A stretch of DNA of 64,000 nt from an uncultured Myxococcales bacterium (GTDB taxonomy: Bacteria > Myxococcota_A > UBA9042). This document shows, in pieces, positions 1 through 64,000 of this stretch. The position numbers and the translations under genes are program-made. The notes under the pieces were generated by a model. It made no database searches. It was not told the origin of the DNA and saw only the letters and a program-made list of their open reading frames with translations. The DNA lies in assembly GCA_903919145.1 (NCBI GenBank), contig CAIXGW010000139.1, positions 33,927 to 97,926 of the forward strand. The letters are read 5' to 3'. Position 1 is the first letter of the stretch. Each line of letters begins with the position of its first letter.

Positions 1-212
1 GGAGCGGCAGCGGCCACCCGCAACGCCCACGCCGCCACCGAAAACCGCCCCAAAGACAACCACGCCATCGCGCCCTCCGCACCCAAAGCCGCCCTATGCT
101 AGCACAAACGCCAGCGCTGCAAGGGGGCAACGTTCAGAGCCCATAAGCCCCCCTGCCACGGCCAGTCTGGACGCAACCATCCCACAGCCCAGCAGCCAAC
201 TGCGGACTATTC

Positions 213-1925
213 CTACAGTTTCCTAATGCGCTGCGACGCCAGCAGCCTGCCGGCGTGGGCCAGCGCCGTGTCGCCTTGCCCTTCAACCGAGCCCAGCATA
301 CGCGCCAGCTCTTCCAGGCGGCCGGCTTCGTCTAGGACTTGCAGCTCAGAGCGGGTGCGGCCGCCGGCTTCGCGTTTGACGACCTGCACGTGGCAATCGG
401 CGGCGGCAGCCACCTGAGGCAGGTGCGAGATGCACAGCACCTGCTGGCGGGCGCCGATCTCGCCCAAAAACCGCCCAAGGACCAGCCCCGTGGTGCCTGA
501 TAGGCCGGCGTCCGCTTCGTCATAGACGGCCGTCGGCAGGTGAATGCCGCCGCCGGCCAGCTGGGCCTGGGACCACGCCGCATCGCCCAGGGCCCGCTGC
601 ACGGCCAGCAAAATCCGCGACAATTCACCGCCGGAAGCCACCTGGCGCAGCGGCCCGCCGGCCTCGCCCAGGTTGGCGCACAGGTAGAGCTCGGCCTCGT
701 CTAGCCCGGTGGCCCCCGCCAGCTCGCGCAGGGTCAGATCGACCCGCACCTGCGCAGAGGGCATGCCCAGCTGGCGCACCACCTCGGCAATTCGCTCGCC
801 AAGGGGCTGGGCCGCCAGCTGCCGCCGGGCACTGAGCTCGCGGGCCAGGGCCTGTAGATGAGCCTGCTGTTTGGCCAATTGCCGCTCGAGCTCGTCGATG
901 CGCAGCTCAGTGGTGTCTTGGTCCAGCTCGGCTGCGATGGCTTGCAGCTTGGCCAGCAGTGCTTCCTCTGAGCCGCCGTGCTTTTTGAGTCCGCGCAGCA
1001 GCTGGTCCTGTCGCTCGCTCAGGCGGCCCAGCTCGCGATCGTCGCGCGGCAAAGACCGCTGCCAGGCGCTGACGTCAAAGGCCAGATCCCCAGACAGGAC
1101 CTCGATTTCTTTGGCGCGATCGGCCAGCGCCCCCAGCCGATCGTCCACCGCGGCGAGGCGCCCCAGGCTGCGGGCTGCCTTGGCCGCCTGCTCGCCAATG
1201 CCACCGTCGCCTTCCAGCAGGGCTGCGACCTCGGCGCCCACCTGCAGCAGCTGGGCGTTGGCCTTGAGGGTCTTGATCCGCCCCTGAATCTCTGCCAATT
1301 CTCCGGGCTTGGGTCCCAGCTCGGCCAGCTCTTTGTGGACAAACCGCAAGTAGTCCAAGCGATCCGCCACCTGCCGCTGCCGCGCCTGCAGCCCTTCCAG
1401 CTCGGCGGCGGTGGTCCGCCACAGGCCATGGGCGCTCTCTACTTCTTGGCGCAGCGCGCCCTGGCCGCCAAAGCGGTCGAGCAGCTCCAGGTGCGCTGCC
1501 GGCTCCAGCAGCCGGTGCTGGGCGTGCTGAGCCGACAGATCGACCAGCGGAGTGGCCACTTGCTTGAGCTGCTGCGCTGTGACCAGCCGGCCGTTCAGCC
1601 AGCAGCGGCTCTTGCCGGCGCCCTTGCCGACCGTGCGCCGCAGCACCAGCGCGCCTTGATCGTCCAAAGGCACGCCAAGGTCACTGAGCAGAGCGAGCAC
1701 CAGCGGATCGACCACTTCGTCAAAAAGTGCTTCGACTTCGCAGAACTCTCTGCCGTGGCGCACCACTTTGTCGCTGCCGCGCCCCCCCAGCACCAGCGCC
1801 AGGGCGTCCAGCAGGATCGACTTGCCCGCGCCCGTCTCGCCCGTAATGGCGGTCAGGCCCGGACCCAGCGGGAGCTCGGCCGCTTCCAGGATCGCAAAAT
1901 CGGCAATGCGCAGGCAGGTCAGCAT
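213..1925 (-). CDS. recN: DNA repair protein RecN (SMC-like ATPase)
   Basis: 570 aa ORF. N-terminal Walker A region FAILEAAELPLGPGLTAITGETGAGKSILLDAL and the long coiled-coil middle with C-terminal ATPase half are typical of RecN. Lies 11 nt downstream of der in the same orientation. Confidence 0.9.
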   Translation of the reverse strand: MLTCLRIADFAILEAAELPLGPGLTAITGETGAGKSILLDALALVLGGRGSDKVVRHGREFCEVEALFDEVVDPLVLALLSDLGVPLDDQGALVLRRTVGKGAGKSRCWLNGRLVTAQQLKQVATPLVDLSAQHAQHRLLEPAAHLELLDRFGGQGALRQEVESAHGLWRTTAAELEGLQARQRQVADRLDYLRFVHKELAELGPKPGELAEIQGRIKTLKANAQLLQVGAEVAALLEGDGGIGEQAAKAARSLGRLAAVDDRLGALADRAKEIEVLSGDLAFDVSAWQRSLPRDDRELGRLSERQDQLLRGLKKHGGSEEALLAKLQAIAAELDQDTTELRIDELERQLAKQQAHLQALARELSARRQLAAQPLGERIAEVVRQLGMPSAQVRVDLTLRELAGATGLDEAELYLCANLGEAGGPLRQVASGGELSRILLAVQRALGDAAWSQAQLAGGGIHLPTAVYDEADAGLSGTTGLVLGRFLGEIGARQQVLCISHLPQVAAAADCHVQVVKREAGGRTRSELQVLDEAGRLEELARMLGSVEGQGDTALAHAGRLLASQRIRKL

Positions 1926-1936
1926 CGGTGGGCGCC

Positions 1937-3724
1937 TCAGCCAAAGTCGTCGTCGTCGCTGACCTTGGCGTTCAGGCGGGCGAACTCGTCGTCGTCGTCC
2001 GCGTCGTCCCAGTCGTCGCTCATGTCGTCGTCGTCGTCAAACAAGTCGGCGGGCGCCTGGGCCAGCACCTGCAGCCACGCCTCTTCGTCACCCGGCTGCG
2101 TCGCTGCGGCGGCGGCCACCTGGGCATCGGTCAGCTTCTTCTTCTTGCGCTGCGGCTTCTTGCGCAGCTCCAGCCGCACCGGTGATCCGGCGAAATCCCA
2201 CTCTTCGCGGATGCGCGAGATCAGGAAGCGCTCATAAGACGGCGAGATAGCGCCCAACAGATTGACCAGAATCACAAAGCGCGGCGGCCGCACAGACAGC
2301 TGGGCGCCGTAGCTCATCTTGAGCGAGCGCCCGCGGTACGTTGGCGGCTGCAGAATCTTTTGCTGCAGGCCGATCAAGAACTTGTTGAACTGGTGGGTCG
2401 GGATCCTCCGGTTAAAGGCCTCATAGGCTTGCAGCGCCGTGTCCAGCAGCTTTTCGACCCGCTGGCCGGTCTTGGCCGAGATAAATACCTTGGGGCAGTG
2501 CGCCACAAACGGCATAACCCGCTCAAGGTCTGCTTCATAGGCCAGCACGCTCTTGCCGTCTTTGCCCTCTACGGCGTCCCACTTGTTGATGGCGACTATG
2601 CAGGCGCGGCCGCGATCTTGCACCAGCGCGGCGATCTTGGCGTCCTGGTCGGCCAGCGGCTGGGTGGCGTCCAGCAGTACCACCGCCACGTGACTTCGCT
2701 CGATGGCGCGCACGGTTTGGCTCACCGAGTACTGTTCCACCGGGTCGTGGATCGAGCGCTTGCGGCGCAGGCCCGCGGTGTCGACCAGAACCATGTCGTT
2801 GTCTTTGTAGCTCAGCGGCACGTCAATGGAGTCGCGGGTGGTGCCCGGCATGTCGGCGGTAATGACCCGCTCGCTGCCCAGCAGCTTGTTGACCAGCGTG
2901 GACTTGCCGACGTTGGGCTTGCCAACAAAGCACACCCGCACCCTCTCTACGTGGCCACCGCGGACCACCTGGCGCTCCACGGGGCGGTCGTGATCGGGCT
3001 CGTTGTCCCAGCAGCCGCGCTCGGCCAGGGCTTGGGTCAGCGCCTCCTGCAGGTCCAAGAAGCCGCGGCCGTGCTCTGCCGCAATCGGGATCACGCTGTC
3101 AAAGCCCAGCGCATACATGGCCATGGCGTCGGCCTCTAGGCTTGGCGCATCGACCTTGTTGGCGACCAGGAACACCGGCTTCTTGGTGCGGCGCAGCACC
3201 AGCGCGATTTCCTCGTCGGCTGGCAGCAGGCCTTCGCGGGCGCAGGTCATAAAAATGATGGCCTCTGCCTGGCGGATCGCCACCTCGGCCTGGCGGCGCA
3301 TCAGCGGCAGCATGCCCTCTTTCTCGCTGGGCTCGAACCCACCGGTGTCAATCAGCACGATCTGGTGGTCGCCCAAGCGGGTCAACGCCTCTTGGCGATC
3401 GCGGGTCACGCCGGGCTTGTCAAACGTAATGGCGGTGCGCTCGCCGACCATGCGATTGAAAAGCGTGGACTTGCCCACATTGGGCCGCCCAACAATAGCC
3501 ACCAGCGGCGGCTGCCAATAGACTTCTTCTTCGACTTCGGCGGCTACTGCGGCGGGCGCAGCCTCTTGGACCTCTGGGGCCGGCCGCTCACTTCGCGCCT
3601 TCTCAAAAGCGCTAAGGGCGTCGGCCTCGATGACGTGAAAGCCAAGCGGCAGCTCTTCCATGTCCTGGTCTTCGTCGTGCTGGTCGTCCAAGTCGCGGGG
3701 CTTGGGGATCTCTGGGCTGGTCAT
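1937..3724 (-). CDS. der: Ribosome-biogenesis GTPase Der/EngA (double GTPase + KH-like domain) with acidic N-terminal extension and long C-terminal basic/poly-acidic tail
   Basis: Two G-domains (GRPNVGKSTLFNRM...DTGG and GKPNVGKSTLVNKLLG...DTAG), then a KH-like C-domain. Start chosen at ATG 3724, preceded by the strong SD CCAGGAGGCATCG; the ORF track extends to 3796. C-terminus ends ...KKPQRKKKKL...DDDDDMSDDWDDADDDDEF...DDDDFG. Confidence 0.85.
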   Translation of the reverse strand: MTSPEIPKPRDLDDQHDEDQDMEELPLGFHVIEADALSAFEKARSERPAPEVQEAAPAAVAAEVEEEVYWQPPLVAIVGRPNVGKSTLFNRMVGERTAITFDKPGVTRDRQEALTRLGDHQIVLIDTGGFEPSEKEGMLPLMRRQAEVAIRQAEAIIFMTCAREGLLPADEEIALVLRRTKKPVFLVANKVDAPSLEADAMAMYALGFDSVIPIAAEHGRGFLDLQEALTQALAERGCWDNEPDHDRPVERQVVRGGHVERVRVCFVGKPNVGKSTLVNKLLGSERVITADMPGTTRDSIDVPLSYKDNDMVLVDTAGLRRKRSIHDPVEQYSVSQTVRAIERSHVAVVLLDATQPLADQDAKIAALVQDRGRACIVAINKWDAVEGKDGKSVLAYEADLERVMPFVAHCPKVFISAKTGQRVEKLLDTALQAYEAFNRRIPTHQFNKFLIGLQQKILQPPTYRGRSLKMSYGAQLSVRPPRFVILVNLLGAISPSYERFLISRIREEWDFAGSPVRLELRKKPQRKKKKLTDAQVAAAAATQPGDEEAWLQVLAQAPADLFDDDDDMSDDWDDADDDDEFARLNAKVSDDDDFG

Positions 3725-3799
3725 CGATGCCTCCTGGGCATGGCGCGGCAGCTGCGCAGGCAGCGACGGCGGGGGCGGCGGCCGCAACGGCGGCAAAAG

Positions 3800-5338
3800 C
3801 TAATCGACCAGGTAGCCGAATTCGCGAAGTTTATCCAAGCGCTCGCTCCACGACGGCTCGATGCGCACATGGACTTCAAGAAACACTTTGCGTCCGCACA
3901 GCTGTTCCATCTGCAGCCGCGCCGCCGTGGCGATCTGCTTCATCCGCGAGCCCGCCTTGCCGACCAAGATGGCCCGCTGGGCCGGCCTCTCGACGTGGAC
4001 CACCACCTGGATGTGCGACAGATCCTCAAGCTCTTCATAGACCTCGGTCTCGCAGGCCACCCCATAGGGTACCTCTTCGCGGATCTGCAGAAACACCTGC
4101 TCGCGGACCAGCTCAGCCACCAAGTAGCGCAGCGGCCGGTCGGTCAATTCGTCAGGCGCAAAGGCCATTTCGCCCACGGGCAAGTAGCCTTCGATGGCGG
4201 TGATGAGCTGGCGCAGTCCGTCGGCTGTCCACGCGCTGACTGGCACCACCGGCCCGATGTGGGGGGCCGAATTCAGAGCCTGCATCACGGCAAGCAGGTG
4301 GCGCGGCTTGACCACGTCGATCTTGTTGAGGGCGACCATCCACTTGGTGGTGTGATCGAGGATCTGGCGGATGACGCGGCGGTCGCCTGGATGCAGGTGG
4401 TCGTCCAGGGGGATGCGCTTGGGCTTGGCCTTCTTCTCCGCCGCCTGGCCTTCAGCAGCCGCTGCTGCCGGCTCGGAGCTTTCTTCTGCGTCTTCGCTGT
4501 CTTCTTCGGCTTCTGGGCCGGTGGCGGGGCCCAAGCTGCCCGGCTGGCCACCGGCGGCAATCTGCAGCGCTCGCTGGCGATCAACTTCGGCGGCCCAGCG
4601 CGCGGCCTTGACGGCGTCGATGACCAGCACGACCACATCGACAGATTCCAGAGCCTCTACGGCCTGGCCGACCATGGCCCGGTTCAGTTGCGACCGCGCC
4701 TTGTGGATGCCCGGGGTGTCGATGAGGGCGATCTGGCTGCGCGGCGTGGTCAGGATGCCGCGCAGGTTGTCGCGGGTGGTCTGGGGCCGCGGGCTGACAA
4801 TCGAGAGCTTCTCTCCCAGCAGGCGGTTGGTCAGCGTGGACTTGCCGGCGTTGGGTTGCCCGGCCAGAGTCACGGCGCCACAGCGAAAACCCTCAGGACC
4901 AACGGGTTGATCTTGCAGATCTTCGTCTGACCAGGAGGTAGCGTGGTAGTCCGGCTCGTGGGGATGCTGCGGCGGCGCGACGGCAACCGGCGGCGCCGCG
5001 GCGGCCTTGGGGGCCGGCGCGCGCCCGCGCGGGTCGCTGGCTTGCGGCGCGCCACCGTTGGCTGGACGCTGATCCGCAGAGCGCGGCGCCTGAGGCGGGC
5101 GGCTCTGTGGTGCTGCGGGGCCGCCGCGACCCGGCTCGGCGGCGGGCGGCTGCCCCGCGGCGGGGCGGGGCCGCGCCGGCTTGCGGGCAGCTGCCGCGCG
5201 CGGATCGGCGGCGGCGCCATCGCCCTTGGGCAGAGGGTCGCGGATCTTGGAGCGGGTGCTGCCTTTTTCGCGCTTGGGGCGCGGCGGGCGTTGGCTGTCA
5301 AAGGGGGGGCGTCCACCGCGGTTCACGGCAATCTCCAA
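3800..5338 (-). CDS. era: GTPase Era (G domain + C-terminal KH domain); ORF carries a ~150 aa Pro/Ala/Arg-rich N-terminal extension (start uncertain) and an acidic insertion
   Basis: G1 motif AGQPNAGKSTLTNRLLG, G-domain, then KH domain (VVVHVERPAQRAILVGKAGSRMKQI). No in-frame ATG between ORF start (TTG at 5338) and the G domain, so the true start is uncertain. Acidic insert PEAEEDSEDAEESSEP... lies between the G and KH domains. Confidence 0.8.
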   Translation of the reverse strand: MEIAVNRGGRPPFDSQRPPRPKREKGSTRSKIRDPLPKGDGAAADPRAAAARKPARPRPAAGQPPAAEPGRGGPAAPQSRPPQAPRSADQRPANGGAPQASDPRGRAPAPKAAAAPPVAVAPPQHPHEPDYHATSWSDEDLQDQPVGPEGFRCGAVTLAGQPNAGKSTLTNRLLGEKLSIVSPRPQTTRDNLRGILTTPRSQIALIDTPGIHKARSQLNRAMVGQAVEALESVDVVVLVIDAVKAARWAAEVDRQRALQIAAGGQPGSLGPATGPEAEEDSEDAEESSEPAAAAAEGQAAEKKAKPKRIPLDDHLHPGDRRVIRQILDHTTKWMVALNKIDVVKPRHLLAVMQALNSAPHIGPVVPVSAWTADGLRQLITAIEGYLPVGEMAFAPDELTDRPLRYLVAELVREQVFLQIREEVPYGVACETEVYEELEDLSHIQVVVHVERPAQRAILVGKAGSRMKQIATAARLQMEQLCGRKVFLEVHVRIEPSWSERLDKLREFGYLVD

Positions 5339-5411
5339 GGGCGCGATCTAACGCGGCGCGGGCGAATCGAAAATAAGCGAGCAAGAACAGGCGTATAGGT
5401 CCAAATGGCGC

Positions 5412-7499
5412 TTATCTGCCCCGCCTGAGGGCGCACCAGTAGAACCCATCGGGACCAAAGCGCGCAAGGGGGTGAGAGGCCAGCCATGCGCCGTTGGCGG
5501 GGCCGATGCGCTCTTCTGCGACCTTGCTAAAGCCGGGCGCTGCCGCCAGAAAAGCTGCCACCACCCCTTCATTTTCGCGGCGCAGCAGGCTGCAGGTCGC
5601 GTAGATCAACCGACCACCGGCTTTGACGTGTTGGGCAGCGCGCAGCAGGATCGCCAGCTGCTGATCGGGAAAGCGCTCGACCCAAGAGCGGTCGATGTGC
5701 CAGCGCAGCTCTGGGTTGCGGCGCAGGGCCCCGGTGCTGCTGCAAGGCGCGTCTACCAGCACCGCATCGGCAGCGGCGACCAGATCCGCCAGGGGTTTCT
5801 CCAGCTTTTCCAGCACCCGGGTCTCTACGTGGACGTGGGCGCGCTCGGCCCGGCGCTTGCACTCGGCCAAGCGATCTGGGTGGGTATCGCAGGCGACCAG
5901 TCGGCCCTTGCCGCCCATGGCCGCGGCCAAAGCCAAGGTCTTGCCGCCGGCTCCCGCGCACCAGTCGATGACCGTCTCGCCGGGTTTGGCGGCGACGGCG
6001 GCGGCAATCCGCTGGCTGCCTTCGTCCTGGATCTCCAGCCGCCCGTCCTGGTAGGGCCGGGTGGCGGTGATCCGCGCCGGCTGAAGGGACCAAAGCGCAT
6101 GGTCCAAGCCGGGGATCGCCAGCGTGGCCAGGCCCTCTTCCAGCAGCTCGGCCGCCACTTGCGGGCGCTGGGCTCGGCTGGAGTGGACGCGCAGCGTCAG
6201 GGGGGCCCGCTGGTTGAGGTAGGCCATGGCAGCCCGCGAGTGGGCCGTCCCCAGCTCCTGGTCCAGCACCTGCACCAAGTCTGGGTGAAAGCCCAGCTGC
6301 ATGGCGGTCTTGTGAGGCTCTGGCAGGCTGCGCGCCGCAAAGGCAGCAGCCCGCAGGGCAACGGTCAGCTGCGAAGGCGCCGCCGGCCAGGTCGCAGCCA
6401 CGCCGGGATTGCGCTTGGCCAGGCCGTCAAGCGCGGTGCCCTCGCCCTTTTTCGCGGCGTCGCGCGGCTGGCCCGTGGCATCCAAGTCCCCCAGGGTCAA
6501 CAGGGCCGCCAGGCCGGCCATTTTGGAGGGCAAAGCCCTTGGATCTTGGGCAGTCTTGGGTGGAGGAGTGCCGCGCAGGGCCTGCACCGCCAGCGCCAAG
6601 TGATCCAAGCGGCGCAGGGCGTACCAGTGCAGCTCAGCAACAGCCTGGCGCTCTTTGCTGCCGAGCTGCGGATGCAAGCCCAGCGCCTGCTCCAGCGCTT
6701 GGTCGGCGTAGCGCAGTTCCTGGTCCAAAGACCGGCGCAGGGCTTCGCCCAGGGTCAGGATTCCCACTGGCCGCAGGTAAAGGGGCTTCTTCTCTTCCGC
6801 TGGGTCCGGGCGCAGCTGCAGGTAGGCCGCCAACCACGCCATGGCGCGTCCGCGGTGGCTGACGGCGTGCTTGGCGTGGGCGTCTGCTTCGGCGAAAGTC
6901 GCGCCCAGGTCATCGCTCAGAAATAGCGGGTCATAGCCAAAGCCGCCTTCGCCGCGCTCTTCCTTGAGCATCTGCCCGCGGGTCTGGCCAGCAAAGGCGC
7001 GCCACGGCAAGCCGCCCTCGCCGCGGCCGCACCCCGGGCCCTCCGCCAGCGGGCCGGCGAGGACCAAGGTGCACTCAAACCAAGCCGACCTATCGTCCGC
7101 CGTGGCCAGATCCCCTAGGAGTTTTGCCCGATTCAGGGCATCGACGCCGCTGCGATCGCGGTCAGGCGCGGCACCAGCCCAGCGGGCGCTGCGCACCCCT
7201 GGCCGGCCCTGGAGAGCGGTGACGCACAAGCCAGAGTCGTCCGCCAGTACGCTGGTGGTCAGGTCCCCGGCGGCGCGCAGGTGGCTGAGGGCCGAAAGGG
7301 CCTTCTTCAGGCTGTTGGCAAGGAAGGTGTCGCCATTTTCTTCTACCTCTGGCAGCGGCGTGCGCTTGGGGGCGGCCCACTGCGCTGGGCTGATCACCTC
7401 GACGCCAATGTCGAGGCACAGGGCGGTTAGCTCATCGATTTTTTTGCCGTTGCCGCTGGCAAGCAGCAGGCGTGGACGGGCAGGGGCTGGCGAGCTCAT
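5412..7499 (-). CDS. Fusion protein: N-terminal Ham1/RdgB-type non-canonical purine NTP pyrophosphatase (~240 aa) + C-terminal RsmB/Sun-type 16S rRNA m5C methyltransferase (NusB-like + NOL1/NOP2/Sun MTase)
   Basis: N-terminus LLLASGNGKKIDEL ... FGYDPLFLSDDLGATFAE...KHAVSHRGRA is the Ham1 signature. C-terminal half has the SAM-MTase motif VIDWCAGAGGKT, catalytic VLVDAPCSSTGALRRNPE and GGRLIYATCSL (RsmB). One continuous 695 aa ORF. Its ATG at 7499 overlaps the S8 protease stop (ATGA). Confidence 0.75.
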   Translation of the reverse strand: MSSPAPARPRLLLASGNGKKIDELTALCLDIGVEVISPAQWAAPKRTPLPEVEENGDTFLANSLKKALSALSHLRAAGDLTTSVLADDSGLCVTALQGRPGVRSARWAGAAPDRDRSGVDALNRAKLLGDLATADDRSAWFECTLVLAGPLAEGPGCGRGEGGLPWRAFAGQTRGQMLKEERGEGGFGYDPLFLSDDLGATFAEADAHAKHAVSHRGRAMAWLAAYLQLRPDPAEEKKPLYLRPVGILTLGEALRRSLDQELRYADQALEQALGLHPQLGSKERQAVAELHWYALRRLDHLALAVQALRGTPPPKTAQDPRALPSKMAGLAALLTLGDLDATGQPRDAAKKGEGTALDGLAKRNPGVAATWPAAPSQLTVALRAAAFAARSLPEPHKTAMQLGFHPDLVQVLDQELGTAHSRAAMAYLNQRAPLTLRVHSSRAQRPQVAAELLEEGLATLAIPGLDHALWSLQPARITATRPYQDGRLEIQDEGSQRIAAAVAAKPGETVIDWCAGAGGKTLALAAAMGGKGRLVACDTHPDRLAECKRRAERAHVHVETRVLEKLEKPLADLVAAADAVLVDAPCSSTGALRRNPELRWHIDRSWVERFPDQQLAILLRAAQHVKAGGRLIYATCSLLRRENEGVVAAFLAAAPGFSKVAEERIGPANGAWLASHPLARFGPDGFYWCALRRGR

Positions 7500-10400
7500 T
7501 CGGCGCTCCGCACGGGTAGGGTGAGCAGGAGGGTGCGGCCGTCGTCGCCCAGCAATTCCACGCGACCGTGAACGCGAAATCCCTTGGGCGGCTGCGGCAA
7601 TGGGTCAGCGGCGCTGATGGTCCAGCGGCTGCTCTGGTAGGGGTACAGCTGAAGGTGGGCGCCAGCTTCGCCCGGTCCTTTGACCTGCAGCGCCACCGGC
7701 TTGGCCAAGATCAGCCGCTCTTTGATGTTGATTTTCCAGGGGTCCTTGCGAACTTTGGCAAAGCCGGCAGAGACTTCCAGGGTGTAGCGGCCTTCGGCGC
7801 CCTTGCGGCTCCAGCGCAGCTCGGCCCGCGGCGATCCAAAGGCCGATTCCGCCACAACTTCTCCGGCAGCGTCGCGTACGGCCACCGCCACATCGGTGCA
7901 GGTGTCGTAGAGGCGTCGGTCCAAGGTCAGCACCACCTCAGCAGAGCTGACGGCTGGCCCCAGCGTGATGGGGTGGCTCAGCTTGTCGGTCTCGGCCTTG
8001 ATCTCTTGGCTGCGCTCCCAAGCGTCAAGCTGGCCGCGGGCCGTGCCGCGCAAAACCGCCGCCCCGTGCTGGACCAGCTGGACCTTGGCCGTGGGTGCCC
8101 CGCCTGACTCCGCAGCCAGCTCGGCGCGGCCCTTCTGGGCCACCGTGCCAAAGCGAACTTCGACGTCAAAGACGCTCTCTTCGCCGGGCGCTATCCACGC
8201 TGAGGCCGTCAATTCCCAAACGCCCGGCGTCAATTCCTCGCCCTGGGCCAGCCACTCGGCATCGGTGCCATCTTTGCTGCTGGCCCAGCGCTTGACGGGT
8301 CGCTGGCGGCTGCCCTCTGGGTCGTACAGGGCCAGCGCCACCTGGCTGTGCAGGCTGCCGCGGCGCTTGAGGGTCACCACCGCCTGCTGGGCGCCGGCCG
8401 GCACGGCGATCGGCAACCGCCACACCTTGCCAGCCCGCAGCTTGACGCCCTCCCAGCGGTGCGCGTAGCCCTCTGCCGGGCTCGCCTCCCAAGGCACCAC
8501 CACGGTGACCTGGTGCACAAAGCTCGCTTCGTCTTCTGCAGCCCCCGGGTCGCGCGCCGTCAGCCGGCCGACGTAGACGCCGGGGGCCTTGAGCTTGGCT
8601 GGCAAAATCCGTACTTCAAAGGGGCTTTCTCGCTCGCCGCGCACCTGCAGCCGCGGGCGCAGGACCTGCAGCCAGTCAGCCTGGCTCTCTATGTCCAGCA
8701 CCTGGGCGAATTGGCCGCGCTGGTCGGCGCTCCAGCCCGATGGCAGGTATGCCTTCACATCAACAAAGAAAACCGCGGGATTATCGCTTTGCCAACCGGC
8801 GCGCAGGTAGGTGGCGGGCATGGTCTCCCCGTCGCCGCGCGGGGCATGGCTGGCCTGGTTCCAGCCAAGCACTTTGGACTCTGGCCGCTTGACCAGCCGC
8901 CGACCCAGGGCGATGGCCGCCGGCACGTCGATCATGCCGTGGCCCTGATCCAGCGGGCTGTAGCCAGCCAGTGGCCGGGCGCTGAACTGCAAGGCCCGCC
9001 GCACGATGCCGCTGTGCAGGCCGCGATCCAAGGCGCCGCTGCCATTGCTAGGGCCGTCTTGCAGCAGCGCTGCCCACACCAGCAGCATGGCGCCCGCGGC
9101 TTGCGGCGAGGCCATCGAGGTGCCCTGCTTGATCTCGTGGCCATCCCACACCGGGACCGAGGCGCTGGCTGCGCCTGGCGCGACCACCTCTGGTTTGGCC
9201 AGCTCGCCGCCGCGCGAGCTGAAGTTGAATAGCTCGGTCTGGTCCAGGCGGCCGCCATAAAGCGACGCGACCGCCTCTTTGGGCAGGGCCGCGCCAATGG
9301 CCATCGCCAGATCGGCTGCCGCTGGCGAGCCCACAGAGCTGAGGCCGGGCCCCTCGTTGCCGGCAGAAAAAGCGATGGTCAGCAGCGGGAATTCCTGAAC
9401 CAGCCGATCGACCTCGCGGTCCAGGTCTCCCTTGCCCTCGGTGCCGGCGGGGATGCCGTAAGAGGCGTTGACCACCACCGGCAGGCCGTGGCTGCGCGAC
9501 CACTCGCCGGCGTAGCGCAGAGCCTTGGCAAAAGCTCCGGTGGGAGTGGCGCCGCCAGAGCGGGCATTGTGGCCGATCTTGAGCGACAAAATCTGCGCGC
9601 CCGGGGCCACGCCATCCCACCCTTGGCGGCCAAACATTTGATAACCGGCGATAATTCCGGCCACATGGGTGCCGTGGCTGCCGTCGGTGAAGTGCAGCTG
9701 AGCGGTACTGGTGGCCCACGCCGGCTCAAAGGCGAGGCTCAGCTGTGTCGCCACCTTGGTCCCAGCCGGCTGGGGCGCCAGCAGTAGCTCTTGGGCCACG
9801 CGGTACGGCCGCACGCTGGGCTCTTCGGCCAAGTCGCCGTCACCATCCCAGTCGATCGCCAGCCGGGCGTCCATGGGCCCGCTGCCGGTGCGCCAGACGA
9901 CCACGGTCAGCTCGCCGTCATCGCGGCCATCTTTGTTGAGGTCGCGCAATTTCTCTGGACCAATGGATTTTTCGCGGAAACTGCCGATCCACCACTGGCC
10001 GTCAGCCGCAGCCGGCAGCTTGCCGACCGCCGCGGTCTTGCCGTTGGTGAGCAACGCGACCTGATCGGCGCCGCTGCCGCTCAAAGCCGCTGGCTGCAGG
10101 GTCACATCGCCTTGCCCAGAAAAATCGAGGGCTTCAATCACTTTTGGACGACCGTCGCTGGTGCGCTGCAAGCCCTGAGCTAGCGGATCGACGCCGGTGT
10201 CCAGGACGGCCACCACCAAGCCGCGACCATCCAGCTTTGGAAATTGCTGGATTTGGCTGCGGGCGCGCATTGCTTCGGCGGGCAGGTAGTCGCCCCAGGT
10301 CTGGCTCTGAGCGCTGGCAGGGGCAGCTGCTGGCGCCGCAGCTGCAGCTTGGGCCTGGGCCGCCGCGGGCGTCAGAGCCGTTGCACACAGCGTGATGGCA

Positions 10401-10639
10401 GCAAGCAGGGCCAGCGGCGAGGGGCCGCGCACCGTCAAGAAGCCGCGTCTGGTTTGCTTGGGGTGCAAAGGCCGGCCTGGAAGCCCAGTTTTTGCAGGGG
10501 GAGGGGCAACAGGCACAGGATCTCCCGCTTCAAAAGGTGGCCAGCCAAGGGCGCGCGCATGGTAGCGGATTTGCGCGAAAAGGCAAGCGAAAACCGCGGC
10601 ACTGCGGCCAAGCGCAGCCGGCCAGGGCGCGCAAGCCAT
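7496..10639 (-). CDS. Secreted subtilisin-like serine peptidase (MEROPS S8) with large C-terminal extension; twin-arginine (Tat) signal
   Basis: Catalytic triad motifs VAVLDTGVD (Asp), HGTHVAGIIAG (His), GTSMASPQAAGA (Ser). N-terminal TRRGFLTV Tat motif followed by a hydrophobic/Ala-rich signal region. Exact start uncertain (ORF track start 10639). Stop overlaps the downstream fusion gene start. Confidence 0.8.
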   Translation of the reverse strand: MACAPWPAALGRSAAVFACLFAQIRYHARALGWPPFEAGDPVPVAPPPAKTGLPGRPLHPKQTRRGFLTVRGPSPLALLAAITLCATALTPAAAQAQAAAAAPAAAPASAQSQTWGDYLPAEAMRARSQIQQFPKLDGRGLVVAVLDTGVDPLAQGLQRTSDGRPKVIEALDFSGQGDVTLQPAALSGSGADQVALLTNGKTAAVGKLPAAADGQWWIGSFREKSIGPEKLRDLNKDGRDDGELTVVVWRTGSGPMDARLAIDWDGDGDLAEEPSVRPYRVAQELLLAPQPAGTKVATQLSLAFEPAWATSTAQLHFTDGSHGTHVAGIIAGYQMFGRQGWDGVAPGAQILSLKIGHNARSGGATPTGAFAKALRYAGEWSRSHGLPVVVNASYGIPAGTEGKGDLDREVDRLVQEFPLLTIAFSAGNEGPGLSSVGSPAAADLAMAIGAALPKEAVASLYGGRLDQTELFNFSSRGGELAKPEVVAPGAASASVPVWDGHEIKQGTSMASPQAAGAMLLVWAALLQDGPSNGSGALDRGLHSGIVRRALQFSARPLAGYSPLDQGHGMIDVPAAIALGRRLVKRPESKVLGWNQASHAPRGDGETMPATYLRAGWQSDNPAVFFVDVKAYLPSGWSADQRGQFAQVLDIESQADWLQVLRPRLQVRGERESPFEVRILPAKLKAPGVYVGRLTARDPGAAEDEASFVHQVTVVVPWEASPAEGYAHRWEGVKLRAGKVWRLPIAVPAGAQQAVVTLKRRGSLHSQVALALYDPEGSRQRPVKRWASSKDGTDAEWLAQGEELTPGVWELTASAWIAPGEESVFDVEVRFGTVAQKGRAELAAESGGAPTAKVQLVQHGAAVLRGTARGQLDAWERSQEIKAETDKLSHPITLGPAVSSAEVVLTLDRRLYDTCTDVAVAVRDAAGEVVAESAFGSPRAELRWSRKGAEGRYTLEVSAGFAKVRKDPWKINIKERLILAKPVALQVKGPGEAGAHLQLYPYQSSRWTISAADPLPQPPKGFRVHGRVELLGDDGRTLLLTLPVRSAE

Positions 10640-10756
10640 TGGTGCGGCAGCTTGACCACACCGCCATTTGGCGTCACAGTGTTGCGTGCGCCGCTGCTGG
10701 GCGCTCTTGCCGAACCACGCACGCTGCCCGCAGCTGTTGCAAGTGGTTCTCGGAGA

Positions 10757-11710
10757 ATGACCATGGTGTTCCGCTCACCTCGCCGCCCCCGCGCGCGCTC
10801 CCTCTTGGCCTGGTTGTCTCTGGTTGCGGTGGCCTTTGCTATGGCCTGTTCTGGCCAGAGCATGAAAGACCCTGACAATGATGAGAAAAAAGAAAAGTCC
10901 CGCCCGTTCAAGTCCACCGAGGCCACCAAGGACCGCTTGGACGACAACCAGGGTGACCGCGAGGACTGGCGCTACTGGCTGGCCGAAAAAGACGGCACCG
11001 GCGAGATCCGCGTCGAAGTCAGCAAATGGGAAGACAGCACCACCCTGACCGCCATGGTGACGGTATTCGACGAAGCGGGCACGCGGCTCATCGAAAAGCC
11101 CATGAACCAGTCGTCCAATCCCAAAGTGCAAGAGCAGTTTCCCGTCGAGAGCGGCCGCAAGTACTACGCGCGCTTCAAGCTCATCAGCGGCAAGGGCGAG
11201 TACATTGCTGAGATGAGTGAGCCTTTGGACCCGTGCTCCGCCTGCACTGACAAGCAGGAGTGCCAGGAAGGCAAGTGCGTAGACAAGCCTTGCGGAGGCG
11301 GCTGCCCTGAGGGCAAGGCCTGCGACAAAGAGAAGAACGAGTGCGTCAAGGTCGAGAAGAAGGCTGAGAACAAGTGCGAAGGCGTCACCTGCCCCAAGGG
11401 CGAGGTCTGCCAGCGCGCCACGGGCAAGTGCGTTGTGCCGGTCGCCCGCCCACCGGACCCTGCCGAGCCGGCCAAGCCCACCGGCGTCGACTGCGACGTC
11501 ATTGATGCGCGCGATGCTGGAGGCGGCTCTGTCCTGACGCTTTCGGCCGGAGAGAACCGCGGCGTTCGCAAGGGCATGTCAGGCTCGGTCAAGGGGGTAA
11601 AAGGCGCCAACTTCACCGTGACCGAGGTGTACCCCAGCCGCTGCAAGGCCTCCTGCAAGGTGCCCGCCGCCAAGCTGTCTGGCAAGACCAAAGCCTCGAT
11701 CAAGCTTTGA
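10757..11710 (+). CDS. Hypothetical Cys-rich secreted lipoprotein
   Basis: ATG at 10757 (MTMVFRSPRRPRARSLLAWLSLVAVAFAMAC|SG) gives a signal peptide plus lipobox-like Cys. Lys/Glu-rich region, then a cysteine knot-like segment CSACTDKQECQEGKCVDKPCGGGCPEGKACDKEKNECV...CEGVTCPKGEVCQRATGKCV. The upstream part of the 10244 ORF is rejected as non-coding extension. Confidence 0.55.
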   Translation: MTMVFRSPRRPRARSLLAWLSLVAVAFAMACSGQSMKDPDNDEKKEKSRPFKSTEATKDRLDDNQGDREDWRYWLAEKDGTGEIRVEVSKWEDSTTLTAMVTVFDEAGTRLIEKPMNQSSNPKVQEQFPVESGRKYYARFKLISGKGEYIAEMSEPLDPCSACTDKQECQEGKCVDKPCGGGCPEGKACDKEKNECVKVEKKAENKCEGVTCPKGEVCQRATGKCVVPVARPPDPAEPAKPTGVDCDVIDARDAGGGSVLTLSAGENRGVRKGMSGSVKGVKGANFTVTEVYPSRCKASCKVPAAKLSGKTKASIKL

Positions 11711-11766
11711 GGCCCGCGGTCCATCCCCGGCTGCTGATTCGAGACGAGGCGCCACAAGCCTTGAAA

Positions 11767-13521
11767 GTGTATGCGCCACAGCCACCTCTGCAAACCCTGA
11801 CGCTGGCGCCACCGCCACTGCCCCCGCGCCGCTTGACCCAGCTCGGCCGCACCGTGGGGCTGGTGCTTGGCTTGGCGCTGGTAACAGCTTGTTGCGGAAA
11901 GCAGACACCGTCTCCAGCTATAGCGCCAGCCAGGGCTGAGCCGGCCAAGGTTGGGCCGGTCGGTGCCGGGCCAGTTGGGGCCGCTCAGGCGCCAAGACCT
12001 GCCGTACAGCCTAGAAAAGGTAAAAATCTACTGCAGTTGCCTCATGTGACTCTGGTCGCCGTGACGGACTGGCAGGCCACCCTCAAGCCGTGCGGCTGTA
12101 CCCTGGATCTACAGCGCGGCGGCGTTGAGCGGCTGGCGCATTGGCTGGAACTGCAGCGCAAGCAGGACGATTCTCTGGTGGTGGTCCATGCCGGCAGCCT
12201 GCTGCAAGAGGATGAGCCCCATACTTCGCCGGCCAAGCTGGCCCAGGTAGAGCTGCGGCGCGAGGTATTTGGTCAAGCTTTGAAACAGCTGCAGCTGTCA
12301 GCAGTCGCGCTGTCGCGCTGGGACCTGGCCCAGGGCGGTGCCACCGTTGCCGCTGCCTATCAGAAGCTGGAAGCGGTCGTGCTGACCTTGAGTCCGGCGC
12401 CGGGGCTGCAGACCCGCAAGAGCCTGCTCGTCAAGACGGCCTCTGGCGTAACGGTCGGGCTGTTGGCCGTGGACCCGGCGGATGCGCCAGAGGATTTGGC
12501 CCGCCACCAGCTGGTGGGCGCCGAAGTGCAGGTGCTGCGCCAGCAGGGAGCCCAGCTGGTCGTGGCCTTGGCCAACACCGGTCTGCGGGCTGGTCGAAAA
12601 TTAGCGCGCCAGGTCAAGGGTTTGGATGTGGTGGTCATTGGCCAGCTTGACCCCAAGACCGAGCCGAGCCTGGACCTGGACCGCGAGGGAGACGTGCTGC
12701 TGCTTCACGCCACCCGCCACGGCGCCTGGGCCGCGGCGCTGACGCTGGCGCCAGAGGGCGACGGGTCGTGGCAGGAGGCGTCGCAGTTCTTGCCCGACCA
12801 AGCCGAGGCCCTGCGCGGCCGCATCGCCGTGGCCAGCAAGCACCTGCTGGATCTCAAGGGACGGGCGTCGCTTTCGATCGAGCGGGCATTGCCAATGTAC
12901 CAGGCGCAGTTGGATGACCTGGCGGCTCGCCTCAAGGCCGCCGAGGGGGCAGCCAACCAAGAGCTTCCAGCCGGGCGCTTGGGCGCGTACCGCAGCGTTG
13001 GGCTGGACTGGTCGGCGCCCACCCAGCCCCAATTGGCGGCCCTGGTGGCGGCCTATGACGCCGAAGTGGTCAAGGTTGCCGAAAAGCTGGCATCGACGCC
13101 GCTGCCCCCCAAGGCCGGGCAAGCCAGCTATGTGGGCCAGGCAGAGTGTCTGGGCTGCCATGAAGGCGCCGCAGCCTTTGCCAAGCAGAATCCCCATGCC
13201 AAGGCTTGGAAAACCTTGGCCGATGGCGCTCGCACCCGCGACTTGGACTGCGTGCCCTGCCACACCACCGGCTGGGGAAAGCCGGGGGGAGCGGCGTTTG
13301 CCAACGTGGCAAAGTTCAAAGATGTTCAGTGCGAAGCCTGCCACGGTCCCGGGTCGCAGCACGTGGAGGACCCAGAACAAGCCGGCCTGCTGACTCCAGC
13401 CAACGCCAACGCTTGCGCTCCGTGTCACAGCCCAGAGCACTCGCCGCGCTTTGCCTTTGACTTGTACGTCCGTCAGCTCAAGGTGCTGGGCCACGGCCGC
13501 CCGCCAGTGGCCAAGCCATGA
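11767..13521 (+). CDS. Multiheme c-type cytochrome (four CXXCH motifs in the C-terminal ~130 aa) with a large uncharacterised N-terminal domain; probable lipoprotein
   Basis: Heme-binding motifs CLGCH, CVPCH, CEACH, CAPCH near the C-terminus. N-terminal RRLTQLGRTVGLVLGLALVTAC|CGK looks like a lipoprotein signal. Start is approximate (TTG/GTG candidates at 11761-11767; the ORF track begins at TTG 11707, directly after the upstream stop). Confidence 0.7.
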   Translation: MYAPQPPLQTLTLAPPPLPPRRLTQLGRTVGLVLGLALVTACCGKQTPSPAIAPARAEPAKVGPVGAGPVGAAQAPRPAVQPRKGKNLLQLPHVTLVAVTDWQATLKPCGCTLDLQRGGVERLAHWLELQRKQDDSLVVVHAGSLLQEDEPHTSPAKLAQVELRREVFGQALKQLQLSAVALSRWDLAQGGATVAAAYQKLEAVVLTLSPAPGLQTRKSLLVKTASGVTVGLLAVDPADAPEDLARHQLVGAEVQVLRQQGAQLVVALANTGLRAGRKLARQVKGLDVVVIGQLDPKTEPSLDLDREGDVLLLHATRHGAWAAALTLAPEGDGSWQEASQFLPDQAEALRGRIAVASKHLLDLKGRASLSIERALPMYQAQLDDLAARLKAAEGAANQELPAGRLGAYRSVGLDWSAPTQPQLAALVAAYDAEVVKVAEKLASTPLPPKAGQASYVGQAECLGCHEGAAAFAKQNPHAKAWKTLADGARTRDLDCVPCHTTGWGKPGGAAFANVAKFKDVQCEACHGPGSQHVEDPEQAGLLTPANANACAPCHSPEHSPRFAFDLYVRQLKVLGHGRPPVAKP

Positions 13522-13665
13522 TCAAGGGGCTGGGCAAGCTAGCACCCAAGACCGTGAATTCGATCCGGGTTACACCCGGTTCTTGTTCACGGGTCTTGGC
13601 TACTACTACTGGGTCTTCTTCCGTACCCCAAACCACGTCCGTTCCGGAACCCGGAACGAATTTGG
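13522..13665 (+). repeat. Copy A of a ~150 nt conserved intergenic element (second copy inverted at ~58420-58585); contains perfect palindrome GTTCCGGAAC followed by CCGGAACG
   Basis: By-eye alignment to the reverse complement of 58420-58585 gives about 80% identity over ~135 nt (shared blocks CCCAAGACCGT, GTTACACCCGGTT, TGTTCAC, CTTCCGTACCCCAA, CCGTTCCGGAACC). Sits exactly between the cytochrome stop (13521) and the next gene. Neither translation frame is conserved between the copies (one frame hits a stop in copy B), so it is non-coding. Confidence 0.6.
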
Positions 13666-14414
13666 GGGTTGGGGTACTAGTCAGGGCGCTGTTTGTCTTG
13701 TGGGTCATCGTCGCCGCCACCCAGCCAGGGCTCGCCTTGGCCTCTCAGGACCCGGTCGACCCGCACAGCCGGCCACCGCTGTCGACCGCAACGCCAGAAG
13801 AGCCGGCCGCGCCCAAGGATTTTCTCTACGACGGCAACCATGTTGGCCTGATGCTTGGGCCGGTGTTCAGCGGCCTGGACCGGGCCCTGCCGGGGCTGGA
13901 TCGCAACGGCACGGGGCTGCGCCTGGGCGGGCGGATCTCCGCCATTACCCAGTTCATTGACGGCGGCGTCGACCTGCAGCACGTCGAGCACGGCGGCAGT
14001 GCGGCGAGCCTGAGCCGCACCGAGCTTGGCGTACGGGTTGGCAGCCATCCGGCATTTCCCTTTGTGGTCTTCAACAGTTGGATTAACGATGTCATCAGCG
14101 GCGTCCACCTGTACGTCGGTGCGTCGGTGGGGCGGCTGGCGCTGCAGGGGCAACAGGCGGTGGCGGCGGTGGGGCTGGACGGGACCAGCGCCGTGCAGTG
14201 GCGCCCCAGCGCGCTGGTGGGCGTCGGCGCTGACTTGCCGGTGTCGCCGCGCCATCGCCCCAATGGCTGGTGGTTGACCCTGCGCTATGAGCTGCGCTGG
14301 ACTGGCTTTGGCAGCACCGCGCCGCGCCACAACCTGGACGACAGCATGGTGGGGGTACTGCTGGGCTACCGCAGCTACAACAACAGCTGGGCCCGCTGGT
14401 CTCGGCCCTTCTGA
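13662..14414 (+). CDS. Hypothetical secreted protein, possibly outer-membrane beta-barrel
   Basis: TTG at 13662 gives signal peptide (M)GVGVLVRALFVLWVIVAATQPGLALA|SQDP. Alternating hydrophobic beta-strand-like pattern and Gly-rich turns (e.g. VGSHPAFPFVVFNSW, WWLTLRYELRWTGFG). An ATG at 13518 overlapping the upstream stop exists but would make element A coding, so it is disfavoured. Confidence 0.45.
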   Translation: MGVGVLVRALFVLWVIVAATQPGLALASQDPVDPHSRPPLSTATPEEPAAPKDFLYDGNHVGLMLGPVFSGLDRALPGLDRNGTGLRLGGRISAITQFIDGGVDLQHVEHGGSAASLSRTELGVRVGSHPAFPFVVFNSWINDVISGVHLYVGASVGRLALQGQQAVAAVGLDGTSAVQWRPSALVGVGADLPVSPRHRPNGWWLTLRYELRWTGFGSTAPRHNLDDSMVGVLLGYRSYNNSWARWSRPF

Positions 14415-14458
14415 GGCCGCCCCAACGTCAAAGCGATCGCTGGGTGCTTCTGTGGGGC

Positions 14459-16321
14459 CTAGCGGCGAGCAGCGATGACAAACTCGACCCGGCGGTTCTG
14501 ACGGCGTGCTTCTTCGGTCTTGCCCGCAACAATGGGCTTTTGTAGGCCAAAACCGCGCCATTGCAGCCGGTTGGCCGGCACGCCAAGGACAACCAGCTGG
14601 TCGTGAACGGCGCGGGCGCGGGCCTGAGAAAGAGCCATGTTGTGATCGGCCGTGGCGGCGTCGTCGGTGTGGCCGTCAACAGAGAGCTTTAGAATTTCTG
14701 GGTGTTCCAGCAGCAGCAGAGCCACCTGCAGCAGCAAAGGCCGAAATTCGTCGCGGACCACTGCGCTATCGCTGTCGAATTCGATGCGCTGGGCCACGCC
14801 AATGTGCGAGCCATGCAACCTGGGCGGCGGACAGCCGTTCAGCAGGCGGTGCTCGCTCTTGGGGCCGACCACATTGGGGCAGCGGTCGTCGTCGTCGCGA
14901 ACCCCGTCACCGTCCAGATCGCCTGGACAACCGTTGATGCCCGGCTCGGCGTTGGGCCGGCCCACGTGGTCGGGGCAGGCGTCCTGGGCGTCGGCAATGC
15001 CGTCGCCGTCTCTGTCGGCTGGGCAGCCGCTGCGCTCGGCGCTGCTGGACTCGGGGCCGGCGGTGCCCGGGCAAGCGTCCAGGCTGTCGGGGACGCCGTC
15101 GCCGTCCAAATCCGGGCAGCCGTTGTGATCGCGCCGCGGACTCAGCCGGCCAGGCTGGGCGGGGCACGCGTCGGCGGCGTCGACCGCGCCGTCTCCGTCG
15201 CTGTCTGCCGGGCAGCCGTGGCCGCTGGATTCGCCATGGCGGATGCCGGGCATGGCAGGGCAGGCATCGCGGCGGTCGGCCACGCCGTCGCCGTCGCGGT
15301 CAGGGCAGCCGGGCGACTCGGCGCCCACTCCGGCGGGTCCGGGCTGGTCGGGGCAGGCGTCCAGAGGATCCGGCACGGAATCGCGGTCGCGGTCGACCAC
15401 TACCGCCGCCGCGCCGCAGCCGCCCTGGCGCAAGCCGGCAGTGGCTCGCCAGCTGACCGCGCCGGGGCCTTGCAGGCCGCCGCCGCCCATGCCGGCAAAA
15501 GCCTCCCAATTCTGGCCAAAGCAGCGAGAGCCACCCAGGGTAAACTCCGCGGCGCCGGCGCCGGCGATGCGCGACCACGCCAGCGGCGCTGCCAGAGAGG
15601 CCTCGCCCAGCAGGCCCCAGCCGTCGCCGATAGCTTGACGCAAGCCGATGCCACCTCGCGTTTCCGAGCCAAAACTGGTCGGTCCCAGCTCGACGGGCTG
15701 GCGGGCCCACACTCCCCAGTTGCCCAACGCGCTGGTGCCGCCGCGCTGCCATTCCAGAATGACGCGTACTCCGCCCGAGACACCACTGTCGCCAGCGAAA
15801 CTGCCGCTGCCGGCGCTAGGCAGGCCCAGCTCAGCGCCAAACGCCAGCTGCAGGCCGTTTTGCCTGCCCGGGACGGTCGCCAGGGCTGCTATGCGGATGT
15901 CTCCAAGGGCCGCACCTGAGGGAGGCTGCAGGCCGGCGGCGGATGCTTCGCCGCGGTTGATCACGGCCAAGGGCACGCTCAAACCGGCTGACAATCCTGG
16001 ACTAACTCGCCAGGCAGCGCCCAGCTCCAGGGTGGCAAGGTCAGAGACCACGGCCGCTTCGTTGTGCCCAGAAGCCGAGCCAAACACCAAAGGTCTTGAG
16101 GCCCAGCTGGCAAAGCCGCTGGCCTGCATCGGCGCCTGATCGGCCGCCGCCGGCGCCCACAGCGACAGCCAAGAGCCTGCCCAGGGCGCCGGCTGAAATC
16201 GTTGGAGATTCAACGCTGGCGCGGCAGCACTGGCAGGGCTGACGCCCAAGGCTGGTGCTCCAGCTCCCACCGCGACAAACAACAAGGATCGCAGGATACT
16301 GTGGTCGATGCGTAGCATCAT
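14459..16321 (-). CDS. OmpA-family outer-membrane protein with central thrombospondin type-3 (TSP3) Ca-binding repeats and C-terminal OmpA peptidoglycan-binding domain
   Basis: Six repeats of type DRDGDGVADRRDACPAMPG / DLDGDGVPDSLDACPGTAG. C-terminus NMALSQARARAVHDQLVVLGVPANRLQWRGFGLQKPIV...NRRVEFVI is the OmpA_C signature. Start ATGATG at 16321/16318 gives MMLRIDHSILRSLLFVAVGAGAPALG; the ORF track start 16399 is rejected. Confidence 0.8.
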   Translation of the reverse strand: MMLRIDHSILRSLLFVAVGAGAPALGVSPASAAAPALNLQRFQPAPWAGSWLSLWAPAAADQAPMQASGFASWASRPLVFGSASGHNEAAVVSDLATLELGAAWRVSPGLSAGLSVPLAVINRGEASAAGLQPPSGAALGDIRIAALATVPGRQNGLQLAFGAELGLPSAGSGSFAGDSGVSGGVRVILEWQRGGTSALGNWGVWARQPVELGPTSFGSETRGGIGLRQAIGDGWGLLGEASLAAPLAWSRIAGAGAAEFTLGGSRCFGQNWEAFAGMGGGGLQGPGAVSWRATAGLRQGGCGAAAVVVDRDRDSVPDPLDACPDQPGPAGVGAESPGCPDRDGDGVADRRDACPAMPGIRHGESSGHGCPADSDGDGAVDAADACPAQPGRLSPRRDHNGCPDLDGDGVPDSLDACPGTAGPESSSAERSGCPADRDGDGIADAQDACPDHVGRPNAEPGINGCPGDLDGDGVRDDDDRCPNVVGPKSEHRLLNGCPPPRLHGSHIGVAQRIEFDSDSAVVRDEFRPLLLQVALLLLEHPEILKLSVDGHTDDAATADHNMALSQARARAVHDQLVVLGVPANRLQWRGFGLQKPIVAGKTEEARRQNRRVEFVIAARR

Positions 16322-16421
16322 CGCCTCGTGCAAAGGGCTCCTCTGCACGCCGCAGTATACCGCGGTTCGGGCTTTCCTCACGATCTTGCCGGTTTCCAAA
16401 AATCGCTATTAATTCAGCAGG

Positions 16422-17381
16422 CTATTGCCACAGGCGCGCGCCAATCAGCCAGCTGCTGAGGTCGACGTCCTCTACCCAAAAACCTTCATATCCCAGGTAA
16501 AACTCTACCTGATCGACCACTGCGCCTACACTGCCCCGGGCGGTAGTGACCCAGGCACCGCCCAGCGTGCCGGCATCGCCCTGCAGCGACACGACCAGCG
16601 GCCGCATCGGGTACAGGTCCAGCCCGTACAGCAGATGCCAGCCGCGGTGGCTCTGGTCGCCACCGGGCATCCAGCGGGTGCCAAGGCCCGTCCGAAACTG
16701 CGCGTACTCACTTTGGGCAAATAGCACCGACACGGCGGCGCTGCCGATCCACAGCTGCTCGCGGCTGCCATTTGGGTTGCGCTCTTGGTAGCCGCGCAGC
16801 TCGGCGCCAAGCTCAAAGCGGTGGGCCCCGGACCACAGCACACCGACGGCGCCGCGCTGCAGAGACAGATCGGCCGCGCCGCCCTCCAGGTATAGCCGCA
16901 AGGCGGAAGCCTGGCCCAACAGCCGGCGGCCAGCTTGACCAGGGTCGCCCGGGTGCCCCCCAGAGCCGCCAGGCCCCGGTGGCGTGACCCCGGCGATGCG
17001 CAGATAACCCTGGATGCCATCGATGTACGGTGCCGCAGGGAAGGCCAATTGGCGCTCCCAGTCGTCGGCCATTCCGTGGCCGGGCAGGGTCCACGGCGAC
17101 AGCAGCCACCACCACCAATTGTCGTACAGACCCAGCGAGCCGCCGGTCCAACCTGCCGAACCAGAGCGAGAACCGCTTGAACGGCTCGACGAACTGCTGG
17201 ACGAACTGCCCGAAGATCTGCGGCTGCTGGAGCCACTGCGGACTGCCGACTTGGCCCCAGAGAGCCTTCCGGCAAACGCGGGCTGCGCAGGCAGGGCTGC
17301 CAGGACCACCGCGACCGCCAGTAGCCACGACCAGTGCCTGCGGGGGCTTGAGGGGCGCTGGATCGACGCTGAGCCTGCCAT
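16422..17381 (-). CDS. Hypothetical secreted protein with Ser-rich low-complexity linker
   Basis: ATG at 17381 preceded by AAGGTGG. Signal peptide MAGSASIQRPSSPRRHWSWLLAVAVVLAALPAQPAFA|G, then an SSSRRSSGSSSSSSSSRSSGSRSGS linker and a beta-rich C-terminal domain ending ...ARLWQ. An alternative-frame Arg-rich ORF (16526-17611) is rejected. Confidence 0.5.
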   Translation of the reverse strand: MAGSASIQRPSSPRRHWSWLLAVAVVLAALPAQPAFAGRLSGAKSAVRSGSSSRRSSGSSSSSSSSRSSGSRSGSAGWTGGSLGLYDNWWWWLLSPWTLPGHGMADDWERQLAFPAAPYIDGIQGYLRIAGVTPPGPGGSGGHPGDPGQAGRRLLGQASALRLYLEGGAADLSLQRGAVGVLWSGAHRFELGAELRGYQERNPNGSREQLWIGSAAVSVLFAQSEYAQFRTGLGTRWMPGGDQSHRGWHLLYGLDLYPMRPLVVSLQGDAGTLGGAWVTTARGSVGAVVDQVEFYLGYEGFWVEDVDLSSWLIGARLWQ

Positions 17382-17526
17382 GAAGCCACCTTTTGAAGCC
17401 ACCATGGCCCCAAGCAAACTACAACGTCCGGACCGCGTCTGCCATTCGCTCTGGAGGTCCTGCTGGCGGATTCCTTGACCGCAGCGGCTGGCGCCCTATC
17501 CTCGCCGCCGCTCGACCGAGGTCGCC

Positions 17527-18555
17527 ATGCCAAATCTTGCCCCGCCCGACTCTCTGCAACGCGACACCCAGCCCGACCTGCTGATCGCGGCGCCAGAGCT
17601 GCCGTCCGCACCGCCCCTTGCGCCCCAGCCGCCTGTGGGAGCTCCAGAGCTGCGCATGGTGGACCTGCGCGACCTGCGACCGGATCCCAACCAACCCCGC
17701 AAGTACTTTGGTGAAAAGGACCTAAAGGAGCTGGCGGCGTCGATCCGCAGCGTTGGGCTCATCCAGCCGATTGCAGTGCGGCCATCCTTTGCTGGCACCT
17801 ACACCATTGTGGCGGGCGAGCGACGCTTCCGGGCCTACCAGTGGCTGGCGGCTACCTTTCCTGAGTTTCAGCAGATTGCCGCGATTGTTCAGGACCGCAA
17901 CGACGCCGACAGTGCGCTGGCGGCCCTGATTGAGAACGTGGTCAGAGAAGACCTCAACCCGATCGAGCGGGCTGAGGCCTTGCGCGAGCTCAAAAAGCGC
18001 ATGAACGCCACCTGGGAGGGCGTGGCAGAGCGGGTGGGCATCAGCGTGCGCCATGTGCACTTTCTGACAGGAATGCTTAAGCTCAATGCGGATTTCCGCC
18101 AGGCTCTGAGCGATCAAAGCATGACCGAGAAGCACGCCCGCGCCCTGCGCAAGCTGGCCGGCGATCCCAAGGGCGCCTGGCAGTTGTTTGAGTACTTCAA
18201 GGCCCATCCGCAGCTGACCGGCGACGAGGCGATTGCCCTGGCGGCGGCGATGGGCAAGCACCCGGGTACTGCGCCCGAGGCCGCCCAAGCCCTTCTGCAG
18301 CAAGGCAAGATTGCTCCGCCCAAGCCGCGCGCGCCCAGGCTGCCTGCGTCCGATGGCAAGCCGGCGATAGACAGCCAGGCGATGGCCCAGGCGCTGCAGG
18401 GTTTGACCGCGTTCTTGGATGCCGCCACCGCCGTGGTGCCTACCGACCTGGACGTGCAGCAGCAGGCGCGCCTGCGCTTGACCGCAGAGCAGGCCCAGCA
18501 GCAGCTAGCAAGCCTGCTGGCGGCGCTGCCCTTGCAGAAGGTCTCTGAGGGCTAA
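17527..18555 (+). CDS. Orphan ParB-like protein (ParB/Srx N-terminal domain + HTH), no adjacent parA
   Basis: After a Pro-rich N-terminus comes the ParB-box region ...GLIQPIAVRPSFAGTYTIVAGERRFRAYQWL and the arginine-patch GERRFRA, then an HTH-like region GVAERVGISVRHVHFLTGMLKL. GAGG SD 8 nt upstream of ATG 17527. Confidence 0.7.
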   Translation: MPNLAPPDSLQRDTQPDLLIAAPELPSAPPLAPQPPVGAPELRMVDLRDLRPDPNQPRKYFGEKDLKELAASIRSVGLIQPIAVRPSFAGTYTIVAGERRFRAYQWLAATFPEFQQIAAIVQDRNDADSALAALIENVVREDLNPIERAEALRELKKRMNATWEGVAERVGISVRHVHFLTGMLKLNADFRQALSDQSMTEKHARALRKLAGDPKGAWQLFEYFKAHPQLTGDEAIALAAAMGKHPGTAPEAAQALLQQGKIAPPKPRAPRLPASDGKPAIDSQAMAQALQGLTAFLDAATAVVPTDLDVQQQARLRLTAEQAQQQLASLLAALPLQKVSEG

Positions 18556-18572
18556 TCCTCAGAATCGGCGCA

Positions 18573-20138
18573 TCAAAATAGCAGCAGATTCTGTGGCGGC
18601 GGTCGATCGACGACCGGGTCGACCGCGCTCAGTACAGCCTCTGCCGTGGCCGGTCCGACCCCCGGCAAGGCCAACAGCAGGGCCTTCTTGGCCGCGGCGT
18701 CCAGCCCCTCAAGCCGATCCAGGACTGCGCCTTCGCCGCCCAGCTGCTGCAGGGCCATCGCACAGTCCGCCAGCCAGGTGGCACGGCGGGCCGGTAGCGG
18801 AATGCCAGCCTGCAGCGCCAGTTGGCGGGTAGACTCGCCGCGCTGTTCGGCCGGCAGCGCCTGCAAGGCGGCACTGCTGAGCAGCTGCCGCGCCTGCGGA
18901 TGGGCCGTCAGGTCGACGCCGCCCAGGTGGCGCAGCAGCGCCGGCCACAACACGCTGGCCAGGGCGGGCTGCGGCTTCTCCGGCGCAGGCTGAGCCAAAG
19001 CGGGAAAGAACTCCTCCAGATCGTCTGCCGGGGGAGCGTCAGGCGCCTCGGGCGCTGGTCCTGCCCAAGGCGCTGAGAACAGGTCCGAGCTGTCGGGCAC
19101 GGCGCTGTCAGGCACGGCGCTGTCAGGCACGGCGTTGTCAGGCACGGCGTTGTCAGGCTCGGCGTTGTCAGGCACGGCGTTGTCAGGCACGGCGTTGTCA
19201 GAGTCGGCGTTGTCAGAGTCGGTGCGGGCTGGGCCCTGGGCGTCGTAGGGTTCAGCGTCTTCGCCTTCTGGAGGGCGGACACCGGGCAACAGCGTCACGC
19301 GCAGCTCGTGGGCCGTAGGAATGACTTCCAGCAGGTCGTTCTGAGCGCGCAGCAGATCGGACAGCGTGCGGTGGCCCAAGGCGCGGTGGCGAAAACCCGG
19401 CATGGCCTGCTGAAGCAAATTGCCAATGGCACCAGTGGTCATGGCACCGCGCTGCCCAAGCATTTCCATCAGCAAAGCGCGAACTTGCTCAATGGTTGGG
19501 GAGCGCGGTGGGGCCTGGTCCGCTGGCCGGGAGTCCGCCGTCAGAGCGCTTGAGCCCTGAGCGTTGGCCGGCTCGGCGCTGGACCTGTCGCTGACTGGCT
19601 TGGTGCCGCCTGATCGGTCGCTGTCTTCGCGGTCGGCAGAGGCGGGCTCGGCAGCTGGGCGGTCTCCGCTGGCCCGGTCGGAGGCGAGCCTGTCGCTCAG
19701 CGACCTGTCAAAGTCCAGGCGCTCGAAACGATCACAGGCGGCGACCAGGGTGTCGGCCACTGACCGGCCCTTGGGGGCCACGCCAATGACGATTTTGCCG
19801 CGCGACCGCAACTTCTGGGCCAGCGGCACAAAATCGGAGTCGCCCGTCGCCAGGACGTAGACTTGCACGCTGGGCGTCAGGCTGAGGAACTCCATGACAT
19901 CGACCACGATCGCGATGTCGGCCGAGTTCTTGCCGCCGGTGCGCAGGATTTGGGTCGGCACGCCCCCGACGTCCAGGGTGGTGTCCCAGTGCTGGCCATA
20001 GCCGCGCCGCCAGTCGCCGTAGACCGCCAGATGGCAGACCCGGCCCTGGGTGGCGCCGAAGTCGGCCACCGAGCGGATGAATTGACCGCCGACATTTTCC
20101 ATGTCAACGAAGATGGCCACCAGGGCTGTGCTGACCAT
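18573..20138 (-). CDS. NYN-domain (LabA/PIN-like RNase fold) protein with OST-HTH/LOTUS-like domain and a (VPDNA)n pentapeptide repeat tract
   Basis: N-terminus IFVDMENV...YGDW...KNSADIAIVVDVMEF...VYVLATGDSDFVPLAQKLRSRGKIVIGV is the NYN signature. Mid-region IEQVRALLMEMLGQRGAMTTGAIGNLLQQ is LOTUS-like. Residues ~300-350: DSDNADSDNAVPDNAVPDNAEPDNAVPDNAVPDSAVPDSAVPDS, encoded by a 15 bp tandem DNA repeat (~19075-19215). Confidence 0.75.
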   Translation of the reverse strand: MVSTALVAIFVDMENVGGQFIRSVADFGATQGRVCHLAVYGDWRRGYGQHWDTTLDVGGVPTQILRTGGKNSADIAIVVDVMEFLSLTPSVQVYVLATGDSDFVPLAQKLRSRGKIVIGVAPKGRSVADTLVAACDRFERLDFDRSLSDRLASDRASGDRPAAEPASADREDSDRSGGTKPVSDRSSAEPANAQGSSALTADSRPADQAPPRSPTIEQVRALLMEMLGQRGAMTTGAIGNLLQQAMPGFRHRALGHRTLSDLLRAQNDLLEVIPTAHELRVTLLPGVRPPEGEDAEPYDAQGPARTDSDNADSDNAVPDNAVPDNAEPDNAVPDNAVPDSAVPDSAVPDSSDLFSAPWAGPAPEAPDAPPADDLEEFFPALAQPAPEKPQPALASVLWPALLRHLGGVDLTAHPQARQLLSSAALQALPAEQRGESTRQLALQAGIPLPARRATWLADCAMALQQLGGEGAVLDRLEGLDAAAKKALLLALPGVGPATAEAVLSAVDPVVDRPPPQNLLLF

Positions 20139-20144
20139 GGCTGG

Positions 20145-20426
20145 CTACACCAGGGCTTCGCGCAGGCGCTTTTCAATCGATCCCTGAAGCTTCTGGGCAT
20201 CGACCCCAGCCAGGCGAGCGGCCATCCCGAGCTCGACCTGCACGTGAACGGCCGTGTCGGTCACGCTGACTTCGCCGCCCACACCAATGCCCTTGATCTT
20301 GGCCTTGGGGCCGGACCACTCCAGCTTGGCGCGGTACTTGGCAAGCATTTCTTCAAACTGGGCCAAACGCTTGACGGCGGCATCGCGACCAAGGGTGTGA
20401 GCCTGCTGGACATTGACTTGGGCCAT
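20145..20426 (-). CDS. Small (93 aa) conserved protein, resembles the ~90 aa 'putative polyhydroxyalkanoic acid system protein' family (from memory, unverified)
   Basis: ATG 20426 preceded by GGAGGAATCG. Sequence MAQVNVQQAHTLGRDAAVKRLAQFEEMLAKYRAKLEWSGPK...GIGVGGEVSVTDTAVHVQVELGMAARLAGVDAQKLQGSIEKRLREAL. Stop TAG lies 6 nt before the NYN gene ATG, so probably co-transcribed. The long ORF-track version (20145-20804) is rejected. Confidence 0.55.
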   Translation of the reverse strand: MAQVNVQQAHTLGRDAAVKRLAQFEEMLAKYRAKLEWSGPKAKIKGIGVGGEVSVTDTAVHVQVELGMAARLAGVDAQKLQGSIEKRLREALV

Positions 20427-20593
20427 CGATTCCTCCGCTGCGTGTGACAACTTGTGTGCAACCGTACTATGTCGCGGCACTAATCTCAATCGACCTTGTA
20501 TCCCATGCGCGCCGGTCCGCACGCCCGTGCTTGCTGTGCGCTCGCCGGGGTGACAGGCTTGCCGGCGGCCATGCTTTGGCCAGGTGGATGGCG

Positions 20594-23017
20594 ATGGCGG
20601 CGAGGCGCGATGAAACCCCGATGCTTCCGGGCCTTGAAGGGCCTGCGCCGCCGCGCCCCAAGCGCACCGCGCCGCAGGCGCCCCAGGCCGCTGCAGCCGG
20701 CCAGCGCTTTGCCGTGATCGCCGACGTGGCGGTGGCGCAGGGGTTGGACGCGTTGAGCTACGGCGTGCCAGAGGCGCTGCTGGCGACCGCCGTGGCCGGT
20801 GCACGGGCCACGGTGCCCCTGCGCGGCAAGCTGGCGGTGGGGCTGATTGTGCAGGTCAGACCAGCAGTTCTTGGTGACCCGCTGCTGGCCAAGCTGCGGC
20901 CGCTGCTGGCGGTGCCCGGCGATTCGCCGCCGCTGCCGGCAGAATTGCTGGAGACCGTGCGGTTTCTGGCGCGCTACTACCACACCCCGCTGGGCTCGGC
21001 CGCGCGGGCCTGTCTGCCGGCGGCGCTGCGCCGCACTGGTGTGGGGGCCGATCGCGCGGCCGACAAGCAAGAACCGTGGGTTGGCGCCACCTGGCTGCGG
21101 CCCTGGCCAGACGATCTGGGCCGCGCTGAGACCCGGGTGCTGCACCGAATCGAAGCCGAAGGCAGCCTGCCGCTAGCGGAATTGCGTCGCAAGTCGCCCC
21201 CAGAGCCGGCGGCACCTGCAGCAGAGGGGGCCGACGCTGTTGCGGCAACCGCTGGGCCCGCCAGGGCCAAGAGCGCTGCGGCGCCCACCGAGCTGCTGCA
21301 AGGGCTTGAGCGCCGCGGGCTGGTCCGGCTGTGGCAGCAGCGGGTCCTGCGCGACCCCCTTGGCATGCGCGAACCCGTCCCCACCGACCAACCGCTGCCG
21401 CTGACGGCCGACCAGGCGGTGGCGGTGTTGGCGCTGCAGCAGGCCATAGAAACGCAGAAATTCTCTGGCTTCTTGCTGCACGGTGTCACCGGATCGGGCA
21501 AGACCGAGGTCTATTTGCAGGCGATCGCCTTGGCACTGGCCCACGGCCGCGGCGCGATTGTGCTGGTACCAGAGATCGCCCTGACCCCGCAGCTGGTCCG
21601 GCGTTTTCGGGCGCGCTTTGGCGATCAGGTGGCGGCCCTGCACTCGGCGATGTCGGAGGGCGAGCGGCTGGACCAGCTTGACCTGGTGCAGGGCGGGCAG
21701 CGGCGCATCGTCATCGGTCCGCGCTCTGCCTTGTTTGCGCCGATGGCCAACGTGGGGGTGCTGGTAGTCGACGAGTGCCATGACGGTTCTTTTAAGCAGC
21801 AGGCAGGGTTGCGCTACCACGCCCGCGACGTGGCCCTGGTGCGGGCGCGCGCGGCCGGCGCGGTGTGCGTCCTGGGCTCAGCGACGCCAGGCTGCGAAGA
21901 GGTAGCGCTGGCCCAAAGCGGACGCTTGACGACGCTGAGCCTGCCGGCAAGAGCGGTGGCGCTGTCGCTGCCGACTGTCAAGGTCATCGACTTGCGCACA
22001 GCCGAGCGACTGCGCGACATCGAGTCCGACCGGCCAAGCATGCTGTCCCACGAGCTGCTGGCGGCCATCTCGGCGACGGTGGCGCGCGGCGAACAGGTCA
22101 TTTTGCTGCACAACCGCCGCGGTTATGCGACGTCGATGGTCTGCGCGGCCTGTGGCACGGCAGTCGAGTGCCCCGAGTGTGCGGTGTCTTTGACCTTGCA
22201 CAAGGGCTCTGGACGCCTGCGCTGCCACTGGTGCGACCTGTCTTTGCCCATGGGGATGAGCTGCCCGACCTGTGGGGCGCGCAACCTGCTGGGCGTCGGC
22301 GCGGGGACGGAGCGCATTGAAGTGACTCTGAGCGCCGAGCTGCCCCACGTGAAGATGGCCCGGTTTGACCGCGACACGGCGTCGGGGCAGCGGCTGCACG
22401 AGACCTTGGGGCGATTTCGCAACCGCGAGCTCGACCTGCTGGTGGGCACCCAGATGCTGGCCAAAGGCCATGATTTTCCAGCAGTGACCTTGGTTGGGGT
22501 GATCCTGGCAGAGGCCGGCCTGGGCATCGCCGATTTCCGGGCTGCAGAGCGGACTTTTCAGCTGCTGACCCAGGTGGCCGGGCGGGCAGGGCGCGGCCAT
22601 CGGCCCGGCACGGTGCTGGTGCAGACGCATCAGCCAGACCACGTGGCCATTCGCTACGCCTTGAACCAAGATCACCAAGGGTTTACCGCTCAGGAACTCG
22701 ACAGCCGCCGCCGATCGGCCTACCCGCCCTATGCCCACCTTGCGCTCCTGGAAGCCCGCCACGCTGACGACCAGCTGGCTCGGGCGGCGATGCAGCATGC
22801 GGTGGCGGCTTTGGAGAGCTGGGGCGCCCAGGTGCGCGGCCCGGTGATGGCTCAGATGGCCAGGGTCAGAAATATTTGGAGGATCCACGCGCTGTTGCGC
22901 AGCGACGACCGGCCGCCCCTTCACCAGTGGCTGACGCGTCTGCGCGCCGAAGTGCTGCCGCTGCTGCCGGCCGCCGTCGAATTCACCATCGACGTCGATC
23001 CAGCCAGTTTTGGCTAG
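20594..23017 (+). CDS. priA: Primosomal protein N' (PriA helicase)
   Basis: Walker A LLHGVTGSGKTEVY, DEAH-type VVDECHDGSF, Cys-rich zinc-binding region CAACGTAVECPECAVSLTLHKGSGRLRCHWCDLSLPMGMSCPTCGARNL, C-terminal winged helix. Start at ATG 20594 (AGGTGG SD 6 nt upstream); 20588 is also possible. The 5' extension of the ORF track to 20444 is rejected. Confidence 0.9.
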   Translation: MAARRDETPMLPGLEGPAPPRPKRTAPQAPQAAAAGQRFAVIADVAVAQGLDALSYGVPEALLATAVAGARATVPLRGKLAVGLIVQVRPAVLGDPLLAKLRPLLAVPGDSPPLPAELLETVRFLARYYHTPLGSAARACLPAALRRTGVGADRAADKQEPWVGATWLRPWPDDLGRAETRVLHRIEAEGSLPLAELRRKSPPEPAAPAAEGADAVAATAGPARAKSAAAPTELLQGLERRGLVRLWQQRVLRDPLGMREPVPTDQPLPLTADQAVAVLALQQAIETQKFSGFLLHGVTGSGKTEVYLQAIALALAHGRGAIVLVPEIALTPQLVRRFRARFGDQVAALHSAMSEGERLDQLDLVQGGQRRIVIGPRSALFAPMANVGVLVVDECHDGSFKQQAGLRYHARDVALVRARAAGAVCVLGSATPGCEEVALAQSGRLTTLSLPARAVALSLPTVKVIDLRTAERLRDIESDRPSMLSHELLAAISATVARGEQVILLHNRRGYATSMVCAACGTAVECPECAVSLTLHKGSGRLRCHWCDLSLPMGMSCPTCGARNLLGVGAGTERIEVTLSAELPHVKMARFDRDTASGQRLHETLGRFRNRELDLLVGTQMLAKGHDFPAVTLVGVILAEAGLGIADFRAAERTFQLLTQVAGRAGRGHRPGTVLVQTHQPDHVAIRYALNQDHQGFTAQELDSRRRSAYPPYAHLALLEARHADDQLARAAMQHAVAALESWGAQVRGPVMAQMARVRNIWRIHALLRSDDRPPLHQWLTRLRAEVLPLLPAAVEFTIDVDPASFG

Positions 23018-23230
23018 GAGCCAAGACCGTTCCTTGGATGCGGGTCACACCTGATTCTTGTTTACCGACCTTGGTTTGGCTGTTGGGCCTTGCTTGATAG
23101 CCAAAGACCTTGGGACAGCCGGCAGCGCCGCGCCCAGACCTGCTCTCTGGCGGGCGCAGCGACCCAACCTGGCAGCCCCGGCGCCCGCCTGAGAGCCTCG
23201 CCGCCCCTGCCCAACTGCCTTGGCTTATTG

Positions 23231-23236
23231 TATACT
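23231..23236 (+). promoter_or_regulatory. Candidate -10 hexamer TATACT (AT-rich island in GC-rich DNA) ~85 nt upstream of the alpha-2-macroglobulin start
   Basis: CTTGGCTTATTGTATACTCGCC is a rare A/T-rich hexamer in a 70% GC intergenic region. The -35 is poor (TGCCCA at 17 nt spacing). Weak, sequence-only call. Confidence 0.2.
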
Positions 23237-23320
23237 CGCCGACCGCGATGCCGACGCCCGCGGCACGCCCCTGCGGCGCCGATCCGTTCCACAGTTGACT
23301 TGCCGTTCCAAGAGGTTTCC

Positions 23321-26300
23321 ATGAATCCCAAGCCCCAAGCGCGCCCCAGCGGTACCGGTCGCCGCGGCTCTTCTGCGGCACGGCTGGCCTGGCTCATCGC
23401 CCTTGCCACAGCGACGGCCTGCCAGCGCTCGGCTGAGCCGGCCAAGCCGGGCGCTGAGGCTGCCGCAGGAGGCGCAGCGGTAGCGCCGAGCAAGGGTGGG
23501 GCGCCCAGCCTGGCTGCGGCGCTGCCCGGGGTTCCGACCATGACCTTTGCGATGCCGCGCGGCGACCAGCAGCAGCTGCCGGCGATGGGCGCGGTGGCCT
23601 TTGACCAGCCCGTGGTCGCCCTGTCGGCCGTGGATGGCCCGGGCTTGGCCACCCAGGTCAGCCTGGACCCGCCCGTGCCCCTGCGTACCCAGTGGATGGG
23701 CACATCGACGCTGGGGTTTTGGCCCACCAAGCGCCTGGCGGGCGCCACTGCTTACAAGGTTAGCGTCCAAGGCGTTACCACCACGGCTGGAGCCAAGGTC
23801 GCTGATGTTTCGTGGGCTTTTGCGACACCGCCCGCCTCGGTCGCCCGCACCTGGCCCGCCGATGGCTCCGATCAGGTTCAGCCTGGCACCTTGATTCTGG
23901 TGGCGTTTGACCAGCCGGTGGACGCCGCCAGCGTGCAAGCTGCTGCTCACCTGGAGTCAGACGGCAAGCCGCTGCCGCCGCTCAAGGCGCGCGAAGCCAC
24001 CGCAGAAGAGCGCAGCCGCTGGGCCAGCGAAGAGGCGCTTAAGCCCGTGCTCGACCGCTTGGTGGTGCTTCAACCCGCCCAGGCGCTGCCGGCGCCGGCC
24101 AAAGTGGCTTTGATTGTTGGCCCAGGCGTGCGCAGCAAAGAGGGCCCCCTGCCTTCGACCAAGCCGTTTCGGCTGAACTTTGCCACCTTGGGGCCCATGG
24201 AGATCCTGTCTGCCGGCTGCGCCGAGCCCTGCGACCCCGATGCCTGGGCGCCCGTCAACGTGCAGTTCAACAACAGCTTGCCAGAAAACCAGAGCGCCCC
24301 GATGGAGAAGCTGGTGGCGATCTCGCCCTCTCCGGGGCCGCACCGCGTCTCTTGCTGGGGCCAGACCTGCCAGATCGTAGAGACTTCGGACGCACGGCCC
24401 CTGTCTGCCACCGGCCAGCCCGTCTTGTTCTGGAAGCCGGGGGTTGTCTACACCCTGTCCGTGCAGCCGGGCATTGTCGATCGCCACGGCCAAAAATTGA
24501 CCAAGGGCCGCACCGTTACCTTCACCATGGGCCACCGCCGGCCCGATTTGACGCTGATGACCAACGGCTCGGTGGCAGAGACGGCCCAGACGCCGCACCG
24601 CCTGGCCGTGACCCTGCGCAACCTCAAGACTGTGGAGGTCCGCGCCAAGGTGGTGGACCGCAGCAGCCTGGCCGCCGTCCTAAAGGGCATCCATCACACC
24701 GAAGATCCGACGCCGGCTGGTCGGGCTCCGGCGCAAAACCGCGTGGTCTACGACCAGATTCTGCCAATGCGCCCTTCGGTCAAGGCCGACGAAGACGAGC
24801 GCCGCGTCATCGAAGTCGACGCCCCCCTGGGTGGGGCGGGCAAGACCGGTGCAGTGGCGATTCAGGTCAGCTCGCCTGATGTCAAGCAGACCATCGAGCG
24901 GCTGGTTCAGGTGACCGACTTGCACCTGCTGGCCAAGCTCAGCAAGGATTCCTCGGTTTTCTGGGTCACTTCTTTGGCCACTGGCAAGCCCATGGCCGGC
25001 GTCGATGTCGCGGTGCAGTCGGGCGTGGGCAAAGAAATCTGGCGCGGCAAGACCAACGCCGACGGCCTGGTCACCGGCCCCGGCGACCTGGGTCCGGCGC
25101 CGCAGCGCTATGACGAGCCTGAGAACGGCGAAGGCGATGACTCGGCCGCGACCCCAGAGAAGCTGCCCAACATCGCCACCGCGGCGCTGGGCAGCGACTG
25201 GTCTTTCATGCGCCTGGACGGCAACGCTCGCACGGGATCCACCTGGGAGCACGAGGGATCCTTTGACCAGGAAGGCGACGGCCGCGGCTACCTCTTTGTA
25301 GACAAGAACATCTACAAGCTGGGAGAGACTGTTCACATCAAGGGCATCGTGCGCCGTCTGGGTGGCCAGGGGCTGGTGCTGCCCAAGGCCGGCGCCCCAG
25401 GGTTTGTCACCCTGCACGGGCCCAGCGAACAAGAGCTCGGCAAGGCTGCGATCAAGCTCAGCGAGTTTGGCACCTTCTCTGCGGAGCTGCCGGTGTCGAT
25501 GGCGGGCGGCTACGGCAGCTGGCAGATCAAGGCCCAGGTCGATGGCGTGGACCTGAGCGGCGGCTTTGAGGTGCTGGTGTACCGGACCCCCAAGTTCAAG
25601 TCCGAGGCCAAGACATCCACGCCGCACGTGGTGGTGGGCGAGGCGGCCCAAGGGACGGTCTCTGCAGCGTATTACAGCGGTGGGCCCCTGGCTGCGGCGC
25701 CGGTGGTGGCCAGTGGCTCAGGCTGGGGCGACCAATTTGTGCCGCCCGGCTGGAGCGAATTTGAGTTTGGCGCCGACATCTACGACGCCGCTGCGGCGCC
25801 GGGTGGCGATCGATTTGCCGACGAAAGCAAAGGACAATTGGATGCCAAGGGGGCGTGGAATTGGTCGCTGCCGACCGACAAGACGGCGACGCGCCGCTCG
25901 ATCCCGGTAGAGGTCGAGCTGGCCATCACCGATCCCAACGGTCAGCCGCTGGCCGCCAAGACGCGTTTTTGGATCCATCCAGCGGCGGTCCATGGCGGTG
26001 TGCAGCTCAAGCGCTCGATGGTCGAGTCGGGCCAGCCCATGCAGCTGGACATGATCGCTGTGGATCACCTGGGCAAGGCCGTCAGCGGTGCCGCCCTGGA
26101 GGTCGCGGTGGTGCGGCGCGTGTACAAGCAGGCCCAGCAGGTGGGCATTGGCGGCGCCGTCGACTGGAGTGTGACGCCCGTCGATGAAGAAATCGGCGGC
26201 TGCAAAGCCACTTCTGGGGCAGCGCCCGTGGCTTGCGTGGTGACCAGCAAAGACCCCGGCTTGTACCTGCTGACCCTGACGGCCAAGGACAGCCAGGGCC

Positions 26301-29167
26301 GCATCAGCCGCGCCCGGGCGAGCGCAGTCGTTTACGGCAAGGGCTCGCAGTTTTGGGATCAGTCCAGCGAGCGCTCAGAGATGCTGGTGGCCGACCAGAA
26401 GAGCTACAAGGTCGGAGAAACGGCCAAGATCCTGATCAAGAATCCCCTTCCGGGGGCCAGGGCCCTGGTCTCGATCGAGCGCGCCAGCGTGCTAGAGACG
26501 CGCATGCTGGACCTGCCTGGGGCCACCGCCACCTTTGACATTCCCATCCTGGCCCGCCACCAGCCCAATTTCTTTGTGGCGGTGGCCATCATGGGCGGCC
26601 GGGCTGCCCCTGCGGTGGTCGGCAAGGAAGACACTGGCGCGCCCCAGCTCAAGATCGCCTACCTGCCGATCCGCGTCGACACGGCCGACCGCCACCTCAA
26701 AGTTGAGGTCAAGCCCGCGCAACCGCGCTACCGGCCTCAGGAAGAAGTGACCGTCGATGTGCAGCTCTCTGACGCAGCCGGCAAGCCCGTGGCTGGCGAA
26801 GTCACGCTGTGGGCCGTCGACGAAGGCGTGCTGGCCCTGACCGGCCATGCGACCCCAGACCCCATGGAGAGCCTGCTGGCCCCGGCCTATCTCGGCGTGC
26901 GCAGCTACGCCACCATAGAGGACCTGATCAAGGGCAAAGTGGGCGACGAGAAAGGTCAAGACGGCGGCGGCGGCGGCTTTGGCGTGGCAGCGCGCGGTGA
27001 TTTCCGCGACGTGCCGGTGTGGCTACCCGACCTCAAGGCAGGTCCAGATGGCAAGGCCCAGGCCAAGTTCAAGCTACCAGACAACCTGACCACTTTCCGG
27101 GTGATGGCCGTGGCGGTCGCTGGGGCCAGCCAGGGCGGCGCCGGTCAGGGCCAGGTCCAGGTAGACAAGCCGTTGATGCTGCTGACGACCTGGCCGCGGC
27201 AGGTCCACGTGGGAGACGAGTTTGAGGTCGCGCTGGTGGTGCGCAACCGCTCTGAAGGGCCGCTGGACGGCCAGGCCACGCTGCTGCTCAAGCCCGAAGG
27301 CGGCCAGGCGGCGCTGGTCGGCGAGGCGCAAAAAGCCCTGACTCTGGCCAAAGATGCCAGCCAGGAGCTGGTCTTTCGCGTCAAAGCGACGGCGGCGGGC
27401 AAGGTCAAGCTGGCGGTGCTGGCCAAGGGCGGCGCCCAGCAGGACGGCGTAGAAGACTCCGTGGAGATTGTCGATCCCGCCCCGACCGAGAGTGTGGCGA
27501 CCTGGGGCCAGGGCGAGACCTCTCTGCAAGAAGCGCTGCAGAAGAATCCCTTGGCGCGGCCAGGGGTAGGCGGCCTACAGGTGCAGGCGGCGGGCACCGC
27601 GCTCATCGGCCTGACCGGCGCGCTGCAGTTCTTGGTCGAGTATCCCTACGGCTGCACCGAGCAGGTGGCGTCGCAGCTGCTGGCGCTGCTGTGGCTGGAG
27701 AAGCTGGCCAAGAGCTACGACGTGCTGCCCGACCAGCAGAAGAAAGCCAAGGATATGGCACAGCTCGCCGTAGACAAGCTGCAGAGCCGTCGGGCCAGCG
27801 GATCGGCGGGTCTGGTGCTGTGGCCCGAGGCCGAGAGCCCAGACACTGCGGCCACGGCCTGGTCGCTGCGGGTCCTGCAACAAGCCAAGCAAGCCGGCTA
27901 TCGGGTTGACGAAGGCCTTCTGCGCGACGGCGCGGCCTGGCTGCGGACGCGGCTGGATACCAAGATGCTGGGAATGCAAGAGAATCCTCAGCAGTTTGAG
28001 CCGCAGCGGGCGTTGGTGCTTTCGACGCTGGCGCTGCTGGGCCAGCCGGCCGCGGGCTACCTGGACGAGTTGTTTGCCAAGCGCGCCGAGCTGCCCGTCT
28101 CGGCGCAGCTGCTGTTGGCCGAGGCGGCGGCCGCGGACCGCGCTGGCGGTGGCAACAAGGCCCAGGTGCTGGTGCAGGAGCTGACCCGCGCGCTGGTGGT
28201 CGACGCGGCGACCGCTCACTTGCCAGACAGCGGCGACGACTGGGGGGTGTGGTCTAGTGAGCAGCGTATCAACGCTCAGCTTTTGGGTGTGATGCTGCAG
28301 GCGGCGCCGGCCCACCCGATGCTGCCGCGGCTGGTGCGCTGGTTGTTGGACAGTCGGCAGAATGAGCGCTGGGGCTCGACCCAGGAAAACGCCTGGGCCC
28401 TGCAGGGGCTGGGCGTGTGGATGACGGCCAATGAGAGCGCCCGCGCCGACTTTGGGCTGCAGGTGCTGGTGGGCGGCAAGCAGATAGGCCAGGGCAAGGT
28501 GCTGGCGCGCTCGCTGGATCCGCTCAAATTCACCATGGGCCACCAAGATCTGCCCAGCGGCGTGGTGCCGGTGGTGCTGCAAAAGGACCCAGGCGGCACG
28601 CTGCACTACCAGGTGCGCTACACCTACGCGCTGCCGCCCGAGGCCGATTACCCCAAGAACCACGGGCTGTTTGTCAAGCGTCTGGTCATCGACGAGCAGG
28701 GGCGGGTGCAGCCCCAGAGCATTGCCCGCGGTCAGCAGGTCCTGGTGGCGGTGGCGGTGGCGGCCGACCGCGATCGGCCAGACGTGGCGATTGTCGACCA
28801 GCTGCCGGCAGGCTTGGAGCCGGTCGAGGGCAGCCTGGCCACGGGAGTCAAGGCGGTGGCCGACTCTCTGCAGCGCCTGCAGGGCAGCCTGGTGGGCGTC
28901 GGCTTGCAGGACCTGGAGCCGGGCCTTCAAAGCGGTGATCCGCGCCAGCCGCCGCCGGTGGCCGAGGGCAGCTATGACCGCCGTGAGCTGGCAGGGCGAG
29001 AAGTTCGCTGGTTTATCCATCACTTGCCCCAGGGCGTGCACATCTACACCTACGTGGCGCGCGCGGCGGTGCGCGGCCAGTTCATCGGCCGCGGCGTCAA
29101 GGCAGAGGGCATGTACCGGCCAGACGTCTTTGGCACCTCTGGGCCCAACCGCCTGGCCATCGACTAG
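23321..29167 (+). CDS. Bacterial alpha-2-macroglobulin family lipoprotein (YfhM/ECAM-like), thioester motif CTEQ
   Basis: ATG 23321 preceded by AGAGG. Lipoprotein signal RLAWLIALATATAC|QRS. Thioester region EYPYGCTEQVASQLLALLWL (C-x-E-Q at 27653-27664). ~1948 aa with MG-domain-like repeats. Immediately followed by pbpC, the conserved pairing. Confidence 0.9.
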   Translation: MNPKPQARPSGTGRRGSSAARLAWLIALATATACQRSAEPAKPGAEAAAGGAAVAPSKGGAPSLAAALPGVPTMTFAMPRGDQQQLPAMGAVAFDQPVVALSAVDGPGLATQVSLDPPVPLRTQWMGTSTLGFWPTKRLAGATAYKVSVQGVTTTAGAKVADVSWAFATPPASVARTWPADGSDQVQPGTLILVAFDQPVDAASVQAAAHLESDGKPLPPLKAREATAEERSRWASEEALKPVLDRLVVLQPAQALPAPAKVALIVGPGVRSKEGPLPSTKPFRLNFATLGPMEILSAGCAEPCDPDAWAPVNVQFNNSLPENQSAPMEKLVAISPSPGPHRVSCWGQTCQIVETSDARPLSATGQPVLFWKPGVVYTLSVQPGIVDRHGQKLTKGRTVTFTMGHRRPDLTLMTNGSVAETAQTPHRLAVTLRNLKTVEVRAKVVDRSSLAAVLKGIHHTEDPTPAGRAPAQNRVVYDQILPMRPSVKADEDERRVIEVDAPLGGAGKTGAVAIQVSSPDVKQTIERLVQVTDLHLLAKLSKDSSVFWVTSLATGKPMAGVDVAVQSGVGKEIWRGKTNADGLVTGPGDLGPAPQRYDEPENGEGDDSAATPEKLPNIATAALGSDWSFMRLDGNARTGSTWEHEGSFDQEGDGRGYLFVDKNIYKLGETVHIKGIVRRLGGQGLVLPKAGAPGFVTLHGPSEQELGKAAIKLSEFGTFSAELPVSMAGGYGSWQIKAQVDGVDLSGGFEVLVYRTPKFKSEAKTSTPHVVVGEAAQGTVSAAYYSGGPLAAAPVVASGSGWGDQFVPPGWSEFEFGADIYDAAAAPGGDRFADESKGQLDAKGAWNWSLPTDKTATRRSIPVEVELAITDPNGQPLAAKTRFWIHPAAVHGGVQLKRSMVESGQPMQLDMIAVDHLGKAVSGAALEVAVVRRVYKQAQQVGIGGAVDWSVTPVDEEIGGCKATSGAAPVACVVTSKDPGLYLLTLTAKDSQGRISRARASAVVYGKGSQFWDQSSERSEMLVADQKSYKVGETAKILIKNPLPGARALVSIERASVLETRMLDLPGATATFDIPILARHQPNFFVAVAIMGGRAAPAVVGKEDTGAPQLKIAYLPIRVDTADRHLKVEVKPAQPRYRPQEEVTVDVQLSDAAGKPVAGEVTLWAVDEGVLALTGHATPDPMESLLAPAYLGVRSYATIEDLIKGKVGDEKGQDGGGGGFGVAARGDFRDVPVWLPDLKAGPDGKAQAKFKLPDNLTTFRVMAVAVAGASQGGAGQGQVQVDKPLMLLTTWPRQVHVGDEFEVALVVRNRSEGPLDGQATLLLKPEGGQAALVGEAQKALTLAKDASQELVFRVKATAAGKVKLAVLAKGGAQQDGVEDSVEIVDPAPTESVATWGQGETSLQEALQKNPLARPGVGGLQVQAAGTALIGLTGALQFLVEYPYGCTEQVASQLLALLWLEKLAKSYDVLPDQQKKAKDMAQLAVDKLQSRRASGSAGLVLWPEAESPDTAATAWSLRVLQQAKQAGYRVDEGLLRDGAAWLRTRLDTKMLGMQENPQQFEPQRALVLSTLALLGQPAAGYLDELFAKRAELPVSAQLLLAEAAAADRAGGGNKAQVLVQELTRALVVDAATAHLPDSGDDWGVWSSEQRINAQLLGVMLQAAPAHPMLPRLVRWLLDSRQNERWGSTQENAWALQGLGVWMTANESARADFGLQVLVGGKQIGQGKVLARSLDPLKFTMGHQDLPSGVVPVVLQKDPGGTLHYQVRYTYALPPEADYPKNHGLFVKRLVIDEQGRVQPQSIARGQQVLVAVAVAADRDRPDVAIVDQLPAGLEPVEGSLATGVKAVADSLQRLQGSLVGVGLQDLEPGLQSGDPRQPPPVAEGSYDRRELAGREVRWFIHHLPQGVHIYTYVARAAVRGQFIGRGVKAEGMYRPDVFGTSGPNRLAID

Positions 29168-29170
29168 TCC

Positions 29171-31600
29171 TTGCTGGGGCCGCGCCTTCGCCAGTGGCTC
29201 GCCAAGGCCACACCCCGTCGGCTCCGCTTGGCAGCGTGGCTGCTGGTGCTGGGCCTTGGCTTGGCGGCGCTGTGGTTGCTGCTGCGCGGCGGCTGGCTGG
29301 CGCCGGCCAATCCCCAAGCCGAGCTGCACCAGCGCTTTGGCACCACCCGGCTACTGGACCGCCATGGGCGCACTTTGCAAGCCTGGAGTGGCGCAGAGTC
29401 GACCCGCCACCGCCGGCTGCGCTTGGCTGACGTCTCGCCCAAGCTCATCGCCGCCACTTTGGCCCTGGAAGATCAGCGCTTCTGGCAGCATCCGGGCGTC
29501 GATCCCCTGGCGATGGCGCGCGCCGCCGCCCACAACCTGCGCGCTGGGCGGGTCGTCTCGGGGGCTTCGACGCTGACCCAGCAGCTGTGCAAGTGGTTGC
29601 AGCCGCGCCCGCGCACGGTGGGCGCCAAGGCGCTGGAGGCCCTGACGGCTCTGCACCTCGAAACGCGGCTCAGCAAGGCAGAAATCCTAGAGCTGTACCT
29701 GTCTTATGCGCCCTACGGCGGAGTTCAGCGCGGCGCGGTGCAGGCGTCGCAGGCCTGGCTCGGCAAGCCGGCGGCCGACCTGACCTGGGCTGAAGCGGCG
29801 TGGCTGGCGGTGCTGCCGCGGTCGCCGGCGCGGCTGAACCCGGCGGTGCGGCCCCAGGCGGCCTTTGGCGACCAGCGAGCCCTGCTGCGCGCCATGGCGG
29901 CAAAAAGCCTTCTGACCCCAGAGGAATTGCAGCAGGCCTTGGCCCAGCCCATTGAGGTGGTGACGGACCCGCGGCCGCTGCGGGCACCGCACCTGGCGGA
30001 GCACATTGCCGCCACGTTGCCGGCTGAGCTGGCCGCGCGGGCCACCGCGGTGCTGACGACCGTAGATGGCGACTTGCAGCAGGCCATTGAGCTGCGCACC
30101 CGCGCCCACTTGCTGCGCCTTGCCGACCGCGACATTGGCAATGCGGCGGTGGTGGTCCTTGACAACCAGACGGCCGAGGTCCTGGCGCTGGTCGGCTCGG
30201 CCAACTACGCCGATGACGCGCGTGGCGGGGCCAACAACGGCGCTTTGGCGCTGCGCCAGCCCGGCTCGACCATCAAAGCCTTTACCTACGCTGCGGCGTT
30301 TGACCGCGGCTGGTCGCCTGCTCGGGTGCTCATGGACTTGGCGGCGCAGTTCGCCACCCCCCAGGGGCTGTGGAGTCCTCGCAATTACGGACACATCGAG
30401 CACGGGCCGGTGCGGGCCCGGCAGGCGCTGGCCTCCTCTCTCAACCTGCCGGCGGTGCGGCTGCTGGACCGCCTGGGCGTGGCGGTGCTGCGTCAAGTGC
30501 TTGATAAGCTAGGATTTGCTTCTCTGGCGCGCGACTCGGCCCACTACGGGCTGGCGCTGACCTTGGGCGACGGTGAGGTGAGCCTGTTGGAGCTGACGTC
30601 GGCCTTTGCCGTTCTGGCGCGCGGTGGCCTGCACCGTCAGGGCCGGCTGGTGCAGGCGGTCACCGATGCCCAGGGTCGGCGCTGGGAATTGCCGCAGGCC
30701 CCGCCTGTTCAGGTGTTTTCGGCCCAGGCGGCGTGGCAGGTGTTTGACATTCTAAGCGATCCGGCGGCGCGCCAGCTGGCTTTTGGCCGCGGCAGCGTCT
30801 TGGAGATGCCCATCCCCGCCGCTGTCAAAACTGGTACCTCCAAGGGGTTTCGCGACAACTGGGCGGTCGGCACCTCTAGCCGCTACACCGTTGGCGTGTG
30901 GGCGGGCCACTTCGACGGCCGGCCGATGCAAGATGTCTCTGGCGTGACCGGCGCAGCTCCGCTGCTGCGCGAAGTGCTGCTGTACCTGCACTCGGCCACC
31001 GCAGCCCAGCCCGTGGCGCGCCCGGCCGGGATGGCGCCGCACAAGATCTGCCCCCTGTCAGGCGAGCTGGCCGGCGAGCACTGTCCGCAGTCGCTGCAAG
31101 AGTGGCTGACGCCGGCGCAGGTGGGCCAGCCCTGCTCCTGGCACCGGCGGATAGCGGTAGACAAGCGCAACGGCCTGCGCGCCGGGCCGGAGTGCCAGGC
31201 CGAGCACGTTGACCACGCCACCGTTGTTGAATTGCCGGGGGAATTGCTGGCTTGGGCCCAAGGCCGGCTGCCGCTGGCGCCCCAGCAGAACTCGCCGCTG
31301 TGCCAGAGCGCCGCTCCACCCAGCGCCGCCGTGGTCATCGATGTGCCGGCGCACGCTGCCCGTTACCAGGTCAACCCGCGCATGCCGTTGGCTGAGCAGG
31401 CGATCGGCCTAAAGGCAAGATCCTCTTGGCCGCAGGCTCAGTTGCGCTGGAGTGTTGATGGCGCGCCGCTGCCACCGCCGCCGCCCGGTCGGCCGTTGCT
31501 GTGGCCGCTGCAGCCCGGCGAGCACCTGTTTCGCTGCGAGGCCCTGGATGAGCAGGGCCGGGTGCTGGGCAGGGCGCGCGCAGAGGTCGCAGTCGACTGA
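29171..31600 (+). CDS. pbpC: Penicillin-binding protein 1C (glycosyltransferase GT51 + transpeptidase), membrane anchored
   Basis: GT51 motifs LEDQRFWQHPGVDP and RVVSGASTLTQQLCK. TPase motifs GSTIKAF (SxxK), SSLN (SxN), KTGTS (KTG). N-terminal TM helix LRLAAWLLVLGLGLAALWLLL. TTG start 3 nt after the A2M stop. Confidence 0.85.
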   Translation: MLGPRLRQWLAKATPRRLRLAAWLLVLGLGLAALWLLLRGGWLAPANPQAELHQRFGTTRLLDRHGRTLQAWSGAESTRHRRLRLADVSPKLIAATLALEDQRFWQHPGVDPLAMARAAAHNLRAGRVVSGASTLTQQLCKWLQPRPRTVGAKALEALTALHLETRLSKAEILELYLSYAPYGGVQRGAVQASQAWLGKPAADLTWAEAAWLAVLPRSPARLNPAVRPQAAFGDQRALLRAMAAKSLLTPEELQQALAQPIEVVTDPRPLRAPHLAEHIAATLPAELAARATAVLTTVDGDLQQAIELRTRAHLLRLADRDIGNAAVVVLDNQTAEVLALVGSANYADDARGGANNGALALRQPGSTIKAFTYAAAFDRGWSPARVLMDLAAQFATPQGLWSPRNYGHIEHGPVRARQALASSLNLPAVRLLDRLGVAVLRQVLDKLGFASLARDSAHYGLALTLGDGEVSLLELTSAFAVLARGGLHRQGRLVQAVTDAQGRRWELPQAPPVQVFSAQAAWQVFDILSDPAARQLAFGRGSVLEMPIPAAVKTGTSKGFRDNWAVGTSSRYTVGVWAGHFDGRPMQDVSGVTGAAPLLREVLLYLHSATAAQPVARPAGMAPHKICPLSGELAGEHCPQSLQEWLTPAQVGQPCSWHRRIAVDKRNGLRAGPECQAEHVDHATVVELPGELLAWAQGRLPLAPQQNSPLCQSAAPPSAAVVIDVPAHAARYQVNPRMPLAEQAIGLKARSSWPQAQLRWSVDGAPLPPPPPGRPLLWPLQPGEHLFRCEALDEQGRVLGRARAEVAVD

Positions 31601-31651
31601 TTGGCGGTCCACTGAGTCGCGGTCCACTGAGTCGGGGTCGACAGGCAGAGG

Positions 31652-32233
31652 TCAGCCCAGCCCGAGCTGGCGCTCCAGATCTTCCAGCACGACCGATAGT
31701 TGCTGGTCATCGGTCAGCCAATCGCAGGCGTCCCACTGGCGCAGGTCCAGGACGGCCTGCGCCACCTCGTGAGGCTGCTGCAGCGCGGCCCGCTGGCCCA
31801 GCAGCACCTGCAGGGAAGGCCAGCGCTGGTCGCTGTGGCGCAGCTGCGGCCGGAGGTGGTGGCAGACCAGACTCCAGCCCGCGTCGTCGGCAAACACGGC
31901 TGCTGCCTGCAGTTCTTGGGGGCCCGCCCACACCGCCACCAGCGGCGGATGGCCCAGCCGCCGCAGCGCGGCAGCGGCCCACAGGGCACCGTCTAGCACG
32001 CCGATCTGGCGGTCGCGCAGCACGCTCAAGGGCGAACGCAGCCAACCCTGCTCGCTCACAGGGAATTGGTCAAGCCAGCCCTGGATTTGCGCCGGCGTCG
32101 CCAGCTCTTGCAGCTGGGCAATCGCCGCATCGGGCCACTGTGAAGTCAGCGCGTCAAAGTCTACCTGCACGGGCACCTCCGCCCGCCATTGCAGCGCATG
32201 GCGCGGCTGCTGGCAACCTACTTGACCCACCAT
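31652..32233 (-). CDS. Hypothetical protein
   Basis: ORF convergent with pbpC. Start placed at ATG 32233 (MVGQVGCQQ...) so that a divergent promoter region remains before ilvE. No recognisable motifs and no clear SD, so existence and start are low confidence. Confidence 0.35.
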   Translation of the reverse strand: MVGQVGCQQPRHALQWRAEVPVQVDFDALTSQWPDAAIAQLQELATPAQIQGWLDQFPVSEQGWLRSPLSVLRDRQIGVLDGALWAAAALRRLGHPPLVAVWAGPQELQAAAVFADDAGWSLVCHHLRPQLRHSDQRWPSLQVLLGQRAALQQPHEVAQAVLDLRQWDACDWLTDDQQLSVVLEDLERQLGLG

Positions 32234-32400
32234 CGCCGCGGCGACAGAAACCGCAGCGGCGATTGCGCATAGGTAGCATGGGGTTGAGCCGCGCGATGCG
32301 CCCACGCTTGCGGTCGCGATTGCCAGCCCTTTGGCAGTGCGGGTATCCTGCTGTGCGCGCCGGACCTGCCGAGGGTCCACCCAGCGCGCCGGAGGACCCG

Positions 32401-33345
32401 ATGACGACCCAGCCCCCCGGCGTGCAGGTGTGGCTCAACGGCCAGGTGGTCAGCGCAGAGCAGGCCCGGCTGCCGCATCTGACCCACTCGTTTCACTATG
32501 GTCTGGCGGCCTTTGAGGGCATTCGCGCCTACCAGACCCGCCCCGGTCGCGGCGCCATCTTCCGCCTCAAGGACCACATCCGCCGCCTGATGGAGAGCTG
32601 CCGCGTCACTACGCTGGACCGCGGCCTGAAGTGGACCACCGACGATTTGACCCAGGGCTGCATTGCGGCTCTTCAGGCAAACTCCTTGGATTCTGGGTAT
32701 TTGCGCCCGGTTGTCTACATCGCCGACGGCGCAATGGGCATCGGTGCAGCCAACAATCCCATCCACGCCATGATCGCCGCCTGGAAGTGGGGCGCGTACC
32801 TGGGAGAAGAGGGGCTCAAGAACGGCATTCGCTGCCGCATCTCTTCCTTTCAGCGGCCCGGCCACGCCACGGTGATGTCCAAAGCCAAGATCAACGGCCA
32901 GTACGTCAACTCGATCCTGGCCAAGAGAGAGGCCGCAGCCAGCGGCTATGACGAAGCCATCTTGCTCAACGAGCAGGGCTACATCACTGAAGCGTCTGGG
33001 GAAAACGTGTTCATGGTCCAGGCCGGCAAGCTGGTGACGCCGCCCCTTGGCATGAACATCCTGGGCGGCATCACCCGGCTGACGGTACTGCAGATCGCCC
33101 GCGACATGGGCATTGAGACGGTAGAGCGAGCCTTTGCCCGAGACGAATTGTACTGCGCCGACGAAGTGTTCTTGACGGGAACCGCCGCGGAAGTGACGCC
33201 AGTCAGAGAGGTCGATGGCAGGATGATCGGCATTGGGTCGCGCGGTGCGATCACCGAGCTCATGCAGCAGGAGTATTTTGAGACCGTGCAGGGCCGCCGC
33301 GATGACAAGTACGGTCACTGGCTAACCTACTACGATGTGACCTAG
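32401..33345 (+). CDS. ilvE: Branched-chain amino acid aminotransferase (PLP fold type IV)
   Basis: ATG 32401 preceded by GGAGGACCCG. Sequence VWLNGQVVSAEQARLPHLTHSFHYGLAAFEGIRAY..., ...EASGENVFMVQAGKLVTPP...LGGITR..., 314 aa. The upstream part of the ORF track (32140-) is rejected. Confidence 0.85.
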   Translation: MTTQPPGVQVWLNGQVVSAEQARLPHLTHSFHYGLAAFEGIRAYQTRPGRGAIFRLKDHIRRLMESCRVTTLDRGLKWTTDDLTQGCIAALQANSLDSGYLRPVVYIADGAMGIGAANNPIHAMIAAWKWGAYLGEEGLKNGIRCRISSFQRPGHATVMSKAKINGQYVNSILAKREAAASGYDEAILLNEQGYITEASGENVFMVQAGKLVTPPLGMNILGGITRLTVLQIARDMGIETVERAFARDELYCADEVFLTGTAAEVTPVREVDGRMIGIGSRGAITELMQQEYFETVQGRRDDKYGHWLTYYDVT

Positions 33346-33350
33346 GTGAC

Positions 33351-33446
33351 TGTGAGCGGTTGTCAGGGTGAGCGGTTGGCAGTGTGAGCGGTTGGCAGTG
33401 TGAGCGGTTGTCAGTGCGAGCGGTTGTCAGTGCGAGCGGTTCTGAG
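33351..33446. repeat. Tandem direct repeat, 6 x 16 bp (consensus TGTGAGCGGTTGTCAG), intergenic between ilvE and the next gene
   Basis: Read directly: TGTGAGCGGTTGTCAG / GGTGAGCGGTTGGCAG / TGTGAGCGGTTGGCAG / TGTGAGCGGTTGTCAG / TGCGAGCGGTTGTCAG / TGCGAGCGGTTCTGAG. Starts 6 nt after the ilvE stop. Confidence 0.9.
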
Positions 33447-33451
33447 CGAAT

Positions 33452-35110
33452 TTGGACGATTGGGGGATTGCGGTGGCCTTGTTCGAGCGCTTTGAGCGGT
33501 GGCAGACGGAGGATTTTGACGCGTTTTTGGAGCCCAAGTGGGCCTCGAATCGCTTCAACGTCGAGCGCGGGCGGGTGCGCGAGCGCTTGCGCTCGGCCTT
33601 TGAACAGATCGGCGAGGGCCACCCGCAACTGCTGAGCGGCCTGGAGGTCTGGGTCAGCCGCCAGGATCCCTGTTTTTTCAACCAGCACAGCGTCCGGCAG
33701 CTGCTGGCGGTGGTGGTAAGGCCGCAGGCGCACAGGGAGGTGCTGGAGCACGCCGACCCGCGCCTCTCGGCCACCCAGCCGGACCGCTGCCACGCCCACG
33801 CCGGCCTGCGCATCGACGCCACCAGTGTCGAGCTGCTGCTGGCGGTGCCGGAAGAGGCCCACTTTGACCTGGCGATGAGCGAAGAAGCTCGCCAGGGTCT
33901 GAGCGAGTTTGGGTTGCTGCTGGGCCAGGCCGACGTACAATTCCAGGGTGGCCTAAGGGTCTCGCGCACGTTTGACCGGCAAGAAGCCCTGGACTGGCCC
34001 GATCCGCTGGCGCAGCTGGTCGAGTGGCTAGAGCTGGCGGCGCCGCTGCTGCGGCAATTGCTCAGGCCGGTCGCGGCGGAGCCGCAGTCTTACAGCGAAG
34101 CGGCTGGCAGCGCGCCGGCGGCGGAGCGCCAAGAGGGCTTGGGCCCTGATGACCCGGCTCGTGCGGCCCCGCGCTCTTCTCTGCCGCCGTTGGGGCCGGC
34201 GATGCGGCCCTCTTTGCAGCTGGGCCCCGCTGGCCGGCCGCAGGCGCGCCTGGCCAGCGCCTTTGCCGAAACCCCAGCTGCTGCCAGCCTTTCTGCTGGC
34301 ACCCAGGTCACCACCCAGGGCGCGGCGCCAGCCAGCGCCGCTGCGCCGCAGCCTCAAGCCTGGACCCGCCAGCCCTACCGTCCGCAGATGCCGGCGCCCC
34401 AGCGCCAGCGCGCGACCCAAGACCGGCCCGACCTCGATCGCATCCTACCGCTGGGCGCCAAGCAGGCGCTGCAGGAGCTGCTGCAAGACGAGCAGCAACG
34501 CCGCCAACCCGAGCCGCCGCGCGACCCGCGGCCCCCCGTTGCCGAGCGCCGGCCGGATGCCCGGCAAGACCACCGCCAGGACCCGCGCCAGGACCCGCGC
34601 CAAGACCAGCGTCCAGACCACCGCCAGGACCAGCGTCCAGACCAGCGTCCGCCGCAGGGCCGGCCTGATCTGCGACCGGACCTTCGCCAAGAGCCGCGCC
34701 AGGAGACGCGCGGTGACCAGCGGCAGGATCCTCGGCTTGAAGCGCGGCGCCCCGACCAGCGCTCAGACCCCCGCCAGGACCAGCGGCGGGACGTTCGCGG
34801 TGACCCGCGCGGCGATTCCCGCGGCGACCAGCGGCGCGACCCCCGCCAGGACCCCCGCCAGGACCAGCGCCAGGACCCCCGACAGGACCCGCGGCAGGAC
34901 CCGCGCAACGCGCCGCGCGCCCAGCCGCCGCAGGCGCCCGCACCAGCCGACCGCCCGCAGACGCCGCCGATTGGCACGGCAGTGGTGCTGACCGGCGGTC
35001 TGCTGGCCGGCAAAGAGGGCGTGTTTGTGGCGATGAGAGGGCCCAACGTCAGGGTCAAAGTCGGTGTCCTGGAATTTGAGGTGGCGCCGTACCAGGTGCG
35101 GGTGAAATAG
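33452..35110 (+). CDS. Hypothetical protein: ~220 aa N-terminal domain, ~330 aa disordered Arg/Gln/Asp/Pro tract with degenerate RQDPR/RPDQR pentapeptide repeats, short C-terminal beta domain
   Basis: 552 aa ORF (TTG start per track; true start uncertain). Middle: ...RQDHRQDPRQDPRQDQRPDHRQDQRPDQRPPQGRPDLRPDLRQEPRQETRGDQRQDPR... C-terminus GTAVVLTGGLLAGKEGVFVAMRGPNVRVKVGVLEFEV. Stop is 3 nt before the next gene. Confidence 0.5.
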   Translation: MDDWGIAVALFERFERWQTEDFDAFLEPKWASNRFNVERGRVRERLRSAFEQIGEGHPQLLSGLEVWVSRQDPCFFNQHSVRQLLAVVVRPQAHREVLEHADPRLSATQPDRCHAHAGLRIDATSVELLLAVPEEAHFDLAMSEEARQGLSEFGLLLGQADVQFQGGLRVSRTFDRQEALDWPDPLAQLVEWLELAAPLLRQLLRPVAAEPQSYSEAAGSAPAAERQEGLGPDDPARAAPRSSLPPLGPAMRPSLQLGPAGRPQARLASAFAETPAAASLSAGTQVTTQGAAPASAAAPQPQAWTRQPYRPQMPAPQRQRATQDRPDLDRILPLGAKQALQELLQDEQQRRQPEPPRDPRPPVAERRPDARQDHRQDPRQDPRQDQRPDHRQDQRPDQRPPQGRPDLRPDLRQEPRQETRGDQRQDPRLEARRPDQRSDPRQDQRRDVRGDPRGDSRGDQRRDPRQDPRQDQRQDPRQDPRQDPRNAPRAQPPQAPAPADRPQTPPIGTAVVLTGGLLAGKEGVFVAMRGPNVRVKVGVLEFEVAPYQVRVK

Positions 35111-35113
35111 GCT

Positions 35114-36076
35114 ATGCATTCAGTGCAGATGGCTCGGGTGGTGCGGCGCTGGCCGCTGGGTTACAGCCACGGAGCAGACGCAGCACAGGACCGGCCGGCC
35201 CATGTGCGCGCTGGATCCGGCCTGGCGCTGTGGCGCGGTCAACTGGCCGTGGTGCAAGACGACGCCCTCTTTGTCGCCTTGGTTGACCTGGCTCACCTGG
35301 GCGCCGGCGCTCCCGCTGTGGCGGCGCTGCCGCTGCCGCACGGCGAAGACGGCACACGGCAGTTTGGCGGGGACAGGCCCAACAAGCACCTCAAGCCCGA
35401 CCTGGAGTCGGCAGTCGCCTTGCCAGACGGGCGGTTGCTGCTGCTGGGCTCGGGGTCGACGGGGCGGCGCCAGACCTGGTACCTCGTTGACGCGGCAGGC
35501 GCAGAGCCGGCGGTGACCTTGGTCGATGCCTCTGAAGTCTATGACAAAATTCGCGCGCTGCCGGGGGCGCTCACCGCTGAGCTGAACCTGGAAGGGGCGG
35601 CGCTGTGGCGCGATAGACTGTGGCTGGCCCAGCGCAGCAACGGCGTGGCGGCGGGGGATCAGCCCAGACAAGATGCTCTGCTGTCTATGGATTGGCAGAG
35701 TCTGTTGACCTGGCTACAGGGCGGCGGTCCCGTCCCCACGGTTGAGCTGGAGCAGCAGGTTTCGCTGGGCCAGCTGGGCGGGGTGCGGCTGACCCTGACG
35801 GACTTGTGCGGCGGCGGTGATCGCCTGTGGTGGCTGGCGGCCGCCGAGGACTCGCCGGATGCCTACCAAGACGGCGCGGTCCGCGGTTCTGTACTCGGCT
35901 GGCTAGACGAGGCCGGTCTGCACCAGCTGGACCTGGTAGACCAAGCGGGTCAGCCGCTGACCAGCAAGTGCGAAGGGTTGGCCATCGACCCCGGCGATGC
36001 GCGGCGCCTCTGGGCAGTGGTCGACTGCGACGACTGGGCCGTGGCTGCCGAGCTGCTGGAGCTGTTGGTGGGCTGA
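35114..36076 (+). CDS. Hypothetical protein (no signal peptide), co-oriented with flanking hypotheticals
   Basis: ATG 35114 lies 3 nt after the upstream stop. 320 aa with no motifs I can name. Fold guess (beta-propeller/esterase-like) is too weak to call. Confidence 0.45.
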   Translation: MHSVQMARVVRRWPLGYSHGADAAQDRPAHVRAGSGLALWRGQLAVVQDDALFVALVDLAHLGAGAPAVAALPLPHGEDGTRQFGGDRPNKHLKPDLESAVALPDGRLLLLGSGSTGRRQTWYLVDAAGAEPAVTLVDASEVYDKIRALPGALTAELNLEGAALWRDRLWLAQRSNGVAAGDQPRQDALLSMDWQSLLTWLQGGGPVPTVELEQQVSLGQLGGVRLTLTDLCGGGDRLWWLAAAEDSPDAYQDGAVRGSVLGWLDEAGLHQLDLVDQAGQPLTSKCEGLAIDPGDARRLWAVVDCDDWAVAAELLELLVG

Positions 36077-36179
36077 GAGAACCCGCAGCGGGCCGGCGCG
36101 GCTGGAGTTTTCAACCCATTGGTGGCATCCTACCTTGGCGTAGTTGGCCTGACCGGTCGGCCGCAGGCAGGAGGATGCA

Positions 36180-36788
36180 GTGACTATCGGGATCGCAGTG
36201 ATGATCGCGGTCTGCTTGGTGGTCGCCCTTGTGGTGGTCCTTAAGTGGCGCGGCAAGCCGGCAGACGCAGCGGATCAAGCGCCTGCAGGCTCTGCCAAAA
36301 GTGCAGGGACCGACCCTTCTTTGGCCGGTTCAACCGTGCCGGCCCGCTCGGCGGCTCCCGCCCAGGCACCCGCTGCACCTCCTGCGGTCAAGGCGCCGGT
36401 GGCTCTTCAGCTGCCCGACGTTGCCGCTCCCACGGGCTCCTATCAGCGGGTCAGTTGCTCCACGCAAAACGGCGTCCACGGCGCCATGCCTCCCTTTGGC
36501 ACCCTCTCTTGCACCGATGGCGTGCTGGTGTTTGAGGCGACCTCGCGGGTGGTGACAAAGGCTTCGGCCGTGGGGGGCGACGGCTCTGCCACCTTGCAGT
36601 CGCTGGGCGCTGTAGAGCGTGGCAACTATCGCTTTGAAATCACAATGGATACCGTGCAGCGCATCGACATGAAGGGCAGCACCGCCGCGGTCCACTGCGA
36701 CGCCGGCTTGTTTGAGTTTGAAGCCCTGGGCAACGCCGGACCCAACCTGCGGGCTTGGCTGGTGGCGCAAGGGCTTGAGATCGCCTAG
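36180..36788 (+). CDS. Hypothetical membrane-anchored protein (single N-terminal TM helix)
   Basis: GTG 36180 preceded by GGCAGGAGGATGCA (AGGAGG SD). N-terminus MTIGIAVMIAVCLVVALVVVLKWRGK, then Ala/Pro-rich linker and a ~120 aa C-terminal domain. Confidence 0.5.
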   Translation: MTIGIAVMIAVCLVVALVVVLKWRGKPADAADQAPAGSAKSAGTDPSLAGSTVPARSAAPAQAPAAPPAVKAPVALQLPDVAAPTGSYQRVSCSTQNGVHGAMPPFGTLSCTDGVLVFEATSRVVTKASAVGGDGSATLQSLGAVERGNYRFEITMDTVQRIDMKGSTAAVHCDAGLFEFEALGNAGPNLRAWLVAQGLEIA

Positions 36789-36884
36789 AAGCCTGACGCC
36801 GCAGCCGCGACATTCAAGCAGAACCTGCTAAATCCCCTCAATAAATCCATAGATCCGCGCGCAGCCATGGTCAGTCGTGCGGGT

Positions 36885-37163
36885 TCAGTGCACGGCGGCC
36901 TCGCCCGGCGCGCGAACGGTGCGTCCAGCAGCTTGGGGGATTAGCCGCACCTGAAACAGCGGTCCCGCGGACCCACGGGTTTTCTTGACCTCGGCATCGC
37001 TGCGGGTCACTGCGGCGGGGTCGGCTTGGCTGGTCTTGCCGTCGCCGCGCTGCAAGAGGGCGCTTGGCGGCGCGGTTGCCTTGATCTGGGTGGAGCTGCT
37101 GCAGGCGCTGGCAGCCACGGCCAAGGCCAGCAACAGGGGCATCGTCTCATTTGCGCGGATCAT
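36885..37163 (-). CDS. Small hypothetical lipoprotein (~92 aa)
   Basis: MIRANETMPLLLALAVAASAC|SSSTQ is a signal peptide plus lipobox-like Cys. Short and unrecognised, so low confidence. Confidence 0.3.
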   Translation of the reverse strand: MIRANETMPLLLALAVAASACSSSTQIKATAPPSALLQRGDGKTSQADPAAVTRSDAEVKKTRGSAGPLFQVRLIPQAAGRTVRAPGEAAVH

Positions 37164-37387
37164 CGGAACTCCGGGTCGGGCGCGCTGCTGTTTTCGCGGC
37201 GCCTGGGTGAGACGCACCGGCCGGCCGCTGGGTCTGAGCGATCCCGAGGGGCCGTGCAGCAGTCAGCGAAGTTGAGCTGGCCGCGACCTTGCCGCGTCGC
37301 GGGTGCTCGCACCAGTCCGGCCCCCTGCCCAGGGCGAGGGGGCTGGCTTGGCCGCCCTGCGCGGGACCCAGAAGCTGGTGCCGCTGC

Positions 37388-37416
37388 TTGAAATCTGCGG
37401 GTGCAAAAGCTATTTT
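37388..37416 (+). promoter_or_regulatory. Sigma-70-like promoter candidate TTGAAA-17 nt-TATTTT upstream of the giant Cys-rich lipoprotein gene
   Basis: CTTGAAATCTGCGGGTGCAAAAGCTATTTTG. -35 matches TTGACA at 5/6, 17 nt spacer, -10 matches 4/6. Lies ~100 nt upstream of ATG 37518. Sequence-only call. Confidence 0.25.
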
Positions 37417-37517
37417 GGGCGCTGGCTGCCGCTTTCCCAGTGCAAAGAGTGCTTGGCTTTTTTGGCCTGCGCACCTGGATCGCCGGGCGAGGCGGCGATG
37501 CCCAAGGGAGCAAGGCC

Positions 37518-40500
37518 ATGAGTGTCGCGCGTCGGCAAGAGGGCCCCCTAGCAGAGGGGCACAGGATGGGGGCGACGCGGGCCGGCCCTGTGCAGCGGCG
37601 ACCTTGGGCTTGGCTGGCGCTGTCCTTGGCCCTCTGCGCGGCGATCGCTGGGGGGTGTGAAGGCAAGTTCCTGACAGCCGAGCAGATCGACCAGCGCTTG
37701 GATGCGGCTGGGACGGCCGCCGATGGCGCGGATGTCGCTGGATTGGAGGGCGACGCCGACTCGCAGGCGGACACGCTGGCGGCTGCGGATTCAGACGGCG
37801 CCGGCTCTTCCGACTCAGCTGGCGAGACCGCCAGCGGCTGTGTCAGCGCTGCCGACTGCAGCGATGGCAACCCTTGCACCACCGATGCGTGCCCTGCGTC
37901 CGGAACCTGCGAGCACACTGCCATCGCCGACGGCGGCACCTGTGACGACGGCAATGCCTGCACCGCCGGCGAATTCTGCGCCGCTGGCAAGTGCGGCGGT
38001 GGCACCGTCAAACACTGCGACGACAACAACGTCTGTACCGCCGACGCCTGCCTGCCCGCCAAGGGCTGCACCCACACCGACGACGACGGCGCGACCTGCG
38101 ATGACGCCGACCCCTGCACAGTGGGCGACAAGTGTCTGGCCGGCCAATGCCAAGCCCAGCCCAAAGACTGCGGCAATGACGCGTGCACCACTGCCAAGTG
38201 CGTCAACGGCGTGTGCAAGTCCGCCAGCAAGGTCGACGGCTTGGACTGCGACGACAAAGATGGCTGCACCAGCGGCGACAAGTGCCAAGACGGCCTGTGC
38301 GTCGGCGCCCAAAAGACCCTCTGTGACGACAAAAATCCATGCTCAATAGATAGTTGTGTGGGCACCCTGGGCTGCCAGTTTGCGCTGGTCGATGGGCCGT
38401 GCAGCGACGGCGATGCTTGCACCCTGGGCGACACCTGTGCTGGCGGGACCTGCGCAGCCGGGGCGACCAAGGCCTGCGATGACGGCAATCCCTGCACCCA
38501 AGACCTGTGCCAGCCAGTGGATGGCAGCTGTGCCGTGACGCCGACCGCCGGCCCCTGCAGCGACGGCAATGCCTGCACCACCGGCGATGGCTGCGCGGCC
38601 GGCGCGTGCTCTGCGGGCAAGCTGGCGGGCTGCGATGACAACAATCCGTGTACGGTCGACAGCTGCGACGCCAATTCTGGCTCCTGCACGGCGCTTTTCA
38701 ACACCGCCGGCTGCGAGGACGGCGATGCGTGTACCGTGGGCGACAGCTGCAGCGGCGGCGAGTGCAAGGCCGGTGCGGTCAAGCCCTGCGCCGACAGCGA
38801 CACCTGCACCAGCGACGCTTGCGACGCCAAGACTGGCGCGTGCCAACACAGCAAAATCAATGGCTGCGGCGAGTTTTGCGCCAGCGTGGCCGACTGCAAG
38901 GCCGGCAACGTGTGCAATCAAGTGGCATGCCTGAGCGGCAAGTGCGCGTTCCTGCCCACCACGGCCATCTGCGACGATGGCGATGCTTGCACGCTGGCCG
39001 ATCAGTGCGGCGCCGGAGCCTGCCAGCCCGGCAGCCCCAAGAATTGCGACGACGGCAAGCCCTGCACCACCGACAGCTGCCAGGCCGGCACCTGCAACCA
39101 CGCCAACAACAGCGACCCGTGCTCGGACAACAACGCATGCACCCAGGGCGATCTCTGCAAAGGCGGCGCCTGCGGCTCAGGCAAGGCCAAGGCCTGCGAC
39201 GACGGCAATCCCTGCACCAGCGACAGCTGCGACGTCAGCAGTGGCGACTGTCAGGCAACGGCCAACAGCGAAGCCTGCGACGACAAAAACCCCTGCACCA
39301 GCACCGACAGCTGCCAGCTGGGCCAGTGCGCCGCCGGCACCCCAGTGAACTGCGACGACGGCAACCTCTGCACCCACGACAGCTGCGACGGCAAGACCGG
39401 CACCTGCGTCCACGCCAACAACAGCGCGCCGTGCAGCGACGGCAATGCCTGCTCCGAGGGCGACGTCTGTGCCCAGGGCAGCTGCGCCAGCGGGGCCGCC
39501 AAGGTGTGCCAGGACGGCAATGCCTGCACCAACGATGCCTGCGATCCGCTCAGCGCCGCCTGCCTTTACACCCCCAACGCCGCGCCCTGCAGCGACGGCG
39601 ACGCCTGCACCATCGGCGACAGCTGTGCGGCAAGCGGCTGCAAAGCGGGGGCCGCCAAGGTCTGCGCCGACAGCGACACCTGCACCAACGACACCTGCGA
39701 TTCTGCTAGCGGCAACTGCGTTTACAAGCCGATTACCGGCTGCGGCGGCAACTGCACCAAGCCCAGCGACTGCGGCGACGCCAACCCATGCACCGACGAC
39801 TCCTGCGTCAGCGGCAAGTGCGCCTTTCCAGCCAATACGGCCGCGTGCAGTGACGGCAACGCCTGTACCGTCAGTGACCTGTGCAGCGGCGGAACCTGCA
39901 AGGCGGGCGCGACCAAGGCCTGCAGCGACGGCAATCCGTGCACGGCCGACGCCTGTGACAACAAGAGCGGCGACTGCGGCCACACCCCCAATGTCGCCGG
40001 CTGCGATGACGGCAACGCCTGCACGGCGGGAGACGTCTGCGGCGGCGGTGCGTGCAAGGCTGGCAAGGCCACCGACTGCAGCGACGGCAATCCGTGCACC
40101 GACGACGCCTGCGATCCCACCAGCGGCAACTGCAAGTCCAGCTCCAACACAGCGACTTGTACCGACGGCAATGCCTGCACCAGCGGCGACGTCTGTGCCG
40201 GTGGCACCTGCAAGCCCGGCGCGGCCAAGGGTTGCGATGACGGCAACCCCTGCACCAATGACGCCTGCGACCCGCTGAGCGGCGTTTGCTCCAAGGTGGC
40301 CAACTCTGCCCAATGCAGCGACGCCAATGACTGCACCCAAGGCGATTTGTGCTCCGCTGGCGTGTGCAAGCCCGGGGCGGCCAAGGCCTGCGACGACAAG
40401 AACGTCTGTACCCAAGACAGCTGCGACGCCGCCAGCGGAGCGTGCGTGGCCGCGCCCAACGCCGCGCCCTGCGACGACGGCAGCAAGTGCACCCAGGCCG

Positions 40501-43500
40501 ACAAGTGCACAGCCGGCAGCTGCCAGCCGGGCACCGCCAAAGTCTGCGACGACGGCCAGGCTTGCACGATCGACAGCTGCAGCCCAGGCGACGGCAGCTG
40601 CGTGTTTGCACCCAAGATCGGCTGTGGCGGCAACTGCAACACCGCCAGCGACTGCAGCGATGGCAACGGCTGCACCGACGACCAGTGCGCTGCCGGCAAG
40701 TGCGCGTTTCCCAACAACACTGCCAGCTGCACGGACAACAACCCGTGCACCCTGCAAGATGCCTGCAGCGGCGGCACCTGCAAGGCCGGCAGCGCCAAGA
40801 CCTGTGACGACAGCAATCCCTGCACCAATGACAGCTGCAATGCCACCACCGGCCTGTGCAATTATGTAGGAAATACAGCAGGGTGTTCGGACAGCGACGC
40901 TTGCACCGCCCCGGACCTGTGCGCCAACAGCAATTGCACACCGGGGGCCAAGAAGACCTGCACAGACAACAACCCGTGCACCAATGATAGCTGCAATCCC
41001 GCCACCGGCGCTTGCGTCAACGCCAACAACAGCGCCGTATGCAACGACAACAACGCCTGCACGTCTGGCGACATCTGCAGCGGCGGCAGCTGCGCTGGCC
41101 CCGTGACCGTGGGCTGCGACGACGGCAAGCTGTGCACAACGGACAGCTGCGACCCGGCCGGCGGCTGCAAGACCGTCAACAACAGCTCGCCGTGCAATGA
41201 CAACAACCTCTGCACCACCGGCGACACCTGCTCGGGCGGCGGCTGCGTGGGCGGGTCCGCACCGGTGTGCAATGACAACAACGCGTGCACCACCGATAGC
41301 TGTGCTGCGGCCATTGGATGCAAGTTCGACGCCAATACCAACGCTTGCGAAGACGGCAACAAGTGCACCCTCAACGACGTCTGCAGCGCTGGAACCTGCA
41401 GCGCCGGCTCGGGCAAGACCTGCACGGACAGCGACACCTGCACGACCGACAGCTGCGATCCAGCCAGCGGATCCTGCGTCTACAAGCCCATCATCGGCTG
41501 CGGCGGCTACTGCGACAGCAGCGCCAACTGCAATGACGGCAACCTCTGCACCGACGACGCCTGCGTGGCCGGAAAGTGCACCAACACTGCCAATACCGCT
41601 AATTGCACTGACAATGACGCCTGCACCACCGGCGACAAGTGCAGCGGCGCAGCCTGCAAGCCCACCGGCACGCTGACCTGCAGCGACGGCAACGTCTGCA
41701 CCAGCGACAGCTGTGTCAAGGCCACTGGTTGCAGCTTTGTCAACAATAGTGCCAGCTGCACAGACAACAATGCCTGTACTACCGGCGACTTGTGCTCGGG
41801 CGGTGCCTGCCTGGGCGGCGCCCCGCCCAGCTGCGAGGACAACAACGGCTGCACGACGGACAGCTGCGACAAGGGCAAGGGCTGCCAGAACCTGGCCAAC
41901 AACGCGCCCTGCGACGATGGCGACGCCTGCACCGCCAATGAGCAATGCGCCAAAGGCAATTGCGTGGCCACCACCGACGTGCTGTGCACTGACAACAACG
42001 CGTGCACCAACGACTCCTGCGACAAAGCCCAGGGCTGCGTGTTCACCAACGTCAGCAACGGCGCCGGCTGCGACGACGGCAAGCCCTGCTCGCTGGGCGA
42101 CAGCTGCCTGGCGGGGCAGTGCAAGGCTGGAGTGGCGGTGTGGGTAGACAGGCTGGCCGGCTCTGTTCCAGCCCCCAACAGCGGCGCTGGCGGCGGCAGC
42201 TATGCGGAGGGCACCGGCGAAAAGGCGGCCTTCAACACCCCCATGGGCATCGCGTTTCACCCAGGGGTCAATGTCCTGGTCGTGGCTGATACCTATAACC
42301 ACCTGATCCGAAAGGTGACGTTGCAGGGAAAGGTCAGCGATATCGCGGGTGTAGCCGGCAAGGGCAGCTATGCCGATGGCCAGGGCAGCAATGCGGCGTT
42401 CAACCTGCCAATGGGCGTCGCCGTGAGACCAGATGGGCAGATCCTGGTCGCTGACACGGGCAACCACCTGATCCGCGCAGTGATGATCGATGGCACCGTT
42501 ACCACTGTAGCTGGTACAGGCAGCGGCGGCAGTCAGGATGGCAGCGTCAAGTCGGCCACCTTCGTAGGGCCGCGCGGCGTGGCGGTCAGCGTGGGAGGTG
42601 TTGCTGCCATCGCGGACACGGGCAATCACATGATTCGCCTGATAAAGCTTAGTGAGGGGCTGGTGGTGACGCTGGCCGGATCTCCCTCAGCTGGGTTCAA
42701 AGACGGCATGGGCAGCGCCGCGCAGTTCAACACTCCCGTTGGCGTGGCCTTTGACACAGCGGGTCGCCTCTACGTGGCGGACCAAAGCAATCACCGGATT
42801 CGCCAAGTCCTGCCCAGCGGACAGGTCTTGACGGTAGCCGGCGATGGCACGGCGGGCATGGCCGACAGCACCAACCCCCTGTTGGCCAAGTTCAACTTCC
42901 CGGCCGGGGTGCTTGTGGCGCCCACGGGGCTGTTTGTGGCTGACAGCTTCAATGGCCGCATCCGCCGCGGCGCAGCCAATGGCGTGGCCACGCTGGCCGG
43001 CTCAGGCACTGGGGCCGTCGATGGGCTCGCGGCCAGCGCCACCTTCTACCTGCCCCAGAGCCTTGCGGCCGATAGCGGCGGCTACCTCTACGTCGCCGAT
43101 GTCTACAACCACTTGATCCGGCGGGTGCGCGACTCCAGTGGGGGGTGCACCATCAATGGCCAGTGCGTCGTGGGCGGCTGGTGGAAGCCGGGAGCCAGCT
43201 GCTACCGCTGCGAGGCAGCCTCCTCTGCCACCGCCTGGACGGGCAAGCCCAACGGCGCGCCGTGTGATGACGGGCTGCTCTGCACCGCTGAAGACCTCTG
43301 CAACTACAAGTCGGGGCCGGTGGCGTGCAACGGCACGGTGGTCACCTGCAACGACGGCAATGCGTGCACCAACGACTCTTGCAGTGCGGCCACCGGGGCG
43401 TGCCAGAACCTGGCCGGCAGCGGCGCCTGCGACGACGGCAGCCCCTGCACCTATCCCGACACGTGCAGCGGCGGCAGCTGCGGGGCCGGCACCCAAAATG

Positions 43501-44876
43501 GCTGCGCCGACGGCAATCCCTGCACCGAAGACCTGTGCAACAAGACCGCCAACACCTGCGAAAACCCGCCGGTCAGCTACGGAATCTCTTGCACGGCGAT
43601 GGGCAAAGAAGGGTCGGCCTTCTGCGCTGGGACCAAGTGCACCTCGCTGGAGCAGAGCGCCAACATCGTCATTACCGGAGGGGCTACGCTGTCGCGCCTG
43701 ACCTCGGTGGACCGCGGCCCTGACAAAGAGCTTTACGTCAGCGGCTTTGGCGCCAATCCCCTGATGGCCGGGGGCCTTTCGGCGATCTACAAAGTCGCCA
43801 CTGCCAGCTCGCCGCCGTCTGTGGCGCTGAGCTACTCTGGCAGCCATGAGATCTGGACGGTGGTGCGGCGCTTGGCCAGCGGCGGATTTGGCACCGTGGG
43901 CGGCACTGCGGATAGCGCGGCCTTGCTGTGGGGGCTGAGCAACGGCACCTGGGCGCCCACCGCCGGCCCGGGGAGCCTGGGCAGCCGGTCCTTGCGCGAA
44001 GCCAGCGTCTACCTGGCCTCGGACGGCAGCGAGAACTATCTGTTTGGCGGAGCCACCGACACCGGCGGCAACCCGACCTCGCTGTACCGGGCGCGGTGGA
44101 CCGGCTCGGGTTGGTCCACGGCCAGCGGCAGCGGCGAAATGGCGCTGTTCAACTCTGCGCCAGCCAACGCAGGCGAGTGTGCCACCAAGCGGATCGGCGC
44201 TCCCATCGCCGGGCTGGCCACCTACTCGGCCACGGAGGGCTACGTCGCCAGCAACTGGGGCTCAGCGGCGCCCCTGGCCCAGGTGGCGCTGTGGGACGCC
44301 AACAGCACGGTGAGCACGACTTGTGCGACCTATGCCCCAGGCGGCTCTGTGTTCTATGGCACGGGCGCCAACTACCTGGGAGTGCAGGGCACGGCCACTG
44401 CGGTCGCGGCGACCAGCGCGTCGCGGGCGCTGTTGGTCGGCACCCAGGGGACTGCGCCGTTCATCTACCGGCGCACGGCCAACGGCTGGACGGCCGAGTC
44501 ACCGGCGCCGCTGCCGCCGTCTGGCTTGCCTGCCTGGAACGCTGGCAACTATGCGCCCAGCAGCGTCTGGCTGGGGGCCAGCGATGCCTGGGTGGTGGGG
44601 ACCCTCAAGTTCAGCGGCTGTGCCTATGTGTTTGCCCTGCACGCCTCGATGGGCGCCACCACCGCAGTGTGGGACAAGCTGTTGGTGACCACCAACACCG
44701 TCGTGGGCTGCTCCGCCTCGGCCAGCAGCCACGTCAGCGCCACCAAGGTGTGGGGCGACCCGACCGATGGCGCGATCTACATCACCGGCTCAGCGCCCAC
44801 CGACAGTACCGGCAAGACCTGGGTCAATTCCGGTGGGTCGATGGGCCAGGTCGGCATCCTGTGGCGAATCAAGTAG
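37518..44876 (+). CDS. Giant (~2450 aa) secreted lipoprotein built from several dozen ~40 aa Cys-rich repeats (Myxococcus-type cysteine-rich repeat), a six-blade NHL-repeat beta-propeller and a ~450 aa C-terminal domain
   Basis: ATG 37518 (AAGGGAG upstream) or 37566. Signal/lipobox WAWLALSLALCAAIAGGC|EG. Repeat unit, e.g. CSDGNPCTTDACPASGTCEHTAIADGGTCDDGNACTAGEFCAAGKCGGGTVKHCDDNNVCTADAC, iterated ~35 times. NHL motifs NHLIRKV / NHLIRAV / NHMIRLI / NHRIRQV / NGRIRRG / NHLIRRV. More Cys repeats after the propeller. Confidence 0.8.
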   Translation: MSVARRQEGPLAEGHRMGATRAGPVQRRPWAWLALSLALCAAIAGGCEGKFLTAEQIDQRLDAAGTAADGADVAGLEGDADSQADTLAAADSDGAGSSDSAGETASGCVSAADCSDGNPCTTDACPASGTCEHTAIADGGTCDDGNACTAGEFCAAGKCGGGTVKHCDDNNVCTADACLPAKGCTHTDDDGATCDDADPCTVGDKCLAGQCQAQPKDCGNDACTTAKCVNGVCKSASKVDGLDCDDKDGCTSGDKCQDGLCVGAQKTLCDDKNPCSIDSCVGTLGCQFALVDGPCSDGDACTLGDTCAGGTCAAGATKACDDGNPCTQDLCQPVDGSCAVTPTAGPCSDGNACTTGDGCAAGACSAGKLAGCDDNNPCTVDSCDANSGSCTALFNTAGCEDGDACTVGDSCSGGECKAGAVKPCADSDTCTSDACDAKTGACQHSKINGCGEFCASVADCKAGNVCNQVACLSGKCAFLPTTAICDDGDACTLADQCGAGACQPGSPKNCDDGKPCTTDSCQAGTCNHANNSDPCSDNNACTQGDLCKGGACGSGKAKACDDGNPCTSDSCDVSSGDCQATANSEACDDKNPCTSTDSCQLGQCAAGTPVNCDDGNLCTHDSCDGKTGTCVHANNSAPCSDGNACSEGDVCAQGSCASGAAKVCQDGNACTNDACDPLSAACLYTPNAAPCSDGDACTIGDSCAASGCKAGAAKVCADSDTCTNDTCDSASGNCVYKPITGCGGNCTKPSDCGDANPCTDDSCVSGKCAFPANTAACSDGNACTVSDLCSGGTCKAGATKACSDGNPCTADACDNKSGDCGHTPNVAGCDDGNACTAGDVCGGGACKAGKATDCSDGNPCTDDACDPTSGNCKSSSNTATCTDGNACTSGDVCAGGTCKPGAAKGCDDGNPCTNDACDPLSGVCSKVANSAQCSDANDCTQGDLCSAGVCKPGAAKACDDKNVCTQDSCDAASGACVAAPNAAPCDDGSKCTQADKCTAGSCQPGTAKVCDDGQACTIDSCSPGDGSCVFAPKIGCGGNCNTASDCSDGNGCTDDQCAAGKCAFPNNTASCTDNNPCTLQDACSGGTCKAGSAKTCDDSNPCTNDSCNATTGLCNYVGNTAGCSDSDACTAPDLCANSNCTPGAKKTCTDNNPCTNDSCNPATGACVNANNSAVCNDNNACTSGDICSGGSCAGPVTVGCDDGKLCTTDSCDPAGGCKTVNNSSPCNDNNLCTTGDTCSGGGCVGGSAPVCNDNNACTTDSCAAAIGCKFDANTNACEDGNKCTLNDVCSAGTCSAGSGKTCTDSDTCTTDSCDPASGSCVYKPIIGCGGYCDSSANCNDGNLCTDDACVAGKCTNTANTANCTDNDACTTGDKCSGAACKPTGTLTCSDGNVCTSDSCVKATGCSFVNNSASCTDNNACTTGDLCSGGACLGGAPPSCEDNNGCTTDSCDKGKGCQNLANNAPCDDGDACTANEQCAKGNCVATTDVLCTDNNACTNDSCDKAQGCVFTNVSNGAGCDDGKPCSLGDSCLAGQCKAGVAVWVDRLAGSVPAPNSGAGGGSYAEGTGEKAAFNTPMGIAFHPGVNVLVVADTYNHLIRKVTLQGKVSDIAGVAGKGSYADGQGSNAAFNLPMGVAVRPDGQILVADTGNHLIRAVMIDGTVTTVAGTGSGGSQDGSVKSATFVGPRGVAVSVGGVAAIADTGNHMIRLIKLSEGLVVTLAGSPSAGFKDGMGSAAQFNTPVGVAFDTAGRLYVADQSNHRIRQVLPSGQVLTVAGDGTAGMADSTNPLLAKFNFPAGVLVAPTGLFVADSFNGRIRRGAANGVATLAGSGTGAVDGLAASATFYLPQSLAADSGGYLYVADVYNHLIRRVRDSSGGCTINGQCVVGGWWKPGASCYRCEAASSATAWTGKPNGAPCDDGLLCTAEDLCNYKSGPVACNGTVVTCNDGNACTNDSCSAATGACQNLAGSGACDDGSPCTYPDTCSGGSCGAGTQNGCADGNPCTEDLCNKTANTCENPPVSYGISCTAMGKEGSAFCAGTKCTSLEQSANIVITGGATLSRLTSVDRGPDKELYVSGFGANPLMAGGLSAIYKVATASSPPSVALSYSGSHEIWTVVRRLASGGFGTVGGTADSAALLWGLSNGTWAPTAGPGSLGSRSLREASVYLASDGSENYLFGGATDTGGNPTSLYRARWTGSGWSTASGSGEMALFNSAPANAGECATKRIGAPIAGLATYSATEGYVASNWGSAAPLAQVALWDANSTVSTTCATYAPGGSVFYGTGANYLGVQGTATAVAATSASRALLVGTQGTAPFIYRRTANGWTAESPAPLPPSGLPAWNAGNYAPSSVWLGASDAWVVGTLKFSGCAYVFALHASMGATTAVWDKLLVTTNTVVGCSASASSHVSATKVWGDPTDGAIYITGSAPTDSTGKTWVNSGGSMGQVGILWRIK

Positions 44877-44895
44877 CTGCTCACGGCCTGCGCCG

Positions 44896-44918
44896 ATTGT
44901 TGTCTCAACAGAAACAAT
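44896..44918 (+). terminator. AT-rich hairpin ATTGTT-(11 nt)-AACAAT 20 nt after the giant gene stop; possible intrinsic terminator or attenuator
   Basis: GATTGTTGTCTCAACAGAAACAATGCTGTGCCGATTTGCC is a 6 bp perfect stem followed by a U-containing stretch. Unusual A/T composition for this genome. Confidence 0.25.
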
Positions 44919-45024
44919 GCTGTGCCGATTTGCCTCTGGCGGAAAGCAAAGAATCCGGCATCCTGTGGACGGCGGCGCGATGCCGCCTCGCCGCAGCTCC
45001 CAACCCGCGCACCAAGAGGCAACG

Positions 45025-46275
45025 ATGAGCAACATCTCGCGACGCAAGGCCTTGGCTCGGCTAGCCGCCACCGGCGCGGGGTCTGGCGCGGCCCTGCTGG
45101 CTGCCAGCGCCTGCACCACCCCGCAAGGAGAAAGGCCCGCCATGAAGACTGACCCCAGCTCGCCGCCGCAGCAGGCGGCCCCAGCGCAGCCCGCGCCCAC
45201 TGCCGCAAAACCGCCTGCCACAGGTCCGGCTGCCACCGAGCCGGCGGCTGCGGAGTCGATGGTCGACGCGGTGGTGCGGTTGGTCGACCTGGGGGCGCCG
45301 CCGTGGCCGACCCAGGATCCTTTTCTGTTTTGCGTGCACCACAACGACGCCTATCCCGCAGGCAACGGGGCCTTTGGCCCAGCCGTGTCGCTGGCGGGGC
45401 GGCAGATCGGCCAGGATTTCGCCAACAAAGACGGCTGGAACATGTACCACGGCGAGCGGGTGCCCGGCTTTCCGTCTCATCCCCACCGCGGGTTTGAGAC
45501 AGTGACGGTGGTGCGCAAGGGCTTGGTCGATCACAGCGACTCGCTGGGCGCCGCGGCCCGCTACGGCCAGGGCGATGTGCAGTGGCTGACGGCCGGACGG
45601 GGCATCCAGCACGCCGAGATGATGCCGCTGCTGGCTCAGGATGGGCCCAATCCGCTGGAGCTGTTTCAGATTTGGCTCAACCTTCCGGCCAAGGACAAGA
45701 TGGCCGAGCCGCACTTCACCATGCTGTGGGGGCCGGCGATTCCGCGGCGGACCTATGCCGACAGCGCGGGGCGGACCACCGAGCTGGTGGTCATGGCGGG
45801 CAGCCACGACGGCCTGGTGCCGCCGCCGCCGCCGCCCAACTCCTGGGGCGCCAAGCCCGAGTCGGATCTGGCGATTTGGACCCTCAAGCTGGCGCCGGGG
45901 GCCCAGTGGACCCTTCCCGCCGCCAAGCCGGGCACGATGCGCAGCCTGTACTTCTACAAGGGCCAGACGCTGCAGCTGGGGCCTCGCCAGGTGCCGGTGG
46001 GTAAGGTGGCACAGATGAAGGGCGACGTGGCGGTCACCCTGGTCAACGGTCCGCAAGAGACCGAGCTGCTGCTGCTGCAGGGGCGGCCGATTGGCGAGCC
46101 GGTGTCTTCCTACGGGCCGTTTGTGATGAACACCCGGGCCGAGATCGAGCAGGCCTTTGCCGACTACCAGCGGACCCGCTTTGGCGGCTGGCCGTGGCCA
46201 GACAGTGCGCCGGTGCACGGCACCCAGGGGCGGTTTGCCCGCCGACCCGATGGCAAGGTAGAGAAGGCCAGCTGA
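45025..46275 (+). CDS. Pirin-family (bicupin) protein with Tat signal and lipobox (predicted periplasmic lipoprotein)
   Basis: ATG 45025 preceded by AAGAGGCAACG. N-terminus MSNISRRKALARLAATGAGSGAALLAASAC is a Tat motif (SRRKAL) plus lipobox. Cupin motifs HPHRGFETVTVVRKG ... GDVQWLTAGRGIQHAEM. Pro/Ala-rich linker follows the signal. The 5' extension of the ORF track (44767-) is rejected. Confidence 0.85.
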   Translation: MSNISRRKALARLAATGAGSGAALLAASACTTPQGERPAMKTDPSSPPQQAAPAQPAPTAAKPPATGPAATEPAAAESMVDAVVRLVDLGAPPWPTQDPFLFCVHHNDAYPAGNGAFGPAVSLAGRQIGQDFANKDGWNMYHGERVPGFPSHPHRGFETVTVVRKGLVDHSDSLGAAARYGQGDVQWLTAGRGIQHAEMMPLLAQDGPNPLELFQIWLNLPAKDKMAEPHFTMLWGPAIPRRTYADSAGRTTELVVMAGSHDGLVPPPPPPNSWGAKPESDLAIWTLKLAPGAQWTLPAAKPGTMRSLYFYKGQTLQLGPRQVPVGKVAQMKGDVAVTLVNGPQETELLLLQGRPIGEPVSSYGPFVMNTRAEIEQAFADYQRTRFGGWPWPDSAPVHGTQGRFARRPDGKVEKAS

Positions 46276-46383
46276 GCCCGGCGCAGCCGAAGGTACCCAT
46301 TTCGGTCCGGGCTGCTGCGGGTTCTGCTGGGCAGGCCCGGTGCTGTCAGACCTCGGACCCCATTCATGGGTCTTTCGCCGCCC

Positions 46384-47058
46384 CTAGTTGTCGGGCGATG
46401 CCTTCTGCCTCGACACCGCCGCGGTAAAGCCAGAGACCGCCCAGTCCGGCCGGGGCAGCTCGATCGCCCGACCGGTGGTGCCAAAGGCCTTTCCGCCCAG
46501 GCGAGACAGCGGGTCCAGCACCAGCGGGTCGATGCCCTGCAGGTGGTCGCTCCAGATGGCGTCATCCACGTGAAAGCACAGCACTTCAACAAGGACCAGA
46601 GCCTGGGTTGCCGGCGTGCCCACCCACACGATCTGACTCAGCTTGGCTTCCATCTGCACCGGGCACTCGCGGATCCGCGGCGGCCGCACGTGGACGCTCG
46701 GCAGCGCCGTCAGCCCACAGTGCTGCAGCTCCGACACGCCAGGGGGCAGCTCTGCCGCGGCGCCGTTGACCGCTTCGGCCAGCGCCACCGGGGCAATGTG
46801 AACCACCAACTCGCCGTTGGCCTGGATGTTGGCCAGCGTGTCCTTGGGCTGCAGTGCCCCTTGCCAGTTGCGCTGGCCGATCGACAGCGCCAGCAGCGGC
46901 GGTCGGCTCGACACCGCAGTAAAGAACGAGAAAGGCGCCAAGTTGACCACGCCCTGGCCATCTACGGTGGTCACAAAGGCGATGGGCCGCGGCACAACGG
47001 CTGAAATCAACAGCGCATAGGCGTCTTTGGCTGAGATCTGGCTGGCGTCAAAGCGCAT
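46384..47058 (-). CDS. Flavin reductase-like FMN-binding domain protein
   Basis: ATG 47058 preceded by GGAG. MRFDASQISAKDAYALLISAVVPRPIAFVTTVDGQGVVNLAPFSFFTAVSSRPPLLALSI is the flavin-reductase family signature. 224 aa. The long N-terminal extension in the ORF track is rejected. Confidence 0.8.
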   Translation of the reverse strand: MRFDASQISAKDAYALLISAVVPRPIAFVTTVDGQGVVNLAPFSFFTAVSSRPPLLALSIGQRNWQGALQPKDTLANIQANGELVVHIAPVALAEAVNGAAAELPPGVSELQHCGLTALPSVHVRPPRIRECPVQMEAKLSQIVWVGTPATQALVLVEVLCFHVDDAIWSDHLQGIDPLVLDPLSRLGGKAFGTTGRAIELPRPDWAVSGFTAAVSRQKASPDN

Positions 47059-47110
47059 GGCGGTGGCTCCGCAGCAAGTGGGGTAGAAGCAGCGGCCGGC
47101 TCGGCACGGG

Positions 47111-50100
47111 TCAGTAGTTGTTCTTGGTCCACTTGAGGCGGTACGGACGCACGTTGTGCTTGTCCTTTGAGGTCTTGCCCTTGACCTTGACCAAAAAGTA
47201 GCCCTTGAAGTCCTGGTTGGGCACGTTGGCAAAGGCATAGCACGAGTCGGCGGCATCACCGGCATTGGCGCTAGAACAGCTGGCATAGCTGCCGTCAGCA
47301 TTGGTGATTTCCAGGTCATAGTTGATGCCGGTGGGCAAGCCAGAGATGGTCACCGTGTAGCCGGTCCAGTAGCCAAAGATCGGCAAGCGGTAGTAGTCGA
47401 CGTCGCCCTGGCGGTCGATAAACGCCTGGATGTCGCCCTGGGGCCCGGCCAGAATCGGCGCCTTGGCAGGGTCGCCATTGGGTTCGTAGGAGTCGTACTG
47501 GCCGTTGAATTGCATGGGGTTAAGGTACATTCGGTCGCCCCACCAGTCGATTCGTTCGGGGCTCCAGCTGTTCTCGCCAAGTTCATAGCAAGCCATGTAC
47601 TGCCCGTCGCCAAACATCACCTCCATGCGGCCATCGTGGTCCATGTCGGCCACCGTAGAGCTCTGGACGCCGCCGCCCTTGGTGGGCACCGGCCAGCCGG
47701 GCACTGACTTGCCGTTGGCGCCCACGATGTTGTTGCCCGCCAGCTGCTCCATGACGCCATCGCCGTTGAGGTCGGCAAACACCGAGCCGTAGTCGGCGCC
47801 CCAGCTCCACTTGCCGCTGTGGGTCAGGTCCATGGGCAGGCCGCTCAAGTTGCCGCTGGCCAGCACGTTGCCGGTGGCGTCGAGCAGGTAGCCGCCGTTG
47901 GGCGGGAACACCAGCTCGGTCTTGCCGTTGCCGCTGTAGTCGAGCACCGCGGCGCTAGAGGTCCACCAGTACTTTTGGCCAGTGGCCCAGCACTTGTCTG
48001 GATTGGCCGGATCAAGGGGGCAGAAGCGCTTGAAGCTGTCAGAAGCTTTGTCATAGCGCCACGCGTAGATGCGCCCGTCTGGGTGGTCGCCTTCGGATCC
48101 GGAGCCGTAGCCCGAGCCAGCCATCACTTCCAGCACGCCGTCGCCGTCCAGGTCGACCATCACCGGCGAGTAGATTTCCCAGGCGCCCGCGGCGTCGGTG
48201 ACCAAGGTGTGGACCTTGCCCGGGCCCCACTTGCCGTTGCCATCCCAGGTGCCGGCGTTGAGCACGTAGCCAGACCAGATCGAGGTGGCCACGTCAGGCA
48301 CGCCGTCGCCGGTGACGTCTCCTACCGCGGCGCTGCCGTAGCTGCCGCTGATGTCAGCCCTCTTGCCGTTGCGGTCGTAGACGCCGTTCAGGCAGACCAC
48401 GTCCCAGTCAAAATCGGGGCGCGCATCCAGCTGGGCTACCGTGGGCCGCCACCATGAGCTGCTGCAGCCGGGCAGGTCGATCTTCTTTTCGCCCAAGGCG
48501 TTCAGGACCTGGGCGCGGCAGCCCACAATCAGGTCGCCAGTGCCGTCATTGTCAAGATCGACGGGAGCCACCGGGCACTGCACGTCGCCGGGGCCCATAA
48601 AGACTGGCCACTTGCCGGCACACGGCGTGGGGCAGGTCTGGTCCTTGCTGCCATTGCAGTCGTTGTCTTTGCCGTCGCACAAGTCCAAGGCACCTGGGTA
48701 GATGGTGACGTCGGAGTCGTCGCAGTCCCAGTCGGGCGAGCCGTCGCTCTTGACGTCCTTGGCCGTGGCCCAACCGACCGGCACATTGCACTTCTCCTGC
48801 TTGGCGGCGTTGGCCGAGGCAAAGCTGTCGCCGTCATTGTCCTTGTAGATGAGCTGCACCGAAAGGCCATCGTCGATCAGGCTGTTGCAGTCATCGTCCA
48901 GGTCGTTGCAGACTTCCTTGGCGCCGGGGGACATGTTCTTGTTGAAGTCGTTGCAGTCTCCGGACTCGGCGGTGTAGCCCTTGGGGGCCGTGCAGGCGAG
49001 CTGCGACGTGACCGAGCCGTAGCCGTCGCCGTCGTTGTCTTTGTAGAAAGCGATCAAGGTGTTTTCGTCAGCCTGGCTGTTGCAGTTGTCATCGACGCCG
49101 TTGCAGGTCTCTGCCTTGCCCGGATAGACCGCGGCCTCGTTGTCATTGCAGTCGCCGGTCTTGTTGGCTGTCCACTCGCCTGTGGCTTTGCAGTAGCACA
49201 CGGCGGTGACGTTGGCGCCAAACTGGTCTTTGTCTTTGTCTGGATAGAAGTTGCTGCAGCCGGTGGCGCCAATCGGGTCGGTCTGGCCGTCGCAGTTGTC
49301 GTCTGCGCCGTTGCACACTTCGGCGGCGCCTGGCTTGGCGTTGGCGCTGCCGTCGTTGCAGTCGCCGCCCACAAAGGCGGTGTAGGGGTACTTGGCGGCC
49401 CCAAGGCACTGCTTGTCGCCGTCGATGCCGTAGCCGTCCTGGTCGCCGTCTTTGAAGTAGTCGCTGCAGCCCTGGCAGCCCGACTCGTCGGTCTGGCCGT
49501 TGCAGTTGTTGTCCTTGGTGTCCAAGCACTTTTCGGTCTGGGCGGGGTACACGGCCGGGTCGGTGTCCAGGCAGTCGCCGCCCTGCTTGGCGGTGTAATT
49601 GCCGGCCGGCGAGCAGGAGCACTTGGCGGCGCCGATGCCCGCGCCATCGCCATCGACATCGCTGTAGAATTGAATGCATCCTTTGGCATTTTCGTCATTT
49701 TCGCTGCCGTTGCAGTTGTCGTCCTTGCCGTTGCCGCAGGTCTCTGGCTGGGCTGGGTGCACCGCGCCGTCCAGGTCGTTGCAGTCGCCCGCCTGGCTGG
49801 CCACAAAGGTGCCGGTCTTGGCGCAGAGGCACTTCTCGCTGCCCGAACCCCAGCTGTCGCCGTCGCCATCGGCAAACAACTTGATGCAACCGCTGGCATT
49901 TTCTTCATCGGTGGCGCCATTGCAGTTGTCGTCTGCCTGGTTGCAGGCCTCGGCGGCGCTGGGGTACACCTTGGCGTTGCCGTCGTCGCAGTCGCCGCCT
50001 TTTTGGGCCTTGTACTTGCCGCTAGACATGGTCAGGCACTTCTTGTCGCCGTCGATGCCAAAGCCGTCGCCGTCGCCGTCCAGGAACAACACCGTGCAGC

Positions 50101-52621
50101 CCAGGCAGTTTTCTTCGTCGGTCTGGCCATTGCAGTCGTTGTCTTTGGTGTCGCTGCATTTTTCGGCCTGGTTGGGCGCAATGGCCGGGTCCTTGTCATT
50201 GCAGTCGCCGGCGGTCTTGGCGCTGACTTCGCTGGTCGCAGTGCACAGGCAGCTGCCGGCGCCGTCGCCCACGCCATCGCCATCGCCGTCGGCATAGAAC
50301 TTGTTGCAGCCCTGGGCATCCACGTCGTTCTCGCTGCCGTTGCAGTTGTCGTCTTTGCCGTTGCCGCACAATTCCTTGGCCTTGGGGTGGATGGCCGCGT
50401 CGGCGTCATTGCAGTCGCCGCCGCCGCTGGCGCTGTAGGGGGCGGTGGCGCCGCACAGGCACTTGACCAGGGTCACGCCAAAGCCGTCGGCGTCTTCGTC
50501 GAAGTAGAAGGCCTTGCAGCCCTCCGCGTCGGCTTCGTCAATGCCGCTGTCGCAGTCGTCGTCTACGCCGTTGCACACCTCCTTGGCGAGCTTGCTGATG
50601 GCCTTGTTGGCGGGCTGGCAGTCGCTGGCGTTGGGGTCGCCGTCGCCGTCCTTGTCGGGGTCGCAGGCGTCGCCCAGGCCGTCTTCGTCCAGGTCTTTTT
50701 GGTCGGTGTTGGCCACGGCCGGGCAGTTGTCCACCGCTGTCACCTGCGGGCACCCCGCGGCATTGTTGACCACCATGTCGGCGTCGCTGTCGCAGTCGCA
50801 GGCGTCGCCCTGCAGGTCAGTGTCGGCGTCGGCCTGGGCCGGATTGGCAGCCCACGGACAGTTGTCCACGCTGTTGGCCACGCCGTCGGAGTCCCAGTCG
50901 TTCTCGCAGACATCGCCGATCTTGTTGGCATTGACGTCGGCCTGGTCGGCGTTGGACTTGCCGGGGCAGTTGTCGGCGCCGTTGGCCACGCCGTCGCCGT
51001 CCATGTCGGCGTCGCAGGGGTCGCCAGCCAGGTCTTCGTCCAGGTCGGTCTGGCTTGGGTTGGCGGCCAGCGGGCAATTGTCTTTGAGGTCGGCGATGCT
51101 GTCATTGTCGTCATCGTCGTCGCAGGCGTCGCCCTGGCCATCTTTGTCTTGGTTGGCTTGGTCGGTGTTGGGGGCCATGGGGCAATTGTCCAGTCCATTG
51201 GCCACGGTGTCCGAGTCCTGGTCGCCGTCGCACGCGTCGCCAGCGCCATCGCCATCGCCATCCAACTGGTCGGAGTTGGCGGCCAAGGGGCAGTTGTCCT
51301 GGGTCACATCCCCCGGGCAGGCCACGGCGGGGCTGATAGTTCCGGAATTGGCTGGCAGAGGATTGGCGATGCCGTCGCCGTCGCCGTCGCAGTCGCAGGC
51401 GTTGCCCAGGCCGTCGCCGTCGCCGTCTGCCTGGGTGGCGTTGGCCGCCAGCGGGCAATTGTCTTCATTGTCAAAGATCTTGTCATTGTCGTCATCGGGG
51501 TCGCAGGCATCGCCCTGGCCGTCTCCGTCGGTGTCGGTCTGGTCGGCGTTGAGGGTGACCGGGCAATTGTCGGCGGCGTCGCTGGCTCCATCGCCGTCGT
51601 CATCGGCATCCACGCAGTCGGCCTGCGGATCGCCATCGCTGTTGACAAACCCTTCATCTGTCTGCCCAGAGCAGTTGTCGTCAATGTCATTGCACACTTC
51701 CGCCGCGGCACCGGCACCTTGGCACAGCACCTGGCCGCCCACGCACTGGGTCTTGCCCTTGCACTCGCCATAGACGTTCTTGATGGGGCAGTCGACGGCG
51801 GCTACCTCTTCGTCGGTGCCGCCGTCGCAGTCGTCGTCCTTGAGATTGCAGGACTCTGCCTCAGGAATCTGGCCGCCACAGCTGCCCTCGGTGCCGGCGG
51901 TGCAGGTGTAGCTGCCGGCGCAGGTGCCAAAGGCGTTGCTGTTCTTGCAGGCGCCGCTCTTGCCATCGGCACAGCTGCACTGGTTGCCCGGTGGCACGCA
52001 CACGTCGCTGCCCGCCGCCTGCTTGGTGCAGGTGAAGCCGGCGCCGACGCAGCTCTTGCCCTCGCCGCAGGGCTGCACGCAGTGGCTGCCTTTGCCCAGG
52101 TCGACGCACAGGCCCTTGTTGCCCTTGCCCAGGTCGCAGTCGGCGTCTTTGGCGCAAGGCAGGCACTGAAAGGGCGCGCGGTGCAAGCACAAATTCATGA
52201 TGTCGCCGCCTGCAGTGGTCTGCAGGCACTCGTAGTCGCTGGGGCACGCGGTGATGCACGGCTGAGCGCACTCTTTGCCGGCGGGGGTCATCTGGCACAC
52301 CAGCGATGCGCAATCCTCATTGTTTTGGCAGGGGATGCTCTTGTAAGGGACATCCGCGGCCCCCAGATCGATGGCCTGGACGTCTGAACCGGCCGTGTCC
52401 TCTTCCACTTCGGGCTCGGCGCTGTCCAGGGCGTCGGCTTGCCCGTCGGCATCGGCCACTACCGCTGGCGTGCCCTCTACCTTGGTTTCGTCGCTGCAAC
52501 CCGGAGCTGCCAACCCGATGGCCGCAAGGGCCGCCAGCAAGCGAACCAGCCGGAAAAAGCTGAGGTAGGGCAGGGTGTTGGTCTTGGGGCAAGAGGCCGG
52601 GGTGGGCCGCTGAGAGGGCAT
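47111..52621 (-). CDS. Giant (~1836 aa) secreted lipoprotein with many thrombospondin type-3 (TSP3) Ca-binding repeats, MopE-like putative metal-binding CNG-DDNCNG motifs, FG-GAP/VCBS-like segments and a C-terminal beta domain
   Basis: ATG 52621. Signal/lipobox LVRLLAALAAIGLAAPGC|SDET. TSP3-type repeats DxDxDGxxDxxDNCPxxxNxxQxDxD (e.g. DADDDGDGASDAADNCPVTLNADQTDTDGDGQGDACD). Recurring CNGADDNCDGQTDP / CGNGKDDNCNGSENDVDAQGC / CDGKDNDCNGSKDQ motifs. Antisense ORFs across it are rejected. Confidence 0.8.
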   Translation of the reverse strand: MPSQRPTPASCPKTNTLPYLSFFRLVRLLAALAAIGLAAPGCSDETKVEGTPAVVADADGQADALDSAEPEVEEDTAGSDVQAIDLGAADVPYKSIPCQNNEDCASLVCQMTPAGKECAQPCITACPSDYECLQTTAGGDIMNLCLHRAPFQCLPCAKDADCDLGKGNKGLCVDLGKGSHCVQPCGEGKSCVGAGFTCTKQAAGSDVCVPPGNQCSCADGKSGACKNSNAFGTCAGSYTCTAGTEGSCGGQIPEAESCNLKDDDCDGGTDEEVAAVDCPIKNVYGECKGKTQCVGGQVLCQGAGAAAEVCNDIDDNCSGQTDEGFVNSDGDPQADCVDADDDGDGASDAADNCPVTLNADQTDTDGDGQGDACDPDDDNDKIFDNEDNCPLAANATQADGDGDGLGNACDCDGDGDGIANPLPANSGTISPAVACPGDVTQDNCPLAANSDQLDGDGDGAGDACDGDQDSDTVANGLDNCPMAPNTDQANQDKDGQGDACDDDDDNDSIADLKDNCPLAANPSQTDLDEDLAGDPCDADMDGDGVANGADNCPGKSNADQADVNANKIGDVCENDWDSDGVANSVDNCPWAANPAQADADTDLQGDACDCDSDADMVVNNAAGCPQVTAVDNCPAVANTDQKDLDEDGLGDACDPDKDGDGDPNASDCQPANKAISKLAKEVCNGVDDDCDSGIDEADAEGCKAFYFDEDADGFGVTLVKCLCGATAPYSASGGGDCNDADAAIHPKAKELCGNGKDDNCNGSENDVDAQGCNKFYADGDGDGVGDGAGSCLCTATSEVSAKTAGDCNDKDPAIAPNQAEKCSDTKDNDCNGQTDEENCLGCTVLFLDGDGDGFGIDGDKKCLTMSSGKYKAQKGGDCDDGNAKVYPSAAEACNQADDNCNGATDEENASGCIKLFADGDGDSWGSGSEKCLCAKTGTFVASQAGDCNDLDGAVHPAQPETCGNGKDDNCNGSENDENAKGCIQFYSDVDGDGAGIGAAKCSCSPAGNYTAKQGGDCLDTDPAVYPAQTEKCLDTKDNNCNGQTDESGCQGCSDYFKDGDQDGYGIDGDKQCLGAAKYPYTAFVGGDCNDGSANAKPGAAEVCNGADDNCDGQTDPIGATGCSNFYPDKDKDQFGANVTAVCYCKATGEWTANKTGDCNDNEAAVYPGKAETCNGVDDNCNSQADENTLIAFYKDNDGDGYGSVTSQLACTAPKGYTAESGDCNDFNKNMSPGAKEVCNDLDDDCNSLIDDGLSVQLIYKDNDGDSFASANAAKQEKCNVPVGWATAKDVKSDGSPDWDCDDSDVTIYPGALDLCDGKDNDCNGSKDQTCPTPCAGKWPVFMGPGDVQCPVAPVDLDNDGTGDLIVGCRAQVLNALGEKKIDLPGCSSSWWRPTVAQLDARPDFDWDVVCLNGVYDRNGKRADISGSYGSAAVGDVTGDGVPDVATSIWSGYVLNAGTWDGNGKWGPGKVHTLVTDAAGAWEIYSPVMVDLDGDGVLEVMAGSGYGSGSEGDHPDGRIYAWRYDKASDSFKRFCPLDPANPDKCWATGQKYWWTSSAAVLDYSGNGKTELVFPPNGGYLLDATGNVLASGNLSGLPMDLTHSGKWSWGADYGSVFADLNGDGVMEQLAGNNIVGANGKSVPGWPVPTKGGGVQSSTVADMDHDGRMEVMFGDGQYMACYELGENSWSPERIDWWGDRMYLNPMQFNGQYDSYEPNGDPAKAPILAGPQGDIQAFIDRQGDVDYYRLPIFGYWTGYTVTISGLPTGINYDLEITNADGSYASCSSANAGDAADSCYAFANVPNQDFKGYFLVKVKGKTSKDKHNVRPYRLKWTKNNY

Positions 52622-52788
52622 GGAAACCTGCTTGAAAAAGGGACGGCGAGCGCTACGGCAGCCAAGCAGGGCAGCATGCACAGCGGGTACCGATGGGTCA
52701 ATTCGATTCACCACCGGTCGGTCACGCCAATTGCCTCCCGGATCGCCTGACGCAGAGGGGCAGGATGCGCGACCCTGCCCAACGCTTT

Positions 52789-52798
52789 GGCAATTGCC
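52789..52798. promoter_or_regulatory. Perfect 10 bp palindrome GGCAATTGCC 69 nt upstream of zwf (plus a 9/10 copy GCCAATTGCC at 52726-52735 and a GGGCAGG-N9-CCTGCCC hairpin between them); candidate operator
   Basis: Read directly from sequence. The identical 10-mer recurs 58 nt upstream of glgP (60797-60806). See findings. Confidence 0.3.
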
Positions 52799-52866
52799 GG
52801 GGGCGGCCTGGGGTGCATTTACTCGCGCGGGTCCATGCGGTACGGTCAGATGCACAGGAGGCCCGC

Positions 52867-54369
52867 ATGTCCATCGTCCCCGCAGCGCCGCTGCCGCCCG
52901 CCCAGGTCGTGATTTTTGGTGCGTCTGGCGACCTGACGGCGCGCAAGCTGATCCCCGCCCTGGCCGACAGCGCCCGCGCCGGCTCTTTTCGCTGCCCGGT
53001 GCAGGTCATTGGCGTTGCCCGCAGCCCCAAGACCGACGTTTCTTGGCGCGCCGAGCTGCAGCAGTGGCTCACACCCGAGCAGCTAGAGGTGTGGCCGACG
53101 CTGGCTCCCAACATCCACTACGTCGCCATTGGCGAGAGTGCGGCTGGCGATTTTGAGCGGCTCAAGGGCGAGCTCGACCGCTTGGCCGGGCCAGAGGTGG
53201 AGCGAGTCGGCCGCCTGTTCTACCTTGCCATCAAACCTGAACTTTTTGGCAGCACGGTCGAGCAGCTGGCTGCCCAGGGCATGCTGGCGTGCGACCAGGT
53301 GCGCGTCGATGGCTGGCGGCGGGTGGTCATAGAGAAGCCTTTTGGCCGCGACCTGGTGACGGCTCAGTGGCTCAACATCACCCTGCGCAAGCACCTGCGC
53401 GAAGACCAGATCTACCGGATTGACCACTACCTGGGCAAAGAGACCGTGCAGAACGTGCTGGCCTTTCGCTTTCAAAATGCCATCTTTGAGCCCATTTGGA
53501 ACCGCAGCCATGTCGAGTCGGTCGAGATCAGCGTCTGCGAAGAGCTGGGCATGGAGTCCGGCCGCGGTCGCTACTACGACACCGCCGGGGCGCTGCGCGA
53601 TATGGTCGCCAACCACCTGCTGCAGCTGCTGTGTCTGGTGGCCATGGAGCCGCCGGCCAGCCTAGACGCCGATGCGGTCCGCAGTGAAAAAGTCAAGGTT
53701 CTTGATTCATTGGATGTCTACCACAGCCCAGAGGACGTGTGGCAGCACGTGGTACGCGGCCAGTACAGCGCCACCCACAACCAGCCGGGCTACCTGCAGG
53801 AAGAAGGCGTGGCTGGCGAATCGCAGACAGAGACCTATGTGGCCCTGGTAGCGCGTCTGCACAACTGGCGCTGGAACGGCGTCAAATTCTTCTTGCGGAC
53901 CGGCAAAAAACTCAAGCAGCGCTACACCGAGATCATCGTGCGTTTTCGGGTGCCGCCGGTGGACCTGTTTCAGGGTCCGATTCACGCCGATGTCTGCCGG
54001 TTGCGCCCCAACGCGCTCAGCTTTCGCATTCAGCCTGAAGAGGGCATCCGCTTGCATTTTCTGGTCAAGCAGCCGGGTACGGGCCATCTGATGAGGCAGG
54101 CGCACCTTGGGTTTGACTACAAAGAGCTGTTTGGAGCTGCGACGCCGCCGGCCTACCAGCGCCTGCTGATGGATGCCTTGCACGGCAACGCCACCCTGTT
54201 TACCCGCGGAGACGAGGCTGAGGCCGCCTGGCGCTTCTGCGACGCCATCCGCCAGGGCTGGGAAGCCCCGGGGGCGCCGCCGCCGGCCCAGTACGCCAGC
54301 GGCTCGTGGGGGCCGGCAGAGGCAGACGAGCTGTTTCAGGGCTGCGAAGGGATCTGGGGGATACCATGA
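52867..54369 (+). CDS. zwf: Glucose-6-phosphate 1-dehydrogenase
   Basis: ATG 52867 preceded by CACAGGAGGCCCGC. NADP-binding VIFGASGDLTARKLIPAL, active-site RIDHYLGKE, 500 aa. Stop overlaps the pgl ATG (ATGA). Confidence 0.9.
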   Translation: MSIVPAAPLPPAQVVIFGASGDLTARKLIPALADSARAGSFRCPVQVIGVARSPKTDVSWRAELQQWLTPEQLEVWPTLAPNIHYVAIGESAAGDFERLKGELDRLAGPEVERVGRLFYLAIKPELFGSTVEQLAAQGMLACDQVRVDGWRRVVIEKPFGRDLVTAQWLNITLRKHLREDQIYRIDHYLGKETVQNVLAFRFQNAIFEPIWNRSHVESVEISVCEELGMESGRGRYYDTAGALRDMVANHLLQLLCLVAMEPPASLDADAVRSEKVKVLDSLDVYHSPEDVWQHVVRGQYSATHNQPGYLQEEGVAGESQTETYVALVARLHNWRWNGVKFFLRTGKKLKQRYTEIIVRFRVPPVDLFQGPIHADVCRLRPNALSFRIQPEEGIRLHFLVKQPGTGHLMRQAHLGFDYKELFGAATPPAYQRLLMDALHGNATLFTRGDEAEAAWRFCDAIRQGWEAPGAPPPAQYASGSWGPAEADELFQGCEGIWGIP

Positions 54370-55151
54370 TCATCGTTCATGAATGTACGCCCATGCCCGC
54401 CGAGATGGGCGTGCCAACCGTGCATGTGGTGCCCGACGTCGCCGCGGCTGCCGGACCGTGGATCGCCAAAGCGGTGACCCAGGTGATCCAGCAGACCGGC
54501 CGCTGCCGGCTGGCCCTGGCCGGTGGTTCGACGCCTGGGCCGACCTATCGGTGGCTGCGCGACCACCTTGCCACCGAGCTCTACGGCCAGCTGTGGGTGA
54601 CCCTGACCGACGAGCGCGCGCTGCGCTATGACGCGCTGCCGCCCGAGCGCTGGGCTGAGCTGCCGGCCGACTCCAACCTGCGCCTGGTGATGGCCGAGTG
54701 GCTGGCCCACGTTGGCATGGACCCGCGGCGGATTCTGCCGCTGACCTTGGGTGGGGCGGCGGGGCCAGAGTGTGTGCGCTTTGGCCAAGAATTCATGCAG
54801 AAAATCGGCGGAGGCATCGACGTGGCCGTGCTGGGCGTCGGAGCCGATGGCCACATCGCGTCGCTGTTTCCCGGCCATCCGGCGCTGGACGTCCAGGACA
54901 TCTGCTTGGTGGTGCATGACAGCCCCAAGCCACCCGCGGAGCGCATCTCTCTGACAGGCATGGTGTTGCATGGCGCCAGCCACGTGGTGGTGCTGGCAGA
55001 GGGCAAGGCCAAGGCAGAGGTTTTGGGCGCCGTGTACCGCGGTGATCGCCAGCTGCCGGTCGGTCGGCTGCTGCCCCACCGCGACCTGCACTGGGTAGTA
55101 GACAGGGCGCTGGGCAAGGCGCTGGTGGCTGGCGAACTGGAGGATAGATGA
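54366..55151 (+). CDS. pgl: 6-phosphogluconolactonase
   Basis: LALAGGSTPGPTY ... VDVAVLGVGADGHIASLFPGHPAL is the 6PGL/glucosamine-6-P isomerase fold signature. ATG overlaps the zwf stop; its own stop overlaps the gnd ATG. Confidence 0.85.
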   Translation: MIIVHECTPMPAEMGVPTVHVVPDVAAAAGPWIAKAVTQVIQQTGRCRLALAGGSTPGPTYRWLRDHLATELYGQLWVTLTDERALRYDALPPERWAELPADSNLRLVMAEWLAHVGMDPRRILPLTLGGAAGPECVRFGQEFMQKIGGGIDVAVLGVGADGHIASLFPGHPALDVQDICLVVHDSPKPPAERISLTGMVLHGASHVVVLAEGKAKAEVLGAVYRGDRQLPVGRLLPHRDLHWVVDRALGKALVAGELEDR

Positions 55152-56563
55152 GCGAGATGGCGGACATTGGGGTGATTGGCTTGGGCGTGATGGGCGCAGC
55201 TCTGGCGCGCAACCTGAACAGCCGCGGCATGAAAGTGGCGGTGTGGAACTTGGAGGCCCCAGCGGCCGAACGCTTTATGAGCGATCACGGCGCCTTGGGA
55301 TTTGTCCGCGCCCACAGCCTGGCCGAGCTGGTGCAGCGGCTGCAGCCGCCGCGGGCGATCCTGCTGATGGTCACGGCCGGGCCGGCGGTGGATGCCGTGC
55401 TGGGCAGCTTGGCGCCGCACTTGCAGCTGGGCGACACCGTGGTCGACGGTGGCAACAGCCTATACACCGACACCCAGCGCCGCGACACCTGGTGCCGCGA
55501 CCACGGCTTTTCTTTTGTAGGCATGGGCGTTTCTGGCGGCGAGCAGGGCGCGCTGCTGGGCCCAGCCATGATGCCCGGCGGCGATCCCGCCAGCTGGACC
55601 CGTGTCGGGCCGCTGCTGGAGCGGGCCTGTGCGGTGTCAGACAGCGGCCCGTGCATCGCCTGGTGCGGCAGCGGCGGCGCCGGGCACTTTGTCAAAATGG
55701 TGCACAACGGCATTGAGTACGGTGACATGCAGCTGATTGCCGAGGCGTGGTCGCTGCTGCGCGCCGCCGGCCGCCGCCCCACCGCGATGGCAGAGCTGTT
55801 TGGCCACTGGAACCAAGGGGTGCTCAAGTCCTATCTCATGGAGATCACCAGCCAGATTGTCGACCGCCGCGACCCCAAGGGCATCGGCCCGCTGCTGGAC
55901 CAGATCGCCGACATCGCCGGCCAAAAAGGCACCGGGCGCTGGACCGCCGTGGAGGCCCTGCAGCTGGGCGTGCCGATTCCAACGCTGACCGCTGCGGTAG
56001 AAACCCGAGCATTGTCAGGTGATTCGGCAAGGGTCCCCCTGTCTTTGGCCTACGGGCCGCGGCCGCTACAGCCGCCCGACATTGCCGACCAGGACCTGGA
56101 GCAGGCTCTGCTGGCCTGCAAATTGGCCAGCTACAGTCAAGGCTTTCAGCTGCTCGCCGCTGCCAGTCGCAGCTATGGCTTTGGCACCGACCTGGCCAGC
56201 GTGGCGCGGATCTGGACGGCGGGCTGCATCATCCGCGCCGGGCTGCTGGAGGCGATTCGCCATGCCTTTGGCCGCGATCCGGCGCTGCCGGTGCTGGTGC
56301 TGGACCCAGAGATCGGCGCGCTGTGGGCCAACGCCCTGCCGGGGCTGCGGCGCACGGTGGCGCAGGCGGCGCTGGCTGGGGTGCCGGTGCCGGCGATGTC
56401 CGCGAGCTTGGCCTGGGCCGACGGGCTGTGCACCGCCCACGGCAGCGCAGCGCTGCTGCAAGCCCAGCGCGACTGGTTTGGCGCGCACACCTATCGGCGC
56501 CGCGACCAGCCCGACCAGCCCATTCACAGCGACTGGGCCGCCCTGCCGCGGGTCGAGGACTGA
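55148..56563 (+). CDS. gnd: 6-phosphogluconate dehydrogenase, decarboxylating
   Basis: ADIGVIGLGVMGAALARNLNSRGMKVAVWN (Rossmann), GMGVSGGEQGALLGPAMMPGG, HNGIEYGDMQLIAEAW; 471 aa. Confidence 0.9.
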   Translation: MSEMADIGVIGLGVMGAALARNLNSRGMKVAVWNLEAPAAERFMSDHGALGFVRAHSLAELVQRLQPPRAILLMVTAGPAVDAVLGSLAPHLQLGDTVVDGGNSLYTDTQRRDTWCRDHGFSFVGMGVSGGEQGALLGPAMMPGGDPASWTRVGPLLERACAVSDSGPCIAWCGSGGAGHFVKMVHNGIEYGDMQLIAEAWSLLRAAGRRPTAMAELFGHWNQGVLKSYLMEITSQIVDRRDPKGIGPLLDQIADIAGQKGTGRWTAVEALQLGVPIPTLTAAVETRALSGDSARVPLSLAYGPRPLQPPDIADQDLEQALLACKLASYSQGFQLLAAASRSYGFGTDLASVARIWTAGCIIRAGLLEAIRHAFGRDPALPVLVLDPEIGALWANALPGLRRTVAQAALAGVPVPAMSASLAWADGLCTAHGSAALLQAQRDWFGAHTYRRRDQPDQPIHSDWAALPRVED

Positions 56564-56601
56564 TAGGCCCGGGAGCCAGCTGCGGCCAGGCGCCTGCGGT
56601 G

Positions 56602-57831
56602 CTACAGCCTGACCGAAAAAGGCGAGGCGTGCGTCTGGCCCTGCCAGGCTGGCGCAGTGGCGTTGGTCACCACCCGGCCCAAGCGGGCCATGCCTTCTTC
56701 GATCGACGCCGGCTGGCAATTGGAAAAGTTCAGCCGCATGAAGTCGTAGTGCTTCTCATTGGCAAAGAAGCTGCTGCCCGGCACAAAGGCGACCTTGTCG
56801 GCAATGGCGTCGGCAAAGAGGTCTTCGGCGCGGATCTCATTGGGCAGCTGTAGCCACACAAACATGCCGCCGTCGGGGCGGGTCCAGTGGGTTCCCGCGG
56901 GCATGTGGCGGGCCAGGCTGGTGAGCATGGTGGTGCAGCGGTGGCCGTAGGTCTGGCGCAGGACCGTCAGATGACCTTCAAAATCAAAGGTCTGCAGCAG
57001 GCGATGCAGGGCCCGCTGCGACAGGCTGCTGGTGTGCAGGTCGCACGACTGCTTGGCCACCGCCATGGCGCGGATGACCTCGCGGGGGCCGTTGGCAAAA
57101 CCGATGCGCAGACCCGGCGCCAGCGTCTTGGAGAACGAGCTCAGCCGCAGCACCACGCCGTGGCCGTCCAGGGCTAGCAAGCTGGGCAGGTGTTCGCCGC
57201 GGAAGCGCAGCTCGCCGTAGGGATCGTCTTCGATAATGGCGATGCCGTGCTTGGTCGCGATCTCCAGCAGGCGAATGCGCCGCTCCAGGGTCAGCGTGGT
57301 GCCCTTGGGGTTTTGGAAACACGGAACCAGGTAGATCACCCGCACTTTCTCGCGCTCCACCAACGCCTCTAGCTGGTCCACGCACATGCCGTCGTCGTCG
57401 CTGGCCACCGAAGCAAAGCGGGCACCGTAGCCCTCAAAGGCTTGCAGCGCCGCCAGATAGCTGGGTTCTTCGACCGCCACCACCGTGCCCGGATCGATCA
57501 GGACCCGCGCCGCCAGATCGATGCCCTGCTGAGAACCACTTGTAATAAGAGTAGATTCGACATCGGTGGTGACGCCATGGCTGCGCAGCCGGTCGACCAG
57601 CCACGCGCGCAGGCCAGGCAGGCCCTCTGTGGTCGAGTACTGCAGCGCGGCTTTGCCTTCCTGGGCAAACACTTCGGCGTGAGCGGCGGCCATGGCTTCA
57701 ATCGGAAACAACTCTGGCGCCGGCAGGCCGCCGGCAAAAGACAGAATCTCTGGGTGCTCCGTGACCTTGAGAATCTCTCGGACCAAAGAGGGTTTGGCGC
57801 TCTGGGCCCGGTGCGATAGCGTCAGATTCAT
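56602..57831 (-). CDS. PLP-dependent aminotransferase (class I/II; 2-aminoadipate/aromatic aminotransferase-like), translationally coupled to upstream Lrp/AsnC regulator
   Basis: ATG 57831 overlaps the Lrp stop (ATGA). ...LSFAGGLPAPELFP..., LVPCFQNPKGTTLTLERR, LRLSSFSKTLAPGLRIGF (PLP-Lys region), 409 aa. The N-terminal extension of the ORF track is rejected. Confidence 0.8.
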   Translation of the reverse strand: MNLTLSHRAQSAKPSLVREILKVTEHPEILSFAGGLPAPELFPIEAMAAAHAEVFAQEGKAALQYSTTEGLPGLRAWLVDRLRSHGVTTDVESTLITSGSQQGIDLAARVLIDPGTVVAVEEPSYLAALQAFEGYGARFASVASDDDGMCVDQLEALVEREKVRVIYLVPCFQNPKGTTLTLERRIRLLEIATKHGIAIIEDDPYGELRFRGEHLPSLLALDGHGVVLRLSSFSKTLAPGLRIGFANGPREVIRAMAVAKQSCDLHTSSLSQRALHRLLQTFDFEGHLTVLRQTYGHRCTTMLTSLARHMPAGTHWTRPDGGMFVWLQLPNEIRAEDLFADAIADKVAFVPGSSFFANEKHYDFMRLNFSNCQPASIEEGMARLGRVVTNATAPAWQGQTHASPFSVRL

Positions 57832-58304
57832 TTGGATCTCCAATGAGCGGTTTCCGGGGCAACTCGGACCAAAGTCTCCTCCTTGACGGATCGGAGCACA
57901 ATGGTGGTGTGGGTCGAGGTGACGCCGGGCAGCAGCCGCAGGGCGCCGACCAGCAATTCGTCCAGGGTGGTGGGGCTGGTGGTCTTGACCTTGAGAAGGT
58001 ATGAATCCTCGCCAGCGACCCGGTGGCACTCCAGCACTTCATCCATGGCGCCAATGGCAGTCGCAAAGTCGTCAAAGTAGCGCGGATGGTCGATGGACAC
58101 GGCCACAAAGGCGGTGATCTCTTTGCCCAGCATCACCGCGTCGACCTTGGCGGCGTAACCGCGGATCGCCCCGCGCTCCTCCAGCTTGCGGATTCTCTCG
58201 GCCACGGATGGCTGCGAAAGGCCGACCTCGCGCGCCAATTCCTGTTGGGTGGCGCGGCCTTCTTGCTGCAGTCTCTCTAGGATGTGGGTGTCAATCGCGT
58301 CCAT
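57828..58304 (-). CDS. Lrp/AsnC-family transcriptional regulator
   Basis: MDAIDTHILERLQQEGRATQQELAREVGLSQPSVAERIRKLEERGAIRGY (HTH) + RAM domain ...AFVAVSI...ECHRVAGEDSYLLKV; 158 aa. No obvious SD. Confidence 0.85.
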   Translation of the reverse strand: MDAIDTHILERLQQEGRATQQELAREVGLSQPSVAERIRKLEERGAIRGYAAKVDAVMLGKEITAFVAVSIDHPRYFDDFATAIGAMDEVLECHRVAGEDSYLLKVKTTSPTTLDELLVGALRLLPGVTSTHTTIVLRSVKEETLVRVAPETAHWRSK

Positions 58305-58419
58305 ATTGCCAATGTACTATCGTCAACAGGGCCCGTCCAGCTATAAATGATAGTGTGGTGACGACAGCGCGAGCCCTCTGCGCACTCTGGGGGTGGGCCC
58401 GCGGAGGTTGGCAAGCACC

Positions 58420-58585
58420 CCCCACGGCAAGTTCTTTTCCGGTTCCGGAACGGGGGTGGGTTGGGGTACGGAACAAGGCCCAGCAGTAGGACCCAGGACC
58501 TGTGAACATCAACCGGGTGTAACGCGGGTTGCAGGAACGGTCTTGGGTACCGGCTTGCCTTGGGGCCCCAGGATCGCCAAGCTGC
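58420..58585 (-). repeat. Copy B (inverted) of the ~150 nt conserved intergenic element (copy A at 13522-13665); lies in the divergent region between the Lrp/AsnC gene and the radical SAM/SPASM gene
   Basis: Reverse complement aligns to copy A at about 80% identity. Contains GGTTCCGGAACGG (same GTTCCGGAAC palindrome) and a possible enclosing stem GGCAAGC...GCTTGCC. Ends ~10 nt before the GAGGAA SD of the radical SAM gene. Confidence 0.6.
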
Positions 58586-58593
58586 AGGTCCTG

Positions 58594-60000
58594 AGGAACG
58601 CCATGGACGCCATCGACCACTCCCTTGCTTCTGCCGGCTGCGCGCCCTTGCCGCCACTGCTGCCCTTGGTCGATCAGAAGCGCCAGCTGGTGACGGCCGC
58701 TTTGCGCGCCCTGCTGGGGCTGCCGGACCACGTGCCGCTGCAATGGCGCGACCAGGCGGCGGCGGCGGGGCTGGAGCGCGGGCCAGAGCCGGCCTGGTTC
58801 TATCTGCTGGAGATCGGCGCTGCGCCGCAGCAGCTGCAGCTTGAGCTGGCTTCGGCCGCCGGCCCTCAAGCGGCGTACTTTCGCGGCCAGCGGCTGACCC
58901 TGGGCCATCGCGCGCTGCCGGCGGAGGCGCAGGCGATCTGGCAAGCGCTGGTGCGGCGGGCCAGGGCCGTCGACAGCGGCGCCGCGCCAGGGGCCTTGCT
59001 CGACCAGCTGCAGCAGGCGCGCCGGGCCTATGCGCCCTACCACGGTCTTGACGATCAGGAGTTCCACAGCCTGTCTGGCACGGAAGCCTTGCTGCGCCTG
59101 GGTTTTCGCTGCAACCAGGACTGCAGCTTCTGCTGGCAAGGCAGAGAATGGCCCGAGCCCGACCTGCCGATCCTGCTGACCTGGTTGGACCAGCTGGCCG
59201 GCCTGGGGGCCCAGAGCCTGGTGCTGACCGGTGGCGAGCCGACGCTCTACCTGGACAAGCTGCGCGCCGTGGCCGATCGCGCCAGGCAGGTGCATGGATT
59301 GCGCGTCTACGTGCAGAGCAATGGCATCCGCCTGCGCCAGCCAGCGGTGCTGCAGGCCCTGCAAGCTGCGGAAGTCAGCGGCGTGCTGCTTAGCTATCAC
59401 AGCGCCGACGCACAGATTTCCGACGAGATGACCCGCGCGCCCGGCACCCATCGGTTGACCGAGCAGGGCATTGCGGCAGCGCTGAGGGCTGGGCTGGAGG
59501 TCGACCTCAACGTGGTGGTAGAGCGGCGCACTTTGCCCGGCCTGGTAGAGCGCTCGCTGCGGATTCTGCAGGAGTTTGTGCCGCTGCGCCGCCAGCCCTC
59601 GCAGCTGGGGGCCACCTTCTCCTTTCCCACCGACTACCGCGATCCCGCCATCTACGCCAAAGAAGTGGCGCCGCTGGATGAAGTCGGCCCCCTGCTGGCC
59701 CGCGCTCTGCAGCTGCTCAAGGGCGCCGGGGTGCGGGTCTCGCCGCTTGGGGGCTGTGGATTTCCGCTGTGTGTCCTGGCCACGGCGCCAGAGTGCATCG
59801 AGCTGGGGTGGATGAAAAAGCTGGCCCCAGAGCACCTGCGCAGTCGACAGCACCCGCCGGTGTGCGAGAGCTGTCAGCTGCGCGCTTGGTGCCTGGGGCC
59901 GCGCCGCGATTATCTGCAACACCACGGCAGTCGTGGGCTATTGCCCTTTGCGCGCGTGCCGCCGGAAATTGGCGGGCAACTGCAGCGCGGTTCTGCGTGA
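58594..60000 (+). CDS. Radical SAM enzyme with C-terminal SPASM/twitch-like Cys cluster and an unrecognised ~185 aa N-terminal domain
   Basis: ATG 58594 preceded by CTGAGGAACGCC. Radical SAM cluster motif CNQDCSFC at ~aa 188; GGEPTLY glycine-rich SAM motif. C-terminal cysteines GGCGFPLC ... APEC ... VCESCQLRAWC. The 5' extension of the ORF track (58393-) covers repeat copy B and is rejected. Confidence 0.75.
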   Translation, partial: RNAMDAIDHSLASAGCAPLPPLLPLVDQKRQLVTAALRALLGLPDHVPLQWRDQAAAAGLERGPEPAWFYLLEIGAAPQQLQLELASAAGPQAAYFRGQRLTLGHRALPAEAQAIWQALVRRARAVDSGAAPGALLDQLQQARRAYAPYHGLDDQEFHSLSGTEALLRLGFRCNQDCSFCWQGREWPEPDLPILLTWLDQLAGLGAQSLVLTGGEPTLYLDKLRAVADRARQVHGLRVYVQSNGIRLRQPAVLQALQAAEVSGVLLSYHSADAQISDEMTRAPGTHRLTEQGIAAALRAGLEVDLNVVVERRTLPGLVERSLRILQEFVPLRRQPSQLGATFSFPTDYRDPAIYAKEVAPLDEVGPLLARALQLLKGAGVRVSPLGGCGFPLCVLATAPECIELGWMKKLAPEHLRSRQHPPVCESCQLRAWCLGPRRDYLQHHGSRGLLPFARVPPEIGGQLQRGSA

Positions 60001-60028
60001 GACGGCAAACCATCGCGGTTTCGGGCCG

Positions 60029-60060
60029 GGAGCCTGTCTGAACTGTGCCCTACAGGCTCC
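60029..60060. terminator. Hairpin with perfect 9 bp stem GGAGCCTGT-(14 nt)-ACAGGCTCC between convergent radical SAM and hsp20 genes; possible bidirectional terminator (no U-tract)
   Basis: Read directly from sequence at 60029-60060; immediately followed by the 18 bp tandem repeat array. Confidence 0.3.
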
Positions 60061-60063
60061 GAG

Positions 60064-60127
60064 ATCACTGTCTTGGCTCAGGTCACTGTCTTGGCTCAGG
60101 TCACTGTCTTGGCTCTGGTCACTGGCC
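60064..60127. repeat. Tandem direct repeat, 3.5 x 18 bp (GTCACTGTCTTGGCTCAG), in the 67 nt gap between the radical SAM stop and the hsp20 stop
   Basis: ATCACTGTCTTGGCTCAG / GTCACTGTCTTGGCTCAG / GTCACTGTCTTGGCTCTG / GTCACTGGCC, read directly. Confidence 0.9.
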
Positions 60128-60131
60128 CGCC

Positions 60132-60572
60132 TCAGTTCATGGCCTTGATGGTGACCTTGCGCGGCTGAGCCTCGGCCTTCTTGGGCAGCTCGATGCGCAG
60201 CACGCCGTCTTTGACCGTGGCCATGATGTGGTCGGCCTGCACGTTGTTGGGCAGGGTGAACGACCGCGTGAAGGAGCCGTAGCTGCGCTCGATGCGGTGG
60301 TAGCTGTCTTTCTTCTCTTCTTTCTCAAGCTTGCGCTCGCCGCTGACCGTCAGCGTCTGGGCTTCGACATCGATGTGCATGTCGTCGAGCTTGACCTCGG
60401 GCAGGTCGAACTTGAGCGTGTACTTGTCGGTGTCTTCGTAGATGTCCACAGTGGGTTGAAACTGCTTGACCTGCGCGCCGCGGTAGCCTTCGGTGCGAGT
60501 GTCGAGCATCTTCTGCAGCTCGCCTTGCAGGGTGTCAATGTCAGACCAGGGGTTCCAGCGCATCAGAGTCAT
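60132..60572 (-). CDS. Small heat-shock protein, Hsp20/alpha-crystallin family
   Basis: ATG 60572 preceded by CCGGAGGATGAG. Alpha-crystallin domain ...FQPTVDIYEDTDKYTLKFDLPEVKLDDMHIDVEAQTLTVSGERK...SYGSFTRSFTLPNNVQADHIMATVKDGVLRIELPK; 146 aa. Confidence 0.9.
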   Translation of the reverse strand: MTLMRWNPWSDIDTLQGELQKMLDTRTEGYRGAQVKQFQPTVDIYEDTDKYTLKFDLPEVKLDDMHIDVEAQTLTVSGERKLEKEEKKDSYHRIERSYGSFTRSFTLPNNVQADHIMATVKDGVLRIELPKKAEAQPRKVTIKAMN

Positions 60573-60796
60573 CTCATCCTCCGGTTGGGCGGCCAGCTCA
60601 CTTGGGCGGACCGCCATGGTTCCACAGGTAGAACGGCTGCCGGCTTCCAACCGCAGGGCCCGCTGACCGTTCGACGTGGAGATAGGCAAGGACGGTTTGA
60701 TCGGAAGTCAAGGGGTATTCGTATTGAATATCAAGCCGTTGTGAGAGGGTCTGGCTGAACCTATCAAGTAAATCCGTCGCTCGCTGGCCGTCAAGG

Positions 60797-60806
60797 GGCA
60801 ATTGCC
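60797..60806. promoter_or_regulatory. Perfect 10 bp palindrome GGCAATTGCC 58 nt upstream of glgP (same motif as upstream of zwf); overlaps a second inverted repeat TTGCC-N7-GGCAA
   Basis: Read directly: AAGGGGCAATTGCCAACCGCCGGCAACAGG, in the hsp20/glgP divergent intergenic region. Confidence 0.3.
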
Positions 60807-60863
60807 AACCGCCGGCAACAGGGCCACCATCAGGGACACTGTCTAGCAAACGCGGAGGGCGCA

Positions 60864-63410
60864 ATGTCCGCTGGCAACCAACCGTTGAATTCTGTGAAAC
60901 AAGGTCCCGCTCCTGCTGCCCAACCCCCAGACGCCGCGGCCGCTGCCGACCTGCGGGCCCCGATTCGGCTGGGAATGGACCCGCCGTCGATCCGCCACGA
61001 CTTCCTGCACAACTTGTTCACCCGCCAAGCAAAATTTGCCGAGGTCGCCACCAGGAATGACCACTACTTGGCGCTGGCGTGGACGGTCCGCGATCGCCTG
61101 CTGCAGCGGTGGATCAGCTCGGCCCGCACCTACCGCGACAAAGAGAGCCGGACGGTGGTCTATCTGTCGGCCGAGTACCTGATCGGCCCCCAGCTCGAGC
61201 ACAACCTGCTGAATCTGGGGATCCGCCAGCAAGCGGCCGAAGCGCTGCAGTCGCTGGGCATCGACCTGGAGCAGCTGATTGACCATGAAGAGGAACCTGG
61301 GCTGGGCAATGGCGGCCTGGGTCGCTTGGCCGCCTGCTACATGGACTCGCTGGCGACGCTGGGCATGCCGGCCATTGGCTACGGCATCCGCTATGAGTAC
61401 GGGATCTTTGACCAGCGCATTGTCGACGGGTGGCAGGTCGAGCGCACCGATCGCTGGCTGCACCTGGGCAATCCCTGGGAAATTCCGCGCTACCAGATCG
61501 ACCACCTGGTGGGCTTTGGTGGCCACGTCGACAACGGCCACGACGCGCAGGGCCACTTCCGCCCACAGTGGGTGCCCGAGCGGCGGATCCGCGGGGTGGC
61601 CTATGACACGCCGGTGCTGGGATATGGTCGCGAAAACGCCAATTTCCTGCGGCTGTGGACCGCCCAGGCCGAAGAGGACTTTGACATTGCCGCCTTCAAC
61701 ACCGGCGATTACATCGGCGCCGTGCACCAGAAGGTGGCCAGTGAAAATGTCACCAAAGTCCTTTACCCCAATGACAATTCCCTAGCTGGCAAGCAGCTGC
61801 GGCTAGAGCAGCAGTACCTGTTCATCAGCTGCTCTCTGCAGGACATGATCCGGATCTATCGGCAAAAGAGCCCAGATCTCAGAGGTATATCCAGAAAGTA
61901 CGCCGTCCAGCTCAATGACACGCACCCGGCGTTGGCCATCGCCGAGCTGATGCGCCTGCTGGTCGATGTCCACGCCATGGGCTGGGACGACGCCTGGAAG
62001 GTCACGGTCGCCACCTGTGCCTACACCAACCACACGCTGCTGCCCGAAGCGCTGGAGACCTGGCCGCTGGACCTGCTGCGCCGGCTGCTGCCGCGGCATG
62101 TGCAGATCATCTTTGAGATCAACCAGCGCTTTCTTGCCGAAGTGCGCGCCCGCTTTCCCGGCGATCATCACCTGGTGCGGCGGGTGTCGCTCATCGACGA
62201 GGAGGGCCAGCCGCGGGTCCGCATGGCCCACTTGGCGGTGGTGGGCTGCCACAAAGTCAATGGCGTGGCGGCGCTGCATTCAGAGCTGCTCAAGCAGACG
62301 GTGCTCGCTGACTTTGCCAAGCTGTTTCCCGAGCGTTTTACCAACGTGACCAATGGCGTTACCCCGCGGCGCTTTGTGCAATTGGCCAACCCAAAGCTGT
62401 CTGCGCTGATCAACGAGGCGATTGGACCGGGGTGGGAGATCGATCTGGAGAGGCTGCGCCAGCTGGAGCCGCTGGCTGAAGACGCGGCGTTTCGCGATCG
62501 CTGGCGCGCCGTCAAGCAGGCCAACAAGCACCGCCTGACCGACTTCTTGCAGAGCCACGTGGGGCTGGGGTTTGATCCCCACACGCTGCTGGACTGCCAG
62601 ACCAAGCGCATTCACGAGTACAAGCGTCAGCATCTCAACTTATTGCGGGTGATCGTTGCCTACGACCGCCTGCGCCGCGGGCTGGACGAAGACGCGCCGC
62701 CGCGCACGGTCATGCTGGGTGGCAAGGCGGCGCCGGGCTACCTGATGGCCAAGCTGATCATCCGCCTGGCCCACGGCGTGGCCGAGGTGCTGGACCGCAA
62801 TCCGCTGGTCAGAGAGCGGCTGCGGGTGGTGTTTGTGCCCGACTTCAACGTCAAGGTCGGCCAAGTGCTCTATCCGGCCGCCGATCTGAGCGAGCAGATC
62901 TCTACCGCCGGCAAAGAGGCCAGTGGGACGGGCAACATGAAGTTCGCCCTCAATGGCGCCCTGACCATTGGCACGCTGGACGGCGCCAACGTCGAGATCC
63001 GCGACCTGGTGGGGCCAGAGAACTTCTTTCTGTTTGGCCAGAACGCCGCTCAGGTGGTAGAGACCCGCCGCGGAGGCTACCGGCCTCAGGACTACGCCGA
63101 GCGCAACCCCGAGCTGCGGCTGGCCCTGCAGCTCATCTCCAGCGGCCATTTCTCCAGGGGCGACGCGGATATGTACGAGCCGCTGGTCAAAGAGCTGCTT
63201 GGCCGCGATGAGTTCTTGGTCCTGGCCGACTTTGACGCCTACTGGGCAGCCCAGGGCCAGGTCGACGCGCTGTGGGCGGATTCTGCTGCGTGGACGCGGG
63301 CTTCGATCCTCAACTGCGCTCGCACCGGCTGGTTCAGCTCCGACCGGTCGATGCGCGACTATGCCGAGCGGATCTGGAAGATCGAGGCAGAGACTGTGGA
63401 GATCGGTTAA
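60864..63410 (+). CDS. glgP: Glycogen/maltodextrin phosphorylase (GT35)
   Basis: ATG 60864 preceded by CGCGGAGGGCGCA. PLP-binding signature EASGTGNMKFALNGALTIGTLDGANVEI; ...GKAAPGYLMAKLIIRL...; 848 aa. Confidence 0.9.
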   Translation: MSAGNQPLNSVKQGPAPAAQPPDAAAAADLRAPIRLGMDPPSIRHDFLHNLFTRQAKFAEVATRNDHYLALAWTVRDRLLQRWISSARTYRDKESRTVVYLSAEYLIGPQLEHNLLNLGIRQQAAEALQSLGIDLEQLIDHEEEPGLGNGGLGRLAACYMDSLATLGMPAIGYGIRYEYGIFDQRIVDGWQVERTDRWLHLGNPWEIPRYQIDHLVGFGGHVDNGHDAQGHFRPQWVPERRIRGVAYDTPVLGYGRENANFLRLWTAQAEEDFDIAAFNTGDYIGAVHQKVASENVTKVLYPNDNSLAGKQLRLEQQYLFISCSLQDMIRIYRQKSPDLRGISRKYAVQLNDTHPALAIAELMRLLVDVHAMGWDDAWKVTVATCAYTNHTLLPEALETWPLDLLRRLLPRHVQIIFEINQRFLAEVRARFPGDHHLVRRVSLIDEEGQPRVRMAHLAVVGCHKVNGVAALHSELLKQTVLADFAKLFPERFTNVTNGVTPRRFVQLANPKLSALINEAIGPGWEIDLERLRQLEPLAEDAAFRDRWRAVKQANKHRLTDFLQSHVGLGFDPHTLLDCQTKRIHEYKRQHLNLLRVIVAYDRLRRGLDEDAPPRTVMLGGKAAPGYLMAKLIIRLAHGVAEVLDRNPLVRERLRVVFVPDFNVKVGQVLYPAADLSEQISTAGKEASGTGNMKFALNGALTIGTLDGANVEIRDLVGPENFFLFGQNAAQVVETRRGGYRPQDYAERNPELRLALQLISSGHFSRGDADMYEPLVKELLGRDEFLVLADFDAYWAAQGQVDALWADSAAWTRASILNCARTGWFSSDRSMRDYAERIWKIEAETVEIG

Positions 63411-63464
63411 TCATTTGGCCGCCGGCTTGGCTTTGCTGAGACCGTGCGCTAGTTTGCCGCCACG

Positions 63465-64000
63465 ATGACGCAAGACCCGCCGCCCCCCTTGACCGCCGCC
63501 CTCCGCCCTTCTCTGACCGAAGATGGCCGGCGCATTCGTGCGCGGCTGCGCAAGCAGGCCACCCACCGGGCTCTGGTTGACGCCGCTGCGCGGGCCTTTG
63601 GCGAGGCTGGCTATCTGGCCACGCCGCTAGAGCAGATCTGCGCCTATGCGCGCGTCACCAAGGGCACCTTCTACGAGCACTTTCCTAGCAAGGCTGACGT
63701 TTTTGGCGCCGTGCTAGACGACTTGGTCGCGCGCTTGACCCAGGCCGTGCAAGGGGTAGAGCTGGGGCCCGCTGCAGCGCCACCGCAGCAGCAGCTGGCG
63801 GGCAACCTGCTCAGAGTCCTGGCGGTTCTGCTGGCCGATCGCCAGGCGGCGCGGCTGCTGTTGCTCGAGGCCGGCCAGGAGCCGCAGGTGCGCGGCAAAG
63901 TCCAGGCGCTGCAAGACTTTGCCCGCGGGATGATGAGGCAGGCGCTCATCGACGGCAGCCCCGCTGGCCTGGTGCGGCCGCTGCACGCCGAGCTGGCCTC
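63465..64000 (+). CDS. TetR/AcrR-family transcriptional regulator (3'-truncated by window end)
   Basis: ATG 63465. HTH region RALVDAAARAFGEAGYLATPLEQICAYARVTKGTFYEHFPSKADVF. No stop before 64000. No obvious SD, so the start is uncertain. Confidence 0.65.
   Translation, partial: MTQDPPPPLTAALRPSLTEDGRRIRARLRKQATHRALVDAAARAFGEAGYLATPLEQICAYARVTKGTFYEHFPSKADVFGAVLDDLVARLTQAVQGVELGPAAAPPQQQLAGNLLRVLAVLLADRQAARLLLLEAGQEPQVRGKVQALQDFARGMMRQALIDGSPAGLVRPLHAELA

Follow-up and report, generated by a model that had tools for sequence, protein, structure and literature searches.

The 64-kb window, by which we mean the whole stretch of DNA analysed, carries on its minus strand a gene that encodes two enzymes in one protein (Table 1). 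The gene is real, and its product joins an RdgB/Ham1 nucleotide-pool cleaning enzyme to an RsmB-type methyltransferase. The first-pass annotation had proposed a single ORF fusing Ham1 and RsmB, without giving the strand. This reading is borne out by domain profiles, by conserved fusions in relatives and by the frame itself, which is open throughout. All of the motifs quoted at that stage are found in the ORF (LLASGNGKKIDEL, FGYDPLFLSDDLGATFAE, SHRGRA, VIDWCAGAGGKT, DAPCSSTG and GGRLIYATCSL), as is the junction AAYLQLRPDPAEEKKPLYLRP, whose placement at ~6780-6800 corresponds to aa 234-240 and falls within the linker (229-241). Domain-HMM searches with Pfam delimit Ham1p_like at residues 11-225 (E 5e-46), followed by RsmF-B_ferredox at 408-474 and Methyltr_RsmB-F at 501-659 (E 5e-34). 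Codon-position GC follows a uniform pattern across the junction (GC3 ~0.8), as expected of one reading frame. The start ATG at 7497-7499 and the TGA that ends the S8 peptidase gene upstream overlap by 4 bp (ATGA), and a GGAG lies ~7-10 nt 5' of it. The AF2 model of the full-length fusion has a pLDDT of 90 and a pTM of 0.86.

Table 1. Features of the fusion gene and its neighbours
Feature	Position	Strand	Basis or remark
Whole fusion ORF	5412..7499	minus	ATG-to-stop, 695 aa + stop codon
RdgB/Ham1 non-canonical purine NTP pyrophosphatase domain, aa 10-228	6816..7472	minus	profiles, alignment, structure match
Family-specific Ham1 β-hairpin insertion, ~11-13 aa, aa ~149-166, GPLAEGPGCGRGEGGLPW	7002..7055	minus	alignments
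Inter-domain linker, aa 229-241, QLRPDPAEEKKPL	6777..6815	minus	family alignment, AF2 model
All-helical NusB-like N-terminal domain of RsmB/Fmu module, aa 242-430	6210..6776	minus	structure prediction
Ferredoxin-like lead-in and class I SAM-dependent m5C RNA methyltransferase core, aa 431-695	5415..6209	minus	profiles, alignment, structure match
Cys586 codon	5742..5744	minus	aligns with motif IV Cys of E. coli Fmu/RsmB; invariant
Cys636 codon	5592..5594	minus	aligns with motif VI nucleophile Cys of E. coli Fmu/RsmB; invariant
era (MMR_HSR1 GTPase + KH_2)	3800..5338	minus	73 nt downstream of fusion; Pfam; conserved operon partner
der/engA (2x MMR_HSR1 + EngA KH_dom-like)	1937..3796	minus	3 nt after era; Pfam; conserved operon partner
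S8 subtilase-like gene, 1047 aa	7496..10639	minus	upstream; stop overlaps fusion start

The fusion is the first gene of a conserved co-directional cluster, fusion-era-der. The era-der ribosome-biogenesis context described in the first pass is confirmed, with both genes directly downstream on the same strand and the order fusion→era→der kept in 31 of the 32 loci that have downstream DNA. One lineage (L016/L086) carries the fusion without era-der. At two loci (L084 and L087), the genes upstream are divergent and the fusion comes first after them; it either overlaps era or ends 39 nt before it. The S8 gene next to the fusion is limited to a sub-clade (also L001, L010, L012 and L030) and lies outside the conserved unit. 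Neither rph nor lepA occurs near the fusion in the window or in 38 related loci, and the usual rph-rdgB context is therefore not retained. The window contains no paralogue of either half and no match to Rfam RNA families. A scan of positions 1500-11500 returned 0 promoter-like sites, and terminator-like sites were fewer than in shuffled sequences.

The Ham1 module scores 157 bits with Ham1p_like (PF01725; cut-off 22.5) and aligns to positions 1-185 of the 186-position profile. Foldseek superimposes it on 4bnq, 1k7k and 3tqu with TM-scores of 0.86-0.90 (normalised to target). Sequence identity is ~33-35% to solved bacterial RdgBs and 43-49% to ordinary standalone RdgB proteins, and the best-scoring family models are XTP/dITP diphosphatases. 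Relative to E. coli RdgB and human ITPA, the domain match is full-length and the catalytic and substrate-contacting residues are all kept. In RdgB and ITPA structures, the FGYD and K...SHRG motifs serve in purine recognition. Alignments to 1k7k/2pyu place E. coli RdgB F154-G-Y-D, K177 and S-H-R-G on F187-G-Y-D190, K210 and S214-H-R-G217 of the fusion; likewise, K13, E41, K53, D68/D69 and R87 correspond to K20, E54, K66, D87/D88 and R106. The triphosphate site of the E. coli enzyme is formed by Lys13/Lys53/Arg87 (PMC3899018). Invariance was judged in a 24-member family alignment (46-90% identity), in which the catalytic residues of both modules do not vary. The module is predicted to hydrolyze ITP/XTP/dITP to NMP and PPi.

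Some features distinguish this module from RdgB and ITPA. It is part of a larger protein rather than a separate polypeptide of ~200 aa, it contains an extra conserved hairpin, and it falls below the NCBIfam RdgB equivalog cut-offs (TIGR00042 / PRK14822, 116 vs 145 and 153 vs 234 bits) because of insertions and divergence. Within the hairpin, Gly149, Pro150, Ala152, Gly154 and Gly163 are invariant in the fusion family. No such hairpin is found in alignments with the E. coli, Coxiella and S. aureus RdgBs or with RNase PH-Ham1 fusions, and it is modeled at pLDDT 88-95. The linker that follows the module is constant in length across the family, runs into a conserved R/KPLYLRPxG motif, and has no conserved internal Met in the family alignment. 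It is also the sole pLDDT dip of the model (69). Together, the high pTM, the strictly conserved linker and the conserved insertion hint at a fixed packing of the modeled domains and possibly at functional coupling.

The middle domain, when isolated, is NusB-like by structure prediction and fold comparison. It is invisible to Pfam: a search of aa 229-430 at E ≤ 1 yields no NusB match, only a chance match to OHCU_decarbox. The NusB-like region recognized in the first-pass annotation is confirmed by structure. The alignments of standalone homologs (P0123, 450 aa) begin exactly at the start of this domain, aa 242. The methyltransferase core scores 118 bits with PF01189 (cut-off 27). Its SAM motif I (D512-WCAGAGGK520), motif IV (DAPC586S) and motif VI (TC636S) are all invariant. 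The E. coli Fmu/RsmB counterparts of Cys586 and Cys636 are Cys325 and Cys375, respectively. Whole Fmu structures (2yxl, 1sqg) align with the fusion model over 475-480 columns with TM-scores of 0.75-0.78 (normalised to target).

All of the NCBIfam RsmB equivalog cut-offs are missed: NF011493 scores 208 vs 540 bits, NF011494 189 vs 319, TIGR00563 178 vs 269, and NF008149 167 vs 375. Still, the RsmB models are the top matches, at 208 bits vs ≤107 for RsmF, Nop2 and tRNA m5C models, a gap of ~100 bits. The earlier description of a complete RsmB is supported by the NusB-like domain, the core, the motifs and the best-scoring models. Because those cut-offs are missed, RsmB identity and m5C967 as the product are putative assignments made from the architecture. 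The fusion is only 22-23% identical to E. coli RsmB (Fmu/Sun; 1sqf/1sqg) and Pyrococcus PH0851 (2yxl); compared with these proteins, its NusB-like domain is ~40 aa longer. To our knowledge, no characterized RsmB has an N-terminal Ham1 domain.

The first-pass annotation had raised the concern that an indel removed a stop codon and artificially joined adjacent rdgB and rsmB genes, which is a priori possible in a MAG-derived contig. Comparison of orthologs, which it had also proposed, excludes this. Contigs assembled independently from different samples encode an identical 695-aa protein, and 52 protein clusters (45-90% identity) from four data sources (NCBI, ENA, JGI and Logan) are full-length fusions. 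One uninterrupted frame spans both domains in 29/29 complete loci from different species-level genomes, with no split into two genes. Both the length and the sequence of the linker are conserved, and GC3 is uniform across the junction. Ka/Ks indicates purifying selection in all segments, with values of 0.21 for the Ham1 part, 0.11 for the junction (aa 215-260), and 0.09 and 0.08 for the RsmB part. A fusion conserved across a clade is not an assembly error, and the artifact can be given practically no credence. In an exhaustive search of 1.84 billion representatives, the Ham1-RsmB architecture is confined to one clade of uncultured Myxococcota, mostly freshwater and also marine, and this restriction suggests that the fusion probably arose once. 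Our searches of the accessible literature found no paper on a Ham1-RsmB fusion.

The closest unfused RsmB-like proteins are 36-45% identical, ~420-450 aa long, and come from Acetobacteraceae, Burkholderiales and metagenomes. They also miss the RsmB cut-offs and are named by NCBI only as 'RsmB/NOP family'. Two of their loci (P0123/L088 and P0129/L089) are neither preceded by a Ham1 gene nor followed by era; among these closest standalone loci, there is no intermediate in which the two genes are adjacent and unfused. A database search with the Ham1 half returned only ordinary ~200-aa RdgB proteins of 40-49% identity, the nearest of which sit in rph-rdgB-lepA clusters. A close standalone candidate for the donor of this half is absent from that search.

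Other proteins combine comparable functions. RNase PH-Ham1 fusions of ~440 aa (PF01138 + PF03725 + PF01725) are among the database matches, and in these proteins, as in rph-rdgB operons, Ham1 is likewise joined to a stable-RNA maturation enzyme. There, however, the partner is a 3' exoribonuclease and Ham1 is C-terminal, whereas here the partner is a methyltransferase and Ham1 is N-terminal. Human ASMTL and other eukaryotic Maf fusions have an N-terminal NTP pyrophosphatase of the ITPase-like fold and a C-terminal SAM-methyltransferase-like domain (PMC3899018). They are alike in joining an N-terminal house-cleaning pyrophosphatase to a methyltransferase, but contain Maf rather than Ham1 and an ASMT-like rather than RsmB/NOP domain, and are eukaryotic. 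Since the origins are independent, the likeness is one of analogy and not homology of the fusion. RlmKL (YcbY), a protein of ~700 aa, offers a precedent: two genes that are separate elsewhere in bacteria are fused and both halves act in ribosome biogenesis (PMC3367195). Both halves of RlmKL are rRNA methyltransferases, whereas one half of the present fusion is predicted to act on free nucleotides.

We consider it likely that the gene is a bifunctional unit of single origin, maintained by selection, whose two independent activities are co-expressed with ribosome-assembly factors. The N-terminal module would hydrolyze (d)ITP/(d)XTP to the monophosphate and pyrophosphate, keeping deaminated purines out of nucleic acids. 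The C-terminal module would act on 16S rRNA that is naked or in early assembly and methylate one cytosine, most probably the RsmB target C967. In chemical terms, its catalytic cycle and that of the N-terminal module are presumably independent. Fusion would impose obligatory 1:1 co-expression of NTP-pool sanitation and rRNA maturation, under control common with Era (30S) and Der (50S), and the NusB-like domain may bring the NTPase close to nascent rRNA. The protein looks like a further instance of the association of RdgB with stable-RNA and translation genes, as in rph-rdgB-lepA clusters and RNase PH-Ham1 proteins.

Other readings differ in what they assign to each half. The methyltransferase could be an Fmu-like paralog that modifies an rRNA or tRNA cytosine other than C967, with a separate true rsmB in these genomes. 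The scores far under the four RsmB equivalog cut-offs speak for this, as do those of the closest standalone relatives. Nevertheless, RsmB models score best by far, the NusB-like N-domain plus methyltransferase is the Fmu/RsmB architecture and is absent from RsmF, and sharing an operon with Era, a GTPase that binds 16S, suits a role in the small subunit; we regard a paralog as rather unlikely. Far less credible is a Ham1 module that is non-enzymatic and serves the methyltransferase as a dimerization, nucleotide-sensing or regulatory appendage. RdgB-family proteins are homodimers, so Ham1 could dimerize the methyltransferase, and the Ham1 segment has a Ka/Ks more than double the 0.08-0.09 of the RsmB segment. 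Yet a value of 0.21 still reflects strong purifying selection, and catalytic and substrate-binding residues that are invariant down to 46% identity would be unexpected in a pseudo-enzyme.

Alternatively, the two halves could be coupled mechanistically, with Ham1 specialized for nucleotides tied to the methyltransferase chemistry, such as m5CTP/m5dCTP from m5C-RNA turnover, or for local ITP/XTP feeding rRNA synthesis. The conserved family-specific hairpin, the strictly conserved linker and the high pTM of 0.86 are in line with such coupling. Maf pyrophosphatases, which have the ITPase-like fold and are structural relatives of RdgB, offer a precedent: they prefer m5UTP, m5CTP, pseudo-UTP and m7GTP, and their genes are fused to or adjoin methyltransferase genes, 'suggesting a functional relationship', with fusions to predicted methyltransferases in many eukaryotes (PMC3899018). 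Against this, the triphosphate and purine-pocket residues of RdgB/ITPA (FGYD, K...SHRG) are unaltered in the fusion, the top family models are XTP/dITP diphosphatases, and the domain shares 43-49% identity with ordinary standalone RdgB proteins. In addition, we know of no Ham1 enzyme that acts on pyrimidine NTPs, and a coupled enzyme seems improbable. Also speculative, and doubtful in our view, is a functional link between pool sanitation and rRNA modification, in which Ham1, held on nascent 16S rRNA through the NusB-like domain, would remove ITP/XTP or modified NTPs such as m5CTP from the supply for rRNA transcription or turnover, or its nucleotide occupancy would gate the methyltransferase, the insertion being the inter-domain interface. 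If such a link were true, bacteria would have in this fusion a counterpart of the Maf-methyltransferase (ASMTL) fusions, which are themselves unexplained.

The bifunctional protein is made of two ordinary textbook enzymes, so its catalytic chemistry is not new; what is of value is the association. Public annotation of the fusion proteins is inconsistent, naming the methyltransferase only, the pyrophosphatase only, or a hypothetical protein, and recognition as bifunctional would therefore improve it. The fusion also serves as a clean synapomorphy of a little-known Myxococcota lineage from freshwater and marine habitats. As a clade-wide, selected fusion ahead of era-der, it constitutes 'Rosetta-stone' evidence and suggests a functional tie between RdgB-type pool cleaning and the biogenesis of stable RNA and ribosomes, beyond DNA fidelity alone. 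The rph-rdgB operons, RNase PH-Ham1 fusions and Maf-methyltransferase fusions point in the same direction, and the protein described here provides a natural one-polypeptide system for probing such coupling.

The 695-residue protein is encoded by a single ATG-to-stop ORF, in which Pfam and NCBIfam place a Ham1/RdgB-type NTP pyrophosphatase ahead of RsmB-type domains. This agrees with the first-pass annotation, and all of the peptide motifs listed there are found in the ORF. The junction peptide AAYLQLRPDPAEEKKPLYLRP is translated in one continuous frame, with GC at the third codon position of ~0.8 throughout, junction included. NCBIfam XTP/dITP diphosphatase models match residues 10-228, and RsmB models match residues ~260 to 693. 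The alignment to P0123, the closest standalone relative (450 aa), begins at residue 242 and thereby sets the module boundaries. Among 24 aligned fusion members (46-90% identity), the linker is constant in length, contains no conserved methionine and is directly followed by a conserved RPLYLRPxG motif.

Coordinates of features in the window (nt) and in the fusion protein (aa)
Feature	Position	Strand	Remarks
Fusion ORF	nt 5412..7499	-	695 aa
S8 subtilase-like gene	nt 7496-10639	-	1047 aa; stop overlaps fusion ATG by 4 bp (ATGA)
Era homologue	nt 3800-5338	-	512 aa as longest ORF
Der/EngA homologue	nt 1937-3796	-	
Alpha-2-macroglobulin and PbpC	nt 23090-31600	+	
CTDC/NHL repeat protein	nt 37401-44876	+	2491 aa
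MopE-type repeat protein	nt 47111-52855	-	1914 aa
Ham1 module	aa 10-228		
Linker	aa 229-241		
RsmB-type module	aa 242-695		
Ham1p_like	aa 11-225		Pfam, E 5e-46
RsmF-B_ferredox	aa 408-474		Pfam
Methyltr_RsmB-F	aa 501-659		Pfam, E 5e-34
Triphosphate site	K20, K66, R106		triphosphate site K13, K53, R87 of E. coli RdgB (PMC3899018)
Acidic metal/catalytic residues	E54, D87/D88		E41, D68/D69 of E. coli RdgB
FGYD motif	F187-D190		
K...SHRG motif	K210/S214-G217		

The fusion is real. The identical 695-aa sequence occurs on contigs that were assembled independently, with different samples and assemblers. Searching 5.8 billion proteins by word index recovers 52 clusters of the same Ham1 + RsmB Pfam architecture at 45-100% identity, drawn from NCBI, ENA, JGI and Logan data; all except two have query coverage of 98-100%. 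Scanning one genome per GTDB species yields 34 fusion loci, all in MAGs, mostly from lakes (Baikal, Mendota, Swedish lakes, Zurich) or groundwater; their records name Myxococcota, Myxococcales or Deltaproteobacteria, or else have vaguer or plainly placeholder titles. The frame is uninterrupted over both domains in 29/29 loci with the whole gene. Compared with the ortholog at locus L001 (81% identical), the methyltransferase has a Nei-Gojobori Ka/Ks of 0.08, the helical domain one of 0.09, the junction (aa 215-260) one of 0.11 and the Ham1 part one of 0.21. Together with the constant linker, these independent lines of evidence exclude the alternative of an indel that removed a stop codon. We note that record titles at L008, L012, L017, L023, L027 and L030 include "uncultured Enterobacteriaceae bacterium" and "Klebsiella pneumoniae" although these loci carry the Myxococcota-type fusion with era and der in the same arrangement, and that several Acetobacteraceae-like matches are titled "Asaia bogorensis"; these titles appear to be placeholders or taxonomic errors.

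The first-pass annotation had placed the fusion in an era-der ribosome-biogenesis operon, and this operon, with its GTPases of 30S and 50S assembly, is conserved. Pfam-verified era and der lie on the same strand, 73 nt downstream of the fusion and 3 nt after era, respectively, and are followed by a gene for an SMC_N/AAA_23 protein. Of the 32 related loci with downstream DNA, 31 show the co-directional order fusion-era-der by tblastn. Upstream genes are divergent in L084/L085 and L087, which makes the fusion the cluster's first gene; its spacing to era there is an overlap or 39 nt. The S8 peptidase neighbor is found only in a sub-clade (L001, L010, L012, L030), and its ATGA overlap with the fusion suggests translational coupling. 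L016/L086 is the sole fusion lineage lacking era-der. RNA-modification genes are again close by at L086 (P0037, Baikal MAG, 7229-15318), where an RluA-type pseudouridine synthase is encoded divergently upstream, and mutL and miaA lie downstream together with an unknown gene.

The Era homologue is unusually long. Its low-complexity, Pro/Ala/Arg-rich N-terminal extension of ~150 aa may be genuine, since several related loci align to it from residue 10-20. An acidic insertion of ~60-70 aa (…PEAEEDSEDAEESSEPAAAAAEGQAAEKKAKPK…) splits the GTPase domain; the MMR_HSR1 match stops at residue 245 and a GTP_EFTU match restarts at 318. The Der/EngA homologue carries an N-terminal extension of ~95 aa and a strongly acidic C-terminal tail (…DDDDDMSDDWDDADDDDEFARLNAKVSDDDDFG) past the EngA KH-like domain. 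Elsewhere, the window encodes a classic A2M-PbpC pair, in which a 2025-aa bacterial alpha-2-macroglobulin (A2M_BRD, bMG3, bMG10, MG2) stands directly before a penicillin-binding protein of the PbpC type (Transgly + Transpeptidase + BiPBP_C). It also encodes two giant repeat proteins: the larger combines NHL repeats with Dictyostelium CTDC repeats (E 2e-91), and the smaller has thrombospondin type 3 repeats together with MopE-type putative metal-binding motifs (E 2.5e-72).

When 1.84 billion representatives at 50% identity are searched exhaustively with phmmer, the matches include a single full-length fusion representative (P0049) plus fragments of others, one of which (P0122) shares a 90% cluster with a 718-aa Myxococcales protein; the remaining top matches are all standalone RsmB-like proteins. 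Any further fusion would have ranked among the best matches; the architecture therefore appears restricted to this Myxococcota clade. It probably arose once. No intermediate with separate, adjacent rdgB and rsmB genes was found at the loci of the closest standalone RsmB-like proteins. Among unfused Ham1 genes, the nearest belong to rph-(metallophosphatase)-rdgB-(ROK)-lepA clusters (L090, 5261-9452; L091, 4146-8438), where RdgB adjoins RNase PH and LepA/EF4, a translational GTPase; rph and lepA are absent from every fusion locus examined. The 513-aa protein P0075 has two alignments to the Ham1 domain (residues 135-326 and 306-418); it looks like a partial internal Ham1 duplication with an RNase_PH_C domain, though a quirk of assembly or gene calling may explain it.

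Selection maintains the fusion as one polypeptide, which carries an RNA-binding domain and two intact active sites. Its Ham1 part belongs to the ordinary RdgB type, with 43-49% identity to ~200-aa standalone RdgBs found in many phyla. Its tabulated active-site residues, placed on E. coli RdgB via PDB alignments, are all invariant across the fusion family, which makes a pseudo-enzyme unlikely. Specific to the family is an ordered insertion of ~11-13 residues in a β-hairpin (aa ~149-166) that neither solved RdgBs nor RNase PH-Ham1 fusions possess. In the methyltransferase, SAM motifs I (DWCAGAGGK), IV (DAPC586S) and VI (TC636S) are invariant and line up with those of E. coli Fmu, and the NusB-like region noted initially is confirmed at the structure level only. 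RsmB models score best (208 bits vs ≤107 for RsmF, Nop2 and tRNA m5C models) but every curated RsmB equivalog cut-off is missed, as it is by the nearest standalone relatives; the module is therefore filed as Fmu/RsmB-type on architecture. C967 would be the most likely target, with a modest chance of some other RNA target.

We consider it probable that the fusion unites two independent activities. The Ham1 module would hydrolyze deaminated purine NTPs, while the C-terminal module would place m5C on 16S rRNA in early 30S assembly. The two reactions would be chemically independent, with fusion enforcing co-expression, and possibly co-localization, of pool sanitation and rRNA maturation. The main non-trivial rival, true coupling of both activities, is suggested by analogy to Maf pyrophosphatases, which share the ITPase-like fold, prefer modified NTPs including m5CTP and, in many eukaryotes, are joined to predicted methyltransferases, human ASMTL being an example (PMC3899018). 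The conserved Ham1 insertion, rigid linker and high pTM of the predicted model would be compatible with coupling, but the purine-pocket residues are unchanged, which argues against a substrate switch, and we give this rival only a slim chance.

The fusion sequences are already public under inconsistent labels ("class I SAM-dependent methyltransferase", "hypothetical protein", "16S rRNA (cytosine967-C5)-methyltransferase", "non-canonical purine NTP pyrophosphatase"), and no mention of a Ham1-RsmB fusion was found in the literature searched. Two well-known families make up its new domain architecture, which by itself reveals no new chemistry. For specialists it is mildly surprising and a useful guilt-by-association clue, adding to the rph-rdgB operons, RNase PH-Ham1 and Maf-methyltransferase fusions that tie house-cleaning NTPases to RNA maturation.

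Follow-up and report, generated by a model that had tools for sequence, protein, structure and literature searches.

A repeat of about 150 nt is present in opposite orientations at two places of the window, the whole 64-kb stretch of DNA analyzed here. Does it represent a family of structured RNAs or a mobile element? A sequence-only reading had preferred structured non-coding RNAs (ncRNAs) or cis-regulatory leaders, with a MITE- or ERIC-like repeat as the alternative. The analysis described below indicates that the repeat is very probably a MITE, a miniature transposon without coding capacity, of a new family targeting CTAG, and not an ncRNA family. It is the family itself that is new; MITEs are a well-known kind of selfish DNA.

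Copies in the window

The presence of two conserved copies in opposite orientations was confirmed by a repeat search of the 64-kb window, which yielded ungapped arms of 151 nt with 77% identity at 13533-13683 (+) and 58409-58559 (-). By blastn, copy A and copy B were 80.3% identical over 132 nt (E = 2e-30), a likeness far beyond chance. The element was indeed found where it had been placed (13522-13665 and around 58420-58585), and its boundaries were better set at 13539-13680 (+) and 58412-58553 (-).

Copy A is full length and measures 142 nt from CTAG to CTAG, with the element proper at 13543-13676, a covariance model (CM) score of 192.8 bits and six differences from the family consensus. The CTAG on its 5′ side (13539-13542) represents either a duplicated target site or a CTAG target in which TA was duplicated; the CTAG on its 3′ side is at 13677-13680. 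Copy B, likewise 142 nt and full length, is old: it carries 27 differences from the consensus (81% identity) and is flanked by CCGG and CTTG, where other copies have CTAG. It is located between the divergent rSAM (ATG 58600, +) and Lrp/AsnC (ATG 58304, -) genes. A left flank of 6 nt, GGCAAG, is common to copies A and B, which is unexpected if the insertions were independent. Two other features considered for copy B, a duplicated CCAA (4 nt) and an inverted repeat made of GGCAAGC and GCTTGCC, were dropped in view of the CTAG boundaries of the other copies.

The repeat is not restricted to these two copies. A third, degenerate and 3′-truncated copy (copy C) was detected at 23014-23108 (+), spanning consensus columns 1-96 (nhmmer E = 6e-11, CM E = 1e-7). 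It begins directly after the stop codon of priA, and its 5′ CTAG (23014-23017) is provided by the last codon and the stop codon of that gene (GGC TAG). The GC content of the element was 0.54-0.56, that of copy B 0.62 and that of the window 0.67.

Orthologous sites in relatives

The element was absent from all three orthologous sites in relatives showing 73-85% nucleotide identity in genes, which makes them other species and not strains. The rSAM-Lrp spacer measured 295 nt in the window versus 159-160 nt in relatives L015 and L014, giving a clean empty site, and the insert was directly abutted by GGCAAG and CCAAC as flanks. Since GGCAAG is present in relatives without the element, it is host flank, although it had been proposed as part of an enclosing stem of copy B, where it forms the left arm; that stem is therefore fortuitous. 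No CTAG was present in the empty sites of L014 and L015. Together with the CCGG and CTTG ends of copy B this fits, without proving, the decay of an old copy. At the sites of copies A and C, the element was absent from L005, L006 and L008, the cytochrome/OMP junction of L005 consisting of unrelated sequence. L005, L006 and L007 natively carry GGCTAG at the priA stop, to which the element sequence is directly joined in the window. This is the only direct evidence that CTAG is derived from the target.

Further copies and family statistics

Additional copies were obtained by means of a profile of the translation of the open antisense frame of the element, which was run on 1.84e9 protein representatives. 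Eight spurious open reading frames (ORFs) from metagenome assemblies were retrieved (E from 1e-34 to 3e-10), and the corresponding contigs contained another five full-length and three partial copies at no fewer than four further loci. Most of these copies were on contigs of 0.6-5 kb, and some of the contigs may come from species other than that of the window. This brings the family to seven full and four partial copies at no fewer than seven distinct loci.

All seven full copies were exactly 142 nt long, could be aligned without gaps and had unrelated flanks; their consensus is CTAGTACCCAAGACCGTTAATTCGATCCGGGTTACACCCGGTTCTTGTTCACAGGTCTTGGCTACTACTGCTGGGTCTTCTTCCGTACCCCAAACCACGTCCGTTCCGGAACCCGGAACGAACTTGGGGTTTGGGGTACTAG. 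Leaving out copy B, 11 of 12 copy ends were exact CTAG, a tetranucleotide that is about fourfold under-represented in the window (45 occurrences in 64 kb, whereas base composition predicts 195). In L098 and L101, tandem copies had one CTAG in common between neighbors, and arrays and clusters, including truncated copies, were present among the contig copies. Similarity to the consensus was star-like, with six copies at 94-96.5% (5-9 differences per 142) and copy B at 81%. Orientation relative to genes was mixed across the family, the L099 and L102 copies being antisense to the adjoining genes. Except for copy A, copies were extragenic or within spurious gene calls.

No copy was detected in 585 kb of other Myxococcota loci including close relatives (CM search), in 1.4 Mb of collected loci (nhmmer) or in 80 loci around Lrp homologues in GTDB genomes (nhmmer, with the Myxococcota subset also searched by covariance model). 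The absence of copies from the Myxococcota loci searched indicates that the family is lineage-restricted. A pattern of the 5′ module, matching all three window copies, gave zero matches in the genome and metagenome contig collections, as did a pattern of the 3′ module in the metagenome contig collection. Two consensus patterns gave zero matches in the viral contig collection and blastn of the consensus found no match among plasmids. The source organism is accordingly missing from these collections. Copies A, B and C, translated in six frames and joined into one protein query, gave no match among up to 8000 candidates, a number probably swamped by other sequences. A word-index search with the peptide alignment as query gave two proteins only, and contigs sharing same-species window proteins matched the window at about 100% identity and contributed nothing new. 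A literature search on myxobacterial MITEs or REPs yielded nothing specific.

Terminal repeats and hairpins

The ends of the family are imperfect inverted repeats of about 11-15 nt, 5′-TA(C/G)CCAAGACC... and ...GGTTTGGGGTA-3′. In this terminal inverted repeat the 5′ CTAGTACCCAAGACC opposes CTAGTACCCCAAACC, the reverse complement of the 3′ end. What had been described as an enclosing stem of copy A, CTAGCACCC...GGGTACTAG, corresponds to this repeat plus the flanking CTAG. Each terminal repeat has an internal inverted partner, and a single strand thus folds into two long hairpins (columns 2-67 and 85-139), the two palindromic modules differing from each other.

Both modules were recovered in copy A by self reverse-complement matching, RNA folding and the consensus structure. 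In module 1 (13540-13605, +) the outer arm TAGCACCCAAGACC pairs with GGTCTTGGCTACTA, and TTCTTGTT comes directly after the apical stem CCGGGT-TAC-ACCCGG. The arrangement has a terminator-like look, and a terminator-like scan match was obtained at 13565-13579. In module 2 (13623-13677, +) GTACCCCAAACC pairs with GGTTGGGGTAC. The palindrome GTTCCGGAAC and the adjacent CCGGAA half-site, pointed out earlier, are present as sequence and are in fact the tip of the module 2 stem-loop, CGTTCCGG-AAC-CCGGAACG.

Coding and RNA tests

The 34 mismatches between copies A and B were distributed over the codon positions as 10/13/11, with no frame better conserved. A coding element was rejected on this even spread, and the earlier statement that the repeat is non-coding, with no conserved reading frame, holds. 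Two of the six frames of the element are open.

Copy A and the consensus folded far better than shuffled sequences (z = -5.85 for RNA and z = -6.6 for DNA, respectively), whereas copy B folded no better than its shuffles (z = +0.76). The Rfam and covariation checks that had been suggested for an RNA family both came out against it. No Rfam match was obtained at gathering thresholds across the window, and when the regions of copies A and B were scanned with a permissive E-value, only chance-level matches came up (E > 3); membership of an Rfam family was rejected on both scans. In the alignment of the seven full copies, a number of sequences that gives low power, two double-change pairs were found versus 1.1 expected, a level reached in 115 of 500 shuffles, and the covariation score was 0.055 versus 0.044 in shuffles (46/500). 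Most departures were pair-breaking, with 20 cells that break base pairs. Compensatory changes were seen at columns 7-62 and 32-36, and given these two pairs weak selection may act on the hairpins. The L098 copy has a C-to-U/G-to-A change at the apical stem of hairpin 2, which was examined as a compensatory change and rejected: once the bases are placed in register, a U-G pair and a G-A mismatch result.

Host gene of copy A

Both copies had been thought to fill intergenic gaps. For copy B this is correct; copy A lies in frame inside the ORF at 13518-14414 (+), an OMP-like gene without Pfam hit whose ATG (13518) overlaps the cytochrome stop codon. It may not be strictly intergenic. The insertion of 138 nt adds 46 codons without a stop. 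Following its removal, the N-terminus reads MIKGLGKLVRALFVLWVIVAATQPGLALA|SQ, which restores a canonical signal peptide, and the alignment of the product to its L005 orthologue begins at aa 73. Copy A looks like an in-frame insertion in the apparent signal-peptide coding region of the downstream gene. An alternative in-frame start, TTG 13662, is located inside copy A.

Transposition model and known elements

The MITE- or ERIC-like alternative is supported by the inverted repeats, the CTAG ends, the unrelated flanks, the tandem copies, the empty sites and the star-like phylogeny. In short, the features of a MITE were found: a small element, far below 500 bp and without coding capacity, with terminal inverted repeats, is dispersed between unrelated flanks, and differs in presence at orthologous sites between what are different species. 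A target-site duplication was found as well, although CTAG, being a palindrome, is not formally separable from the inverted repeat and may be counted as part of it.

Because the family targets CTAG, a transposase of the IS630 or IS5 type is inferred. An IS located elsewhere and sharing the ends of the element would supply a DDE transposase. This enzyme would bind the terminal repeats, excise the element and insert it at a CTAG tetranucleotide, duplicating the whole CTAG if it is of the IS5 type and the central TA if it is of the IS630 type. Where a new copy inserts into the target that a resident one has already duplicated, tandem copies with a single CTAG would be expected. The family is presumably still active. 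Copies could also have effects on neighboring genes: polarity may result from the terminator-like hairpin, the rSAM/Lrp control region may have been displaced by 138 nt, and the gene after the cytochrome may have gained 46 codons in frame or a start at the new TTG. In the window and the short contigs and loci read, there was neither a partner transposase of the IS630 or IS5 family nor a solo inverted repeat, and no autonomous IS sharing the ends of the element was found.

The junctions, C-TA-G...C-TA-G, fit a TA duplication and a 4-bp CTAG duplication equally. Insertion at CTAG with duplication of the central TA is the behavior of IS630 itself, and would give exactly the junctions of the element. 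IS630-derived MITEs such as RUP of Streptococcus pneumoniae, Nezha of cyanobacteria and Correia/NEMIS of Neisseria, of about 100-160 bp, can carry terminator- or promoter-like signals. Like the present element, they have no coding capacity, terminal inverted repeats, many mostly intergenic copies and whole-unit hairpins; the element differs from them in its uncultured Myxococcota-like host, and no sequence similarity was found in the Rfam, plasmid and viral searches. The IS5 group makes a 4-bp duplication of a CTAG/YTAR target, and IS5-family elements and MITEs have in common with the element CTAG on both sides and short terminal inverted repeats. The ends of the element (TACCC...) appear unlike the IS5 inverted repeat.

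Two other groups were compared. ERIC/IRU and other enterobacterial repeats are likewise imperfect palindromes of about 127-150 nt, extragenic, in either orientation and variable at orthologous sites, but have another sequence and host, whereas in the element the palindromes form two separate modules and the target tetranucleotide is clear. Rickettsia palindromic elements (RPEs), of about 100-150 nt, are palindromic too and can sit in frame inside genes, as copy A may do with its 46 stop-free codons; here this is one possible case only, with a putative start codon.

Alternative explanations

A reading in which the MITE has moreover been co-opted at some sites is rather unlikely. It would have copy A translated as 46 extra in-frame residues within the n-region of the signal peptide of a secreted or outer-membrane protein, in the manner of RPEs, or providing a new TTG start for that gene; or the terminator-like hairpin and the TTCCGGAA stem-loop acting as portable regulatory modules that rewire operons such as cytochrome/OMP and rSAM/Lrp in this lineage; or a transposase of an undescribed CTAG-targeting group.

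There is little chance that the repeat is a REP/REPIN moved by a RAYT (Y1, IS200/IS605-like) transposase, or an IS200/IS605-derived PATE, with the hairpins as recognition structures in single-stranded DNA. The element is made of two long imperfect palindromes, and the reverse complement of its internal arm begins with GTAG (GTAGTAGCCAAGACC), resembling the conserved REP head. Like REPINs, copies are palindromic, clustered in arrays, extragenic and lineage-specific. REP/REPIN and IS200/IS605 elements, however, are not known to have whole-unit terminal inverted repeats or to make a target duplication, whereas the present element has the same palindromic CTAG at its two ends, together with an inverted repeat of about 11-15 nt. 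The 142-nt unit, with its two different palindromes, is also not an inverted doublet of one short REP, and no RAYT gene was seen in the very little sequence that was searchable.

It is highly improbable that the repeat is immobile and was spread by recombination or duplication, or is a selected terminator or protein-binding cassette, for instance for a regulator recognizing TTCCGGAA. This core is kept in six of seven copies, and the terminator-like stem and T-run of hairpin 1 were flagged in copies A and C, both sense and just after a stop codon. Precise identical ends, unrelated flanks, a target tetranucleotide and tandems with one CTAG are, on the other hand, marks of transposition and not of segmental duplication. 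Orientation is mixed, and copy B, between divergent genes, has nothing for a terminator to end. Terminator or binding functions could be secondary to the MITE origin.

The structured ncRNA or leader family that had been preferred, its two hairpins forming a functional RNA fold upstream of controlled genes, is hardly credible and already largely refuted: the good fold of copy A and the consensus, the two compensatory pairs and the sense orientation to a downstream gene that can be assigned to each of the three window copies are opposed by the lack of an Rfam match, covariation no higher than the shuffle control, the unremarkable fold of copy B, the antisense copies of L099 and L102, downstream genes that are functionally unrelated (OMP-like protein, Lrp, alpha-2-macroglobulin), relatives keeping the same genes without the element, and the tandem arrays and clusters of truncated copies.

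Significance

With the MITE reading, the repeat is settled as selfish mobile DNA and not a new RNA family, which spares a search for RNA function. The family breaks metagenome assemblies. Because two of its six frames are open, it also misleads gene callers, which then report spurious ORFs or extend genes falsely at the N-terminus; P0133-P0140, P0144 and the 485-aa rSAM call are examples. The consensus can be used for masking the family and for seeking its transposase. In an uncultured Myxococcota-like lineage that has no close reference genome in the scanned genome collection, the element marks recent genome change.

Copies of the element in the window

The sequence-only reading described a repeat occurring twice in opposite orientations. 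This was borne out by a repeat search of the window, which returned inverted arms at 13533-13683 and 58409-58559 (151 nt, 77% complementary, ungapped), and by blastn, in which copy A (13539-13680, + strand) and copy B (58412-58553, − strand) aligned at 80.3% over 132 nt (E=2e-30); the identical blocks previously listed were visible in a MAFFT alignment. A third, shorter copy (copy C, 23013-23105, + strand; nhmmer E=6e-11, covariance model E=1e-7) starts at the stop codon of the priA gene, with an alpha-2-macroglobulin gene downstream. A covariance model made from A and B and run on the window with filters off detected no copies beyond A, B and C. Copy B was confirmed to lie between an Lrp/AsnC gene (ATG 58304, − strand) and a radical-SAM gene (ATG 58600, + strand), which are divergent. 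Conservation was, as proposed, at the nucleotide level and not coding: copies A and B mismatch at 34 positions, spread 10/13/11 over the codon positions, and no frame was better conserved than the rest.

Several other repeats in the window lie within ORFs. A giant ORF of 2491 aa (37401-44876, + strand) contains about 25 cysteine-rich repeats with a period of 153-156 nt and the motifs TGC...GACGGCAA...TGCAC, and resembles a type of cysteine-rich repeat protein that is frequent in Myxococcota. An ORF of 1914 aa (47111-52855, − strand) is marked by numerous GTCGCCGTC/GCAGTCGTCGTC-rich repeats (Asp/Cys-rich on the minus strand); its equivalent in contig L001 carries precomputed Pfam matches to TSP_3, Cu-binding_MopE and FG-GAP. 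Tandem repeats of 12 nt (GACCNGCGCCAG-like) form a long stretch at 34520-34950 inside ORF 33452-35110, and about ten tandem 15-nt units (TGTCAGGCACGGCGT) lie at 19061-19240 inside the NYN/OST-HTH gene at 18573-20138 (− strand).

Further copies and host lineage

Exact-pattern scans of genome and metagenome collections gave 0 matches, even with a pattern fitting all three window copies, so the source organism is absent from those collections. In copies A, B and C alike, one of the element's antisense frames is open, and its translation was used as a search profile. The aligned translations were searched against 1.84 billion protein representatives, matching eight spurious ORFs (E 1e-34 to 3e-10) with the peptide STPNPKFVPGSGTDVVWGTEEDPAVVAKTCEQEPGVTRIELTVLGTS in common. 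The contigs of these ORFs, L098-L104, carry further copies (nhmmer E=1e-42 to 4e-46). L098, a contig of 642 nt, has 1.7 tandem copies; L099 and L100 represent the same locus in two samples, with one copy; in L101, a stretch of about 900 nt holds two full copies and two partial ones; L102, L103 and L104 are the same locus in three samples, with one copy. The copies are clustered in L101 (four copies or fragments at 136-1002) and arranged head-to-tail in L098 (331-610), and in L102 the full copy is immediately preceded on its 5′ side, at about 2909-2945, by a degenerate remnant of another copy's 3′ end (...GGGTTCGCGGCACTAG).

Contigs with window proteins came either from the same species (~100% identity) or from relatives. 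PriA and Lrp homologues placed the host in a Myxococcota-like lineage that is uncultured; among named genomes, the closest share only about 44-68% protein identity with it. The contig from which the window comes is 107,233 bp long. The L099 sample (ERZ27313213) also has a window-identical contig, and the L099 CHAT locus was recorded in ERZ1426635, which likewise has window-identical contigs; this co-occurrence is consistent with the same organism, without proof.

Element anatomy and ends

All seven full copies were exactly 142 nt long and aligned with zero gaps. When copies were aligned with their flanks, similarity ended sharply at both element ends, the outer flanks being unrelated. With copy B left out, the ends were CTAG in 11 of 12 cases, the exception being CTAC at the 3′ end in L099. 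CTAG is 4.3-fold under-represented in the 64-kb window (45 observed vs 195 expected from base composition), and because of this rarity the CTAG flanks are not due to chance; element flanks account for three of the 45 sites in the window. Neighbouring copies in L098 and L101 have one CTAG in common between them. The GC content of the element was 0.54-0.56 vs 0.67 for the window.

Imperfect inverted repeats lie inside the CTAGs, TACCCAAGACC at the 5′ end and, as reverse complement, TACCCCAAACC at the 3′ end. Since every terminal repeat is matched inside the element by an inverted partner, a single strand folds into a pair of long hairpins, spanning columns 2-67 and 85-139; folded as DNA, the consensus gave −37.5 kcal/mol (z=−6.6). 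The sequence earlier read as a GTTCCGGAAC palindrome plus CCGGAA half-site is present, but is actually the tip of hairpin 2, CGTTCCGG-AAC-CCGGAACG. Partial copies (C; L098 331-472; L101 723-864 and about 477-545) kept the 5′ module, the 3′ module being lost or degraded. The 6 nt left of the element, GGCAAG, are common to A (13533-13538) and B (58554-58559) and were seen in no other copy. They are native at site B, as they are present in the relatives' empty sites, and the shared flank was taken to be either coincidental or due to a weak extended target preference.

Insertion sites and age of the copies

Relatives were 73-85% identical to window genes at the nucleotide level, and the alignments broke exactly at the element. 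At site B, the window's spacer between the radical-SAM and Lrp genes measures 295 nt, as against 159-160 nt in related loci L015 and L014; ...CAAGGCAAG on the left and CCAAC... on the right, both conserved, adjoin the 142-nt block directly, and where the block stands L015 has the five nucleotides CGCCG. The best evidence that CTAG is contributed by the target rather than by the element is the priA site: the last codon and stop are GGC TAG in L005, L006 and L007, all three without the element, and in the window the native CTAG is immediately followed by element sequence GAGCCAAGACC.... Site A is occupied by unrelated sequence in L005. Neither an nhmmer search of loci totalling about 1.4 Mb nor a covariance-model search of their 585-kb Myxococcota subset, which included the relatives, detected any copy.

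Six copies carried 5-9 differences from the consensus over 142 positions, with 89-96% mutual identity and a star-like pattern. Copy B had 27 differences and had lost its CTAGs (CCGG and CTTG); its folding did not surpass that of shuffled sequence (z=+0.76; copy A, z=−5.85).

Synteny downstream of priA is broken in L006 (5888-9174; PriA 81% identical), where, instead of the alpha-2-macroglobulin gene, there is a nearby gene for a Y2_Tnp-family transposase. A motif upstream of the alpha-2-macroglobulin gene, CCCTGCCCAA...TTATTGTA(T/C)ACTCGC, is conserved at about 23195-23240 in the window, about 12480-12515 in L005 and about 2820-2860 in L008; no other part of the spacer between priA and this gene could be aligned, and the motif is probably the promoter. 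Upstream of the Lrp/AsnC gene, a block TCGTCACC..ACTATCATTTATAGCTGGACGG....TTGACGATAGTACATTGGC is conserved in L014-L017 and the window (58305-58365, − strand), the spacer outside it being unalignable among relatives; the block is likely to be the promoter of the Lrp gene together with an operator for autoregulation.

Nature of the element

Small size, absence of coding capacity, terminal inverted repeats and a specific two-sided target tetranucleotide, together with target-sharing tandem copies, empty orthologous sites and a burst-like phylogeny, define the element as a MITE, which a DDE transposase would move in trans. The MITE/ERIC-like alternative raised earlier was thus the right one, given the terminal repeats, CTAG target, empty sites and copy phylogeny. 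As no IS with the element's ends, nor a solo end, was found in the window and fetched loci, we infer the transposase. Two bacterial families produce CTAG-flanked insertions: IS630, which targets CTAG and duplicates TA, and the IS5 group, with a 4-bp duplication of CTAG/YTAR. The element junctions fit both alike.

A family of structured non-coding RNAs or cis-regulatory leaders, also suggested at first, was unsupported. The seven full copies were tested for covariation on the RNAalifold structure with 500 shuffles. Paired cells reached 93.8%, mostly reflecting inherited palindromy, and 20 cells broke pairs; at the low statistical power of seven sequences, double-change pairs numbered 2 vs 1.1 in shuffles (reached by 115/500) and the covariation score was 0.055 vs 0.044 (46/500). 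Orientation to neighbouring genes was mixed (A and C sense, L099 and L102 copies antisense), and the genes downstream are functionally unrelated. Against Rfam, the whole window gave nothing at gathering thresholds, and when the regions of copies A and B were scanned permissively the matches were at chance level only.

Possible local effects on genes, and effects on annotation

Copy A lies 18 nt downstream of the cytochrome stop codon. Its net insertion of 138 nt (46 codons) has an open frame in register with the ORF from ATG 13518, which overlaps that stop. The earlier suggestion that this ATG could make copy A coding holds as to the open frame, but the start in use may be ATG or TTG. With the insertion taken out, the N-terminus reads as a canonical signal peptide, MIKGLGKLVRALFVLWVIVAATQPGLALA followed by SQ, and the mature part aligns to the L005 orthologue only from residue 73; both observations suggest that copy A was probably inserted into the signal-peptide coding region of the downstream gene. 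This gene would either tolerate 46 extra residues or start at TTG 13662 within copy A. Hairpin 1, a GC stem followed by TTCTTGTT, was terminator-like in copies A and C by a simple terminator scan, both copies lying in sense just after a stop codon. Copy B would displace the conserved Lrp promoter/operator block 138 nt from the radical-SAM start.

Gene callers run through open frames of the element. Of the 289 positions in the CHAT model, the 467-aa 'CHAT' protein P0145 (L099 3601-5004) matches only 2-80, the remainder of the protein being element translation and junk. P0144 and some radical-SAM calls have false N-terminal extensions through an element copy, and a 485-aa radical-SAM call at the copy B site in ERZ1426635 is a gene call through the element frame.

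The element family is new, its type already known. Its interest is modest and chiefly concerns annotation and assembly of the host lineage, with the possible in-frame insertion of copy A in a signal peptide as a curiosity.

What the first reader, a model, noticed from the sequence alone, without database searches (positions are those of the whole stretch)
17527..20426. Orphan ParB-like gene convergent with a small-protein + NYN-LOTUS RNase-fold operon; NYN protein carries a (VPDNA)9 pentapeptide tract encoded by a 15 bp DNA tandem repeat
A ParB/Srx-domain protein with the CTP-binding-type GERRFRA motif but no partner parA sits tail-to-tail (17 nt apart) with an operon of a 93 aa conserved small protein and a NYN (PIN-like nuclease) + LOTUS (OST-HTH, RNA-binding) protein. 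ParB-like nucleases/CTPases and NYN RNases both recur in phage-defence and toxin-type systems. The 15 bp repeat GGCACGGCGTTGTCA x ~9 (19075-19215) inside the NYN gene is a slippage-prone coding repeat that could vary the linker length.
Basis: partly seen in the sequence, partly recalled or inferred. Interest (0 to 1): 0.5.

Follow-up and report, generated by a model that had tools for sequence, protein, structure and literature searches.

The report
ParB paralogue paired with DNA-tethered RNase
In an uncultured Myxococcota chromosome, a ParA-independent ParB-type DNA clamp gene is consistently paired with a two-gene operon encoding a small protein and a MARF1-like RNase that carries an extra DNA-binding domain; it looks like a lineage-specific housekeeping or regulatory module rather than a phage-defence system.

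Summary
A ParB_N+HTH_ParB gene (17527-18555, GERRFRA, no parA) lies 17 nt tail-to-tail with an operon encoding a 93-aa PHA_gran_rgn protein and a 521-aa NYN+LOTUS protein. That protein contains nine 15-nt coding repeats (19086-19220). A metagenomic copy that is otherwise 100% identical has eight units.

New findings:
- The ParB belongs to a Myxococcota-specific clade in which all 20 members lack the ParA-binding motif.
- The trio recurs in five lineages with differing flanks.
- Relatives whose NYN protein lacks the C-terminal domain also lack the adjacent ParB, and this joint loss happened at least twice.
- The PHA_gran_rgn-NYN pair is the older core. In relatives it sits among a sigma54 activator and an OmpR-type two-component pair.

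I found no support for a defence or toxin role: no PADLOC hit beyond a weak NYN match, no viral relatives, and a housekeeping chromosomal context.

My reading is a DNA-tethered MARF1-like RNase coupled to a dedicated ParB-type CTP clamp. The mechanism is inferred. I rate it a new variant of known kinds, of moderate interest.

The parts
17475..17502 (+). Sigma70-like promoter candidate for the ParB-like gene (TTGACC-16-TATCCT), about 25 nt upstream of the ATG
   Evidence: This is the only promoter-like site in 17300-20700. Both hexamers and the GAGGT Shine-Dalgarno sequence are conserved in L001 while the spacer differs.
17527..18555 (+). Orphan ParB-family gene (342 aa) with ParB_N CTPase fold, HTH_ParB and a clade-specific C-terminal region. 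Boxes I, II and III are intact and there is no ParA-binding motif.
   Evidence: Domain and family hits are. The box motifs and motif scan are, and the tree is.
18556..18572 (.). 17-nt spacer between the convergent stop codons, with no terminator-like hairpin
   Evidence: Sequence. Zero terminator-like sites in 17300-20700. The equivalent spacers in relatives are 2-67 nt.
18573..20138 (-). Gene for the 521-aa NYN + LOTUS + HhH-GPD-like protein (long form)
19719..20120 (-). NYN (PIN-like) nuclease domain, residues 7-140. D12, N15, D42, D74, D100 and D102 are invariant.
   Evidence: Pfam NYN E 2.9e-23. Invariant columns are listed. The residues were matched by motif position to MARF1 D178/N181/D215/D246/D272 (PMC6217404); this correspondence is my inference. 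PDB 2qip (VPA0982) also matches.
19314..19487 (-). LOTUS/OST-HTH winged-helix domain, residues 218-275
   Evidence: Pfam OST-HTH at 34.7 bits against a cutoff of 23.8. PDB 2kpm, the NE0665 LOTUS domain, matches at E 3.8e-4.
19086..19220 (-). Nine in-frame 15-nt tandem units (residues 307-351) in the disordered linker between the LOTUS domain and the C-terminal domain
   Evidence: TRF result and unit-by-unit read. P0121 lacks exactly unit 6 and is otherwise identical.
18609..18950 (-). C-terminal all-helical domain (residues about 397-510) with the HhH-GPD glycosylase-type fold, containing the HhH motif LPGVGPATA
18576..18596 (-). Disordered C-terminal tail PQNLLLF, invariant in the closest clade. 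It is a candidate short linear motif that partly matches beta-clamp-binding hexapeptides.
   Evidence: Alignment. pLDDT is below 60 here. Motif definitions are taken from bioRxiv 10.64898/2026.05.27.728225.
20145..20426 (-). 93-aa PHA_gran_rgn protein, the first gene of the operon, ending 6 nt before the NYN start codon
   Evidence: It is always 93 aa and always immediately upstream.
20461..20489 (-). Sigma70-like promoter candidate for the PHA_gran_rgn-NYN operon (TTGAGA-17-TACGGT on the minus strand)
   Evidence: Both hexamers are conserved at the same spacing in window and L001. L013 keeps the -35 hexamer, the 17-nt spacing and a TAnnnT -10 (TAGTCT). Coordinates were read.

Best explanation
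This is a chromosomal three-gene module restricted to one clade of uncultured Myxococcota.

Its older core is a tightly coupled operon. It encodes a 93-aa PHA_gran_rgn protein and a MARF1-like endoribonuclease made of a NYN nuclease domain (all catalytic Asp residues intact) and a LOTUS RNA-binding domain.

In the form seen here, the RNase also carries a length-variable disordered linker, which includes the 15-nt repeat. After the linker comes a C-terminal domain derived from the HhH-GPD glycosylase fold. That domain has kept the helix-hairpin-helix DNA-binding half and lost the catalytic half.

This long form is always encoded tail-to-tail with a dedicated ParB-family protein. That ParB has all the CTP-switch motifs but no ParA-binding peptide.

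The most likely working model is as follows:
- The ParB paralogue loads onto DNA as a CTP-dependent clamp at a site not yet identified.
- The RNase is held at the DNA or nucleoid through its HhH domain, and possibly through ParB itself.
- There it cleaves G-rich or structured nascent RNA.
- The small protein acts as its stoichiometric partner or regulator.

Shown: the gene anatomy, the domains, the intact active sites, the co-conservation and the repeat polymorphism. Inferred: DNA tethering, any ParB-RNase cooperation, the RNA substrate, and the role of the small protein.
For: **Domains**
- The catalytic residues are invariant across 13 homologues. By motif position they correspond to the MARF1 residues shown essential by mutagenesis.
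- Bacterial LOTUS domains bind G4 or G-rich RNA (PMC7498356).

**C-terminal domain**
- The model is confident.
- The protein ends 15 residues after the HhH motif, so the second lobe and the catalytic Asp position are absent.

**Conservation of the trio**
- It occurs in window, L001, L012, L107/L108 and L109/L110, with differing flanks.
- The ParBs next to NYN genes form one clade in an NJ tree without bootstrap support.
- None of the four sister-clade ParBs examined is next to a NYN gene.

**Joint loss**
- Short-form NYN proteins of 295-352 aa lack the C-terminal domain. Their loci (L014, L111/L112, L009) have no adjacent ParB.
- L009 is sister to the full-trio locus L012 at 97% bootstrap.
- The short sigma54-activator-linked clade is separate at 99%.
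- The two features were therefore lost together at least twice.

**ParB**
- 0 of 20 clade members carry the ParA-binding motif, against 84 of 101 more distant ParBs.

**Translational coupling**
- The small gene and the NYN gene are separated by gaps ranging from -1 to 6 nt in all loci.
Against: - No physical interaction or activity was tested.
- PHA_gran_rgn-NYN pairs exist without an adjacent ParB (L014, L111), so the RNase core does not require it.
- I found no parS or shared palindrome near the genes, so the ParB loading site is unknown.
- All long-form loci come from a narrow set of metagenome contigs, and several are cut at the contig end.
- Deep nodes of the NJ trees are poorly resolved.
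- NYN domains are normally RNases, and a truncated HhH-GPD domain might bind something other than DNA.
- Whether these genomes also carry a canonical parAB could not be checked.
Confidence: 0.45

Rival explanations
1. The genes are independent neighbours. The ParB paralogue is a stand-alone CTP-switch DNA-binding protein (a transcription or nucleoid factor like KorB, VirB or Noc). The PHA_gran_rgn-NYN operon is a separate RNA-turnover unit under signal-transduction control. Their adjacency is inherited, not functional.
For: - The PHA_gran_rgn-NYN pair works without an adjacent ParB in L014 and L111. There it sits in the order sigma54 activator -> PHA_gran_rgn -> NYN -> response regulator -> histidine kinase.
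- Sister-clade ParBs sit in unrelated contexts, one of them next to a ParA.
- The genes are convergent, so they are not co-transcribed, and each has its own promoter-like site.
- Orphan ParBs are common (bioRxiv 10.1101/2025.10.10.680097).
- Bacterial NYN-LOTUS proteins were described as stand-alone enzymes with no conserved neighbourhood (PMC2848206).
Against: - Adjacency is kept in five lineages while the flanks differ. ParB identity across these drops to about 50%, and NYN identity drops to about 48% in L012.
- Loss of the ParB neighbour coincides with loss of the C-terminal DNA-binding-type domain in two separate branches.
- ParB lies exactly between the NYN gene and the orthologous response regulator / histidine kinase pair in L109, and close to that response regulator in L107.
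Confidence: 0.3
2. It is a defence or toxin-antitoxin system. The NYN (PIN-like) RNase is a toxin or effector, the small upstream protein is its antitoxin or inhibitor, and ParB is a DNA-sensing or regulatory partner.
For: - The layout of a small upstream gene translationally coupled to a PIN-superfamily nuclease resembles VapBC-type modules.
- There is a weak PADLOC match to a LabA-like NYN nuclease, E 0.0028.
- ParB-fold and NYN domains both occur in conflict systems (PMC3482391 and PMC10853773, listed).
Against: - There is no significant PADLOC hit for any of the three proteins.
- No relatives occur in 2.9 million viral contigs, and plasmid matches are only distant.
- The window has core-genome neighbours, no integrase or transposase identified among the annotated ORFs, and uniform GC.
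- The distribution is vertical and clade-restricted, with conserved synteny.
- The small protein is a PHA_gran_rgn member with an alpha-beta4-alpha fold, not a typical DNA-binding antitoxin.
- In relatives it is embedded in a sigma54-activator and two-component locus.
Confidence: 0.1
3. It is a replication- or repair-associated nuclease. The NYN domain, which belongs to the FEN/PIN-like 5' nuclease superfamily, acts on RNA-DNA or flap structures at forks. It is targeted there by the HhH domain and by a C-terminal beta-clamp-binding tail, which would explain the position next to priA.
For: - The tail PQNLLLF is invariant after a variable linker in eight close homologues and is disordered in the model.
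- It shares Q1, L4 and F6 with the E. coli Pol III alpha hexapeptide QVELEF.
- priA is adjacent, or within 3.5 kb, in window, L001, L013 and L014.
- An SNF2 helicase is adjacent in L012.
- The C-terminal fold comes from DNA-repair glycosylases.
Against: - Position 2 of the motif is Asn rather than an aliphatic residue.
- The tail is absent from the L012, L107 and L109 orthologues.
- priA adjacency is absent in L012, L107 and L109.
- LOTUS domains bind RNA and do not preferentially bind DNA G4.
- The glycosylase catalytic part is missing.
Confidence: 0.1

Closest known systems
Bacterial MARF1-like (LK-nuclease/DUF88) NYN + OST-HTH/LOTUS proteins; eukaryotic MARF1/Limkain-b1
   Same: It has an N-terminal NYN domain with the four catalytic Asp residues plus Asn, followed by a LOTUS winged-helix domain. 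This is the stereotyped bacterial architecture described in PMC2848206.
   Different: It has an added C-terminal HhH-GPD-like domain after a repeat-bearing linker. It also has a conserved gene neighbourhood (PHA_gran_rgn, ParB, sigma54 activator, response regulator / histidine kinase), whereas the bacterial family was reported to have none. By single-sequence search, the C-terminal domain has only one other hit at or below E 1e-3 (a 483-aa protein with no Pfam family) among 1.84 billion representatives, apart from its own cluster.
Orphan ParB-family CTP switches (Noc, KorB, VirB; 'orphan ParB' class of bioRxiv 10.1101/2025.10.10.680097)
   Same: It has the ParB_N CTPase fold with Boxes I-III, a ParB-type HTH, no ParA-binding motif and no parA neighbour. 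The best PDB sequence matches are Spo0J, Noc and ParB.
   Different: It scores below the Noc cutoff (152 against 315 bits). No ParB C-terminal dimerisation domain (PF23552) was detected. It has a clade-specific insertion after the HTH. Its binding site is unknown. It is uniquely paired with an RNase gene.
PHA_gran_rgn (PF09650 / TIGR02610), putative polyhydroxyalkanoate-system protein
   Same: It scores above both curated cutoffs over its full length.
   Different: No PHA synthase, phasin or depolymerase was found among the window ORFs scanned against Pfam, which do not cover every ORF. Here the gene is translationally coupled to a nuclease gene instead.
HhH-GPD DNA glycosylases (Endonuclease III/NTHL1, MutY, AlkA, OGG1)
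   Different: It is only about 110 residues long. The second lobe and the catalytic Asp about 20 residues after the HhH are missing because the protein ends there. Pfam HhH-GPD gives no hit. It is therefore predicted to be non-catalytic.
VapBC-type type II toxin-antitoxin modules
   Same: A small upstream gene is tightly coupled to a PIN-superfamily nuclease gene.
   Different: It is not mobile or patchily distributed, the nuclease is a multi-domain 521-aa protein, and the upstream protein has no recognisable antitoxin DNA-binding fold.

Membership tests
ParB/Spo0J family (TIGR00180; PF02195 + PF17762) | ParB_N CTPase fold and ParB HTH scoring above the curated cutoffs | tested here: met
   PF02195 at 85.9 bits (cutoff 26.3), PF17762 at 54 bits (cutoff 22.6), TIGR00180 at 125 bits (cutoff 58.45).
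ParB/Spo0J family | CTP-binding and hydrolysis motifs: Box I, Box II GERRxRA, Box III ENxxRxDL | tested here: met
   PNQPR at residue 54, GERRFRA at 97, ENVVREDL at 136. G97, E98, R99, R100, R102, E136 and N137 are invariant.
Canonical chromosomal ParB (ParABS) | N-terminal ParA-binding motif [LIFVM]G[KR]G[LIFVM] | tested here: not met
   The motif is absent from the window protein and from all 19 closest homologues. It is present in 84 of 101 more distant hits.
Canonical chromosomal ParB (ParABS) | Adjacent parA and nearby parS sites | tested here: not met
   Neither flanking gene is a ParA. The parS consensus gives one 3-mismatch match in 64 kb, against 1.56 expected by chance.
Noc (TIGR04285) | Score above the curated cutoff | tested here: not met
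   151.7 bits against a cutoff of 315.
PadC (Myxococcus ParB/Srx-domain adaptor) | Bactofilin-binding region plus a ParB/Srx domain without a ParB HTH (from my own knowledge of the family) | not tested
   No PadC sequence was compared. The window protein has a full ParB HTH, which argues against PadC.
NYN / LabA-like nucleases (PF01936) | Domain match plus the conserved acidic active site | tested here: met
   83.4 bits against a cutoff of 24.2. D12, N15, D42, D74, D100 and D102 are invariant. They were matched by motif position to MARF1 D178/N181/D215/D246/D272.
MARF1-like NYN + LOTUS architecture | NYN domain followed by at least one LOTUS/OST-HTH domain | tested here: met
   OST-HTH at 34.7 bits against a cutoff of 23.8, residues 218-275. 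PDB 2kpm LOTUS matches at E 3.8e-4.
MARF1-like NYN + LOTUS architecture | Mg2+-dependent ssRNA cleavage that depends on the LOTUS domain | not testable with these tools
   This requires biochemistry.
PHA_gran_rgn (PF09650/TIGR02610) | Full-length match above the cutoffs | tested here: met
   55.1 bits against 26.6, and 48.1 bits against 40.25.
PHA_gran_rgn (PF09650/TIGR02610) | Location among PHA synthesis or granule genes, which is the basis of the family's name | tested here: not met
   No PHA gene was found among the window ORFs scanned against Pfam (not every ORF was scanned) or in loci L001, L012, L014, L107 and L111.
HhH-GPD glycosylase superfamily | Two-lobe fold with the HhH motif followed by a Gly/Pro-rich loop and a catalytic Asp | tested here: not met
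Known anti-phage defence systems (PADLOC-DB v2) | A significant match of the component proteins to system models | tested here: not met
   There were no hits for ParB or the small protein, and NYN reached only E 0.0028 at 15 bits.
Beta-clamp-binding motif proteins | Q-phi-x-L-F or Q-phi-x-L-x-L/F peptide in a disordered, often terminal, region | tested here: inconclusive
   The tail QNLLLF is C-terminal, disordered and invariant in the close clade. However, position 2 is Asn, and the tail is missing in the L012, L107 and L109 orthologues.
Contingency (phase-variable) repeat loci | Repeat copy-number changes that shift the reading frame or promoter spacing | tested here: not met
   The unit is 15 nt, so changes stay in frame. 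The 9-unit and 8-unit alleles encode proteins that are otherwise identical.

The most novel reading that the evidence does not exclude
A ParB-family CTP-dependent DNA clamp has been recruited as the dedicated partner of an RNase. It would position a MARF1-like NYN-LOTUS nuclease, which carries its own glycosylase-derived HhH DNA-binding domain, on the chromosome. There the nuclease would degrade nascent, G-rich/G4 or R-loop RNA. That would be the first functional link between ParB/CTP switches and RNA degradation, and the first conserved partner set for bacterial MARF1-like enzymes.
Probability: 0.2. Interest if true: 0.7.

Novelty: new variant of a known kind. Interest (0 to 1): 0.42.

Why it matters
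Bacterial NYN-LOTUS (MARF1-like) proteins are widespread but uncharacterised. They were reported to have no conserved gene partners. Orphan ParB CTP switches are now known to be common, but only a few have an assigned function. This locus offers a concrete, testable pairing: an RNase that gained a DNA-binding domain together with a dedicated ParB paralogue and a small partner protein. If the link is functional, it would extend ParB/CTP-switch biology to RNA metabolism at the chromosome. It would also give a way into the function of bacterial MARF1-like enzymes. If the link is not functional, the locus is still a clean example of an orphan ParB clade and of a recently expanded, polymorphic coding repeat in a disordered linker.

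Tried and rejected
**Searches that found nothing useful**
- parS search (TGTTNCACGTGNAACA, up to 3 mismatches): one hit against 1.56 expected, so there is no centromere here.
- Short inverted repeats around the genes and palindromes shared across five trio loci: only homologous coding sequence matched, so there is no candidate ParB site.
- Sigma54 promoter (GG-N10-GC) upstream of the small gene in nine loci: no convincing match. In the loci where a sigma54 activator is the upstream gene, the small gene starts about 35-45 nt after that gene's stop codon, so read-through transcription is more likely there.
- PADLOC, PHROGs (generic ParB hits only), viral contigs and plasmids: no support for a mobile or defence origin.
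- Intrinsic terminator between the convergent genes: none found.

**Analyses with limited power**
- Sequence search of PDB with the C-terminal domain found only generic HhH matches.
- The word-indexed homologue search for the small protein returned only 3 hits.
- The exhaustive search with the C-terminal domain returned only its own cluster and one weak 483-aa hit with no Pfam family.
- The afdb50 fold library was unavailable.
- Two NYN look-ups returned gene tables but no DNA.

**Could not be checked**
- Whether the same genomes also carry a canonical parAB.

Full report
**1. What is there**

The window is a 67% GC chromosome segment with uniform composition. The closest named relatives are Myxococcota metagenome-assembled genomes.

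Genes across the window are housekeeping or envelope genes. They include RecN, Der, Era, a Ham1/RsmB ORF, a subtilase, multihaem cytochromes and an OmpA/TSP3 protein. Further along are PriA, alpha-2-macroglobulin with PBP1C, G6PD, 6PGD and glycogen phosphorylase.

Within this setting lie three genes:
- **ParB-like gene, 17527-18555 (+), 342 aa.** Pfam finds ParB_N and HTH_ParB, and it passes TIGR00180.
- **NYN gene, 18573-20138 (-), 521 aa.** It lies 17 nt away, tail-to-tail. Pfam finds NYN, OST-HTH/LOTUS and an HhH motif.
- **Small gene, 20145-20426 (-), 93 aa.** It ends 6 nt before the NYN start codon and passes both the Pfam and TIGRFAM PHA_gran_rgn cutoffs.

No terminator-like hairpin separates the convergent genes. 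Each transcription unit has a sigma70-like promoter candidate whose hexamers are conserved in relatives while the spacer drifts.

**2. The repeat**

TRF finds a 15-nt period, 8.4 copies and 93% matches at 19091-19216. Read in frame, there are nine units at 19086-19220 encoding DSDNA x2, VPDNA x2, EPDNA, VPDNA, VPDSA x2 and VPDSS. These are residues 307-351.

A metagenomic protein, P0121, is identical at all other 516 positions and lacks exactly unit 6. Copy number therefore does vary between near-identical strains.

The tract lies in a disordered linker between the LOTUS domain and the C-terminal domain. That linker is unalignable and very variable in length among orthologues, which range from 437 to 547 aa in total. 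The L109 orthologue carries a long (EP)n run at the same place. Changes are in frame. This is ordinary linker-length polymorphism, not phase variation.

**3. The ParB**

Boxes I, II (GERRFRA) and III are intact. The best structural relatives by sequence are Spo0J, Noc and ParB. The protein therefore has the sequence motifs of a CTP-switch DNA clamp.

It is not Noc, scoring 152 bits against a cutoff of 315.

It lacks the ParA-binding peptide [LIFVM]G[KR]G[LIFVM]. So do all 19 of its closest homologues, whereas 84 of 101 more distant ParBs have it (motif definition from bioRxiv 10.1101/2025.10.10.680097). No parA is adjacent, and the window has no parS.

It belongs to a clade found only in uncultured Myxococcota-type metagenome sequences.

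**4. The NYN protein**

D12, N15, D42, D74, D100 and D102 are invariant in 13 homologues. By their motif positions (FVDxEN, YxDW, SADI, GDSDF) I matched them to the MARF1 residues D178, N181, D215, D246 and D272. Mutating those MARF1 Asp residues abolishes RNA cleavage (PMC6217404). This residue correspondence is my inference.

NYN plus LOTUS is the stereotyped bacterial 'MARF1-like' architecture (PMC2848206). Of the two bacterial LOTUS domains tested, one (TP0894) bound G-quadruplex RNA and the other (NE0665) did not (PMC7498356).

The new element is the C-terminal part, residues about 397-510:
- AlphaFold2 models it confidently, with pLDDT about 90.
- Foldseek independently ranks OGG1 and EndoIII first.
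- Only the HhH-bearing lobe is present. The chain ends 15 residues after the HhH, before the position of the catalytic Asp.

I therefore read it as a DNA-binding module rather than a glycosylase. This is an inference.

At the sequence level the domain is very rare. Apart from its own cluster, only one weak 483-aa hit (no Pfam family) scores at or below E 1e-3 among 1.84 billion representatives.

The last seven residues, PQNLLLF, are invariant in the closest clade and disordered in the model. They partly resemble hexapeptide clamp-binding motifs. However, they are absent in more distant orthologues.

**5. Is the trio a unit?**

Close relatives such as L001 share the entire region, which is uninformative. 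More distant loci are informative:

| Locus | ParB identity | Arrangement | Flanks |
|---|---|---|---|
| L012 | 57% | small gene, NYN, convergent ParB | an SNF2 helicase instead of PriA |
| L107/L108 | 61% | same trio, stop codons 2 nt apart | unrelated on both sides |
| L109/L110 | 53% | ParB convergent with a gene cut by the contig end | a response regulator / histidine kinase pair upstream of ParB |

In L109/L110 the cut gene's product is the long-form C-terminus.

The ParBs next to NYN genes form one clade in an NJ tree without bootstrap support. Its sister group contains one ParA-linked member and three orphans in other contexts, none of them near a NYN gene.

Conversely, the NYN proteins in L014 and L111/L112 are short (295-317 aa) and lack the C-terminal domain. 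They lie in the order sigma54 activator -> small gene -> NYN -> OmpR-type response regulator -> histidine kinase, with no ParB. L015 has the same sigma54-activator-to-small-gene arrangement, but its NYN gene is cut by the contig end.

The same response regulator (69% identical) flanks ParB in L109 and lies close to it in L107. In L109 ParB sits exactly between the NYN gene and that two-component pair.

L009 has a 352-aa NYN-LOTUS protein with no small gene, no ParB and no C-terminal domain. It is nevertheless sister to the full-trio locus L012 at 97% bootstrap, and the short sigma54-activator-linked clade is separate at 99%.

So ParB adjacency and the C-terminal domain changed together at least twice. 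The small-gene/NYN pair is the older and more widespread core. It is present in all eight inner-clade loci where the upstream DNA is available.

**6. Interpretation**

The best-supported reading is a lineage-specific chromosomal module. A MARF1-like RNase and its small partner have, in one form, acquired a DNA-binding domain and a dedicated ParA-independent ParB clamp. This suggests RNA cleavage at or near DNA.

The cooperation, the substrate and the role of the small protein are all inferred. The model of the small protein is only moderately confident (pLDDT 67), and its fold matches are weak.

The rivals are set out in their own section: mere inherited adjacency, a toxin-antitoxin or defence system, and a clamp-associated replication or repair nuclease. 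The defence reading has the least support.

**7. Novelty and score**

Orphan ParBs and bacterial NYN-LOTUS proteins are each known. The following were not found in the literature I searched:
- the truncated HhH-GPD-type domain fused to NYN-LOTUS;
- the coupling to a PHA_gran_rgn protein outside any PHA context;
- the co-varying ParB partner.

I rate this a new variant of known kinds, with interest 0.42. It gives a specific, testable hypothesis, but it rests on a handful of metagenome contigs and no functional data.

Noticed in passing
window 37401-44876 (+) and 47111-52855 (-): There are two giant repeat proteins. One is 2491 aa with 13 Dicty_CTDC Cys-rich repeats plus NHL. The other is 1914 aa with 9 MopE Cu-binding motifs, 5 TSP3 repeats and FG-GAP. 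Both coincide with extreme AT skew of opposite sign.
   Followed up: partly
window 16422-17417 (-): This 331-aa Ser-rich ORF directly upstream of ParB has no Pfam hit and is 71% conserved in L001. A 12-nt tandem repeat at 17179-17221 lies in its poly-Ser tract.
   Followed up: partly
window 5412-7499 (-): A single 695-aa ORF combines a Ham1 (ITP pyrophosphatase) domain with an RsmB/F rRNA methyltransferase domain. I did not check whether it is a real fusion or two adjacent genes.
   Followed up: no
L014 7750-13198; L111 7873-11658; L015 4299-7283: In relatives, the small-gene/NYN pair follows an FHA-GAF sigma54 activator with only about 35-45 nt between them. It is followed by an OmpR-type response regulator and a histidine kinase. 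This suggests signal-regulated expression of the RNase.
   Followed up: partly
L109 5615-6322 (-): The orthologous NYN protein carries a long (EP)n / PEPEPE low-complexity run at the linker position where the window has the 15-nt repeat. Repeat expansion in this linker therefore recurs across lineages.
   Followed up: partly
window 20588 (approx.) versus the ORF start at 20444: The PriA ORF as listed starts at a GTG at 20444 and overlaps the promoter-like site of the small gene. Homologues align only from residue 30-51 onward. The real PriA start is probably near the Met codons around 20588, which leaves a divergent intergenic region of about 160 nt.
   Followed up: partly
window 19490-19718 (-), residues 141-216 of the NYN protein: The first linker, between the NYN and LOTUS domains, is also low-complexity (SDR/DRS-rich: DRSLSDRLASDRASGDR...DREDSDRSGG...SDRSS). 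It is unalignable among orthologues.
   Followed up: no
L007 and L111 (both from sample SRR24750920): An orphan sister-clade ParB (P0018) and a short-form small-gene/NYN locus occur on separate contigs of the same metagenome sample. I could not determine whether they come from one genome.
   Followed up: no
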